A stretch of 63,563 bases of DNA, the filler included, from Folioceros fuciformis (taxonomy: Eukaryota): the NCBI GenBank assembly GCA_049999805.1. It is 23 parts of 23 records of this genome, joined end to end, with 100 filler letters (N's around TTAATTAATTAA, not from the genome) between each part and the next. Parts side by side here need not be neighbours in the genome. Positions count along the whole stretch, not along the records: positions 17,714 to 24,085 come from JBNGIO010000632.1; positions 24,186 to 30,402 come from JBNGIO010000633.1; 21 more parts are not named here. The stretch is one strand, 5' to 3'. Shown piece by piece: positions 1 through 63,563 of this stretch (position 1 is its first letter; every line of letters begins with the position of its first letter). Below the pieces are notes generated by a model. The model was not told the DNA's origin. It ran no database searches and saw only the letters and a program-made list of their open reading frames with translations. A program made the position numbers and the translations under genes.

Positions 1-1667
1 TCACACTGAGCTCTATGAGCCACCAACATATGATGATGCACTAAGCTGTCCACATGCTGCTCACTGGCAACAAGCTATTAATTCTGAGTTAGCATCTCTA
101 TATGAGAATAAGACAAGGCGTATTACAAGTTTGCCTACACACAGAAAACAAGTAGGTTGCCACTGGGTGTTTAAAATCAAACTAAAGGCATATGCAACAT
201 TGCTAGGTATAAGGCCCGAGTTGTGGCCAAAGGGTATTCACAAATACCTGGTGTGGATTATAATGACACCTTCAGCCCCGTGGTAAAGTTAAACACGCTG
301 CGTATGTTTGTTGCTCTTGCTGCTGTGAACAACCTTGAGCTGGAGCAACTCGATGTGACCACAGCGTTCCTATACGGTAATCTACTGGAGGAAATCTATA
401 TGGAGATCCCTCAAGGTGTTACAGTTCCTACAAACATACCTAAGCTTGTCTGTCGCCTTCAGAAGACTCAGTTTTTGCTCAAGCAGAGCCCAAGAGCCTG
501 GTATGCCCATATTGACACCTATCTGAGGGAGCTTGGGTATGAAAACCTGCACGCAGACAACAACGTTTATGTCAAAAGAGAAGGAGGAATTTTTTTAGCT
601 TTGGCAATTTATGTTGATGACATCATTGTCATGAGCAATTCGTTTCGAATTATTCATGATCTGAAAGAGGCCCTGACGAGAGTCTTCAAGATTACTTATG
701 CTGGTGCCCTAGCTTACTGCCTTGGAATGCAACTCCTTCAGGACAGATCTGCAAGCACCATATTCCTCCATCAGCAAAAGTATGCACGTCAAATCCTATC
801 CAGGTACGGCATGCTAGGCTGCAAACCAATCTCAACTCTTGTAGAACAGAATGCCAAGTACATGCAGCAGGTGGGGGACATACCAGAATCTGAGCAAGCT
901 ATCATTGAGCAGTACCCGTCTAAGAACGAGAGTATAATGCACTTAATGATAGGCACAAGGCCTGATTTGGTATTTTGCTCAGGCCTCACTTCTCGGTTTG
1001 TATCAAACCCCAACAGCTCACATGATGACCTGATGACAAGGTCTACAGGTATGTCTCTGGTACAACTGATTGGGGAATTCTGTATAGTGCAAAGGCCGAG
1101 AAGGCCTTAAGGCTAGTTGTTTACAGCGATGCAGACTGGGCTGGAGACCTAGACAGCCGCAAGAGCATCTCGAGCTATGTAGTACTTTTGGCAAGAGGCG
1201 CCATCTCTTGGAGTAGCCGCAAGCAGTCCACCTTAGCTCTCTCATCGACCAAAGCTGAGTATAAAAGCTTGACCGAAGCCTACAAGGAAATCACATGGTC
1301 AGTGGGAGCTTTGCGAGAGCTCGGAATTCAACAGGAGCTGCCGATTGACCTCCTCTACGACAACCAGAGTGCAATCGCACTATCAATGAATCCGAGGTTC
1401 CATGCGCGCACTAAGCACATCGAGATCCAGCACCATTACATTAGGGAGACCATTGCACAAGGTACAGTCAGAATCACTTACTGCCCAACCGATAGCATGA
1501 CTGTAGATATCCTCACCAAGGCACTGGGGAAGATCAAGCACTATGAGCATGCATTGGGGATGGGGCTGCGAGTTGGTGGCAAACCTCTGCGGTGGAGTGC
1601 GGCATCCATTTCGAGATCCATCTCAGCTGAAGATCGAAGACAGGAGCTGAAGACTGAAGACTGTTGA
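1..1667 (+). mobile_element. Ty1/copia reverse transcriptase and RNase H, degenerate
   Basis: ORFs 223-1110 (QLDVTTAFLYG, LKQSPRAW, IYVDDI) and 1188-1667 (ISWSSRKQ, LSSTKAEY, DNQSAI, RTKHIEIQHHYIRE); frameshifts between them. Confidence 0.93.
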
Positions 1668-1803
1668 ACTAGCTTTTAGGGCTGCGTCTACCCTTTTTCT
1701 CTCAAGACGAGCTTTTTTGCCTCGTCGAAGTTTCTTTAGAGTAGTTTGAAGTCTTTTGGTTAGGTCCACGTTTCCTTAACAATAGACATATACATATCTA
1801 AGA

Positions 1804-1903
1804 NNNNNNNNNNNNNNNNNNNNNNNNNNNNNNNNNNNNNNNNNNNNTTAATTAATTAANNNNNNNNNNNNNNNNNNNNNNNNNNNNNNNNNNNNNNNNN
1901 NNN
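1804..1903. other. Artificial contig linker N44-TTAATTAATTAA-N44 (first of 22; others start at 2916, 4802, 5980, 10524, 13837, 17614, 24086, 30403, 33086, 34267, 36083, 38021, 39760, 43410, 46686, 48427, 49662, 52320, 58087, 59753, 62280)
   Basis: Identical 100-nt N-padded spacer with stop codons in all six frames; adjacency across linkers cannot be assumed. Confidence 0.97.
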
Positions 1904-2553
1904 GAGTAGAGATTTGAAGTGCTGGAGTGTGGAGTTGGTGTGCTGAGGTGGCTAGCATTTAGGGCTGAGAGTGGAGGCCAAGGCTAGGGTTGGGACCTCC
2001 TCTCAGTTATTGAGGCGGCTGATACTTGGAGTTGTAGGTGGGAGCTCAAGATGATGCTGGAGTTCTCATTCAGCTAGAGCTGTGGTTGGCATTGAAGACA
2101 AGGCTAAGGATTCTGATTTTTTTTTGCTGTAGTGAGGCTAGGGCTAGGAGCCGGCTGATAGATAGGGTTAGATTAGGGCAGTGTGGGAAGATTGTAGAAA
2201 ACCTTGATACTAGTTCTCTCCCTTGGGAGCGAATCATAGTACTGCAATGATAATAAGGGGATGTGTGGTCCTTTGGTGGAAGAAAGGTGCAAGAAATCAC
2301 TCCACAGCGAGGCTTACTTGTCTACCACTCGCCTTTCGGCTACCTTGACCCTCTCGTGGTTCGACTACCACCGTCGCCCCTCAACTACCTCAGCCCTGGA
2401 CTACCTGACGGTCTACTCGACTATCGGGTGGCGTGCCACTCCAACTACCGACTCTCGGCTACTTCGTTGCCCCTATGCCTACCACTGCGCTCAGCTACCT
2501 CCGTTGCCCTTCCACGATGGTTACCCAACCGGTTACCTCGGTGGGGTCCACTC

Positions 2554-2596
2554 CTCTCTTCTCTCTCTCTCTCTCTCTCTGTACTCCCTCTCTCTA
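2554..2596. repeat. (CT)n microsatellite in an LTR-like contig; short (CA)n tract near 2757-2775
   Basis: ctctcttctctctctctctctctctct read directly. Confidence 0.75.
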
Positions 2597-3015
2597 CTTA
2601 CCCCACGGCTTACTTTTCCGGCTTATGCCTCCTGATGGTCGAGATCCGTCGCGGACCTCTCTCTCTTACTGGCGATCACCCTTTCCTTACGGCACACACC
2701 CTTCCATCCACTCACGCCTACTCACTGCCCCTCTTAGGGATCAAAGGTGCTCAGTTCACACACACACACACAGACACGAACCTAGACATACATACTCGGC
2801 TCTCAATCACTCAGCGCGCCCTCCTCCATTGCCGCGTTTTGCTCACAACCCCAAGCCAGATTCCTCACGTCCACTCGCGCGTCCCTGTGCTTCAGACACA
2901 TACACACCTACAAACNNNNNNNNNNNNNNNNNNNNNNNNNNNNNNNNNNNNNNNNNNNNTTAATTAATTAANNNNNNNNNNNNNNNNNNNNNNNNNNNNN
3001 NNNNNNNNNNNNNNN

Positions 3016-4780
3016 GTAAAGGTGAACTCCTGCAACAGCAAAACCCACCTGGCTATCCTTCCCGACAGATCTACCTTGTTCACCAAATGCTTTAGCGCGA
3101 AATGATCCACATGGAACACGAATTCGTAGGATAGCAGATAGTGCCGAAATTTCCGGACTGAATACACCATTCCCAGGGCTTCCCGTTCCGTGGTTCCGTG
3201 GTTGAGTTCTGCCTCTGTCAGTTGTCGCCCCGCATAATAAATCGGGTGGTCCCTCTTCTTCTCATCTCGTTGGCTGAGCATGACCCCAATGGCAAAGGCT
3301 GAGACGTCGACATATACGTGGAATTTCTTGCTCCAATCGGGTCCTTTGAGCGTTGGGGCCGTTACAAGCGTGGTTCTGAGATCCTGAAATGCATCCTCCC
3401 GTGCTGATGTCCACACCCATTCCTCCTCCTTCCTTAACAACCTGGTCAACGGCGTTGCCCTTTTAGCGAAGTTCTTGATGAACCTCCGGTAGTATCCAAC
3501 CATCCCAAGAAATCCCCTCAGCTCCTTTGGCGTGGTCGGTGGTCGGAGTGCTTTAATGATCTTTACTTTGTCAGGATCCACCTCAATCCCTCTAGCCGAA
3601 ATTCTATGCCCCAATAAGATACCTTCCGACATCTCGAAATAACACTTTTCCAGGTGGAGGCATAGCTTGGCCTCTCTACACCTCTTCAGGCATTTCCTTA
3701 GGTGTTGTAGATGCTCCCCCGCTGACCCAAACACACAGAAATCGTCCAGGAATACTTCCATAAAGTCTCGTAGGAAATCCCTATAAATCTTGACAATTGT
3801 TCTCATGAAGGACCCTGGTGCTCCAGTCGGTCCAAATGCGCTGCGCTTGTAGGCGTATGTTCCCCAGTCGGTGGTGAGGGCAGTTAACGGCTAGTCGCTC
3901 TCCCGGAGATGTAACTGGTTATACCCTGAGTACCCGTCCAAAAAGGAATACGTCATTTTCCCCGCTACTAGGTCCAGAATGTTGTCAATGAAAGGTAACG
4001 GAAAGTGATCCTTTTGCGTCACTTTGTTCAACCTCCTCCAGTCCTGGCATACTCGAATTTTCCCGGGCTGTTTCTTGGGTACCACTACAATTGGTGCCAC
4101 TCATTCAGAGGTGACAATGGGATAAATGAGGTCTGCCCTTAGGATAGCTCTAGCTGTTCTTTTACTTTCAGGGAGTACTTTGGGTTCAACTTATACTGGG
4201 GTATCCTCACGGGCACTGCCCCTGGCTCCAGCTCAATCCTATGCTCCCCCCACTCCTTGGGAATGCCCTTCATGTCTGTGACATCAAACGCAAACACATC
4301 AATAAATTTGGCCAGCAGGTCCTTCATCCCTTCTTCCAACACCGCATCCAGCTTGGTGGAGAACTTAAGGATTTTTCCTGGCAGGACCTCCATATCCTTG
4401 ATCTCATCCGTCTGTACCCACTCTCGTTCGATCGGTGCTGAAGTAACACCAAACCCTTCCTCTGGCCTTCGGGGTTCTACCTCCCTCATCCCCCATTCAT
4501 AGAACAGCTCTTCAGAGGTGATCCTCGTGACACCCTCCTGATCCTTAGGAATCCTCATGTCCAGATCACCCTCTTTGATTCCTTCCGATCCGATTACCTT
4601 GGTACCCCCTTGGGCTACCGTCCGTTCCCCTCGGGTTAACGCAGTAGTCCAAGGGACTACCTCACGTTCCCCTGAGGAAATTTCTTTTTCCCCCGTCTCC
4701 TCAACCGCTTCCGCCTCTGTGACCCTGTAACAACTAACCATAGGTGGCTGCCGCGGTAATCCTTCTCTTCCTCCGACCAC
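3016..4780 (-). mobile_element. Ty3/gypsy (non-chromovirus-like) RT and RNase H fragment
   Basis: KIRVCQDWRRLNKVTQKDHFPLPFID, FLDGYSGYNQ, VFLDDF, LRGFLGMVGYYRRFI, TTEREALGMVYSVRKFRHYLL, SGRIARWVLLLQEF; several stops. Confidence 0.92.
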
Positions 4781-4901
4781 GAGATATGCGCAAACGGAAA
4801 TNNNNNNNNNNNNNNNNNNNNNNNNNNNNNNNNNNNNNNNNNNNNTTAATTAATTAANNNNNNNNNNNNNNNNNNNNNNNNNNNNNNNNNNNNNNNNNNN
4901 N

Positions 4902-5518
4902 GGGCTCTTCCTATATTATGGCTCCGATGAGTTCTGCGACACTGATGTCGAGGTCTTTGTCTGCATCAAAGCTGCCCAAATTCTTTTGGGCTTGTCTAAC
5001 CATAGCGTTTTGTGTGGTGAGAAATGGTCTATAGGAGGGTGGGAGGGATATCAAGAGAACAAGGAATGCAACAACTTCCGAGACGGAGGTGTTGGTGGCA
5101 GCTTCATATTGAGATCTAGCTTGCTGGAAAGTGTTGATATGGTGTTTGACGGAGTCAGATTCCTTCATCTTTAGATTGAAGAGGTTGCACGTCGCAGTCA
5201 TCATACTCATCGCATCTCTTGAAGAATATAACTGAGCAAGGTGATCCCACATCTATTAGAAGTCTTTGCTTGATTGCATTGTCTTACCATGTTTTGTGCT
5301 AGTCCACTGATCAAGAGGTCTTGAGCTTTTTCATCCTTGGCGTCCCAGGTTTCTTTGCTCTTGGAGCCCCAATGTGGTCTGGGTGTGGACCCACTTACAA
5401 CGTCCCATAGATCTCGAGTACGGAAAAGTGCACACATTCGCAGGTGCCAAACGTCATATGCCTGCCCATTGAATCTAACCTTCTCCTTAAAACTGTCACC
5501 ATAGTTGTGATTCACCAC
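4902..5518 (-). mobile_element. Ty1/copia gag (UBN2-type) fragment, frameshifted
   Basis: FKEKVRFNGQAYDVWHLRM...LWDVVSG...MWDHL...LKMKESDSV...LLISLPPSY. Confidence 0.88.
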
Positions 5519-5665
5519 GGAAGGTCATACTTCATCTTTGGGTGGATCCTTTGTATCCTCTCTCTCTCTCCTGTCGTTATATTGTTGTTTCTCTTCTCGT
5601 TCGTCACGTTAGAACTAGTCATTTTAGGTGGTCACTACTACAACTTAGAGAGCTACGAAGAGCCT

Positions 5666-5977
5666 TCACATTTCCTCATCATCATGCAAGAAATACTGGG
5701 CGCAAGGAGCAAAGCAAGGAGAAACCTTTTCTACACTAGCGTGTTTGTTAGGATGACAAGTAGCAGTTTGTGGGGAAAGTTTGTGATGAAGGCAACTCAG
5801 CATGTGTTGATGGCATGGTTCTCTAGCGATAGCCTTAATCGAACTGAAGATCTCTTGCTTGCATTGTTTTGAACCTTCATTGGAGACAGAAGAAAGAGGA
5901 CCTGCTTGTAGATTTGGGATATGATGAAGAGTGAGTTCTTTTGCTTTCACTTGACTTAAACTAAAGATAGTAAGCAA
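5666..5977 (-). CDS. Partial Cys/His-rich ORF upstream of copia gag (ORF0 candidate, 5' end lost at gap)
   Basis: 103 open codons, same strand as gag and about 150 nt upstream of it. Confidence 0.35.
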   Translation of the reverse strand: MLTIFSLSQVKAKELTLHHIPNLQAGPLSSVSNEGSKQCKQEIFSSIKAIAREPCHQHMLSCLHHKLSPQTATCHPNKHASVEKVSPCFAPCAQYFLHDDEEM

Positions 5978-6160
5978 GTNNNNNNNNNNNNNNNNNNNNN
6001 NNNNNNNNNNNNNNNNNNNNNNNTTAATTAATTAANNNNNNNNNNNNNNNNNNNNNNNNNNNNNNNNNNNNNNNNNNNNGGCCACATCAATCCCACAGTC
6101 ATATCATTTCCCTACAATAGTCAACCCTCTCAATCACGTACCTACCAATCTTGCAACACG

Positions 6161-6710
6161 TCCATTCAATAGGTAGGCACCATTCCTTCACTTGGAAGGG
6201 CCACAGTACCTCCCCCTATCGATTTCTACCTCCCTACACTCAATACCTTTTCCTCACAAGGCTCCCTACAACACCTTCCTCAAGTCCAGTCAGTAGGTAG
6301 GCCCCATTCCTTCACTTGGAAGGGCCCTAGTAACTCCCCTACTGTTTTCTACCTCCCTACACTCAATACCTTTTCCTCACAAGGCTCCCTACAACACCTT
6401 CCTCAACCCACAATCTAGCTACTCATCTCCCTACGCCCAACAACCAAGTTTTCCTTTGAACCTGCTCCGCTCCCTCCAACTATGTTTATCGCTCACCTTC
6501 GACATTCAACCTTCCCTAGCGCATACCTTCAACATGTCCAGTCAGTAGGAAGGCACCATTCCTTCACTTGGAAGGGCCCCAGTACCTTCCCCTACTGATT
6601 TCTAACTACCTACACCCAATACCCCTTCCTCACAAGTCTCCTCACAACACCTTCCACACCGATCCAGCTGCTCGTCTCCCTACGTCCCACGACCAACAAG
6701 TTTTTCCTTG
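6161..6710. repeat. Three imperfect copies of a ~124-bp unit (starts 6161, 6285, 6537)
   Basis: Shared core (a/g)g(t/a)aggc(a/c)ccattccttcacttggaagggcc...cctcacaag...caacaccttcc. Confidence 0.85.
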
Positions 6711-7771
6711 GGCCGGTTGTTGCGTGCTTGGCTTGTTAGCGAGAACTTCTAGGAAGTCTTTACCTGGAGTCTACCCTCAAGCCAACAGCCACACAGGTAT
6801 TGCCACACACCTATAGAAGCACGACAACCATTCACAAGGGAAGCAACTTGCAGGGGGGCCCATGGAAGAATATGAGCCCTCCGCCAAGCACTTCGACCAC
6901 TGCAACTCTAGCCACAACTAGGCGCTGTGATGGCAGACAGCCAACAACGAGATTCCTATGTTGTGCTGAGCATGAGAACTCGCCATAAGAAGAGTGCAGA
7001 ATGTGGTGGTTCATTTCTTTGTGTAGCCCCTCCTTATAGAAGAGATCGACACATGAGCCCTCTCGTACATGTAGGTGGTGGGCTACCCTTCTCTCACACT
7101 AGGTGCCACCAACTTTAACTGCGCACACCTACCAAGAGGCTAAGTCCTACCAATAATTGCTAGGGCAGTGCGTGCCGCTGAAGATTAGGATTGTCGGCGC
7201 TGCCATAGAAGATTCCTTGACCCTCTCTCCAAAAAGGTGTGGCTAGGACTGCTCCTGAAGGGAGGCAGAGTTTGAAGGTTGAGCTACTGGGCCCTCCTCC
7301 ATTAATGAGATTCATCTTTTGGATCCATGAACTTCCACTGTACCTTCCTCTGTGTGAATCTCTTGGGATATCCCTTCACCACCACCTACAGGTTTGGTAG
7401 GGAAGGGATCCACTTGTTCTTCAACTTGAGGTTCCTTCCCTACGTAGGGTGAGGATGTCCCCTTCGTAGGTAGGGTCCTTGTTGCTCCCTTTGTAGGTAG
7501 GTTCCCTACCCCTCTTCTCTGTTAATGTTAGGGTAGCCAACATTAGTTTTATTTGAGTTATTTGAAATTATATTAGGCCAAACTCTAAAGGCACGTGATA
7601 CAAATCGCTAGATTCGTATCGGTCCTGCTAATAGTCGCATCCTAAAACCTAACCGACGCCGTTCACGGGACACCACCCCAACGGTCATCCTCACGGCCTT
7701 TTAAGCGGCCCACGGCCTAATGCAATTCATTCCTTTGTCTAATCTCTTTCACGATCCTAATCTAACCTTTA

Positions 7772-7783
7772 TGGTATCAGAGC
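7772..7783 (+). promoter_or_regulatory. Primer-binding site for initiator tRNA-Met
   Basis: TGGTATCAGAGC, the canonical plant tRNAiMet PBS. Confidence 0.92.
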
Positions 7784-7973
7784 TAGATGGACCCTGCTGC
7801 GCCCCCTTGTACCTGCGAAATTTGCAAGAGTATCTGCTGCATCAAGAACCTCCCTCATGAGCATTTCAGGATAGTAATTGCTGCACTAAAGAACTCTCTC
7901 AACAGGTTTGGGAGCATGGCAGAAGTCTTTCTTGCAAGCGCAATTAACCAATACTATTCTTGAGTCCTCTGCG

Positions 7974-8408
7974 ATGCCGAGACAAAGAGGAAGGCACAAC
8001 GCCCCATCTTTTGACCCCTTCGTAGGCAGGCTTGGACAAAGTGTGGCTGATCAGCATCATAACTTGCAGCATTTCTTCTCAACTTGCTGTCAACCCCTTG
8101 CACAACCTAGATCAGGTTCAAACACAAGTCAGGATAGACACTTACTGAAACCTGATCCCCTTGCAAATTTGAGGAACCAAATTCGACAAGAAATTGTAGC
8201 TACACTCTCAATTTCAGAACAAAGAGCACAGCTACTAGCACGTACCAACCTGTGTAGTTCTTGCTCACGCAAACTTGACACCTCGTCATACACATTTGAT
8301 AAACTTCATTCAAAAATTCACGATCTGGTCAAGGCACAATCAAACAACACCAAAGAGCATATTTCCTCTGTAAAAAAATCAGGTCCATTCACTAAGTCGT
8401 CACATTGA
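7974..8408 (+). CDS. ORF0: extra 5' ORF of copia element, 144 aa (MPRQRGRH...CSSC...coiled-coil-like C-terminus)
   Basis: Open frame between PBS and gag, preceded by a 58-aa Cys-rich ORF at 7787-7963. Confidence 0.55.
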   Translation: MPRQRGRHNAPSFDPFVGRLGQSVADQHHNLQHFFSTCCQPLAQPRSGSNTSQDRHLLKPDPLANLRNQIRQEIVATLSISEQRAQLLARTNLCSSCSRKLDTSSYTFDKLHSKIHDLVKAQSNNTKEHISSVKKSGPFTKSSH

Positions 8409-10623
8409 GTCCCTATCACGACAAGTATATATCTTGAACACTGCACAACATACAGAGCCTGCTGTCAGAACCTTGGATAAACCCTCAACCGTGCAAGAAC
8501 CATCATCTGATTTTATAGAAATTTTAGAAGCCTACCTTGCTTCCTTTCCAACTCAGCTTGAATAATTCCAGGCCTTGGAGGCTGAGGCATCTCAACCCTT
8601 GTGATTAGGGGGCACATGTCATATAATAACCGAGGGCAAAGATTACATAATCCAAACCACAGTGGTAGGGGTAGAGGTAGAGGCAGGGGTCGCCAACAGA
8701 ACAATAATCCAAACTTTGTGGTTGACCCTTTGTCCTTTAATCAGCAACCCTCGTCCTCACAGTCAAGTACAACCACATCTAAATATGTGGACAGTCACGT
8801 AGCTCAATTAGCTCGGGCTGCACTTGCTGCACATGCAGCTGTTTCAAATATGGCTCATCAGCCCAACACAGTGACTAATAATACTACCGTACATAACTTA
8901 AAGGTAGATTTCAAAGAAAAGGACAGATTTAATGGAACACAGTTTGACATCTGGTCATTAAGGGTACAAACCATCCTCAAAGAACATGAACTCTGGGGGG
9001 TAGTAGTAGGAACTGTACCCAAACATGCAGCGGGATCAGCACAGGCTGACATTGATGCTTGGACAAAACTGGATTTAAGAGCTCTGGGAGTAATCCAGTC
9101 AGCGCTGGATGGAACCATGATGTACCATACAAGGGATGTGGACTCTACCAAGGCTGTTTGGGACTCACTTACTCAAGTGTACCAAGTGACCAATGGAATC
9201 TCAATGGTAAGTGCTACGAGGGATTTTTACAACTTGAAAATGAAAGAACACGAATCAGTCGAACAACATGTCATCGAGTTCTGGATGCTCAGATCCAAAC
9301 TCTCTTCTAGTGGCACCAAAACGACTGAGATGCAGGTTGCCATTGCGTTGCTGTTATTCTTACGAGAAAGTTACCGGACCTTCATTAGCAACCAAAGCTC
9401 GTCGCTATGGAATCTTGCCTAGGCAACTCCAGTAGGCCAGGTACCTGCAGTCACTCTGTTCGACGTGATCGGAGCTCTCCTTGAAGAGGAATCCACATGT
9501 AAGGCAAGCAAAGGTGGCAACTCCCTCCGTGGAGAGACTTCAAACCGGGCGCTCTACACAAACAGAGGCTCAAGGAAGCAACCACCCCGTCAACCTTGGC
9601 CAAACAACAGCAGCAGTGGCAATTACAAGAAGTGACAGGCAACACCTTCAGCAAAGAAAAAAGGTCCTTGCAACTGGTGCCTAATCCCAGGCCACTGGGA
9701 GGCAGAATGCCGTAAGAAAAAGGCTAATGAGCCTCGTCGTACAGCACCACCTAAGTCCAATGTTGTTCACCGCAAATCCAGCACCATCCTAGTAGTCTGT
9801 ATGGTGTCAACAGCATCCAACAAACATGTCTGGTTCATAGACTTTGGGGCTTCATCCCACATTTGTCACTGCAAGAGGTCGTTTTCTGAATATAGGAATG
9901 TCACACCTGGTCAGTTTGTACTTCTCGGGGATGATAGTGGTCTCTAGATCATAGGTATAAGGTCTGTCCCTGTCCTACTTCCAAATAGAACAACACTTTT
10001 CCTCACAGATGTCCTCCATGTGCCCGCCATGGTAAAAAACCTGGTGTCTGTACGTAAGCTAACAACACACAACTCTTTGGATGTCTCCTTTAGAGGTCTG
10101 CAATGCACTGTCACGGATCCCCAATACAAGAACAAGGTTCTAGCAACAAGTGCTCCCATTCACGATCTATATCAGCTGAATATTTCCTCCAAGCTGGGTC
10201 TCAAACCTGCACAAGCACAAGCCAACGTCAGTCTTGAAACCAGAAAGAAAGAGGCAATCATGCTGTGGCACTGTAGACTTGCTTATGTAAATTTTGACAA
10301 ATTGAAGGCAATGGTGGCCAGTAACAACCTCTACAGAGAGCAATTTGTGCTTCAGTTTGCAAAAAGACAGTTCTGTGAGTCGTGCGTGTTTGGCAAACAC
10401 CATCGCCTGCCATACACGAATGTGAACCCTACTTGGGCCACCAAGGCACTAGAGTTGGTCCATACTGACCTATGTGGACCTATGTCCACAGCATCCCTAG
10501 GCGGAGCTCTCTATTTCCTAACANNNNNNNNNNNNNNNNNNNNNNNNNNNNNNNNNNNNNNNNNNNNTTAATTAATTAANNNNNNNNNNNNNNNNNNNNN
10601 NNNNNNNNNNNNNNNNNNNNNNN

Positions 10624-10843
10624 GCCGCACTTTGCTTCTCATACAGGTCACACTATTTCTGCCATAGCTCGTAGCTAGTGGTCTTGTCTTTCACGTTGAA
10701 GTAGACCGACTTTGACAATGTTATGATGATGGTAGACCTAGGCAAGCTCATCTAGGTCCTGCCACTCATCCTGAGTCATGCTAACAGGTTTCACTCCTAG
10801 CAACTTAATGGGCTTGATGTGCTTCTTCTGTACTAGAACATTA
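10624..10843 (-). mobile_element. Tnt1/Tork-like copia gag fragment, interrupted by the element starting at 10844
   Basis: Minus-strand translation VLVQKKHIKPIKLLGVKP..MTQDEWQDLDEL..STIIITLSKSVYFNVKDKTTSYELW. Confidence 0.75.
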
Positions 10844-11073
10844 TGTTGGGGAGCGTAATGCAACCCACACTCATGCATATATAGTCCTAGTTAGGTTTAC
10901 GTTAGGGCAACTCGAACGGTTAATTAGTTTAGGTTGTGGTTGCGTGTGCGCGCGCATGAAGGTAGGAATGGTTGATAGTTGTTGTACATGTAACTCGTTC
11001 TCGCGAACACATAAAAACAACTCTTTTTGTAAGCGTCTCTTGCGCTCTTGCTTCGCACCTTGAAAATACAACA
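10844..11073 (+). mobile_element. 5' LTR (230 bp) of copia element
   Basis: TGTTG...CAACA termini, immediately followed by PBS TGGTATCAGAGC (11074-11085). Confidence 0.85.
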
Positions 11074-13836
11074 TGGTATCAGAGCAACTTTGATCATGAG
11101 CAATCTGGCCAACACAATTAGTTGGATGCTCTATTTTCGGGATTTCCTCAATCCGGAATTTGCAAATTTGATAGCCGGTGCTATGAAGGGAATTCTCGCA
11201 CGCTGCCATGCCGAGGAGAGGTGTTTACCTGCAGAGGTGAGTGAAGCTCGCCTCACGCAGATTGTGGAGGGTCGGCGCCTGAGTGTTGGGAAGACGGGAG
11301 CATCCCTCTTCGGAGAATGCAAGGAGTGCTGCTGTGAAGCCATGGACATGCGCCCGCAGGATTTTCACCGACGTCACAACCCCTGCAGAAGACCTCGACC
11401 TGGACGGAACGCTTCCGGAAGACAAGGGCAACAGCCGTTGCTCAGTGAATCTCTGACCTTCCATGTACATCAAGATCCGACTATAAGAATTGTGCGGGAG
11501 AGACCCCACCAGTGCGTGTTTTCAAAGTTTCATCACGGAGAGTCTCCTATCCCACTTTCCAACACACAAGGAGACAACGCCCTGCTGTCAACGTACCTCT
11601 GTCCTCTACATCACCAGTACTTGGCGAAGTTCGAGACCTCACTGACACCTTGGCGACGTTCATTTCATCTGCCTTTAAGTGTTTCCAGCAATTAGGAGAT
11701 CTGTTGGATAACTTGCAGCAACATCTGCATGGAGTTGACGTCCACCTGTGTAGTCTGGACTTGCGTCTTCTTGTGACACTACAAAATGAGCATGTAAGAA
11801 AAACTAACAATGCTAAACTCTATGTACTTGAAATAGGCAGCACGAGCAAAGAAATGAGAAATGCCGAACCTAAAGGTGTGCCGGCGGCTCTCCATTCACT
11901 TCCATGAATGCAAACCGGTGAACGTGATGTTGTCTCGTAGCTAATTGACCAGTCACTAGAAGGAGATTTTCTAGATGGGATAGCATCGCTGTTCAACATG
12001 GCCGACATCAGCAATGACTTTGACGTTGATCGGCAAAACAACAATAGAGATGGTGATCGACGAGACAACACTGACAGTGTTACAGCTTGATTCATCAAAA
12101 ACATGCAGCTTGTGCGGTTCGACTTCAAAGAAAAGGACAGGCTCACAAATGGTGCCAATTATGATGTGTGGAAGTTGCGGATGAAGGGGATCCTGCTAGA
12201 GCTCTCCCTGTGCGGTCACGTTTTTGGTGACCTGCCTCGTCCAGCTGACAAACTTGCACAAGCAGAAGGACAACTTTCAGACGACCAAGTTCTTCGGGAC
12301 TTCCTGGACATTTGTGCACAAAGTGCAATCAGACTCAAACTCACTGAGGAGATGGTAACTGCCACCTCGGCTACCACCACGTCAAAAGAAATGTGGGAGC
12401 ATCTTAGTATGGTTTACCATGGGAAGGACATGATGTCCAAGATGTCCGCAAGTGTGAAGTACTATAACATGAAAATGCGAGAAGGTGAACCTTTGGACCA
12501 GTTTGTTGGAAAGTTTAGAGTAGCGCGCCTTAAGTTGGAACAGTCTGGGACCCTTGTGAAAGAATTTGAAGCGTGTATGAGGCTATTATCTGCACTTCCA
12601 CCAAGCTACACAAATTTTGTCACTAGTCAAAATGCAGTTCTGAGACTAGCACAGTAGTTGGCTGTTGTGACAAAAATGAAGGAGGAGGACATACCTTCTC
12701 TAGATGTGAACGAACTTGTAGGTGCTCTAATGATGGAGGATGTGAGTAGGTAGACCCTTGCTGCTGCAAAAACACCCAGAGGGTAGGCGTTGTTCACGTC
12801 AAGGCCAAAAGGGCCACGAAAGGGACCTGGTGAACCCTACAAACCCAGAGGACTTGGATTGAGCTCTGCAAGCGAGGCATCATCCAGCAAGAAGAGGCAA
12901 GGCAACTGCAACTGGTGTGGGTTGCCTAATCATTAGGAGAGAGACTGCAGAAAGAAAAAGAATGGCGAACCTAGGCAGGTTCTGACTCTTGAGGCGAATA
13001 ATGTGGCCAAGAAGGAGAAGGCGACGACGTCTGTGCTGATGGTTTAAGTTTCCCCTCTCTCTGAGTCTCCCTCCCCCTCTAAAAGGTTAAGGCCTGCGCC
13101 ATCACAGGTCAGGAGCTCACCTAGAATCCTGACAGTCTGCTTATATGCAACAGAGTCACACACACCAAGTTGGTTCATAGATTCAAGGGCAACTGCACAC
13201 ATTTGCCATGATAGGTCTGCATTTTCTCAATACATCCTCCACTCTCTAAGTCACAGAATGTCTTGCTAGGGGATGACAGTGAGTTGCAGATTAGAGGTGT
13301 GGGTACTGTTACCTTAAGGTTGGAAAATGGCAGTAACTTGGTCTTGCACAACGTGTTGCATGTCCTTGCAATCACGAAAAACGTGGTGTCAGTGTGTCAG
13401 ATGGTACGCAGTAGAGAGCTAGAAGTAACATTCAAAAAGTCCATGTGCGTGATCAAAGAGTCAGGCAAACCCATTGCTGCAGGTCACCTGTCTCATGACC
13501 TGTTCCTTCTGAATGTCTCCAGTCTCCCGGTACCATCAACACAGCTGGCGGGGGTCAGGCCCAATGTATCCGATTCAGATGTGACCAAAATCTAGCACAT
13601 GCGCTTGGGGCATCCAAACCCTTGCAAGTTGAAAGACATGAGCACACATGACATCTATTCAGATGGAGTACCAACAAAGCTCACCTCTCTACCTTTTTGC
13701 GAGGCCTGCGTGTATGGGAAGCACCACAAAACTGCGTTCCCAAAGGGAGGAGGCACGAGAGCAACTAAGGTCCTGCAGCTGGTGCATGTAGACTTGTGCG
13801 GGCCAGTCTCAACACCCTCTTTTGGAGGAGGGGTGT
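11074..13836 (+). mobile_element. Ty1/copia internal region: PBS, extra 5' ORF (11096-11907, frameshifted), gag, protease, integrase start; degenerate
   Basis: gag RFDFKEKDRLTNGANYDVW at 12103; CNWC knuckle; WFIDS; FCEACVYGKHH, LQLVHVDLCGP. Confidence 0.9.
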
Positions 13837-13936
13837 NNNNNNNNNNNNNNNNNNNNNNNNNNNNNNNNNNNNNNNNNNNNTTAATTAATTAANNNNNNNN
13901 NNNNNNNNNNNNNNNNNNNNNNNNNNNNNNNNNNNN

Positions 13937-15497
13937 AAAGAGTGTCTTATATACATAAGTTGTTTAACTCTAAGTGACCTTTCATTATACAACCCTAATT
14001 ACTTAACCTGTGACCGTGGTTGTATACAACCCCAGCGGGTCATTCCTAATGGGGTTTAACACACCTCCTTAACCACGTCGCTAGTTAGAAGTTGTAGGCA
14101 TTGTGTGCGAATCTTCAAGGTGATGAAGAGCTTCAGGGTCGTCTAGAGAGGACGGCCAAAGCAAAGTTGCCAGAGTGAGGTGAACGATTAGATGTAGGCA
14201 CTAAGCTTCATCCGTTTGGTCCCACTCCTAGTGATGTGAGCAATTGTCCATCAATGCTTTGTAGAAGAGAAGGGTAGATAGGAGCTGTAGTCCACCAAAC
14301 CTAGAGCTTACTTGTGGAAATTGTGCTTCTGTGTTGACAAACACTTGGTCAACAAGTCGGCAGTGTTCAGCACCGTTGGCACATGTTCAATCTGTATCAC
14401 CTTCCGCTCAACAGAGTGCCGAACAAAGTGGTGCTGAATTTCAATGTGCTTCGTCCGAGCATGAAAACGAGGGTTCTCAACCAAAGCAATTTTAGACATG
14501 TTGTCGCAATATAAAGTTGTAGGAATCTTTTGGTTGAAGTTCAGGCCGGCTAGGAATGATCATTCCCACTCTGCTTCTTTGGCTGACTCTGTCAAAGCCT
14601 TGTACTCAGCTTCAGTGGATGATAGAGCCATAGAAGCCTGCTTCTTCGAGCTCCAGTTCACGGCTGCTCCCGACAAGAGAAAGCAATAGGCAGACACACT
14701 CCTACGCTCATCTGAATCAATTCTCCAGTCAGCATCTGCATATCCAACCAAGGTGATATTCTGATCCATGCCTTGAAAGCATAGTCCATGTGTTGAAGTG
14801 CCCTTCAAGTAGCGGAGGATCCTTTTGACGGCGATCCAATGCTCCTAACCTAGCTTCTCCAAGAATTGGGAAACTGCACTAACAGCATGCTGAATATCTG
14901 GTCTTGTCCAACAGCTTATATAGTTCAAGCACCCTACAGCATGACGATATGGCACTTGGCTCATGAGTTCCTGATCTATGTCATCCTGTGGAGATTGGAG
15001 GGAAGTGAGCTTGGTCCCAACACAACGAGGTGTGCTGACGGGCTTTGCATCTTGCAGGTTGAAGCGGCGAATGGTCTCGTTGATATACTTGGTCTGGTGA
15101 AGGACAAGAGTGTGGTTAGCTCTATCTCTAAGGAGCTGAACTCCAAGAACAAAAGTGAGTTCTCCAATGTTCTTCATGTCATATTGCTTGTGCAGCATGG
15201 CCTTCACCTAATCCAGCAAATCCCTATTATTCGAAGCGAGGATTGCGTCATCAACATACAAAGCCAATATCACAATATATCCTCCTTTGCAATATACGTA
15301 GACGTTGGCATCTGCAGGGTTTTGGATGAAGCCAATGGACTTGAGGTACTCGTCGATACACTTGTACCACTCTCGAGCACTTTGCTTGAGTCCATATAGG
15401 GTCTTCTTCAATTTGCACACCCAATCTGGATGTTCCGAATCAACAAAGCCCTCAGGCTGGTCCATATAGATATCTTCCTCTAATTCTCCATAGAGGA
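13937..15497 (-). mobile_element. Ty1/copia 3' part: RT, RNase H, PPT (14062-14070) and 3' LTR start (14061)
   Basis: LYGELEEDIYMDQPEG, LYGLKQSAREW, LYVDDAIL, GYADADW, ALSSTEAEY, RTKHIEIQHHFVR; minus-strand AAGGAGGTG|TGTTAAAC. Confidence 0.92.
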
Positions 15498-15757
15498 TTG
15501 GAAATACAAATGATGAGCTCATAGTCGCAACAAGGCTTCTCTACGTATTTTCTTTCATTGTGAATATGCTCAGATTGGTGGGAGGTTGAGGTGTGGTTCA
15601 AGGCCTTTGCTCGGACAAGCGTATTATGATCACAAAACAAAGTGCTCTTTTTGGCTTAGAACACTCCTCAAGCAACCCACTCTTTATATATCAATGGTGG
15701 GGGTGGTTTGGAGCTCCTGCCTATATGGCTTTTAGTGCAATTGGACATCGATAGTCT

Positions 15758-15929
15758 ATAGTGATAAGCTTCCCTTGTCCACTAGGGCCCTGCTTTGGCA
15801 ATAGTGATAAGCTTCCCTTGTCCACTAGGGCCCTGCTTTGGCAATAGTGATAAGCTTCCCTTGTCCGCTAGGGCCCTGCTTTGGCAATAGTGATAAGCTT
15901 CCCTTGTCCACTAGGGCCCTGCTTTGGCA
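15758..15929. repeat. Tandem minisatellite, 4 x 43 bp
   Basis: atagtgataagcttcccttgtccactagggccctgctttggca repeated head-to-tail; one substitution in copy 3. Confidence 0.95.
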
Positions 15930-17713
15930 AGTTTGGAATAAGTACTAATTGCTGCAAAAGGACTTTCAGTTTAGGGTTTCTCGCCCCAAAAGGATTTAGG
16001 GTGAGGAACTCCCGCCACTTCAAGCGGAAAGACTGGAGGATGGCAAGTTTTCTTACAGGAAAAGGATCTCCTTGGAATCATACTTGCCCGTGGAGGAAGC
16101 GACACTCAGAGAGGGCTTAAAACTCAGTTCGATGCGCAACACCTGGCTCATGGTTCCAGTCACTTCTTCTTTGTCAGTTGGCTGACGATTATTTTTTAGA
16201 TCATCCCTTTTAGGGACGGCAGGACTGGCGCGGAGGCATTTCCCGGCCTTAGTATCCAGTGCTTTGTAACCTCCTCTGCAGCCGTGGCTGGCCTAATCTG
16301 AATTTTTTTCCAAAAAAAGAAGAAAAGATCATGGCTGTAACCTGACCGAGATCACAGCAGCAAGTTATTCAGCATGTAGTTGCGGAAGACTGAGCGCCAC
16401 CACAGCGTATCCGTGACACCTATAGAGTACCATATTTACACGAACAAGCTCATTGCAATCGACAAACTCTACAGGCTGCAACAATAAGCAATCTGTGTGT
16501 GCTCTTCAGCATAAACTTGAGCTAAGATCCAAGACAATTTGCTCCAGCTTGGACAACTTGCTTCAAATGGAATTTTTAATCCGAGGCTCCTCGAGGTGAA
16601 ACAGTAAACTTGCCGGGCTGGCCCAAGTAGGTAACTATCCACTTCAGAGCATGAACATTCATTCATGCCCAGACGAAAGCAATCATCGGCCTTGCGGTGC
16701 ATTTCAGCTTTACATTTATAGCCACATCGGTGGATTGGCTGCACTGACCTTGCGGCCTGAGAAGGCTGTATCGTCAGACAGTCGATCCACACCCACATTT
16801 GCTTTCCGTGCCATCTCGGCAGCATCCAAGTGCAGAATTCCACTGATAATCATTCCTTAGAATCATCAGCACAATCAGCCAGGAGCTTTGCACTGTCGGC
16901 ATTGACAACCCGGGTTGATCAGTAGCCTCCGTGTAGAACGCAAATTTTCTAGTAACTCTGAGAGCCCCAAGGCTGCTTATGTTATCAAGTTCTCCGACCT
17001 GCAGCAGAGTCACGACTACCGTTGGGATGGCAAGCGAAGGAAGATACACCTCGATAACTGAGGGAGACGGACAGCCAGACCGGCTCAACCCCGAGGGTTG
17101 ATCCCGACCTTGCACGCATGGACGATGACAAGCTCGATGTGAAAATTTCGATGTCACCATATCCTCAGCTGATCCTATGCTGTAGGAGAAACATAGCGCA
17201 GAAGCATACTCGAAATAATGTTCAGCCGTCACAAAATTTTACCGTACATAAGCGCAGAGACTTACCCTGGTTCTAGTAGATGAGGACTAAACCATGTTGA
17301 GAGATGTACACAAGGAACACGCTGAGTCTGAACGGCACACGTTCAAACCGCTATGCTCTAACGGGTATCGTCATCATGACAACTTTGAGGCAGTGACAGA
17401 GACCTTTGGTATAGCTCAGAACCAGATAGCCCGGATTCCAACCAGACACTTGAGCGTCAATTAAATGTATCACCAACTTCCGGTATTAAATTTCTCTGCC
17501 AGATTCAGCGACCACGGGTCCACCAAAATTATCTACTTGTACCTACAATGCTTTCGTCACCAACTTCGACCTCCTAACTACAGAGCACAGCTCGTTGATA
17601 CACAAACGCACACNNNNNNNNNNNNNNNNNNNNNNNNNNNNNNNNNNNNNNNNNNNNTTAATTAATTAANNNNNNNNNNNNNNNNNNNNNNNNNNNNNNN
17701 NNNNNNNNNNNNN

Positions 17714-17933
17714 GAACCCCCTATCTTTCGTTTATATTGTTGCGGAGGCCTAAGTGCGGGGAGCCTGTTCTAGAACCCCCTATCTTTCGTTTATATTGTT
17801 GCGAGGCCTAAGTGCGGGGAGCCTGTTCTAGAACCCCCTATCTTTCGTTTATATTGTTGCGGAGGCCTAAGTGCGGGGAGCCTGTTCTAGAACCCCCTAT
17901 CTTTTATTTATATTGTTGCGGAGGCCTAAGTGC
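17714..17933. repeat. Tandem minisatellite, at least 3.7 x 59 bp (runs into gap)
   Basis: gaaccccctatctttcgtttatattgttgcggaggcctaagtgcggggagcctgttcta. Confidence 0.95.
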
Positions 17934-18128
17934 CTTGCCTTTCCTAGACATACTAGGATGCATGTTTTTTTCTATTTTTCGTTTTTCATCAATTTGGATT
18001 TGCTCTCAACTGATGGATTGGGTCCATGCTATCTTCTACAGATCTATGGAGGGGGTCACCGAGAGGTCGTACACTACTCAACAACAGATGCCCAACCATA
18101 ATGCAAAGATAGTTATAAAAGAAGACCA

Positions 18129-18373
18129 GCTCTGATACCATGTTAAAATCCTAGCAGTAGGATTGCATCTAATCTAACATGATCAAGATGCAATGCTCAG
18201 AGAGATATTTCGTGTTAGTCTCTTAAAAGGTGTATACAAAATGTGTCTTAAATAGTGTCACTGAGTGTATCTTCCAAAGGCACACCCATTCATAATAATT
18301 AACTACTATTAATTATGGTCTACGATAACTAGCTAGTCAATAAGGTTACGGGCAAATTATCCATTCCGTAACA
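18129..18373 (-). mobile_element. LTR (18141-18373, 233 bp) plus tRNA-Met PBS of a minus-strand element inserted in gypsy gag
   Basis: gctctgatacca (18129-18140) is the reverse complement of the PBS; TGTTA...TAACA termini. Confidence 0.85.
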
Positions 18374-21300
18374 AAAGCAATGGTCAGACGTCTACAGATG
18401 ATGAGGTATGAACACTGGGAGCGTCAACGAGGTCAATCGAGTGGGGATGTACAAGGAGGAGAAGAGTACCTATTCAAACCGAAGCACCAGCTCGACAAGG
18501 AGTTGCAACGGAAAATCAAGACCACAACGTTTGACGGAAGTGCCAAAGATGCTCAAAGTGTGCATGACTAGTTGGACAAACTCATCAAGTACCTTGCAGC
18601 CTCCGATAAAGATGATCTGCAAAAGATCCAGTTCTGTGTGATGTCGCTTGAAGGATATGCCTATCGTTGGTGGTGCAAGAGAGAGAAACAGGTGGATCTC
18701 GGCATGGAGCCGCCTGTGTACTCTAGGCTAGTTCTCAAGCAACTTTTCTTGGAACGGTTCCTACCAGTGAATCATCGCAAGGATTTGTATCAACAATTTC
18801 GAAAGATATTCCAACAAGGCAACGTACAAGAGTATTGTAATAAGTTTCTCCAACTTACACTTGACATAGCCAGGTTGGATGAGGAGCAGAAAATCAAAAA
18901 ATTCATCAACGGATTGAAATTCGAAATGAGAGCAGATGTGAGCCAAATGAACCCAGCAACTTTGGTCGAAGCGATGTGAGTAGCCATCAATTATGGTACA
19001 AACAAATACAAACACCTCTCTTCTGCAGGTCCCTCCAAGGCTAAGTGGAACAAGGCAGCTTACGCATCAGAAAAGAAGCCAACTTTCAAAATCCTTACGG
19101 AGGAAGAGAAGAGGGAATACAGCGAGAAGAGGAAGTGTTTCACTTGCATGGCTCAAGACCACGGTTCAAAGAACTGCCCTTTCCGCAAGGACTTCATCAA
19201 CTAGTTGAGAGAAATCGGGAAGACCACCAGAGTGAGCCAACCTACCCCAAACCCTCCCAAGAGTGGACATGCCATCAACACAACCGAGGTGAGTACCTCT
19301 GCCATAGTAGCATCAATCTTAGGAAAGTCCAATGTCCAAGAGGGTTACCTAACCCACGTGCCCATCAAACTAGAGGTTGGTCTAGAAGGTGCCCAAGCCA
19401 CAGCCCTGCTGGACTCTGGTGCCAGTCATCACTATGTGTCTAGAACCGCTGCTGAAAAGGTTGGTCTGTAGATCCGCACCTTTGGGCAAGTGTCCACAGT
19501 AGTGACAGCATTAGGCGAGCATGAAACCAGCAAAGAAGAGTGAACAGATGCACTAATCACCTTCCCGGGGTTTTGCAGAAGTCTTCAAGCTGACTGTAAT
19601 GCTGTCCTTGTGTCATGACATCATTATTGGTAAACCCTGGCTGGCAAAGCATACCCATACATTAGAAATGGATTGGTTGTCTAATGTAGTGAGTCTCACA
19701 AAAGGAGACAAGACGTACACCATGCAAGGTGAACAATATACACCAGACAAACAATTGTTTGCAGTATCTGCTTTCAATAAAGCTACTGCCTCTAGCAGGT
19801 TCATGTACGTAGCAAAGCTGAAAAGAGTCTTACCCCTAGAGGGAGCCCCAGAGTCCAGAGCTGCAGAAGCCAAGGCTCATGAGGAACTCCTACCACCCGC
19901 CATGAGGTCACTGCTATAGGAGTTCCATGATGTGTTCACCGAACCAGCAGAACTCCCCCCTAGACGCCCTCTCGACCATGTCATAGAGCTACTGCTAGGC
20001 CATAAGCCCATTAGTATCCAACCATACCATACATCAGCTGATGAAAACGAAGAGATCAAGAAACAAGTAGATGAACTTTTACAGAAAGGTTTTGTACGCC
20101 CTTCAGTGTCACCTTTTGGAGCTCCAGTCCTTCTTGTTGGCAAGCCACATGGTGGTTGGCGATTATGCATTGACTATCGAGGGCTCAATCGGGCCACAAT
20201 CAGAAATGTATACTAGATGCCGAGAATTGATGAGATCGTGGACCAATTTCATGGTGCAAAGTGGTTTACCAAGATTGATATGAGATCCGGCTTCCACCAG
20301 ATCCGGATCAAGGAAGGGGATGAATCTAAAACAGCCTTCCGCACAAGACATGGACACTTTGAGTTCAGGGTCATGCCGTTTGGCCTGCCCTGCAACATTC
20401 CAATGTCTCATGCAGGACATCTTACAACCATTGTTGGGGCACGGCGTGGAAGTATTCCTTGACGACATCCTCATATACACACTTGATCCAAAGACACATT
20501 ACAACTTGGTTAGGAAGGTACTCGAGCTGCTACGTGCAAACAAGTTGTTAGCCAAGAGAAGTAAGTGTGTCTTCATGAGGCAGGATTGTGAATACCAGGG
20601 TCACATAATCAATGTAACAAGTATCCGGGTAGATCCCCGTAAAGTCAAAGCCGTGGTAGACTGGCCCCTACCTCAGGATATCACACAACTACGTGGGTTC
20701 TTAGGCATGGCCGGCTTTTACCGCCGCTTTATCTAGGGTTTCAGTAAAATTGCTGTTCCCCTGACGGATGCCCTCAAGCACCCAATTAACAAACCCCTAC
20801 AATTGGGGCCAGAGGCAGTCAAGGCATTTGAACAGCTAAAGCAAGCCCTTAGTTCGGCTCCCGTGCTGGTAGTGGTAGACCCCCAGGCTCCATACATCCT
20901 GCACACACATGCATCGGATTTTGCTATGGGTGCAGTATTGTCACAACAGGGTTGAGCTATTGCCTACGAATTCAAGAAGTTGCAAGGGGCACAGCTGAAT
21001 TATGGTGTACATGATAAAGAAATGTTGGCAAATCACCCACGCTCTCAAGGTGTGGAGGCATTACCTCTTAGGCTAGAAGGTGGTGTGTCACACAGACCAC
21101 CACTCCTTACAACATTTCCTTTCGCAACCCAACCTCAACTCCAGATAGCGCAGGTGGGCCGAATACCTGGCGGATTTCGACCTCGAGATCAAGTATGTTA
21201 CCGGGACTTCTAATGTGGTCACAGATGCCTTGAGCAGGAGGGCCTGCACACTCATGACCACACAGTCCCAAATAGTTCAGTAAGTACGGGATGGAGTGCC

Positions 21301-23284
21301 TATGCAGATGCAATAGCAAGAATTCCCACAACACTTACCCAACTCTATTCCCTCAAGGATGCCTATGTTTACCGCAAGGGCCGGTTGGTCATCCCATCCC
21401 AGCTCACTGCGGTCAAGCAGGCCATTCTCCATGATATGCATGATTACCCGATCTCAGGGCACTTGGGTATTGACAAAACCTATGTCAAGGTCCAGGAACA
21501 TTTTCACTGGGAAGGCATGCGCTCAGATTGCATAGAGCGGGTGCACTCTTGCCAGTCTTGCCAACAAGCCAAACCTAGCCATCAGAAACACCCAGGCCTA
21601 CTCCAACCCCTATAAATCCCCAGCGGCCGTTTCCGGTCAATAGCCATGGACTTTATTACACACCTGTTACGTACCCGTTTTGGTAAAGACAACATCTGGG
21701 TGGTGATAGATAGGTTCTCCAAGGTCTGCCATTTCATCCCAGTCACCTCGACCATCACTACCCCCAAACTAGCCACTCTTTTTTTGTCCGTGAAATCTTT
21801 CGATTACACAGGAGACCAGAGGACATTGTGTCAGACCGAGATGCGAAATTCACCTCCGGGTTTTTGCGAAACTTCATGGACACCCTGGGCATCAAACAGA
21901 ACATGTCTTTAGCTTATCACCTAGAGACAGACGGCCAGACAGAGAAGCAGAACCAGGTGTTAGAAGACATGCTTCGCCATTTCACACATAAGAAACAGAC
22001 GAAGTGGGAGGAGCTCCTTCCCTTGTTGGAGTATGCGTACAACTCCTCGAAGCATGCGGTCACAAGGGTTACTCCCTTCAAACTCCTGGATGGTGAGACG
22101 CCCCCACCCCCAGGCTTATGGCCCAATTGCCAGGACAAGTGGCGAAGCGCTGCCAAAATCGACGAGGATATCTGGCACGAGGTAAAGATGGCTTGACACA
22201 AATTCCAAGCATCACAAGACCGGATCTGCATCACAGCTAACCGTCACCGCCGCGACGTCAGCTATGCCGTTGGCTAGTTTGTTTGGCTCCGAGTCAAGCC
22301 TCATAGGTATCCTGACATGATTCAGAAACGCAGCAAACTCACTTACCGCTTTGCAGGGCCTTTCGGGGTGTCGAAACGCGTCAACAAGGAGTGGTACTAG
22401 CTTGAGTTGCCCGTCAATTGGCGCCTCTACCGTACATTCCATGTGTCCCTGTTCAAACCATTAATCCACCGCCGTGCTGAGCTTTCCACACTACTTATAC
22501 CAGCCATCAATGAGTCTGTACCAATAACCAGCCAACCCTCATTTCCTCCTTCCAAAACCAGCACATAGATTCCAATTCCTTCTCCGGAGGCCAGCCACAG
22601 ATTTCCCTCCGAAACCCCCCCCGATGGTATCGCCCATTCCCCACCAACCGACCCGCATCCTCCAGCATTGAGACCGGCACGTACGGCACCGACACATCCG
22701 TGACTTCCTACTTGCGTGGGAGGGCGAGCCCGATTCAATGGCGACATGGGAGCTCGAGGATTTCTGTCTACAATTCCCCTATCTGCGCGCACAAATCCCA
22801 GAAGGCCAGGAGGACCCGGCCCAGCAAGTGTGGGAGAATGAAACAACCAATGATAAGCAGGCCACTCAGGTCATCCACCGCACAACCATGGAGCCGATGC
22901 TACCATGACCAGGTAGCGGGAACCCTATGAAATACACGTATTTTCCCTTGTATAATCAGCTGATATAAAATGATAAATAACTAAATAGATAAATAGCAGT
23001 AAATAAGATAGCCTGATAACCAAAAGACGTTGTACCAGTAAAACCCCAAGAAATAGGGTAGCTAGACGGGCAGACATAGCCTTCTTGGCTCTGCTCACAC
23101 ACATGTATTTGTAGCCATTCCGAACGTAGAAAAAACGTCCATTCCCTGAAGCTTGAAACTAGAGCTGCCCTGTAACAGTCAAAGTCATGGAAAGGTCTTG
23201 CCTCTTGAAAGGATTTTTTGTGTTTTTTTAATGTGTGCTTTTCCTCTCTTCTTCTCAAGTAGTCGTGGTTCTCAACTAGTTTCG
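18374..23284 (+). mobile_element. Ty3/gypsy chromovirus (gag, PR, RT, RNase H, integrase, chromodomain, PPT, 3' LTR), degenerate
   Basis: Gag with CFTC-x4-H-x4-C knuckle; [56 protein letters not shown]; chromodomain RILQH*DR...FLLAWEGEPDSMATWE (about 22654-22790); PPT GTGGGAGAA then TGAAAC at 22839 (LTR end approximate). Confidence 0.92.
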
Positions 23285-24462
23285 GTTATTGTTCTTACAA
23301 TAGTAACTCATATGCACAATAGTCTTAACACAGTTAGTAATTACAGACTAACCCGCTGCCCTGGTCATAAAACTTGAGTTAGAGTAATTATGCCGTGAAT
23401 GTGGCTTATGCACATCTCCATCCTACAAGGAAACCCGCTCCTGCTGGCCTTCAATAACCACTCACACCATCAATGTCGGTGTAGGGCACACTAGCCTCAT
23501 TATAGCTGCATGTAGTATAGACCTTGCATTGCGGGATTGGTGTGCACAATAAGCACTAAATGGTTGCAACACGAGCTATTCCACTTAATATGTGAGTGCT
23601 CACATTGATTGGTCTGTATCCGAATTCTCTTTATGAGTAATAATACCCAATCCATTGTGTGAACCTCTAAAGTTTGGGGTAGTGGGTTGTTTTGGTTGAA
23701 AAAGGTTTAATAGTGGTATGGTTTGGTTTTCTTTTTCAACTTATTTTTCCTAATTTTCCTTTATTTTCTGGTCATTTTTCCTATTTCTCTTTGTGCTAAT
23801 TGGGTTAATTGACCAGGAAATAGTGGGTTTGGTTATAAGAGTGGGTATAGGTTTGGTCCCAGAGCTGGGAAGGTTTAGGTTCGGTACCATGCCATAGGGT
23901 TGGGTGATTAGTTTAATATTAATTAAAGATATATAATATTAAATAATTAAATAATAATATAATAATATTAAAATAATATAATAATGGTTTGAACATAGGA
24001 ACGGGTATCTGGGTATGTCAGTGTCAGGGGTCAAGGTCTGACGATAGGCTGGCTGATTGCTTGGCTGGCATGAACGGCCATGGAGNNNNNNNNNNNNNNN
24101 NNNNNNNNNNNNNNNNNNNNNNNNNNNNNTTAATTAATTAANNNNNNNNNNNNNNNNNNNNNNNNNNNNNNNNNNNNNNNNNNNNTCACGTCCCCTCGCT
24201 TGGGCAAGCCTGCTGACTTTGTATGCACCGCTCGCGTGAACCTAATGTATCTTGCATTCTACTTCTGCGTGCATGTGATTGCTCTATCTCCTACATGCCA
24301 TATTGCGATATGGTATCAGTGCACATCGCAACTTCTTGAATTGCACTACATTCTTGTTTTCAGCCTTGGAGAATGCACCATGTGTGCTGCATGTCTTCAA
24401 AAAGTGCAAACCAGGAAGCTGGCGTCTAGGAGAGAGGACCCCTTTTTCTGGAGAGCCTCAAC

Positions 24463-25005
24463 ATGCCTCGACGAGGCTGGAATCGACAACGCCAGAATCA
24501 GCGTTCATGGAAACAGTCGAATCTCCAGTCATCATCTGCTGCTGCTTTACAGTCTGTTGAGGAGGGTTTGAGCTTTTACCAGAGGAGTAGAGGGGAAAAC
24601 TCTGCTGGTCAGAACGTTCAGGCAAGATTGTGCACAACTTGCACAAGTGATCTTCGTGCTCGCTGCCGCTGTTCACCAAATTACACATCTGCGAGCAGAT
24701 ATCCAGGTTTTGGACACAGCCAGAATACCATCAGGTGTTCCTACAGAAACAATCACTTCCAACTATTAGCCATCTTGCAATCGCTTAGTTGGCAAGGAAA
24801 AACACACACAAAATTACAACAAAGGTCAGAAAGTATCTCTGCGGACAGAGGGCGAGATACAACAAATCTGTTGGTTACAATTTCCCGCAAGATAGACCTT
24901 TTGGACAGTAAAGTGTGTAGTCTGCTATATGTTCTCATTGCGCTTGACTTGTTTCTTAGGAAGACTGAATCTGCATCTAAACATGGGTCTCCTTCTGATC
25001 CGTAG
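24463..25005 (+). CDS. ORF0: extra 5' ORF, 180 aa, Arg-rich N-terminus, CTTC/CRC cluster, C-terminal heptad repeat
   Basis: MPRRGWNRQRQNQR...LCTTCTSDLRARCRC...LLVTISRKIDLLDSKVCSLL; ends 13 nt before the gag ATG. Confidence 0.62.
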   Translation: MPRRGWNRQRQNQRSWKQSNLQSSSAAALQSVEEGLSFYQRSRGENSAGQNVQARLCTTCTSDLRARCRCSPNYTSASRYPGFGHSQNTIRCSYRNNHFQLLAILQSLSWQGKTHTKLQQRSESISADRGRDTTNLLVTISRKIDLLDSKVCSLLYVLIALDLFLRKTESASKHGSPSDP

Positions 25006-25018
25006 ATGCATTTAGGTT

Positions 25019-28000
25019 ATGGTTTCTCGACCTCCCTCATCTGAAGGAGGGTCTACTTCCTCATCTACACCACACACACCTCCACAAAGATCTCAGCTCC
25101 TCAGGATTCCATTGAGAACAACCCCTAAGGGTCAGTCAGCATCAAACATGTCTGTATCTCAAGGAGGAGGAGGAGGTGGCGGTGCAGGAGGTAGCGGTGC
25201 TGGTGGTGGACAGGCACCTCAAGTACCTGCACATACAACCGTCACCCATTTCAAGGTCGAGTTTAAGGACCGGGATCGCTTTAATGGCAGCGAGTATGAA
25301 ATTTGGACAATTCGCTTGCGTACCATTCTGGAAGAGCAGGATCTACTGGACATAGTCTTGGGAACAAATGTGAAACCACAAGTTGGTTCCCCACCTGCTG
25401 TTGTCGAGGCTTGGACAAAGGCTGATCGCCGGGCTCGAAGCATCTTAGTTGCAGGTCTTGACAAGAATATGTTGCACCACGTGCAAGGGCTTGACACAGC
25501 TGCAGAAATGTGGTCAACTTTTGATCAGATGTTCCAATCCAAGAACTCTGCATCTATGGTCAACTCAACTAGGGCGTTCTGGCATCTCAAGATGAAAGAA
25601 CACGAGCCCATTGAAGCTCACCTGAACAAGTTTCGAGCTCTTAGAGCACGCTTGGCAGCATGTGGCACCAAGCTGGACGAGACACAGGCTGCGACAGCCC
25701 TACTCATGTCTCTGCCTTCCAGTTATCGAACCTTTGTATCTTCTCAAAATAACAATATGCGAGCAGTCGGAGGAGGAAATCTTACAGAGGTTATTGGTGC
25801 ACTATTAGAAGAAGAGGCCACTCGACATGGGAGTAGGCATGAAGGCAGATATGAAGGTAGCTCTAGTCGAGCCCTTTACACATCCAAAGGGAAAGGATCT
25901 CGCATGCCTAGCGGGAGGCTAGGTGGGAAGCGTTTCTCAGAGTCAAAGCCACACAATGTGAAGAAAAAGGGAACTTGCAATTGGTGCAAGATTCCGGGTC
26001 ACTTTGAGCGTGACTGTCGTAAGAAGGCAGCCGGAGAACCCAAGCGGGAAGGATCCAATGCCGAGTCACACACGGTTACAGTCAAGAAAACTGGTACTAT
26101 CCTAGCAACTTGTCTTGTATCCTCAAACGAGGACAAGAGATGCTGGTTCATAGATTCAGGTGCTTCACATCATGTCTGCAATCAACATGAGGCTTTCACT
26201 GAGTATAAACCTGGCCTAAACGGACAGACTATACGTGTAGGGGATGATAGAGCTCTGCCCATTCTTGGAATAGGGTCAGTCCCTCTTAGATTGCCGTCTG
26301 GCAATGAAATTGTGTTACCAGACACCCTTCATGTCCCTAGAATGATGAAGAATTTGGTGTCGGTAACCAAAATGAAGGCAGCATTGCCTAGGGTTCGTAT
26401 TTTGTTTGAGTCTGAACCTGATGAATGTCACATCGAGCAAGATGGGCAGTTGCTGGCCATTGCTTATCCTTCAAATGATCTGTATAAGTTGCAGTGTACA
26501 CCTTCTCGGATACATGCATCTTCACATCTCTCACAGGCTGAGCAGTCTGCCAACTTCAAACTGTGGCACCATCGGCTTGGGCACATAAATGTGCGAAGGA
26601 TGAAGGCAGCGGCAGCTGGGAATCTCTACAGAGAACCTCTTAATCTTCAACCACAGTCTAAGCTGTTTTGTGAATCTTGTATCTATGGCAAACATCATAA
26701 GTTGCCACATACAGATAAAAATCCTACTAGAGCTAATTCGTTACTAGAATTGGTTCACTCAGATTTGTGTGGCCCCATGTCAAAGCATTCTTTTGGAGGT
26801 GCTAGGTATATTCTCTCCTTCATTGATGACTGGAGCAGATTCACGATAGTGTATTTTCTATCCAAAAAGTCACAAACGTTAGGGTATTTCAAGGACTACC
26901 TAGCAAATGCACAACGTCAAACCTCTCATCTTCTGAAGACTCTCAGAACAGATGGTGGAGGTGAGTATGGATCAAATGCTTTCAGGCAGCTGTGTAGAGA
27001 ATTGGGTATTTCCAGACAACTTACCATTTCCTACACATCGAAGCAGAATCCCATAGCTGAGAGAAGTAACGGCATACTTCAGGAACAGGCTAAGGCCTTC
27101 TTAGCTCAAGCAGGCCTATCCCTAGGATATTGGGCTGAAGCCGTAGCAGCTGCAGTCTATGTGAAAAACAGACTGCCTACTGCCTCTGTGCCTGGAAGCA
27201 CTCCATTTGAGAGGTGGACAGGACATAAACCCAGAATTCTACACCTTCGGGTGTTTGGTAGTCCAGCCTATGCCTTCATACCAAAAGAGAAGAGACGGAA
27301 GATGCAACCGAATGCAGAAAAATTTATCTTTGTGGGTTATTCTGAGGGTATAAAAGGATATAAATTATTCAATCCTGAAACGCGGAAGATAATTCATGCT
27401 AGAAGTGTCGTCTTTGATGAAGCTGCTATTTTGGATTGCACTCACACTTCACTTCCTGAAAAACAGTCAATAACACCCTCAGTCCCATCTGAGGTAACTT
27501 CAGATTCTGATTCTGATGATTCAGGTCTGACACAGCCAGATGATGATCACCTTTCCAGTTTCGGCGATGAAGTAGCTGAGGTGACATCAGAACCTGTACA
27601 GGAATCTAACATACAGGTTTTACCATCATCAGATCAGGATGATGAGATTTATGCTCCTGAAGTTATCAGTCATTTCACATCTGACTTCGAATCAGAATCT
27701 GAAGTTGCACAAAATGCTGTTGTGGAATCATCTAGTGATGAGGAGCCACCGACTGCACTTCGTCGGTCATCTAGACCTCATCCTTCTAGGGATAACTGGA
27801 AAGTTTGTCCATATTCACCACCCAGCAACGCCCTACGTGCTCCCAGGCGATTAACTCGTGTATCAGCACATAATTCTACACAGGTCCCTGATCAACCTAT
27901 ACAGTTTGGAACTATACCTACTGTAGGTGAATCCTCATTTACAGAGGGAGCTTCTGAGGCTAATATTAAGGAGTTACCTTCAGAGGGAGCCAGCATTGCA

Positions 28001-29676
28001 GATTCTGGACAGTCCCAGGTTGCCTCAATCCACACTCTTATTGCTGACGCACTTTCAGTTGCAGAACTAGTTGGGGAACCTGCCACAATGACAGAGGCAC
28101 TGTCAGGTCCTCATGGAGCATAATGGCAGGCTGCAATCAAGTCAGAGTATGATAGTCTTGTTCAAAATGGGACATGGAAGTTGGAGCCTTTACCAGCTGG
28201 AAGGAAACTTGTTACTTGTAAGTGGGTGTTTAAAACTAAGTTGAACCCAGATGGATCTGTTGCATGTTATAAGGCTAGGCTGGTTGCACGAGGTTTTACT
28301 CAACGACCAGGACTTGACTATCAGGAAACATTTTCTCCTGTGGTCAGGTTTACCTCAGTTCGTGTGCTCATGGCTTTTGTAGCTCAGAATGATCTGATTG
28401 TACATCACATGGATGTAAAAACGGCTTTCCTACATGGAGAATTAGAGGAAGATGTCTACATGCAGCAGCCGGAAGGATATGTTGATAAAAAGTTTCCTAA
28501 TCATGCCTGTAAACTTATCAAGACAATTTATGGACTAAAGCAAGCACCTAGGGCTTGGTTCCAGAGGTTTAGCACCTTTCTTAAGTCCTTGGGTTTTAAG
28601 GAGAGTGATGCGGATACAAATGTGTATCTCTGTACAGACAGTGACAACTTTGTTATTATCGCTCTTTATGTTGATGATGCGTTACTTATCACAAATAGTC
28701 CTAGCGAGCTGCTTGTGAAGGTCAAAGGACTATTACAGAAGCATTTTGAAATGACTGACCTTGGTGTCCTTCGATTTTTCCTAGGAGTTCAAATTCATCT
28801 TGTCCCTGCTAAAGGGGTGGTACTCCTGCATCAGGCACACTACATCAACCTGATGCTCAAGATTTTTAATATGGAGGATGCCAAACCAGTCAGTACTCCT
28901 ATGGCTGCTGGTGCTCGACTGTCTAAACTTGACAGTCCAACTACTGATGATGAAAAGACTGCAATGCAAGCTGTTCCTTACCGGAAGTTTGTAGGGTTTG
29001 CCTTATATTTGTCAACCAGAACACGACCTGATCTTAGCCATGCCTGTGGTTCTCTTTCTCAATTTGTGGAAGAACCTGGTACAGCTCACTGGACTGCAGG
29101 AAAACGAGTAATGCGTTATCTCAAGGGTACCAGAAATCTAGGATTATGTTATCGAAAGACACCACTATGAAGAAGCTTTTCCTACAGGGATATACTGATG
29201 CAGACTGGGGCGGGGACTCAGATACAAGACGGTCCGTGTCAGCTTACTGTTTTATGCTCGCTGGAGCTGCAGTCTCATGGCAATCGAAGAAGCAAACCTT
29301 TGTGAGTACTTCCACAACAGAGGCTGAATATGGCACAGCTGCAGAAAGCTGTAAAGAAGCAATTGCTAATCGCAGGCTTCTTACGGATATCTCCCAGGAG
29401 CAAACAGAACCGACACCAGTGTTCTGTGATAATCAATCAGCGCTGCTGTTGGCTAACAATCCTGTCTATCATGCCCGCACAAAGCATATAGACTTGCATC
29501 TTCACTATGTTAGACAGGCCCTTACTCGCAAAGAAGTGGCACTTACATATGTTCCCACGAATGCTAACTATGCTGATCTTCTCACAAAACCACTCAGTAG
29601 GGAGAGGCATGAGTCGCATGTTCAGAGTATAGGCATGGTCGACATCACGCCATTTCTACCCTACGTCTTAAAGTAG
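25019..29676 (+). pseudogene. Copia gag-pol polyprotein with one premature stop (TAA 28121-28123) and one frameshift (about 29165)
   Basis: CNWC-x4-H-x4-C knuckle; WFIDSGAS; HSDLCGP, RTDGGGEY, AERSN (DDE integrase); YVDD; YTDADW, STTEAEY, DNQSA. Confidence 0.95.
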
Positions 29677-30502
29677 ACACTCACATTTGGTGTGCCGGTC
29701 TGTCAGTCGGAGTCACATTCCGAGTCTGACCATCTAGCATTCCTCCTAGATTTAGAGGGAGATTCTGGTCTCCACAGTGAGCATTCACAGTCCGAGTCGC
29801 TGTCTGTTGTCATGTACGTGCACGCCCGCAGGTATCCTGTTGTCGGTCGATTCTGTAGCTCTGTGAACACCAGCATTTGTTCTGAATTTCACAGGTGCAG
29901 CAACTTTGTAACTTTCAGATGATAGGTATCTGGTCTGGACGTACCGTGGCAGTGAACAACAACGCCTGGTTTGACAACTTCAGATCTCTCTCGACTTTTC
30001 AGATCCAAGGTTTCCTTGTCGGGATATTGTGCTGCAGGTTCTACCACTGTAGGCTTCCAATCTCCACCGTCAACACGGTTGAGGTAACACTCATTCTTGC
30101 CATCTACGGGGAAGGAGGTTTGGACTGCAGCGTCTACAGTTTGGACACAAGTCAACCAGTTCGAGGAGTTTTCTCAACGCAAGGCTCAACACCGAGCACA
30201 ATATCAAGAGCACCATCATTGTAATCAGCGCACGATTCACGAAGGCGGGCGGCAAGCGTAGGCTAGGTTAACCACAAGCGTCTAAGAGGGAGTGTCGCAG
30301 GCATATAGGGTTTATGCCTTTAATAATTAAAATATCCGCATGCTAGAAACCTAGCTAGTCTTAATTACCGAATCGACACAGGTTGTGGCGATTCGGGTAA
30401 CGNNNNNNNNNNNNNNNNNNNNNNNNNNNNNNNNNNNNNNNNNNNNTTAATTAATTAANNNNNNNNNNNNNNNNNNNNNNNNNNNNNNNNNNNNNNNNNN
30501 NN

Positions 30503-31271
30503 GTTATGCAAATTCAGATTGGGCATCAGATAAGGACACAAGAAGATCAGTCTCGGCGTTTTGTGTTAAGCTAAGTGGAAACCTGGTGAGTTGGTCATCC
30601 AAGAATTAGTCGGTCGTTGCCCTATCATCGACAGACGCCGAATATTCTGCTGTTACTTCTGCAGCTCAAGAGGTAATGCATATGAGGTCCTTGCTAGGCA
30701 CATTTGGATATGAGTAGAAAGTACCCTCGTGTATCTGGTGCGATAATTAGTCGGCGATAGCCATTGCTAAGAATCCTGTGGCACATTCTCGAACAAGGCA
30801 TATAGATGTAAATCAGCATGTCATTCGTAAGGCAATAGAAGATAAAATTCTTGATCTGAAGCATGTTAGTATAAGTGACAATATGGCAGATCAATTGACA
30901 AAGGCACTTGCAAAAGAAGCACACTGGAAACATATGAAAGCACTAGGGATTGGAGCAGTCGAAGAGCAAAAATCGAGTTAAGGAATTTATTTTCTGTAGA
31001 TATGAAGTTAACAAGCGTGAAGTTGATTGTTCAACGTGAAGTGTGAAGACACGATATGTATGCTGCAACTAGCCTAAGTAGGAGTAGTAAAATTTAGATA
31101 GAAATAGTATAGTCTAGCAGCAGCATATAAAGTAAACATGTAAATAGAATTATATGTAAATAACCAAATACAATATGTCCTAAAGCTTGGAACCCTAACT
31201 GCCGGATGCATATAAGGTGTCCGTGCATCTAACGACTTCTCCTCTTTTTCATAAAACTTTTCTTATGAACA
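30503..31271 (+). mobile_element. Copia RNase H, PPT and 3' LTR remnant
   Basis: SDWASDKDTRRS, VALSSTDAEY, CDN*SAIAIAKNP, RTRHIDV; AAGTAGGAG near 31076; TATA-like catataa; ends ...GAACA where another copia resumes. Confidence 0.8.
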
Positions 31272-31850
31272 GGTTCTAGAGGAGATGTGGCCTGGAAAGA
31301 AGCCGTCATACAAGCATCTATGAGTGTTTGGCTGCGAGGCATACTACCTTGTTCCTAAGGAGTTTCGGGACAAGTTGGCACCCAAGTCCAAGAAATGTAT
31401 TTTTCTTGGCTACGGTGAATCTGGTGAGATGGAATACCGTCTGTGGGATCCAGAGGCCAAGAGGATGGTTCGCAGCAATGACGTGTTCTTCAATGAGACC
31501 AAGATGCACAAGAAGCCTACTCCAACTGTGGAGGTGCGACGGGTGGTGTTCCAAGAAGATGGATTTGACCGTCCTGCGCAGGTTGAACGTCGTGATGTGC
31601 AGGAACAAGTTCCTCCCCTTGTACAAGAGGAGAGAGTGCAACCAGCTCCGGTTGAGGCGCCAGTGCTTCATAGGTCAGGAAGGATCTCACGTCCTCCTGA
31701 CAAGTATGTTGCATCTCTTAATTATGTCATGTTGACGGATTGTGGGGAGCCCTCTTGTTATTAAGAGGCCATGTCAGTGACTGACAAGGACAAGTGGGAG
31801 AAGGCGATGTAGCAGTGACTAACAAGGACAAGTGGGAGAAGGCGATGTAG
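31272..31850 (+). mobile_element. Tnt1/Tork-like copia fragment (post-integrase SH3 region to RT start)
   Basis: VFGCEAYYLVPKEFRDKLAPKSKKCIFLGYG...SNDVFFNE...GEPSCY*EAM. Confidence 0.88.
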
Positions 31851-32130
31851 TCGCCTTCTCCCACTTAAACTTGGTTAAACTTGATTGGAGGAAGGATTTA
31901 CCAAAATTCTTCCTCCAACCAAGTTTAATCAATTTGTGCAATGTTTGAGGGTGGTCCCTGTGCCTAATTCTTCATCTTCTTCTGTAGTTCAGGCTAGTGT
32001 TCTAGATGTTTTGTCGCCCTCGTAATGGCCTCTAAGCATGCCTTTTTCCTCTTGATAGATTTTTCCTATAAGGTTTTTTGCTATCCTTGAGATTTTTTAC
32101 TGTCGCTTAGAGTACTCCCTTGCTTAGTTT

Positions 32131-32433
32131 AAGGGGAGGGAAAGATAGGAAAAATAAATTTTGTTATAGTTTGTGATGTTAGTGGTTATTAATATTATAG
32201 GGCATATGGTAAGTCTCAAGGATTTGTGGACTAGACTATAGTACTATAATAGTATAGTGGTCTCTCCTAGGGTATATAAAGGGCCTCCTACAAGGTTGGA
32301 GTGAGTCTTGGTGTGAGTCCCTTGTGGGTGTTGTTGCTGAGCATCTTGTGAGTCTCTATTGTTGTCTCTGTGATCTTACTCTTATGTTATAAAGCCTTCT
32401 TCATGTTTATGTGATCCTGGTATAAGCCAATCA
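32131..32433 (+). mobile_element. PPT plus LTR-like sequence abutting the ML pseudogene
   Basis: AAGGGGAGGG purine tract, TATATAAA at about 32273, CA end at 32433 exactly where the ML reading frame breaks. Confidence 0.55.
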
Positions 32434-32913
32434 GAGCACAGGTCGTCCTTTTCGCTTTGCACATGGATGTTGTGGAAGTACACGGTGATCGATACCGTCC
32501 CGCCCGTGATCTCCTCATCTGCACACAGACCACGTCCACACCAAGGGGGGTAACTTTCCACTCTTCTCGGACACGAGGGAGACTGCCGCAAACCTGCATC
32601 TGAATACACATACCGGAATTAAGAACTCGGCGACATCCCCGCTTACCACAGGGTCTGGATTCACCGTCACACCCTTCACGGTGACAGGGTATGATCTCGA
32701 GTCTGCAATAGCAAGCATGAGGTGAGAGCCCTGACAAAACCGTGAGACATCCAGAATAGATGGAGACGGGAAACCAACCACAGACGCTCCAAGATGAACT
32801 TGCTGATGTTCCAGAAATTCAGCTCCCAAGACCAACAGTAAGAGGAGAGTGAGGAACCCCATCGCAAAGGGTAAGTGCGCTCGTGCTGTTGTTGCGATGC
32901 GGATTCGACCCAT
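32434..32913 (-). pseudogene. ML (MD-2-related lipid recognition, NPC2-like) gene, frameshifted and 3'-truncated
   Basis: Signal peptide MGFLTLLLLLVLGAE; SSWSVC|DSRSYPVTVKGVTVNPDPVVSGDVAEFLIP|DEEITGGTVSITVYFHNIHVQSEKDDLCS with short introns. Confidence 0.8.
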
Positions 32914-33185
32914 GGTAGCGAGACACGAGAAACGAGAATCCTCCTTTTGATGTACACCAGGGCTTTTGGTTGGAATATGCATGGACGCGTGATTTTTGTG
33001 AGGATTTTTTTACGTAGAAAGAGAATTTCGACGACAAACAGCTTTATTTACCGATTAATTGCAAGTCTGTTCAAGGGCCGATCTGNNNNNNNNNNNNNNN
33101 NNNNNNNNNNNNNNNNNNNNNNNNNNNNNTTAATTAATTAANNNNNNNNNNNNNNNNNNNNNNNNNNNNNNNNNNNNNNNNNNNN

Positions 33186-34266
33186 ACACATCTCCATTTC
33201 TGGTGGGCATCTCGTCAGACATTGATTCTGTTCGGCGTGAGGTGCTCAATGTGGCAAATGATCTTTCCAATTTAACAGTTCACTTCAGATCTGCACCAAT
33301 TTCTGAGGTGCAGCTTGTAGCAGCGCTGTTCTTGGAATCGCTTGTTCCCACAAAGGAGTGCAAGCCTTGTGCTGGCCATCAGCCAGGTGCTGGCTCTCAA
33401 TGATACACAAGGGTTCAGATCTGAAGCGGCATTCTGCCATAGCCAGCAGCTCTGCAAGCCTGGTTTCCTGCTCTCAACCGGCGCCCCTGATCAAGGTGCC
33501 TGTTGGGATAGGCCTCCAGCTGTGCAATTCCTGGCCTTGGCTTTGTGAATGGCTGCAATTCTGCACCGCTTGTAGTGTCTTGCACCTACACATTAGGTTT
33601 AGAGCATAAGTTAGTTGGTTGTCGTGTGACTTGTCTGGTTTTTAGGGTTTGGTACACCGTTTCAGGTCTACCTTACCGCTTCACCAGCAACTTAAGTGCA
33701 CCTGTTCACACAGACCCCACATTAGTTCTACAGTCACACATAAAACACACAGCACTTAGAAGATACTAATCTTAGTGTATGTCTCTTTGGGACAGTTCTG
33801 ACAGTGATTCAGACGGAGGTGAACCATTTGCCTGGTTGTTCTCACTCCCTAATCTTGTTCATACACCTGTCAACACACACATTCAAGTTGTCACAATGGG
33901 TTCCACTATCCCAGCACCTGTCACCCAATCTGTTGGTTCTATCTACTCAGGAGAATTCAAAGAAAAGGACAGGTTTGATGGGACACCTTCTCGCTTTGAG
34001 AGTTGGAGAGCTCGCATGAAGGCAAACCTCAGCGCTCGCGATGTGTGGGAGTTTGTCGATGGATCTCTTCCGGACCCTTCCATTGTACCTGCTGGTGGAC
34101 AACAACCCGCACAGGATGTCATTGACAAGTGGAAGAAGGGCAACAAGATTGCGTTTGTGATCTTGCTGTCAGGACTTGATGAAACCACTATTTGGAAGTG
34201 GAATTTCATACTACGGCAACAGCTGCATGGAAACAACTTGTGGACACGTACCAAGTACAAAATATC
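33186..34266 (+). mobile_element. Copia fragment: end of the 5' extra-ORF region plus gag N-terminus (33779)
   Basis: GEFKEKDRFDGTPSRFESWRARMKANL..DVWEFVDG; upstream coiled-coil-like ORF remnant 33188-33403. Confidence 0.82.
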
Positions 34267-34366
34267 NNNNNNNNNNNNNNNNNNNNNNNNNNNNNNNNNN
34301 NNNNNNNNNNTTAATTAATTAANNNNNNNNNNNNNNNNNNNNNNNNNNNNNNNNNNNNNNNNNNNN

Positions 34367-35716
34367 GTTAGAAGAACATGACCTAATGTCAATCACAGAC
34401 GGCACTCTGCCACGGCCCTCTCTCACCTCTACCACACCAGCTACCCTTGACCAAATAGCTGCATGGGACAAGAAAGACAAGAGGGCTCGCAACATCCTGA
34501 TATCTGCAATTGACAAAACAATGCTACAACACACCCAAGGTCAAACGACCTCACATGATGTGTGGAAAGCTTTTAATGACATGTTCCAAGCACAGAGTTC
34601 AATGTCTCTAATCAATGCCACAAGACACTTCTACTCACTGAGTATGAAGGACAATGAGAGCATCGAGCAACACGTAAACATCTTCCGATCCCTGAGAGCG
34701 AAGCTCTCCAGCAGCGGCACCGTCATTACCGAACTTCAAGCAGCAATTGCCCTTCTAACGTCTTTACCTACATCATACAGGAATTTCCCTAGCTCACAAA
34801 ATACAGCCCTCAGGCAAGCAATTTAGGTAGCAGGCGCAAACGCACCACCACCCTACACCTTTTCAGACGTGATTTCAGCACTACTTGAGGAAGAATCCAG
34901 CAGAATCGGCACCTTATACAATAATGTTAGAGTAAGCCACGCCCTCTTCACTTCTAGAGGTCGAGGAAATAGGCGCGGTGGAGGACGAGGAGGTTTTCCC
35001 AACCGAAGAGGCCCACCTTCTCCAAGCTTCTCGGGCTTCCCAAGTCAACAGTTTTCACAAAACAAATCATTCGACAGAAGATCAGCTAAAGGAGCATGTA
35101 ACTGGTGCAAAAATCTCGGTCACTACGAAAGTGAATGCCGAAAGAAGCAGGTAGGCGAGCCACGCAGAGAAGCTCCTAGAAATGAGTCTCACCTTACCAC
35201 AACTACCAAGTCGTCATCAGCCAGTTCTATCTTAGCAGTCTGCCTCACCCTTACCAGAACAGACACCTGTTGTTGGTTCGTAGACTCCTAAACCCTAAAC
35301 CACACATATATGTAGTTGCCAAGACATGTTTACCTCCTACCACCCGGTCCTCTCCGACCAACACGTCCTCTTAGGAGACGATAGTGCACTACCCATTCAG
35401 GGTTCAGGAGAAGTCCAACTGCGTCTTTCTACTGGAGAGCTCCTCACCATTAATGGAGTCCTCCACGTATCTGCAATGACCAAGAACTTGCTGTCAGTCC
35501 GTAAGTTAGCCACAGAACATGACCTCACCATCACGTTCCAAGGAAACCACTGCACCATCTGTCACAGCAAAGACCCCGACAAAATAGCTCTAGCTCATGG
35601 ACTTCCCTTCAATGATCTTTACCTCCTGAACATCCAATCCACATCACTCCTGGTAGATAGCAATCCACCAACATCCTAAAACGAGTTCTTGTTATGGCAC
35701 TGCCGTGTAGGCCATA
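34367..35716 (+). mobile_element. Copia gag-protease fragment, interrupted at the start of the integrase zinc finger
   Basis: AWDKKDKRARNIL, LLTSLPTSY, CNWCKNLGHYESEC, WFVDS, LWHCRVGH. Confidence 0.9.
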
Positions 35717-36082
35717 TGTGGAGGCAAAACCCCGGGCACTGATTGCCAACGGGTTCCACCTTTAGTGGCCACACTTATCCCACTGTCGTTGAGACATTGG
35801 GTTTCGTTCCCACGAAGGAGCGATGGGGTTCCTTGCTGCTGTGGATGGAGGGTCGGACTTGATCAACTCGATGATGGATTCGAGGGCTCCCCTCCAGCTC
35901 CGATCAGGCGTAGGACAGGCCTCGCTGTCCGGCGGTCAGCTGCACCTCTCTCGGTGCCCACAAACTCACTCCAGCCACTACAACGACCCTAACCTCTCAG
36001 ATCTGCGACTTCCCTCACTCACTTCACTCACTCTTTCACTCCAGCACCAACACCAGCAACTACCAGCAACGACACCACTACC
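35717..36082 (+). mobile_element. LTR-like terminus (TGTGGAGGC...) of a younger element nested in copia; inverted copy at 59853-59944
   Basis: 35717-35808 matches the reverse complement of 59853-59944 at 89/92 nt and starts with TG at the copia breakpoint. Confidence 0.8.
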
Positions 36083-36182
36083 NNNNNNNNNNNNNNNNNN
36101 NNNNNNNNNNNNNNNNNNNNNNNNNNTTAATTAATTAANNNNNNNNNNNNNNNNNNNNNNNNNNNNNNNNNNNNNNNNNNNN

Positions 36183-37561
36183 AGAGACAGGTTGCAGGTG
36201 GGGGACCTGGACAAGTTGCGAGAATTCCTGGGCAGACAAATCACGGCGAGAGGAATGGGCACCGGAGGGGTGCAGGAGGTGGACCTACCCGGGCTGACTG
36301 CTGCGATGGTGCAGGCCCAAGCAGACCTCCTAGATCAGGCTGCTAGGGCCCTAACCTGGTTAAGTGTACAAGGGGAGCGAGAGGCCGAGGCTCGGGGAAA
36401 GGAGGAGAAGGCTCGTGAGCGAGAGGCTAAAGCAAGGAGGCAACTAGCGGAGTCAGAAATGGCGCGGCAACTGCTGGAGGAGAAGCAACGGGTCCTGGAC
36501 AGGGAGAAGGCTCAAGCCGAGGAAGAGGGGCGCGAGGCGAGGGCTTGAAAGAGCAACAAGGCGTTGAAAGAGCAACAAGGGACCCTGCTAGCTCAGGTGA
36601 GGGAGGCTCACGAGACTAACCTGGAGATGCAACAGGAAATGGCCAGGGCACAAGAGATGGAGATAGCCGCTGTGGAGCAGGCTCAGAAGTTTGCTGACAG
36701 ATACAAGCGAGAGCGGGATAAGGCCAGAGAGAGAGTGAAGGGGAAGAGCAAGGCTGGACACCCGAGTCAGTCGACGACCCCGGTAGCAGAAGGGGCTACC
36801 GGTAGCCGAACCAGGGGAACGGTAGTCGGGTAGCCGACAGGGCTACCGGTGGCCCAGCGAGGCCGAGGATAGCTGAAGAACCAACCCTGGAGAAGACGGA
36901 GGCAGCAGTAGGGGCGCCTGCCCCTAGGCGCTCTAGGAGGGTGACCCGTACCAAGAGGATAGAGCCGGAGGAGGTACCAGCTGGGCAGGCAGAGAACCTT
37001 CAGGTACCCCAGCAGGAGGGGGAGCAGGCAACCCGAGGTAGCCCAAGGGAGGACGGGGTAAGCACCTCTGTTATGACAGAAGGTCGGATTGCGCTGCAGT
37101 ATAAGGAGGAGGCCTCCTATGTGCCAGGCCTGTATGTAGAAGGGGCCAGAGTTCTGAAGCTGTTTCTGTATGTACGTATGGGCACAGGAGGGACGCGGGG
37201 CTACGTCCTACAACTGAGGACGCGCCTGGGACTCTACCACTACAGATGGTGGGTGATAGGGCTGCCCCACTGCTATGCGGAGGCAGTTCTGGAGGAACTG
37301 ACGGAAGAGGAGGCCTAGCGCTGGGTAGAACGGGGGCCTGTGGCTGTCCTCAGCAACCAGAGAAGGAGGAGGGGTGGTGGACCACAGCGGCGGGACCCAC
37401 CTGCGCCGCCAGCCAGGCCCAGCAGTAGCAGCAGTGATGTGGAGATCCTCTGGGAGGATCTGCCGGACCAACGGAGAGGCAGAAGAGCGAGAGGAGGAGC
37501 AGCGAGGGGTGACGTGCGAAGGCCAGGAGGAAGCCGCCAGCGGGGTGGGACAGGGCGATAG
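36183..37561 (+). pseudogene. Degenerate Glu/Arg/Ala-rich coiled-coil ORF, probably a TE accessory ORF
   Basis: Consecutive ORF pieces 36192-36548, 36564-36833, 36941-37318, 37340-37561 separated by single stops or frameshifts; no introns apparent. Confidence 0.45.
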
Positions 37562-38120
37562 TAAATGCAGGCTAGATTAGGTTTTTTTAGTGTGCTTTAT
37601 TTGGACCCAAGTCGCTCAGAATTTAAGAGCGCACATCCCCTACCTGACAGACTTTATGGCGGAAAAACCGCCATCACCGTGTACAAGAGGTCGGTTTGAA
37701 GGCCTAAGAAAGGAGCAAGAACCAGCCGAACAGTCGACCCTGCAGGAACCTAGCGATGGCCGTTGCTGGACGGGAGGTCCAGGCAAGCGAGCGCACGTAG
37801 CAACCTGGGTTGCGGGTGTAGGTGGTGGCGCTCCGTGATCAGGTCCGGGGACGAATCGGGAGGAGGCGCCTCGCCGAGTGGGAGAGAAGCTCCCCAGCTA
37901 TCCTCGAAGTGGTCACGTGGTTGGTGTGGGTGACGGAGCCGAATCCGCGAGTTCGGAGTGGAAGGGATTCCTCTTCCCTTAGCTCCGGTACCTCACCATT
38001 CCTCAACGTTCATAGGAGCCNNNNNNNNNNNNNNNNNNNNNNNNNNNNNNNNNNNNNNNNNNNNTTAATTAATTAANNNNNNNNNNNNNNNNNNNNNNNN
38101 NNNNNNNNNNNNNNNNNNNN

Positions 38121-39759
38121 CTGTACAGCATTTTGTTTGAAGGTTTAGAGTGCGTTATCACTAGGCTGAATTCACCTTCAGATGTCATAGCTCGTGGTAC
38201 TCCCCTGTATGACTTGTATATCCTAGATTTTGTCTCAGATGTCCAACCATCATCAGCCCATGTAGTGGAGCCTGCATCTAGTAAATCATACGCTGCCTTC
38301 AGATGGCACTGCAGGCTTGGACATCCAAACATTAAAGCCATGAGACGTTTGTTGAAGGACAAGATGGTTACAGGTTTTACAGATTCTGACTTACCAGATT
38401 TGGAGTTGTGTGTTGCACGTGTTCATGGGAAACAGTTTAAATCTCACTTTGGATCTGGCAAACCACGGAGACAGACAGAAGTGTTAGACTTGGTTCATTC
38501 GGACATTTGTGGCCCTATGTCCACACCAAGTTGGGGAGGTGCCAAGTATTTTGTTGTCTTTGAAGATGATAAAACTCGCTTTACAGTCATTGAGTTGCTG
38601 AAGCATAAAAGTGATGTGTTTGACAGTTTTAAAAGATACCTGGCATATGCTGAACGTCAGACAGGGCGTAAGCTGAGGAGTTTAAGATCTGATAATGCGA
38701 AGGAATACTTATCCTCGGCTTTTCAAGATTTCTGTCAGGAACGTGGCATCACAAGGCAGCTAACTATTCCTTATCATTCTGATATGAATGGAAGAGCAGA
38801 ACGTAGACATCGAACAATACAGGATGCTACCAGGGCTCTACTTTTTCAGGGGAGGCTACCTATACGTTTCTGGGCAGAGGCTGTTCAAGTTGCTACTTAG
38901 TTGCAGAACAGGACAGCTGTTTCTTCCTTATCACATGTAACTCCTTTTGAAGCGTGGACAGGAGTAAAGCCTGATATTTCCCACCTTCGTGTCTTTGGTA
39001 GTATAGCCTATGCACATATACCAGACAAGCTTAGGAAGAAATTTTCTTTCAAGTCAAAAAGACATGTGTTTATCGGCTACACACCTGGAGTTCATGGTTA
39101 TAAACTGTTTGATCTAGTTTCTCGTAAAGTGTCTCATGCTCGCACTGTGGCGTTTGATGAGCGCTCTGTCCTTACACCTCCCGCTGATCTCCCTGTTGAT
39201 TTGTCAGATGCAGATACTTATCCCACTCCTAAACATCCTGTTTACACTGAGTCAGATGAGTCAGAGCCTACAGATATTGTAGACTTTCCTGTTTTTGATG
39301 CTTCTGATGTCACAGATCCTCCAGATTTAGGTGCTCTCCCACCAGACCCTCCTCCTGCTCTCCCACCAGATTCTCTCCTTGTTCCTCCACTGGATCCTCC
39401 TGGATCACCTGCTGCTGCTTCAGATTCAGCTGAAGAAGATGATCCCTTCGATGGTGTGCATGAATCCCCTCCAGCTGATGATTCTGAACTTGTTGTTGAT
39501 GACCCTGTAGAGTATGTGATGCCTCCTCAGCCTAGAAGGTCTGCAAGGGTGCATCGTGGACGAGACCAGTGGCTTGAACAACCCTATGAGGCTGAGGACT
39601 GGCGTACTAGGAGAGTGCCTCGGGCAGTGGGAGTGAACCCGAATGAGATAGTGGGAGAATTTGTCCATGTCACTGTCCAACCTGGCTATGAACCTCAATC
39701 CTACCAGGACGCAGTCACAGGTCCCGACTCTCGTCATTGGATTGCAGCTATTACCTCCG
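38121..39759 (+). mobile_element. Copia integrase and linker, one internal stop
   Basis: WHCRLGHPN, VHSDICGP, RSDNAKEY, NGRAERRHRT, FWAEAV, HLRVFGS, EPQSYQDAV. Confidence 0.93.
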
Positions 39760-39859
39760 NNNNNNNNNNNNNNNNNNNNNNNNNNNNNNNNNNNNNNNNN
39801 NNNTTAATTAATTAANNNNNNNNNNNNNNNNNNNNNNNNNNNNNNNNNNNNNNNNNNNN

Positions 39860-42800
39860 TCGTATTTATTCCTAATCATACTTAGATAAATATGCAGGGT
39901 AAACTCAGACGAAATGGTGTGACCCTATAGGGTAAGTCGGGTAGACAAGATAACTAATATTTAAGTCACAACGCTGATGTAGAAAGACGCTTTTATTATT
40001 CAATTGCAAATACATAGGAGAACTACTCTCAGAATTGCTATGCTCCCTAATTACATTGTTCTCATGGTATCAGAGCCATGCTGAAACCCCTAGAGGAATC
40101 CTGGAATCATGCCGAGGCAGGGCGCTTCCAGTAGGGGCAGATTTGAGTGCGCGCCTGCAAAGGGACTCGCCGCCGCAGGCTGCCCACTTGATCACTCGGC
40201 GCACCTCTTAGCAGAAAGTGCGCGCGTCCCTAGGAGAGGGAGAGCCTGGCGCCCACAGCGGCAGTACTCTCCACCCCAGTGCCAGCAATTTCCCCTACAA
40301 TGCGGCCACGCCTCTGGCACCCACTGTTCCTGCAAACAATCCATGCCGGCACGCTATTCGTTCAATGCTTGGGGGCCCTCGCCAGCACCTGGAACACCTG
40401 CCAAGCACCAGTGCAACGTAGACATCAACCCACACAAAGGGCTGAGGAAGATTCTTGACAGGTCTCAGAGTATCCTCAGTCGCGTGGAGGGATTACTGTC
40501 CAATTTGCTTTCGTATCAAACTTCCTCCAGAATCCACGCCCAACGTTCTGACCCCGAATTTAAGACCCCTAAATCTCCCACCACTGACAAAATTTGTGAG
40601 AGCATCTGCCAGGTTGTAGATTACCTCAAGAACCTTGATCAACAGAGGCGGAATTCAGGGGACTCTCGTACCAATTTGGGACTAGACGGCGTCGGGCCCT
40701 AGACACTTCCGCTGCTAGGGAGCACCGACTCTGGCTAATGGGCAAGTTCGGCACCCTAGACGCGAACCAGCGTGACGCGCCTCACGCGCCTCGCCGAGAT
40801 CAACCTCGACGCCTCTCCATCGGGCCACCTGATGAACCTCTTCACGTTGCTGGGACATGACCGTTAGTAACGGCCCACTTGGACTCAAATCCTAGGGCTT
40901 ACCCCTTCGACCAACCCCCTCGGAAATAATAGCAATAAATATTATTTCCCCCATCCGGGCCTAACAGGCCGGGCTAGCTCCCCCGTCATCTTAGGTGCAC
41001 CCATGCTGCAGGCGTTAGTGGCGAAGCCTTCAACTGGGCGCAAGACCTAGAAGCCATTAACGCAATGGCATCCGAACTTTGTGCCCAACTAGGCTCCGCC
41101 ATCTACGCCCCAACATCAGCCACTAAGGGAACGAGAGCTCAATAGCAGGAGTCACGTGCACACCTACCTCCCTGTACCACTGTAGCCATAGCTCTTTGGT
41201 CGGCGTAGGTGTCCATGGTCACCCCCGCACAACTCAACTCCCTTATTAGCGGTCTTCAACACCTTTCCTTACACACCCCAGCCCAACAACCAGCCATGGC
41301 AGCATCGTCAAGCACACCTACCTTTACCTCAGAACTCAAAGAGAAGGATAGGTTCAAGGGGTCTGGCTACACTGTGTGGAGAGTCAGGATGAAGGCCACC
41401 TTGCTGGCCAAGGGAGTCTGGACCGTTGTTGATGGGACCTACCCCAAACCTGACCCCCAACGCCAGTCCTACCCCCACAGCCGATGAAATTGCCAAGTGG
41501 GAACAGCATAATGCCATTGCTGTTGCCCTGATTATCGGGGGGCTGGACACAGACTTGGTCCGAGAGGGAGAGTACCTCACATCTGCACATGGCATGTGGG
41601 ACCAGTTAGAAAAAACACACAAGATCCAGAACATGATGATGCTATGTGCAGTCAGGCAGGAATTTTTCTCCCTAAAATGAAAGAAGGAGAAAAGGTGTCC
41701 TCACACGTCAGCAGGTTTTGGCACCTTCGTGCCCAGCTCACTGCGATGACAGGACAGAAGATGTCAGAGGTGGACGCTATCGCCCAACTGTTGGGCAGCC
41801 TTCTTGCCTCCTACCAGACCTTTATTACGAGCCAAACGGCCCAATACGCGCTGCCATAGCTGCCTCCGGTCAGATAGTGACCATCACCTTAGAAGAGGTG
41901 ATTGGTGTGCTATTCCAAGAGGAGCAGAGTTGAGCCTTCTCATGTGCTTTCAGGAACAAGGGAGAGAAGGCATTAGCTACAAACCTCCGCAAGGGAAGAA
42001 CCCGACTTAGAAGTACAGCAATGCAGGGACAAAGGGGGGAACCTACAAACCCCATCAAGAGAACCGGCATCTATAACTGGTGCGGCCTCCCCGGCCACTG
42101 GGCCAAAGAGTGCCGAAAAAGAAGCCCTCACGCCAGCAAAAGTCAGCCGCAAACGTGGCTGTAAGACAGAACAAGTCGGGAGACTCAAAGGCCCCCATGA
42201 AGATACTAACAGTCTGCCTGTCCAGCACGCTTAGTGACGACAGCTGCTGGTACCTCGACTCTGGGGCGACGGCCCATATCTGCAAGAAGGGGAACTTTTG
42301 AGAACCCTTGATTTAACACAAAAAGGTGGACAGGTATTTCTTGCAGACGAGTAGAGCAAGACAAGTCTGTGTATTTAGGGCAAGGGTACTTGTGTCTTCT
42401 GCCTCCATGATGGCACTGAACTAACCCTGACAGATGTCATTTATGTCCCAAGCATGGCCAAGAACCTCATGTCCATGAGCCAGCTCATGAGACAGCGGGT
42501 CTTCTACATGCACGCAGACTCTGAGCATTGCTGCTTCTACAGGCAGTCATCTCCCCACACATGTGCATTTGAGGGATTGCCTGAGAGCAACCTATATAGG
42601 CTTAACATTACCTGTTCCAGTTTAGACCCACACATAGAGGCCGCCCACTCAACTACAAGTCCTAATCTAAGTGAGGCACAACAAGCCCTGCTATGGCATG
42701 CCCACCTATGGCATGTTAATAAGTCGAAGTTGATTAACATGTCAGCCCTAGAGTGCCACCGAGAATCTCTCCCCAAATGCTTCAAGCAGTTACCTGTGTG

Positions 42801-43283
42801 CGAATCATGCATCCTTGCTAAGCAGAAGGAGTCACCATTTCCTGCTTCACCTGCACAGAGGGCCACCCGAGTCCTTGAGCTAGTCCATGCCGACATCTCA
42901 GGCAAAGTCCATGAGCCCTCCCTTGGAGGTGCTTGCTACTTCCTAACAATCACTGATGACTACAGCCGCTACACGTGGACCTACCCCATGCAGCTGAAAA
43001 GCGACGCCTACACCTGCTTCAAGGACTGGCTTAGCATAGCCTAGAGGCAATCAAGACAGCTCCTGAAGACCCTCAAAACTAACAACGGCACCGAATTCGT
43101 CAACTCATCCTTTAACGATCTCTTGCAGGCCTCAGGAATCCTGCACCAGCTCACAGTGCCCTACACACCACAACAGAACGGTGTGTCAGAACGCAAGAAC
43201 CAAACTCTGCTTTCAATGACAAGAAGCATGCTGTTATGGGCAAACTTACCACAGGGCTACTGGGCCGAGGCTGTAGAAAATGC
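39860..43283 (+). mobile_element. Copia element 5' part: LTR end, PBS (40065-40078), ORF0, gag, PR, integrase; degenerate
   Basis: CTCA|TGGTATCAGAGCCA; ELKEKDRFKGSGYTVW; WYLDSGAT; VHADISG; QNGVSERKN. Confidence 0.92.
40109..40702 (+). CDS. ORF0: extra 5' ORF, 197 aa (MPRQGASSRGR..., Cys cluster, C-terminal heptads)
   Basis: Uninterrupted ORF 30 nt after the PBS in an element whose gag-pol is broken; LRKILDRSQSILSRVEGLLSNL, ICESICQVVDYLKNLDQ. Confidence 0.6.
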   Translation: MPRQGASSRGRFECAPAKGLAAAGCPLDHSAHLLAESARVPRRGRAWRPQRQYSPPQCQQFPLQCGHASGTHCSCKQSMPARYSFNAWGPSPAPGTPAKHQCNVDINPHKGLRKILDRSQSILSRVEGLLSNLLSYQTSSRIHAQRSDPEFKTPKSPTTDKICESICQVVDYLKNLDQQRRNSGDSRTNLGLDGVGP

Positions 43284-44245
43284 TAGGTCACATATTTAAG
43301 TAGAAAGCATAATTAGGCAAATTAAATTAAAAACCCCGAAACGGTAGATCGTAATGGGTGCATCAAAATGACGCACCCCAAACCCTAACCGGCATCCATG
43401 CCATGGGACNNNNNNNNNNNNNNNNNNNNNNNNNNNNNNNNNNNNNNNNNNNNTTAATTAATTAANNNNNNNNNNNNNNNNNNNNNNNNNNNNNNNNNNN
43501 NNNNNNNNNTAGCAGCAAAACCAAAGCTTAGCAAAGGGGAAGGGAATGGGGGGAGAAGAAAGAAGCAAAGGAAGGAGAACCAATAGGGGGAGTAGAAGCA
43601 AGACCAAAGCTTGGCAGCAAGAAGGCGCTAAAGTACTAGTGGAGGTGGGCAAAAAGGTGCAAGAGTGCAGGCATAAGGACTATGGAGCGCAAAGTTGGTG
43701 AAGAGTTAGAATGTTGCAGTACGTGGGGAGTAACCGAGTAATAGTACATGTCTCTGGCCCTGCTTGGGGAGTAATAGTACCCCTTTTGGCCTCTGGCCCT
43801 ACTTGGGTTGTTCTTTGAATCTTTGGAGTAGATAGGACTTTTCATCTCTTTTTTAATAGTAGAAAATACACTTATAATTTGTCCTTCCCCCTACCTCTGC
43901 TAATTAGTCCGTATCAATGTCAGCACTTACTCTATCATATCCGCGATATGCCCAACTACCTCTTTGGCTATTACGCTCCTCTCTAGTCCCTTCTAGCTAT
44001 GTTGTCCTCCTTATGCTTGTTGTTGCCTTAGTTGTCAAATCTAGCATAACTCCTCTGGTCATGCACAATGTTATGATGGAAGTTAAACCTAACGCACAGT
44101 TTATTATGATTAGGATTACCTTGACCTAGGGTTGTCTAGTCAAAAGACAAATGGACAATATTTAAACGTTTTTGACATTGAGATTGTTATTCTTTAATTC
44201 TTATGAAAGTTGTATGTATGCTCTCGCCTACGCTCGTTTTACTCA

Positions 44246-46617
44246 TGGTATCAGAGCCATGTTTTTGCTTTATTAATAAGGCTTGAACAATATGTCGAGG
44301 CGGGGTGGCTCTAGAGGTCCTCGTTGTGGTGGACCTCCGAGACAATTTCGTCGTGGAGGACGTCCACCAAGACATTCAACACCTTTACCAAGTAATCCAG
44401 TGCTGGACCTCTATGAATATAGCTATCCTACTATTCGGCTAACAAATTGTCCCTATAGCGAGCGCTGTCAGGGGAGGGGGCAAAACCTTGATCCATTAGA
44501 GGCATATAGATCATCTGACATTTTGTTCAGATCACGCATTAATTGTGAGTGCAACTTTAGAGCCGAGGGACTGCCACCTGCTTGGCACTCTGCATCACAA
44601 CTAGAGCAAAGATATATCAGAAACGCCATCAAATTACAAGAAATTATTGTTAACGAGACACAAGTTCTTTTATTCAAGGTGGAGAAAGCACTCTCCCTTG
44701 CCAACTCCAATCAAAAAGTCCTCAAAGACAAACTTGACAGTTTGGATTCTGACACTGAGCAATCCATCACTGAATGCAAGCAGGACATCCAGAAAGACAT
44801 CAACGAAGTTGCTAATCTTCTGAGCATAATGGATGCTAAGCTGCGAATTTTGGAGGTTGGATGTTCTGATTCTGTATCAAATCCCACAGAGCCATGAATT
44901 CTTCCGCTGCAAACGAGCGGAGCGAGAGCAGCAGGAGCAATACTTGTCCAGATTTGAAGCAGTGCCTTCTTACTTGCATCTCTTCCATCAAACTTTCATG
45001 TAGCTTTGTGGTTGGTGTACCTAACTTGTCGTTTCACATGGACAAGACACGACGGTTAGGGTTTGTCCTTGAGCAAGTTTTCTTGAATATGAAACGTTTT
45101 TAAGTTTTAGGGTTTCTTTGTACCCGTTCACTGTAGACTTGAATGGCATGCTTAGGTGGTCAGCGTGTACACGGCCCAGCACCTTTGTTGCTGGTTCTAT
45201 CTTGCTGATCCCTATAGCACTCCCTTCCTGCATATAGTGGTTAGTTTCACAAAGTTCCTTGAAACTAAACTAGTCACCCATTCAGTGTAGGTATAAGTGT
45301 TCTTACCTGTTCATTAGAAACCATAGTTCCTGATGCCATAAGTACCTTATGACCACAACCTCACAATTAAATGCATTGATAAATAGTTTCAACAACCTTA
45401 GTCTGCAATCTACACTCAACACAAACATGGCAACCCATGTTTCTTACAGTTCTGATGTTAAAGACAAGGATAGGTTTAGAGGTACCGGTTATTCTATCTA
45501 GTGAGTGCGAATGAGAACAATCCTCATAGCGCGAGGTGTATGGTCCAATGTTGATGGTTCTTTTAAGAAGCCTAGCCCACAAACCAAACCTAACGAATAT
45601 GCCAAATGGGAGCACAATAATGGTGTAGCAATGGCCGTCATCGTCAATGGGCTGGATGCAGCCCTTATTCCAATGTGGAATTCCTCACATTGGCAGAGGA
45701 CATCTGGAACCAGCTGGAGAAAACCTACCACACAACCACGATGGCCACATTATCAGCAGTCCGTATGGAGTTCTATACACTACGCATGAAAGAGGGTGAC
45801 AAAATGGCTGTACATACTAGCAAATTTTGTCACCTTTGCGCTCAGATTCAGCCGACCACTAAAACACAAATGACAGAATCTGAAGCTATTTCCCAGCTAC
45901 TCACCGGTCTACCACCCTCTTATCAATCTTTTATCACTAGCTATCAGAATGGCCCTGCTACAGCTGCTGCATCAGGAGGAACTCAAATAGCTGCTATTAC
46001 AATGGAAGACATAATAGGAGCCCTTTACCAAGAAGAGCAGACCCGACTAACATCGGCTGGCCTGCACAAACAATATAAAGGAGAACGGGCATTAGCTGTG
46101 AATTTTTGCCCTAAAGGAAAGGGCAAATTTCAGAGGGGGCAATTCCCCAGGACAGCCCAACGATAGGACTAAGCCCTCAAGTTCAACACGACTAGGCACA
46201 TGCAATTGGTGTGGCATCCCTAGCCACTGGGCACGTGGGTGCCGCAAATGTAAAGCTAGTGAGCCCCAGAAACAGGCAAAGCTTGCTGCAAGTGTTGCAG
46301 TGAGGGACAAACTTGTTGAAAAGGCACTAGTCAAGATCCTCACCATGTTTGTCAAGTTCGACATATGATGAAGAGAGCTAGTACCTCGACTCCGGGGCTA
46401 CCACATACATCTGCAAAAGGAGGGAGTCGTTTACTTCCCTCAACCTTGCTCATGTCCATGACAAGGTCTTTTTAGGTGATGAGCAATCCAAGACTAGCCT
46501 GCATATAGAAGGAAAAGGTCAATGTGTGTTCAGGTTACACGATCACACAAACCTAATACTAGAAGATGTTCTCTTCGTGCCTAGCATGGCAAAGAACCTC
46601 ATCTCTATGAGCCAGAT
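44246..46617 (+). mobile_element. Copia element 5' part: PBS (44246-44259), ORF0, small ORF, gag (45427), PR; degenerate
   Basis: CTCA|TGGTATCAGAGCCA; SDVKDKDRFRGTGYS; CNWC knuckle; YLDSGAT; MAKNLISMSQ. Confidence 0.9.
44292..44897 (+). CDS. ORF0: extra 5' ORF, 201 aa (RGG-rich N-terminus, C-x5-C and CEC, long coiled coil)
   Basis: MSRRGGSRGPRCGGPPRQFRRGGRPPR...CPYSERC...NCEC...IKLQEIIVNETQVLLFKVEKAL...IQKDINEVANLLSIMDAKLRIL. Confidence 0.65.
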   Translation: MSRRGGSRGPRCGGPPRQFRRGGRPPRHSTPLPSNPVLDLYEYSYPTIRLTNCPYSERCQGRGQNLDPLEAYRSSDILFRSRINCECNFRAEGLPPAWHSASQLEQRYIRNAIKLQEIIVNETQVLLFKVEKALSLANSNQKVLKDKLDSLDSDTEQSITECKQDIQKDINEVANLLSIMDAKLRILEVGCSDSVSNPTEP

Positions 46618-46685
46618 TGTCAATAGGATCGACTCCAGTCTACGTGCAAGTGTAGGAGAGGAGAGGAGAGAAGAGAGGGTGGTAT
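46618..46685. mobile_element. LTR-like terminus (TGTCAATAGG...) inserted in copia protease; second copy at 59677-59752
   Basis: 67/68 nt identity between the copies; both start with TG and run into a gap. Confidence 0.8.
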
Positions 46686-47016
46686 NNNNNNNNNNNNNNN
46701 NNNNNNNNNNNNNNNNNNNNNNNNNNNNNTTAATTAATTAANNNNNNNNNNNNNNNNNNNNNNNNNNNNNNNNNNNNNNNNNNNNGGAGAGAGTAGCTTG
46801 ACCCCTAAGGCTAGCACCCTTGTGCAGGAGGAAATGCCTTGGTCAAGTGGACAGCACGAATTTGAAGGGTTGATTGTTGGAGAGCGTGACATCCAGGAGG
46901 TTGGTATTACATATGGTTGCAGGAAGGAGTCTTACAGCCAACAAGTGGGTCATGTTGAGAGGGAGTCCGTGTTACAGTCAAGTGCTGTGTAGTCAACTCT
47001 AGGTGATACTTCAGTC

Positions 47017-48426
47017 GTGGTATCATTGCTGGATAGCTTGCAGACACTTGTTGGTGGTCAGTCAGTCCCCTTGCCAGCCATTGTTCCATTGTCAGCCCCC
47101 GTAGTAGTTTCAGTAGGGGCTGTACTTCCTACGTCAAGTATCAGCCAAGTGGGTGGAGGAGTTGCTGCAAGGATGGCTGCTCCTATTCACAGTTGTCAGC
47201 AATACGTGAAGTTTGGAGACAAGAGAAGAGGGGAGGATGCTAAATCCTTCCTAAGGACGTTCGAGCATGTGTCTCGTGCCAACATGGAGGACACTACAGC
47301 TGATCGTTTGAGGATCTTTCCAGGTTTGCTGAGAGGACAAGCTCAGCAATGGTACAGCCGGACGTATGGAGTGACACCACCAGTGGATTGGGATAGCCTG
47401 AAGGACGATTTCTTGACCAGGTTCCGAGGTCTCAGCCATGGCCATCACACCTACGCAAGGTTGAGGACTTTGAAGCGAGGAAGGAAGGAGGATCTCTATG
47501 ACTACATTGAGAGGTTCTACAGCTATGTGGACAGGATCCCACGTGGCAGGCCAATTGTTCCGGGAGGTCTGAGTACTCCAGGGTACACGGATGCTCAAGC
47601 TTTGGATTGGTTTGCTGGAGGACTACCCGATAGGATGGCAACCTATTGCACAAGAGGTGTGACCACTTTGCAGGAGGCTTTGAAGGCTGCTGAAGATTTT
47701 GAGCTTTCAGAGTTGAGCAAAGAGAAGAGGAAGCAGAACCGGAAGTATGGGCATCATAGGAGGTCCAGACATCACAGCCCATCTTCCTCTTCAAGGTCGA
47801 GGTCACCGTCTCACTCAGATCCAGATTATGACAGCCTTGTGTCGGATCCTTACACCGATGAGGAGTCCGATAAGGCTTATGAGAAGAGGATGAGGAAGGA
47901 TCTGGAGAAAGCACGCAAGAGGCGTGAAGAGGATGAGGATCGCCGAGCTGAGAAGGACAAGAGAGGCAAAGGATCCTATACGATGGAGAGAGGCGAACCG
48001 TCCTCAAGTGGTGGAGGACTGACCAGTCAGGTTGAGGCATTGACGAGGAGGATGGCCGAGTTGGAGGTGAAGGCTGTACGCAACCAAGCACCAAGGAGGT
48101 CACCTTCACCGGGTCGGCAACTGGTGTACTGTTCTATTTGTCACCAATCAAGACACACCCACCAAGAGTGCACTAGGGCTCCCCGCCACTTCGTCAACCA
48201 AGTGGACACCTACCTACCAGGAGACTATTGGTATGTGGATGACTCCTATCAGGTACAGGCTGTGACTGCTCCTCGACCACCACAGTCCATTAGGCCATCT
48301 TTCCAACCACCAGGACCTCCTGGAATGAGGTATGGTCCTCGTCCAGTATCTCCAGGCCATTGGAGGCCAGATCCGTCCCAGCGTCCACAAGTGGTGGCAG
48401 CAGGTTGTTGTTTTAATTGTGGCTTG
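47017..48426 (+). mobile_element. Ty3/gypsy gag with two zinc knuckles, truncated by gap
   Basis: FLRTFE...LRGQAQQWY...WDSLKDDFLTRF...QALDWFAGGL; CSICHQSRHTHQEC; CFNCG. Confidence 0.85.
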
Positions 48427-49877
48427 NNNNNNNNNNNNNNNNNNNNNNNNNNNNNNNNNNNNNNNNNNNNTTAATTAATTAANNNNNNNNNNNNNNNNNN
48501 NNNNNNNNNNNNNNNNNNNNNNNNNNGTAGGGCAGTAGTAGACAAGGCTTGACCTAGGCAAGAGTCAGTATTAGAAGAAACCTGTGTTACTTGACACAAA
48601 TCATTCCCTTGGGACCAAATCCCATGGCTACAATGACATAGAGGGTTTGTGTGGGCCTTGCAGTGTCCTCAAACACAACATTTTCCTCCACAGTAGGCCA
48701 CGGAGTTGGCCATCGGACAAGGGGGGATAGCACAGCCTCCCGTCATGAGCTAACTCTTGGCATCCGGTAGAGGGCGGAGCCCTCTTGATGACGAAGGCTT
48801 GGGGACACATCCAAGGGTGGCGAGCAAGAGGATGGAGATGGAGGGGGAAAAGAAGGAATTGAACACAAACATAGAAAGATCCAAGGCCCCTGTTGTGATA
48901 GCAGGTCTGACTTTTACGGCAGAGATAGGGTCGTAGCCTAGGGAACAATCATAAATACAAAAAACATCCTAAGACTTGGGCACAGTAGTCCTACTAGACA
49001 ACAATTGGCTCATTATCATCAAACCTTAATGAGCCAACGGCAGAGTGGGCATGGTGGGTCCGGAAGAGGAATTTGCGGGAGATCTGCGTGTCAGTTTGGT
49101 AGGGCCCAGAGAGGATTGTGCTCCTCCAATCACGATTGGCAGTTTGGCACAACCAGCTTAAGGGGACCGGACTAGCAATTGGAGGTCTGGTGAGGAAGGT
49201 CCAACGGCGGGGTGGTCAAGGCTGCCAGGTGCCGTTCGTTCACCCATAGGTGTTGGTCCTGTCAGCACCGCTTCCACTGTCTCAGTGAGGACCCGGAGTA
49301 CCTCTCCATGGAAGAAGGCATGATTGTCATCTAACTGTTGGATGGCATTAATGACCATTCTCCGGAGGGTCCTGTACTTTGGTTGCCATTGTGCCTCCAG
49401 GAGCTCAACATGTTGTGCAGTGATAATGTTGATGTGTCGATGGAGCTCTTCCAAAGCACCGGAGGTGACCGTCGCCGATTCTTGAAGACAGAGGGCAGAA
49501 ACAACTTATGTCTGAGCCCATAGCAAAGTGACTTTGCTGATGAAATATGACCTATTTAGGGCAACCTTCACTAGTGACACTATCAGAGAGCATACTGGAG
49601 CACGTAGGCGTAGAATAGAGAATACATTAGTGGAAGTTACAGTCGCATGTCTTATGAACGCNNNNNNNNNNNNNNNNNNNNNNNNNNNNNNNNNNNNNNN
49701 NNNNNTTAATTAATTAANNNNNNNNNNNNNNNNNNNNNNNNNNNNNNNNNNNNNNNNNNNNACAATCACCCAGCAATTTCTCAACGATTTCTCAGCAAAT
49801 CTCCTCCAACAATCTTCCACGGTTCTCTTCAGTCTTCCAGCTCTCTCTCCTCACCAGATTCAGCACGCAGCTGATGG

Positions 49878-50295
49878 TTCAGGGAATAAGGGAAGGAGGA
49901 AATCTCCCTCCACTCTAGCAGCGGTGGATTCGTCCCCCTCTTGTCAGCTATGGACAAAAATCAGTCCTTACTCTCTTCTTCTCAACTCACTCCAGCTCCT
50001 CAGCCTCCTTCTCCTCCTTCTCTCACTCACTCTCAGCCTTCTCCTTCTCCTCGACTCAACACACTCTCTTCTCTCACACTCTCCTTCTCCTTCTCAACTC
50101 ACACTCTCTTCAACTCCAGATTAAAAATGCAGTCAACCAGTTCAGGGAATAAGGGAAGGAGAAGCTCTCCCTCCACTCCAGCAGCGGTGGATTTGTCCCC
50201 CTCACTTTCCACTGCAAACACAACTGGCCATTTAGGGAATAAGGGAAGGAGGTGCTCCTTCCACTCCAGCAACGGTGGATTCATCTCCCTCACTT
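49878..50295. repeat. Three dispersed copies of a ~60-bp motif in CT-rich sequence
   Basis: agggaataagggaaggag..ctcc.tccactc.agca.cggtggatt near 49881, 50144 and 50234. Confidence 0.75.
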
Positions 50296-53200
50296 TCAGT
50301 TGTGGAGCAAAAATCCTCAACCCCCCCTAGGAGCGTCTCGCACTCGTTGCCTCACCCAGACCTCTCTAGTCCCACCATGGACAGCGCAGGGGATCTCAAT
50401 CGGGAGGAGTCTCAAACATTTGCTAATCAGAGAGGCACCAACAGGCCCCCTTTGTACAGAGTTTCCAAGAGTGGGAGCCACAACCTGTCATAAAGTCTAG
50501 CTCTAAAATAGTCAACTTTTAAAAAGGTGCTCTTAATGGCAGGCGGCACCAGGTCAGAATAGCATCTTACCAAATCTTATCTAAATACTATTTTCAGATG
50601 CACAAACTCCTAGCTTACCTCAACGCCACTCTCTCTCCTCCTATTTATTCTTCTGGCCCACCTTCCCCTACCACACAAAATCTTCAGGCTCTCCCTCCTT
50701 GCTGCTGATTGGTTAAAGGCTTTCCTTCCATGCTGCTGATTGGACAAATCCTTCTAAAAATATCCATCTCTCCTCCTGTTGGCTGACCCATCTTAGTTGT
50801 CCACTCTCTGCCCTCCAAGGATGCTGGTTGCCTCTTGTCACTCTGGCTGTAATTATTGCTATTCCAGGCCTTCTGGTGCAGGTAGGGTTTCAGCAACCGG
50901 CATTGTCCCTTCGGCTACCTCCGTTGTCGCTCGACTACCGATAGCCCCTTCAGCTACCGGCATTGTCCTTCGGTGATCGTCGTCGAACTTCGGCTACCTG
51001 CTGTCGCCGAGTCACAGCATCCCTGTTTTCCAGCCTAAGTCCACAACTACCTACTCCCAAGCCCCTAGCTTATTTCTTATTTTTAGGGGGGGGGGGTGCG
51101 TATATAAACCTCCTAGTACCCCCCCTCTCCGCCAAAGGCCAAGGACGTCCAGCCACCCCCAGACACTTGGTCTGGCCATCGATTTGCCCAAAGTACCATG
51201 GTCCAAGGAGACTTTGGGTATAAATACCCAAGTCTTATTCACAATCTAAGCCGTCTTACTCGCACTTCCACAAAAAAAATCAAAATCCACCAAATCTGTC
51301 ACTCAAAAAGGGGTTCACGAATATTTTTTCCTTTATAGCTTGGTTGCTTGGCAAGCAGATCCTGGAGCCAAGCAGGCAGCCCGGCACCAGCAGCCAGCCT
51401 AGCCCGGTCCGGCTGCTAGCAGGCAAGCCAGATTTCAAGCGCCTGGACTGGTCAGCAATAGGTCGGCGGAGCCAGGTCGAAGCCAGGAGCAGGCCAGGCA
51501 GGTTGCATGGATCGCAGCCAAGCAGCAAGTGGGGCGGATGCAAGCTGATCGAGACCAGGGCTGGATCCGAAGGCTGGCAAGCGTCCTAGCAGCAAAATCC
51601 AACGCAGTGGCTGGGTGGGTGGGGGATCATGGCAGGTAGCCGGGTAGGCTAGGCGGGCGGCCATCAAGGTCGAACATAGGATATTCCAGGCTATGGCAGA
51701 TGGAGTCCAGGCAAGTAGCAGCCTGCTGGTCGGTTGGGCAGAGATGGTTAGATGGGTGCCAGGATCAATCTAGCAGGTTGGATCGAGGGTGGCTGGTTGG
51801 TTGGATCAAGCCAGGCATCTAGCAAGCGAGGCGCAGGTGGCCTCCGAGCAAGCGGCCCAGCTGCTAGGCTAGCCGGTCTGGCCTGGAAGGTTGGAGGTAG
51901 GTAGCCGAGGCCGGATCGGGGAGCCGGCAGGGCGGCTCAGCAGCTACCGGATCCAGGCCAGGTGGGTAGCGACTGGAGTTGGCAAACAGGGAGGCGGCTG
52001 ACCTGATCGGCGGGCTGTGGGAGGTCGTGGTGGATCAGGCGAGGTGTGCGTGGGTGGAGGCCGGATCGCCAAGACAGACCGAGCATTCGAGCAGGGAGGC
52101 AAGCCGAATTGATAGGGCCCAGCCGGGTTGGCGGGCAAGCAGATGGTAGGAAGGCCGGGGTGGCAAGCTGGCTGGCGATAGCAGCTACGAGTAGGCACAG
52201 GCATTCAGCAGACGGCCAGGTCCGAAGGTAGGTGATGGCGAAGGGCTCTGATAGCGCTGTGGAGGGGTGCTAAATCGGGGCAGTGCAAAGTAGGGGCTAG
52301 TATCCAGGGAAGAATACGGNNNNNNNNNNNNNNNNNNNNNNNNNNNNNNNNNNNNNNNNNNNNTTAATTAATTAANNNNNNNNNNNNNNNNNNNNNNNNN
52401 NNNNNNNNNNNNNNNNNNNGTGTACACGGAAAGGGCCAAATGCGTGGACCCCGTGAATTTCAAAAATTGGAGAGGTGGATGTTCCATTCGTGGGCCCTGC
52501 AATTGAGGCACGCCATTGTTTAGAAAACCCTCCTGGTGCTAATGTAGAAGGTCGTGGGCACCGGAACTCCCCTTGAAATAATAAAATGATAGGGACTTGG
52601 TAGTTTTTGTTTTGTTTTGAGCAATAGAGTGAGTGAATAGAGTCCGTGTGGTCTCTTTTATAACCAAGAGTCTCCTTGGCCCATGATAGTTTCACTCTTC
52701 GGTATGATTTTGGCTACTAATAACATGTCCTTGGGCCGTAGAACCCGAAGTTCCTTGGACATTGGTAGTAGTATCCTTGATTTGTTTTTTTGCAATAATT
52801 TGTCCTTGGCCCATGGCTACGAGGTAGGCCGAGCTAGGAGTTCCTTGGCTCTTGGTGGTTTGGAATAACCAGGAGCCTCTGTATAAGGAGGAGGGGGGGG
52901 AGGCATTCCACCACAGTCGCTCATTCAAGTGGGATGGTGGCCGGCACCCCTACGGTGGCTAAGTAAGGAGGGTGCCAATTCAGCCAAGGCGGAGTTAACA
53001 ACCCTAGTGGCGGACTTGAGATGAGAGGCGGACGGAGTGACAACAAGTCGGTGTGGTCATTAGGGTTGGAAAGCATCGGCCTGGGGCGATAAGCAGGAAA
53101 GCACGCAACATTCGAGAAGGAGGGAAACGTCTGAGGGGTGGAGCTTGGAGTGGAGCGGAAGATGGTGACGTATACATCCCAAAAAGGGTCCAAGCTCTAG

Positions 53201-53439
53201 TCCTGCAATCTCTGCCTCATGCTTCCCTCTAACTTCCTCACTTTCACTGGGCACACTCCTATACTAGCACAGGACTGTCATAACACCACTTCTTCCCCAT
53301 GAATCCTAGCCCTAGCTCCTGCACAAAGGAACCCACACGAACCTTCTAGTGGTCCATTTTTGGCCACTGCGCAGTGGAAATCGCTGGCCTTGGTTAGAGG
53401 TAGAGTAGGGAGGCATCGTAATCAACCCTCAAAGAAAGA

Positions 53440-53565
53440 AGACTCTCAAAATTGCTGTGACTGGCCTCATGAAGCCTGGAGAGCTGAGAACTGACAACGG
53501 CTAGACTCTCAAAATTGCTGTGACTGGCCTCATGAAGCCTGCAGAGCTGAGAACTAACAACGGCT
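53440..53565. repeat. Tandem duplication, 2 x 63 bp
   Basis: agactctcaaaattgctgtgactggcctcatgaagcctg(g/c)agagctgagaact(g/a)acaacggct. Confidence 0.92.
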
Positions 53566-55020
53566 GGGTAGTCCGCCAGTTGGCTTTAGCCCCGTTGGTG
53601 GGGCTAGACAAATGGATTTTGTGCTTCCTGCATAGCAAAGAAGATAGATCATATGGGCGATCATTTTCTGGTCTTCCTTCATGAGGTAGTCAGTGGTGCC
53701 CAAGTGAATTGGACCTGAATTATTTTCAAATGGGCATGTGAAGAAAGGGCCAACCTGTTAGCGAATTCACCCCGTCCCTCCTTCCTCTCACCCTTCCTGA
53801 TTCATCTTTTTGCCCGTACTAATTAACCGGGTTTGAAGTGATGTCCTCCCTCCATAGTTGGAAGCCAGTAAAGGAGGTCAAGGTTGAGGAAAAACCTAAA
53901 AATGTTTCGAGGGAGGATTCTAACAGCTGGGAGTCCGAGATGCTGAGAGATGCTGAGGAAGGCTCATACCACTAGCTGAGGTGAGGCCAAGAAAGGGAAG
54001 ACCGGGCCAGGCGAACAGGAATTGGCAACTTCAACCCGAATCACCCGAGCCAAGGCTGCCACGGAATCGCGAGAAGAAGTTGGGAAGGGGAAGAGGCAAC
54101 CCGCATCTGATGCGACATAGAAAAACAACGGGCAGGGGTTAATGAACTTGCGGTTGGAAGAGGAGGGTTAGTGTCGGCGGCGAAGGGTTTTGAGGAGTGG
54201 GAGGATATTTTCGAGGCCTCACCCTTGAGCAGACCAACACAGAAGCGCAAGGCATAGCCCGAGTGAAAGACTGGCTCTGGGCAGAAGCGGAAGGCATAGC
54301 TCAAGTGAAAGAGTGGTTCTAGAAAAGGATGGGGCCGGGTCTGGACCAGATCAGCGACTTATAGATAGGGATTGTCCTTAGCGATGGCCCAGACCCAAAC
54401 ATAGTGCCTCCGAATCGGTATTCCATACAGGTGTTACATTTCTCCAATGGTACCGGACCGATGGGTCCCCAGGGCGATGAAAGATCATGGCCAGCTCACA
54501 CAATGCTGCTGACATCAAATCAAGGAAAAATTTAACAGACGCATTAACGCTACTTGTTACAGGACTCCTCCAGGAACTTATTCCTGTTGCTCAGATCCTG
54601 TGCACGACGTGTGAGATGGAACGGAAATCCCCAGCAAACGACAGAGGGCAATCGGTGAAAAGGAGGACCCCCTTCTACCCAGCAACCCTCTCTCGTTGGG
54701 AGTAATGATGACAAGGTCAGTGAGCACAGGACCTGGCTTGAGTATCCATGGAATTTCTTCGGTGCCAGCTAGGGAGGGTGACGACTGTTGGGGACTTGCA
54801 CGAACAGGTTCATCCCGTCTGATCAGTTGCACACTTCTAACATGTGAACCCTCGCTGGGCCATAGTGATCCAATTCACGACTCTAAGACCCAATGTGAAG
54901 CTGATGAGGGAGCGTTTGACACTCTCCGGCTCATCTAATTGCCAGGTCTGTAACAGCATGTGACCACGACACACACTTCAAGGGAGGATAGACTGCCTTC
55001 ATCACGTCGTGTCCCCAAGA

Positions 55021-57537
55021 TTATGTCCCAATTAACCTTTTGTAGCGTGCATATGCCAGTACACCCCCGAAGATTAGAACGCATGCGGTCCCTGTTAGAA
55101 TAACCACCTAAAACAAGCATGCGGAGAAGCGTGAGTTGGAACAAGAACAAGGGAACTTGTGTATTTGCAAAGAGGAGCTGTCACAGGCCTGGGACCAAAG
55201 GAAACATACCCATTTGAACATATACGAGTGGCCAGTGTTCCAACTATACGGAAGGTTCATTCCGAAGATTCCGGCCACTAGGGCATACAGGGCAGTCACT
55301 ACTGTTGCAGAGCTTAATATAAGCTCCAACTGCGAACACAGTCAACATTATCAGAGTACTTCACCGCTTACACATTCCTGTAGACATGAACAAATGAAGA
55401 TGAATTGTTCTGGAGGAGTCTTGTGAGAAAAGAAAGTCTCTAGCGTGCTGGCAAAACCAACCCCAGGCAGCTGGAGACTACTATCTACAAATCAATGCAA
55501 ACAGCTCGGAGTTAAAGGAGGAAGTTCCATAGAAGTGGGCCAATTGCAGAGAGTCACTTCAACAACGGCTCATGACATCTTCGGAAGAGTGTTGCTACGC
55601 TCACCAGACGAGTTCTTCATGGATGAAACCTAGGAAAGGAAGAACAAAGAATGCAGGCATTGACCTGTATGAGTTGATTCCTGTGGTTGTCAAGCTGCAT
55701 AACAAAAATCGCAAGTGAACCAATCTGTTAAGAGGTATCTTTCCAGGATATCTTCCACATTTGAAAGTGCAAAAACCACAACACATGAAAGCCTCACAAA
55801 AACACAGCCGAACATTCAGGCACGGTAAAAGTAGTCAGCACCTGAATGTTGATGTAGTCCTCTGTGTCATCAATGTATTCTCGAAGCTGCAGCCATAAGC
55901 CTAGGAGGGTCCATCAAACACGCGCATGGAAGACAAAACCCAAGATCTCTAGACACCAAAGTAGCTTAATCCACATCACAGAGCAAGGGAGGTCTTAACT
56001 GTTGTTAGCTTGTTTAGAGTACCATCAATCTGCATGAAGTATGCCTGCACAGCTGCAACACTGAGCTTTTTGCAAATAATGCAGCTGATTCGGTCAAAAA
56101 ACTCAGCAGTACTAAAACAACCCACCACATTACCTCCAACAACATTTCAAGCTCCTCAATGTCCTCAGCAGCATGAGTGTAGGTAGACACCGTACTGGCT
56201 CTGCTAGCCCCTCGGGAGATTCTAGAGCCGATTGTTGGCGAGGCAGCAACCCAGTTCCCAGGTGTCAAAGACGTTGCAGCTACAGGAGATGTTGCTCCCA
56301 TCATTTTTCTTGTCAGAAATAGGTCACCCATGTCCCCGTCGTCATCCAGAAGCTGTTCGAGCTCATCCCTCACCTGCCATTTCCAATTTAGCGGCTATAG
56401 AAAAGCACGGTAGAGGAGAATCCATAACAACAAGGCTACTACATTAATGCTCAAACACTGTGCGATACGGCAGAAAGGGAAACACATTTACATCAAATTG
56501 CAAACCTCTTATGTCAGTGGACCACCTTTTGCACACGAGCAGTGAGTCTGGTCATCCCACTCTTCAGCTTTCTTACTTTGTCCAAATTCCGGCTGTTAAT
56601 CTGACAGAAGGCCGATAACCAGGGTCAGAATCACAACCACACACTAACACATGCCCTGAGACCTCCAAGACAAAAAACAGGAGGTCTTCACCATGGAGGT
56701 TTCGTGCCTTATTAGTCAGCTCATCTAGAGCCGGATATGCAGATGTCTCAAGTTCTGTCATGCGTGCATCCAGGAAGCTACAAATCGCCTCCAAAGCCAC
56801 CTCCAATGCCCTAAACTCGAAAGGGGGAACTGCATCCGGGGATTGTTTTTCTATCAACCTCAGCCAACACAAATGCTGATGTTGAAACAAGAATGTGCAG
56901 GGTAAGAGGCATCTACCCTCTCCACTACTATCCACATCATAGCTCTCTGCTCCAAAATTGTCAGCTTGCTGCACATAATTCTTCACAGACAACCTGCGAG
57001 AGAGCTCTTCAACAATTGGTATCACGTGTTCTCCCGCCGGGTTCCTCAACAAGACCTGCATGACCCGCGCAGAGGCTTCAGAACCTTTCCTTCCACGCCT
57101 ACAACGACACTGTGCACATAACATTAAAGCATTACCTCTTCAGATGTTATAATAGCCTTGATGTGCTACAAAACAGAAGAAGCAAATGCATACATCAGTC
57201 CAACACTCAACGTCTGCACAACACAAAGGGAGAAAAAACAGCTTGGACAGAGCCTACTCGCTAGCTTTAGGTTTCCATTCACAAGACGTGCTCTCACAAA
57301 CACAAACAAGGCAATCCTCACCTCAAGATTCAGCACAATGGCCCGTTCACGCCCTAGGATTGTCGACGGGTAGGACAGCAGGGGATCTAGAATTCGAAGA
57401 TCACGAGCATGTATCCCTACCCGATGCATGATCGCATACTTGTCCACGTCCAGAGCAGTCCTGTGGCCATGCGTGTCCAGCAAAACCCAGCTCGTGCGAG
57501 ATGAGCCCTTCTTCGGCCCCTGTGCCTGGCCTTCCAT
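55021..57537 (-). CDS. MRS2: MRS2/CorA-family magnesium transporter, 11 exons, 389 aa. Exons: 57537-57322, 57165-57136, 57055-56917, 56850-56708, 56600-56526, 56373-56134, 56044-56000, 55886-55842, 55694-55665, 55329-55210, 55107-55021
   Basis: [96 protein letters not shown] motif with two TM helices; exons splice in frame to 1170 nt ending in TAA. Confidence 0.95.
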
Positions 57538-59354
57538 GGCTGCTCTTCGCCGCGTGGCCGCCCGAGCACACCAATTCCCGCAAATCGACCTGCTGCAGCA
57601 TTGCACAAGGCAGACCTGGAGCGGTGAACATACTCCCTTACAGAATCCGGGGCCGTAGAGTCTCCATGTCGCGACAGTTGTGATAATTAAAAACAATTAC
57701 TTTATTCAAAACTTGTTAAACGCACTGAAAATTTCCCAATTTCTCTGGGGGTTACCGTTCGAAGTTTAAAATCGTCGCGGGACCACCAAGCCGCAATCTC
57801 AGGGTCCTGCAAAGCGCGCACCAGGTTTTCCCGTACCTCGGCCCCGGCATCCCCGAGGCCGTGAAATGGGGAAATGCTAAGACCTGGAGTTTGCGGACTG
57901 GTGCTTCAAACAAGTCAGGCACATCGGCTCTCTATCCTACTCGACAGTGCGCGCGGCCTTCGCCTGGTTCCCCTCCTCACTTCTCTGCATTCTCGGCTCG
58001 GCTCCGCTCGGTGCTGCTTTTTGTTCCTCGTCCATTGCCAGCGTGCATGTTCGCCGTGTTCCAATTCGCTTCGTGCTTTTCTGTATNNNNNNNNNNNNNN
58101 NNNNNNNNNNNNNNNNNNNNNNNNNNNNNNTTAATTAATTAANNNNNNNNNNNNNNNNNNNNNNNNNNNNNNNNNNNNNNNNNNNNTCATCGTTGAGAAA
58201 TATTTTATTTTCTAGTATTATCAAAAAAATTATTAAGAAATATTTTATTATTATAGCTTATTGAGATGTTATTAAATTAATTAATTTATAATTATTGGAT
58301 ATTTTATAAAAAATATTAAAAATATATTAGATACAAAGATTTTGAATATGTTGAATAGAAAAAAAAATTGGATGTATAATTATATTTGTTTATAATTATA
58401 TAGAAATTGGTAAGACTTAATGTTTTGATGCATTACTTATAACTAAATAAAGGTCAATGAAGTAACAATTTTCAAACTTCTTGCATCCTTTGGAGGTTAA
58501 CCTTAAAATAGCCAATAATATCAAATTGAAGACTTGAAGACTCACTACTTAAAACTTAAAGTAACCAATAGTCTCAAATCAAGACTTTAACCATACATTC
58601 AAAACTCTAAGCAATCTATAGCAACTGTGAAACTTGATTATTTTGAATAGTTTTAGTTAATGCATCATACTACATTAATCTAATTACATCTAAAAAAATT
58701 GATTTAAAGCATTCAATAGTTTTGTTTGTAGAATCATTGGGTGGTGTTTGACCAACCACGTAACATTGGATTAAGAGTGAACATTATGCAGGTTTCGCAC
58801 AAAAACCTTGAAGTTGAGACCTATGCATGGCTCACACTTAGTCCTTATACAATATTTGCTTATTCCATTTATCGAGTAGGTTCACATAAAAGAGGAGAGT
58901 TGTTTTCTCTTTTTTTTGTTTCATTTATTGGGTTTCTTTATTAATGGTTGGGAGTGTTGATCCTTTTAGCTAGTGGAAGAGTAAGATTGTGCATGCTGCT
59001 GAGGGAGGGTTTTGCAAGACTTTGTGTGTGTTGGCTGCCACCTCACCTTCACCCTCCACATCGTGCATGTGGCCCTCACAAACCCACTGTGCCATGGGCA
59101 CAAGCATGTATGCATGGATGTGGGCTCAATGGTGTAGCCCTAGTATTTATGCACTTGTGAGGGACCCCGTGCACTACTCTTAGGAAATACTATAGGCAAT
59201 GTGGTTGTGGCAACATGCCATCACCTGCGAGCGAGAGCAAGGTTGTAGTGTGCAATGCAACCGTGTGGAAAATTAGTGCCAAGACACATTTAGTGCATTG
59301 GTCTCAACATCAATTTCTTATGCATATGCTAATGGGGCACCTACGTAGAAAGAG

Positions 59355-59557
59355 AAGTTCACATTTTGAGTAGTCCCCAACAGTCCTTAGGTACTCTATG
59401 TAAGCGGGTGTAGAGAAACAGTTAGTGTGGGCAAGTTCACATTTTGAGTAGTCCCCAACAGTCCTTAGGTACTCTATGTAAGCGGGTGTAGAGAAACAGT
59501 TAGTGTGGGCAGGTACTCTATGTAAGCGGGTGTAGAGAAACAGTTAGTGTGGGCAAG
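59355..59557. repeat. Tandem repeat, 2 x 78 bp plus a partial copy
   Basis: aagttcacattttgagtagtccccaacagtccttaggtactctatgtaagcgggtgtagagaaacagttagtgtgggc. Confidence 0.93.
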
Positions 59558-59954
59558 CCAAAACACATACTTTGAAATTGCTAGCTAGAAAGTCATGCGC
59601 AAACGGATAAGGTTAGCACTTAAATTCATGGGACCAACAAACAAGGCATGTATATCATGTTGAGAGACACCTCTTCTGTCAATAGGATCGACTCCAGTCT
59701 ACCTGCAAGTGTAGGAGAGGAGAGGAGAGAAGAGAGGGTGGTATTGGTGATCNNNNNNNNNNNNNNNNNNNNNNNNNNNNNNNNNNNNNNNNNNNNTTAA
59801 TTAATTAANNNNNNNNNNNNNNNNNNNNNNNNNNNNNNNNNNNNNNNNNNNNAACGAAACCCAATGTCTCAACGACAGTGGGATAAGTGTGGCCACTAAA
59901 GGTGGGACCCGTCGGCAATCAGTGCCCTGGGTTTTGCCTCCACAAGTGGTCATC

Positions 59955-60062
59955 GTTAAGCCGTATAGGAGAGTGCCCGCTGTTGAGCCGCAGAGGAGAG
60001 TGCTCGCCGTTGAGCCGCATAGGAGAGTGCCCTTTGTTGAGCCGCAGAGGAGAGTGCCCGCC
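59955..60062. repeat. Minisatellite, 4 x 27 bp, with a further unit at about 60962-60990
   Basis: gttgagccgca(g/t)aggagagtgccc(gc). Confidence 0.9.
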
Positions 60063-60117
60063 ATTCAGCAGTGGAGGAGACTTTCCACTTATGCATGCCA
60101 TTTGCATGATTGTGTAG

Positions 60118-60935
60118 GTAATCAACTATGCCAGCTGATACAACAGGGTATATTCATCGCGTAGGTCAAACAGGGAGGGCAGGATAAAGTGGTGTTGCTA
60201 TCACGCTGATGAGTGCCCGCATTGGAACTTCGGTGCTGCTCTCGATGCTCATCATGCAGAACTTCCTCACAGCGTAGGATGAATTTGGTAGGTTGGACCC
60301 AAAGATGAGAGTTGTGGAATGAGATCCAATCAGCATTGGATGGTGTGGAGGAGGTCGAAAATGAAGGGAAGCATATCTTGGAGTATCCCCTACTGACAAA
60401 CGCTGCCGTTGAATCTTTAAGATATAGGGCTGAGGTGAAAATCATAACCGTTTTTGTTGTGGCTAGTGAGATTATTGGCCTTCCTCACGGAGTTGCATAT
60501 ATCATTCTGATGTAGCTCTTGCATTTCCAGGATGTTGCTCGGAAGATCACTACGTTTGCTGTGAAAGAAGCACGAGTGAAGGAATTACGCATCGAGGTCC
60601 TGAATTTAGAGAGGTAGGTTGCGAAACTTTCTACACTGCTGCCGTTCCTTCTCAAATCAACCAGTGTAGTAGAATTGATGTTGTGTTATGTGCACGTTGA
60701 AGGCTCATTTTGAGGACAATCCTAAGGATTTGGGTGAGTCTCGATAGGAAGCTAATCTTGTGTTGGACTGGGAAAGCATGGGCTAATAACATTACTTGCA
60801 AGGGTCTTGCAGAACTGTTATAGCACGACAAGGTGCTAAGTAAGAAAGCACCTGCTCAGCATCTTTCGATTGTTCCAGAGTATCTGCAAGACCCGCTGTT
60901 GAGGCTGCTAGCAGATCTCTGAAGCTGGCTGATGA
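60118..60935 (+). pseudogene. RH16: Intron-containing 3' fragment of a DEAD-box RNA helicase gene (DDX56/Dbp9/plant RH16 type), degenerate
   Basis: VINY..PADTTGYIHRVGQTGRAG (motif VI); YPLLTNAAVESLRYRAE|DVARKITTFAVKEARVKELRIEVLNLER|LKAHFEDNPKDL|ELL*HDKVLSKKAPAQHLSIVPEYL; stops, frameshifts, one mutated donor; recognised from memory of the family, not by search. Confidence 0.8.
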
Positions 60936-61210
60936 AGTTATCGGTCAAGCGCTACACCTTCATTGAGCCGCGTAGAAGAGTGCCCGCCGAAGAGCCGAGT
61001 CCTTGACTTCGTGTGTGCTATGTGTAGGGATCTGCCCATTGTCGCCACGCGCTTGCAGCCTTGTTGTGAGGTAATTCCAAGGTACTCAGTGGCAATCAAA
61101 TTTTTGGATGGCACAACGGGCTCTCTAAAGTTTCTGGCTAACGTTGGCTTGACATAACAAGCTCTCTATCTCAACAGGTTTGGAAGGTTTCTAGGCTTCT
61201 AGGTTTGGCT

Positions 61211-62279
61211 ATGGCTGGGCAACAAGGTCATGGTGGTGAGTCTTCGCTACAAAGACGACCTTTCCAAACTTTTTCGAGTTATTTATTTGGCTTAGGAGGG
61301 GAGTTGACAGTTCAAAGCTACAACTTTGAACAGTCCTCTCAGACGTGGAGCCAAACTCCAAGTCAACAAATATCGCAAGCATGCTCCCCTTATGAGCAAC
61401 AAGCATTCTCAATGCCTCTGCTTGGAGGGGTCATGCTAGGCTCTGGTTTCAAACGGCCTACACCAGGCAATGTCATTGACCTATATACTGGTCATGAGGT
61501 TCCAATTTCATTGGACACTTGCACAGGGTCAAAGAAGCGTAGGGGGAAAAGCAAAAGCACTTGGAACTTGAAGGGGAGGATCAAGTTCAAAGAACAAGTG
61601 CTGGAAGGGGTCCACAATGGACTGAACACCATACCATCTACTTGATCCACCTTACGGGTTCTATGGAGGAGGATTTCAACAAAGCACCCAAGCAAGGTAT
61701 CGACGTGTGGAACAAGCTCTACACGAGATTGTGTGTGGTCTGCCCGAATTTCGACAAGGATTCTAAGGCATGTCATCAGAAGCTCAAGAGCCTTACAAAA
61801 AAAATAAAGGAAGGACAAAGCGGAGAACGAGACAAGTGGGCATGGAAGGTATGATAAATGTAAGTTTTTTTATCTCATGGATGAATACCATGGTAAACGT
61901 CCTATGGTCAATTGCCATGCACATGCCAGCTCCCTTCCTAGGACATTTGCTATGCCCGAGAGGCTCTATGGACTCTACTATGGGCTCTACTTTTTTGGAT
62001 GTCACAGATGGTTTGGAGAGTGAACCTAAGCCACCACCAGATGATGAGCCCATACACCAGGAATCAAATGGTCAAGCCCCGTTAACAGGTGGCCAAAAAA
62101 AGAACAAGGCAAGAAAGAGAGACCCAAGTCTGGCAACTATGGAGTAGATGGCTAAGCACACAGAATGTTTATTACAAGAGTACAAGGCAATTGAAGCGCA
62201 GAAGTTGACTTTACTCTAATCCATGAACGACGCACTTGGCAACTTGGCAACATACTTGATGCACAAACAGAACACATGA
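61211..62279 (+). pseudogene. Myb/SANT-like (trihelix) DNA-binding ORF, PIF/Harbinger ORF1-like, frameshifted
   Basis: QWTEHHTIYLI...DVWNKL...KDSKACHQKLKSL, then FFYLMDEYHGKRP, a KKNKARKR basic patch and a C-terminal helix. Confidence 0.62.
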
Positions 62280-62379
62280 NNNNNNNNNNNNNNNNNNNNN
62301 NNNNNNNNNNNNNNNNNNNNNNNTTAATTAATTAANNNNNNNNNNNNNNNNNNNNNNNNNNNNNNNNNNNNNNNNNNNN

Positions 62380-63520
62380 TATCCTTTCTGTGTAACAGAA
62401 TACCCAATGAAGACACACTTTTCTGCTTTTGGATCAAGCTTAGTCCGCAACTCATCCGGAATATGGACATAAGCAATGCAACCAAATACCTTTAAGTGTG
62501 ACAAGTCAGGTTTCTTCCTGTGAACTTCTCCTCCGGTGTTACACTGTGCACCGCTGCTGTGGGAGTTCTGTTCATGATGTACACTGCTGTGCTCACAGCT
62601 TCAGCCCAATAGTAGTGAGGCATCTTCTTCTCTGTCATCAATGCTCTCGCCACTTCTGCTATGTGCCTGTTCTTGCGCTCTGCAACTCCATTTTGTTGTG
62701 GCGTATAACGACATGAGTACTGTCGTTGAATGCCCTGTTCTGATAAGAATTTGCTGAACTCTCTGGAGAAGTACTCTCCCCCTCCATCAGATCTTAGGCA
62801 TTTGATGTGCCTACCTGTCTGCTTCTCAACCATTGCCTTGAAAGTATGAAAATGAGTGATCACTTCACTTTTTTCTTTCATGAAATAGACCCACACCTTC
62901 CTTGTGTGGTCGTCAATGAAGGTCACATAGTACTTGCAACCTCCGATTGATGCAGTCTGTGTAGGACCCCATACATCTGAATGCACAACATCCAACACAT
63001 ATCTGCTGACATGTTTGTCATGGGGGAACGCATTCCTAGGCTGTTTCCCAAGTTGACATGCTTCACATATACCTTGCAGTCCATTTTCTGTAAGCTTGGG
63101 TATGCCTGTGACAACCTTCTGATGCTGCATGGACTTCAACTTCTGCACATTTACATGTCCAATGCGTTTGTGCCACATCTCTAGGTCTGTCACTACCCTT
63201 GTACCCTTCGCAAACATGGCTGACTTCAGCTTAGGAACCTCCACGTTCAAGGTGAACATCCGTCCAACCTTCTGTCCTTGAGCAATCAGGCGACCGCCTT
63301 TCTTGCACTCTTCAACAAAGAGTCCTGCAGGTGTAAATCTAACCTGCAGTCCTTGCTCAACCATCTGCCCAACTGACACCAAGTTCTTTGTGATGTTGGG
63401 TACGTGAAGAACATCTACCAGGCACTTCACTTTGCCATCCTGCATCTTCAGAGGTACAGTTCCTGTATGCACAATTGCATGTGTTGTGTCATCTCCAGTT
63501 TCTACATATCCAGGTATACT
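62380..63520 (-). mobile_element. Ty1/copia protease end and integrase
   Basis: WHKRIGHVN, CEACQLGKQ, VHSDVWGP, RSDGGGEY, QQNGVAERKNR, YWAEAVSTA. Confidence 0.94.
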
Positions 63521-63563
63521 TGGAGGCTGGAGTCATCTATCCTATCCTAACTAGTGAGTGGGT

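Follow-up and report, generated by a model that had tools for sequence, protein, structure and literature searches.

The window, a 63,563-nt stretch of Folioceros fuciformis DNA (GCA_049999805.1), consists of 23 contigs of 1.0-6.4 kb artificially chained through N44-TTAATTAATTAA-N44 linkers; the five elements described here, A to E, therefore sit on five separate contigs, and each family is represented in the window by one copy. All five are Ty1/copia (Pseudoviridae) retrotransposons, with the order gag - protease - integrase - RT - RNase H and an RVT_2-type reverse transcriptase. The element C polyprotein matches, in order, the Pfam families Retrotran_gag_2 (E = 1.5e-34), Pol_BBD (5.9e-22), gag_pre-integrs (4.8e-12), rve (1.7e-10), SH3_retrovirus (3.2e-28) and then RVT_2 (3e-50), and tblastn recovers this order in the other four elements to the limit of each contig. 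Gag carries a CCHC knuckle (Pfam), gag-PR identity between the carrier elements is 32-46%, and no Rfam family is present in the window. The features, all numbered along the window, are as follows.

Element A, 7772-7783, plus strand: PBS, from sequence search
Element A, 7974-8408, plus strand: ORF0, 144 codons, start MPRQRGRHN
Element A, 7977-8615, plus strand: interval of 639 nt lying between the start codons of ORF0 and gag, free of ATG in any frame
Element A, 8616-9422, plus strand: start of the gag ORF; homology to the element C polyprotein extends to 10523
Element B, 11074-11085, plus strand: PBS, from sequence search
Element B, 11208-11907, plus strand: ORF0 remnant, MPRRG at 11208, end ...HSLP-stop
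Element B, 12103-12657, plus strand: start of the gag ORF
Element C, 24186-30402: contig
Element C, 24311-24322, plus strand: PBS TGGTATCAGTGC, from sequence search and read in the sequence
Element C, 24463-25005, plus strand: ORF0, 180 codons, start MPRRGWNRQRQ, end ...SPSDP-stop
Element C, 25019-28123, plus strand: gag-protease-integrase ORF, 1034 aa (Pfam)
Element C, 28370-29676, plus strand: ORFs for RVT_2 reverse transcriptase and RNase H, broken off from the upstream ORF
Element D, 40065-40076, plus strand: PBS, from sequence search
Element D, 40109-40702, plus strand: ORF0, 197 codons, start MPRQGASSRGR, end ...GVGP-stop
Element D, 41215-41487, plus strand: start of gag, with several gag-pol frameshifts further downstream
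Element E, 44246-44257, plus strand: PBS, from sequence search
Element E, 44292-44897, plus strand: ORF0, 201 codons, start MSRRGGSRGPR, end ...NPTEP-stop
Element E, 45349-45501, plus strand: start of gag, gag-pol frameshifted further downstream
Contig 33186-34266, 33188-33403, plus strand: 71 codons from the C-terminal end of an upstream ORF, already open where the contig begins, with a heptad pattern
Contig 4902-5979, 5669-5977, minus strand: partial sense ORF, 103 codons, cut off by the contig end and followed downstream by a copia gag on that strand

The primer binding sites proposed in the original prediction were all located by sequence search: on the plus strand TGGTATCAG occurs at five sites in all, 7772, 11074, 24311, 40065 and 44246. 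Counting both strands, the PBS TGGTATCAGAGC (TGGTATCAGTGC in C), which we take to be complementary to the 3' end of plant tRNA-iMet, is present six times in the window. The sixth copy, absent from the earlier list, lies on the minus strand at 18140, and no ORF0 was found in the 426 nt available beside it; a 59-bp tandem array is present there. From the PBS end to the gag ATG, the leaders measure 832 nt in A, 1017 in B, 696 in C, 1138 in D and 1091 in E, in line with the predicted 0.7-1.2 kb. By contrast, in the ordinary metagenome copia loci L001, L005 and L007 gag starts 39 nt past the PBS end.

The ORFs listed for these leaders are present in A, C, D and E (144, 180, 197 and 201 aa). In B the frame reads from 11096 to 11695 (199 aa), but the real start is at 11208; it meets a stop after 10 codons, the remaining ORF0 is scattered over other frames, and the frame 11449-11904, which is open, holds the helical/heptad C-terminal part. 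The ORF of 199 codons is thus partly fortuitous, and ORF0 of B is frameshifted, as had been proposed. In element A a second open, helical-looking piece lies in a different frame at 8374-8562, which suggests that this ORF0 is frameshifted as well and was once longer. Two further partial upstream ORFs had been noted. That at 33188-33403 is present as described, with a copia gag motif about 550 nt downstream; the other, given as 5666-5977, exists (open from 5977 to 5669), but on the minus strand only, the strand that also encodes gag on that contig. In all five elements, ORF0 is separated from gag by 13-512 nt and a change of frame. The gag ATG of element C lies 13 nt past the ORF0 stop, in a different frame, where G at both -3 and +4 makes for a strong context, and the gap in A, B, D and E is 195-512 nt, with stops in every frame.

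Several lines of evidence bear on whether these frames are coding. The longest sense ATG-initiated ORF was reached by few dinucleotide shuffles of each leader (14, 1, 1, 15 and 0 of 2000 for A to E), and the longest antisense ORFs in the leaders have merely 42-91 codons. Of the 2175 ATGs of the two strands, 5 open the motif M[PS]R[RQ][GR], namely those at 7974, 11208, 24463, 40109 and 44292, one per leader and nowhere else in the window; the Arg-rich start, predicted for four elements, is therefore confirmed and extends to all five, B at 11208 included. The codons that spell it differ, with Arg as CGA in C and as AGG/AGA in A, D and E, and Pro as CCG or CCT, which points to conservation at the protein level. 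Codon usage gives a weak signal: with stop codons excluded, the ORF0 frame scores best in six of seven pieces (D fails), and 6 to 367 of 500 shuffles match the score, depending on the piece. Recognition by a protein language model is low (1663 and 1345, where 91 of 100 known-family proteins reach 2300), a result that by the tool's own statement is no verdict on gene reality. From a read set presumed to be RNA, only three short, low-complexity pieces matched the contig of element C.

The ORF0 proteins had been described as not visibly alignable. This is too strong for C and E, whose colinear alignment starts at about residue 37/54 and extends to both C-termini, with a Smith-Waterman score of 59, reached by 0 of 1000 global and 1 of 1000 local-window shuffles; it holds for most other pairs, which are at or below the detection limit (B2-E 25, B2-D 47, B2-C 61 and D-E 67 of 1000 shuffles reaching the score). 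Composition-adjusted BLASTP gives the C-E pair E = 0.17, phmmer against 825 six-frame ORFs of the window finds no match of one ORF0 to another below E = 0.36, and in sequence ORF0 of A shares only the start motif with the others. Set beside gag-PR regions that are 32-46% identical, this supports the description of ORF0 as fast-evolving. The predicted Cys clusters are found in C (57/60/68/70), D (58/65/73/75) and E (53/59/85/87), where four cysteines at matching positions end in CxC, and four of the six available C-termini (B, C, D and E) end in Pro-stop.

AlphaFold places two long helices at the C-terminus, at 87-125 and 130-174 in C and 101-150 and 156-188 in E, predicting a two-helix hairpin in both proteins; pLDDT of the helices is 66-87 for E (single sequence) and up to 94 for C (6-row alignment), and it stays under 50 in the basic N-terminal halves. 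The C-terminal heptad repeat that had been claimed is upheld in part, by these predicted helices and by a 28-residue heptad window that no more than 6 of 300 shuffles reach in five of seven pieces, but not in A and C (48 and 53 of 300), in a test that favours proline-free stretches as well. When residues 98-201 of E were modelled as two copies the score was 0.01, which is no verdict on self-association. From composition and predicted helices only, we infer that ORF0 may encode a nucleic-acid-binding oligomer.

Searches for relatives outside the window returned nothing usable. ORF0 of C shared words with 85 candidates among 5.8 billion clusters, none at E ≤ 0.01; a six-piece ORF0 profile (A1) had no match at E ≤ 0.001 among 1.84 billion representative proteins; and queries of the ESM Atlas with E and C gave no usable match. 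Four of the five ORF0s match no Pfam family at E ≤ 1, and assignment of ORF0 of A to Allexi_40kDa was rejected as chance-level (E = 0.12, 12.4 bits against a cut-off of 26). The PDB profile search yielded only coiled-coil noise (E 1.9-3.4, the best being a TPR nucleoporin coiled coil at 1.9), and among the 88 matches listed in a BFVD fold search with the C model none reached E ≤ 0.001 (best 0.71). Of the checks proposed at the outset, structure prediction thus gave helices in C and E, while neither profile nor fold matched elsewhere. These blanks weigh little, since the databases hold no close relatives of the polyprotein itself: the gag region as query found one match, at 22% identity, and the PR-INT query found 872 at E ≤ 1e-20 among 8000 candidates scored, with a top identity of 52% and the next at 44%. 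No protein among the 120 PR-INT matches listed begins with the ORF0 motif, and viral contigs contained no loci related to the element C polyprotein.

A pattern of PBS, 20-50 nt and a degenerate MPR(R/Q)G start had no hit in viral contigs and nine in metagenome contigs. Of the nine, four are ordinary copia gag starts (MSSKGNF..., one incomplete), two are ORFs of 14 codons, one has 33 codons on a high-GC, bacterial-looking contig, one is a high-GC ORF of 275 codons, and the last, of 93 codons, is cut off by the end of its contig. Copia homology was absent from the four non-gag candidates tested, and no external member of ORF0 was found. The literature searched, including the accessible parts of PMC7264820, PMC6317226, PMC11728184, PMC2774666, PMC3701649 and PMC8220671, does not describe a 5' ORF for any copia lineage; Steinbauerova et al. 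(2011) and the REXdb tables on 582 eORF-bearing copia elements lay outside its scope, and an earlier description is possible.

ORF length, the start motif, the C-E similarity, the Cys/CxC cluster and the predicted architecture together bear out the central claim of the original prediction, that divergent copia elements carry a further coding cassette, in sense orientation, between PBS and gag. The best explanation, to which we assign a probability of about 0.6, is that ORF0 is a real accessory gene, inherited from a common ancestor of these plant-type Ty1/copia families, kept open and evolving much faster than gag-pol; an unconstrained frame would not stay open across carriers whose gag-PR regions are 32-46% identical. 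Among the observations that run contrary to it, ORF0 of B is frameshifted and that of A is short; the codon-usage, language-model, cross-match, homologue-search and upstream-ATG results count against it too. Long untranslated leaders are known from copia lineages such as BARE, and the leader could likewise be long non-coding sequence or act in cis (in packaging, dimerisation or translational control), its ORFs at most uORFs with an irrelevant peptide and the shared features relics or chance. The weak codon-usage signal and low language-model recognition, the lack of homologues and of significant phmmer or BLASTP cross-matches between ORF0s, and the ATGs that precede ORF0 all fit such a leader, which is nonetheless unlikely given that five of five ORFs beat their shuffles (0-15 of 2000), that the start motif falls at exactly the five ORF0 ATGs with synonymous-type codon differences, that C and E are colinear to the stop codon, that Cys positions are conserved and helices predicted with confidence, and that 180-200 codons far exceed typical regulatory uORFs.

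The short distance from ORF0 to gag in element C, only 13 nt, invites the thought that ORF0 belongs to the N-terminus of Gag, connected through splicing, programmed frameshifting or termination-reinitiation, and that decay or collapsed-repeat assembly accounts for the apparent separation. The contigs may indeed be collapsed assemblies, because they are short repeat contigs and, in the public contigs, the two ends of contig 9, that of element C, meet (30402 to 24186, one letter between); Gag N-termini are also basic and of low complexity (GRGRGRGRGR in A). Such a junction is quite improbable when the gaps in A, B, D and E are long and closed in every frame, gag has its own ATG and, in D and E, its own conserved N-terminal helix, the Pro-stop end of four ORF0s suggests a conserved terminus rather than a fusion point, and hhalign, which also rejects ORF0 as a gag duplicate, gives the ORF0-gag profile comparison a probability of 0.1%. 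An origin of ORF0 by transduction of a host gene fragment, or by nested insertion of foreign DNA, is very improbable: gene capture by LTR retrotransposons is known (PMC7264820, in the part available), but here plan and start motif recur in five families with gag-PR only 32-46% identical, and neither the 1.84 billion representative proteins nor Pfam holds a match. A role as RNA-silencing suppressor akin to the cysteine-rich proteins of hordei-, peclu-, tobra- and carlaviruses, in which the basic motif and Cys cluster would bind small or dsRNA and the coiled coil would multimerise, has architecture in its favour (Arg-rich N-terminus, four-Cys cluster, predicted C-terminal helices), as well as fast evolution, which fits an arms-race protein, and the anti-silencing role proposed, on structural grounds, for gypsy Tekay 5' aORF proteins (PMC11728184, available part). 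It is rather unlikely as a specific assignment: sequence, profile and fold searches give no link to viral suppressors, and many RNA chaperones and nucleocapsid-like proteins fit the architecture too.

If ORF0 is an accessory gene, its product would be a small basic protein of about 180-200 residues, with an Arg/Gly-rich disordered N-terminus, a Cys cluster that may bind zinc, and a helical hairpin through which the protein could self-associate. Its ligand would be the RNA of the element itself, with a part in RNP formation, RNP chaperoning or RNA protection. On the genomic RNA ORF0 would be the first sizeable cistron. Each of the five ORF0 start codons carries a purine at -3 and C or T at +4, an adequate but suboptimal context, so that some ribosomes would scan past and start at gag. 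In element A the next ATG past that of ORF0 is the gag ATG itself: the 639 nt between them, the longest ATG-free interval on the plus strand of the window, contain no ATG against a shuffle mean of 8.6 (0 of 2000 shuffles as low), with 14 CAT on the same strand, which points to leaky scanning. Elsewhere the ORF0-to-gag interval holds 4 ATGs in C (8.5 expected, 64 of 2000), 12 in E (17.1, 137 of 2000) and 8 in D (11.1 expected), and B, with 18 against 16.5, shows no depletion. One to three upstream ATGs also lie between PBS and ORF0 start in each element. Simple scanning is therefore insufficient in C, D and E, where reinitiation, splicing or later copy decay would have to be invoked.

In the full scenario, an old plant-type copia lineage would have a bicistronic genomic RNA whose first cistron encodes a fast-evolving RNA-binding accessory protein; ribosomes would get to gag-pol by leaky scanning, much as they do in badnaviruses and tungroviruses, and the protein would counteract host silencing or otherwise govern what becomes of the element RNA. 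As a whole this is unlikely; if true, it would make 5' accessory genes convergent in both LTR-retrotransposon superfamilies and the pararetroviruses. An extra gene before gag has so far been well documented mainly in the gypsy superfamily; extra ORFs are common in LTR retrotransposons, and we know of none with an established function. An ORF0 open across families with 32-46% gag-PR identity would show that copia also evolves 5' accessory genes, and would offer a compact candidate for a transposon-encoded RNA-binding or anti-silencing factor, recognisable by start motif, Cys cluster and helical hairpin. The ATG-free design of element A would be a concrete case of polycistronic translation in a plant retrotransposon.

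Several known systems resemble this arrangement in part. In rice tungro bacilliform virus (RTBV) and the badnaviruses, small ORFs I and II, devoid of internal AUGs, follow a tRNA-Met PBS and precede the polyprotein, which is reached by leaky scanning; in badnavirus P2-type proteins a coiled coil is joined to a basic part that binds nucleic acid. The likeness lies in a small ORF right after a tRNA-Met PBS and before the polyprotein, and in the 639 nt of element A. These viruses are, however, Caulimoviridae rather than copia, ATG depletion is complete in A only, modest in C and absent in B, and neither the PDB profile nor the BFVD search reveals sequence or fold similarity of ORF0 to their proteins. 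Hordeivirus gamma-b and pecluvirus P15 are small proteins with a basic motif, a Cys cluster and a C-terminal coiled coil; ORF0 shares with them the overall architecture only (basic, Cys cluster, predicted C-terminal helices), and Pfam, PDB profile and BFVD fold searches find no homology to suppressors of this type. LINE ORF1p, with a coiled coil and a nucleic-acid-binding domain, is likewise encoded by the first cistron, ORF2 being translated by an unconventional route; the predicted ORF0 product resembles it as a small, basic, long-helix protein encoded ahead of the enzymatic ORF on one RNA. Unlike ORF1p, ORF0 has its basic part first and belongs to an LTR element that already possesses a Gag with a CCHC knuckle, and Pfam finds neither RRM/CTD nor Transposase_22 in it.

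Within Ty1/copia, the extra ORF highlighted in the available part of the REXdb description is the env-like eORF-3'F of SIRE (Sirevirus) elements (PMC6317226). As described there, it is, like ORF0, an extra, highly heterogeneous, fast-evolving sense ORF of a copia lineage; it lies 3' of pol, before the 3' LTR, whereas ORF0 lies between PBS and gag. That survey, according to the same part, counted only eORFs of at least 250 codons, and the ORF0s of 144-201 codons would thus go unrecorded; surveys with such a cut-off miss this class of ORF. The same position, between PBS and gag, is taken by Ogre ORF1 and the 5' aORFs of Tekay chromoviruses (RIRE3, RIRE8, Retrosat-2 and sunflower Tekay 13-2). Tekay/Ogre 5' aORFs (eORF-5'F) are described, in the accessible parts of PMC11728184 and PMC6317226, as sense ORFs between the 5' LTR/PBS and gag with no known domain, whose products are mostly disordered with few well-predicted helices and basic NLS-like stretches, conserved within a family and lacking amino-acid similarity between hosts. 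The Tekay protein described is about 400 aa long and Pro-rich (PMC11728184, available part), as against the 144-201 aa, MPR(R/Q)G start and four-Cys cluster of ORF0, and Pfam does not find the Ogre-typical plant mobile domain (PF10536) in the ORF0s. Ogre and Tekay are Ty3/gypsy elements and the carriers of ORF0 are Ty1/copia; the likeness is one of description. As a sense ORF between PBS and gag, outside the polyprotein, ORF0 is a 5' additional ORF, and probably the copia counterpart of those of gypsy.

The ORFs that separate the PBS from gag in the five Ty1/copia elements A-E are real and non-random. All five plus-strand PBS sites, like the five ORFs, lie at the positions given in the original prediction, and the leaders (the PBS-to-gag intervals), claimed to span 0.7-1.2 kb, measure 696-1138 nt. 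Such leaders are unusual, since gag starts 39 nt past the PBS end in ordinary copia loci from metagenome contigs (L001, L005 and L007). The longest sense ATG-ORF of each leader was compared with those of 2000 dinucleotide-preserving shuffles; antisense maxima in leaders A-E are only 42-91 codons. An extra coding cassette, ORF0, is the best explanation of the leader ORFs, with a probability of about 0.6.

Elements A-E: contig; ORF0; longest sense ORF in the leader (shuffles reaching it)
A: contig 6080-10523; ORF0 7974-8408, plus strand; 144 codons (14/2000)
B: contig 10624-13836; ORF0 remnant 11208-11907, plus strand; 199 codons (1/2000)
C: contig 24186-30402; ORF0 24463-25005, plus strand; 180 codons (1/2000)
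D: contig 39860-43409; ORF0 40109-40702, plus strand; 197 codons (15/2000)
E: contig 43510-46685; ORF0 44292-44897, plus strand; 201 codons (0/2000)

By its domains, element C is a plant-type Ty1/copia element: a polyprotein ORF of 1034 aa starts at 25019 and encodes Retrotran_gag_2, a CCHC knuckle, Pol_BBD, gag_pre-integrs, rve and SH3_retrovirus, with RVT_2 and RNase H on separate ORFs 3' of it. With this protein as the tblastn query, gag-PR-INT was located in the other four elements and in several further contigs. Judged from gag-PR identity (32-46% over polyprotein columns 80-450; A-C 46%, D-E 45%, C-E 35%, B versus the others 32-38%), the carriers of ORF0 are deeply diverged families. Their gag-pol regions have several frameshifts in D and E and breaks in A and B. 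The gag N-terminus of A has an Arg/Gly repeat, GRGRGRGRGR, ahead of the conserved gag domain (8616-8720), and D and E have in common a helix-like motif (…QLN.LI…L.L…) at this end of gag, absent from A and C. The minus strand has a sixth iMet-type PBS, at 18140; the 426 nt of internal sequence next to it on its contig contain no ORF0 and include, about 200 nt in, a 59-bp tandem array of 3.7 copies (17714-17933). This element (17714-18151) may belong to a different lineage or be non-autonomous.

Elements A-E occupy five separate contigs among the 23, of 1.0-6.4 kb each, that make up the 63,563 bases; the window is not a single chromosome piece. Between contigs stand 22 identical six-frame stop linkers (44 N, TTAATTAATTAA, 44 N; at 1804-1903, 2916-3015, ... 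62280-62379), and distances and neighbourhoods across the linkers of this artificial concatenation are biologically meaningless. On most contigs there are fragments of retrotransposons, of the copia type and in some cases gypsy, e.g., a Ty3/gypsy RT_RNaseH/RVT_1 region on contig 3 (2964-3806, minus strand) and, on contig 17, a Ty3/gypsy ORF of 433 aa with Retrotrans_gag (47173-48474, plus strand). The contig at 36183-38020 is strongly purine-rich (57% GC), its plus strand presenting a Glu/Arg/Lys/Ala-rich, coiled-coil-like frame (e.g., ~36370-36540); the window's longest ATG-free run, on the minus strand from 37636 to 35797, crosses a linker. According to the public contigs of two DNA runs, contig C closes on itself, its end (30402) connecting to its start (24186) with a single letter between them. 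Contig C is therefore a circular permutation of one LTR and the internal region, a layout that matches expectation for a collapsed repeat. Among runs X1, X2 and X3 of the same sample, differences from this contig in X3 are heavy in C>T (281) and G>A (342), the pattern expected of a bisulfite-converted library.

Several features point to one inherited gene. An M-[P/S]-R-[R/Q]-[G/R] start occurs at 5 of the 2175 window ATGs on both strands (7974, 11208, 24463, 40109, 44292), exactly one per leader. The Arg-rich start had been predicted for four ORFs; those four hold, and the count rises with a fifth in B, which makes 11208 the true start of its ORF0. The B frame is broken after this point, its helical C-terminal part being open in another frame (11449-11904). 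Across the leaders the start motif keeps its residues but not its codons (CGA for Arg in C, AGG/AGA elsewhere; CCG or CCT for Pro), which argues for constraint on the peptide and not an RNA signal. The predicted C and E products are colinear from about residue 37/54 through the last residue of both, with a score of 59 matched by 0/1000 global and 1/1000 local-window shuffles. Similarity is marginal for B-E, B-D, B-C and D-E (25 to 67/1000 shuffles) and not significant for C-D (250/1000), and the A product aligns with no other ORF0 in the window. A Pro-stop terminus closes four of six available C-termini (B, C, D and E; ...SPSDP in C, ...NPTEP in E). The predicted Cys clusters were recovered as four Cys closing in CxC at near-identical positions in C (57/60/68/70), D (58/65/73/75) and E (53/59/85/87).

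Other measurements weigh against a coding ORF0. The codon-usage score, with stop codons excluded, is weak: the ORF0 frame ranks top in 6/7 pieces, with 6 to 367/500 shuffles reaching it. For the C-E pair, composition-adjusted BLASTP reaches only E=0.17, and phmmer against 825 six-frame window ORFs places other ORF0s second or third among non-self matches of C, D and E, at E 0.36-0.98. Language-model recognition of the C and E products is low, and 1-3 ATGs lie between the PBS and each ORF0 start.

As to what an ORF0 protein would look like, AlphaFold models E (from a single sequence) and C (from a 6-row alignment) on one plan, a further sign of one inherited gene: an N-terminal half with pLDDT <50 and a C-terminal part of two long helices. 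These helices span 101-150 and 156-188 in E, where pLDDT reaches 87, and 87-125 and 130-174 in C, where it reaches 94. The helical C-terminal part, with the heptad repeat of the original prediction, is supported in elements B, D and E, in the partial ORF that begins at 33188 and in an extra frame of A (0 to 6/300 shuffles) but not in C or the main frame of A (53 and 48/300), by a simple score that also favours proline-free stretches. No Pfam family matched the ORF0s at E<=1, save one chance-level match in A; ORF0 of C had no match in 5.8 billion clusters, nor did the six-row profile in 1.84 billion representatives, and PDB held no sequence relative and BFVD no fold match. Little weight falls on these negatives, since this copia lineage is itself missing from the databases, the best PR-INT relative being 52% identical and others about 35-44% among the matches listed. 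Profile comparison brought out no relation of ORF0 to gag. Viral and metagenome contigs yielded no further member by the pattern of PBS plus start motif. One metagenome locus (L004:1694-2036) has the same PBS followed after 50 nt by an MPRQG-start ORF, Gly/Ala-rich and 55% GC, that is cut off by the end of the contig after 93 codons, too short to separate a gag start from an ORF0-like gene. The architecture suggests that ORF0 would encode a small protein that binds RNA, may also bind zinc and self-associate, and acts on the element's own RNA; the silencing-suppressor role originally proposed would be compatible with it but drew no support from the searches and predictions made here.

An upstream ORF0 bears on how gag is translated. 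In element A, the 639 nt from the ORF0 ATG to the gag ATG contain no ATG in any frame (shuffle mean 8.6; 0/2000 as low) and 14 CAT on the same strand, making this the longest ATG-free plus-strand stretch of the whole window. At each of the five ORF0 starts, position -3 is a purine but +4 is C or T. Such a context combined with an ATG-free interval is the classical leaky-scanning design of rice tungro bacilliform virus and badnaviruses, and ribosomes may reach gag of A by leaky scanning past the ORF0 start, a step that would be solid only for this element. Element C is partially depleted (4 ATGs versus 8.5 expected; 64/2000), and its gag ATG, in strong context, lies 13 nt past the ORF0 stop. 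Several ATGs intervene in D, E and B, where gag would be reached by another route (reinitiation, splicing, internal start) or the ATGs may have been gained in visibly decayed copies. Element A also has a 58-codon Cys-rich ORF (MDPAAPPCTCEICKSICC...; 7787-7963) that opens 3 nt past the PBS and closes just before ORF0; D and E have a short ORF from an ATG directly abutting the PBS (AGAGCCATG).

The literature searched gives no account of a 5' ORF in copia elements, though one may have been described outside the texts covered. In the texts consulted, only the SIRE 3' env-like ORF is singled out for Ty1/copia, and the REXdb survey has a threshold of 250 codons (PMC6317226), which ORFs of 144-201 codons would escape. 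The closest known likeness is to the 5' additional ORFs of Ogre and Tekay, which also lie in sense between PBS and gag and encode largely disordered, basic, helix-containing proteins. These are conserved inside a family but cannot be aligned from one host to another (PMC11728184; PMC6317226). The host superfamily differs: Ogre and Tekay are Ty3/gypsy elements, whereas the carriers of ORF0 are Ty1/copia. Read as a coding cassette, ORF0 would extend this known kind of 5' additional ORF to Ty1/copia rather than found a new category.
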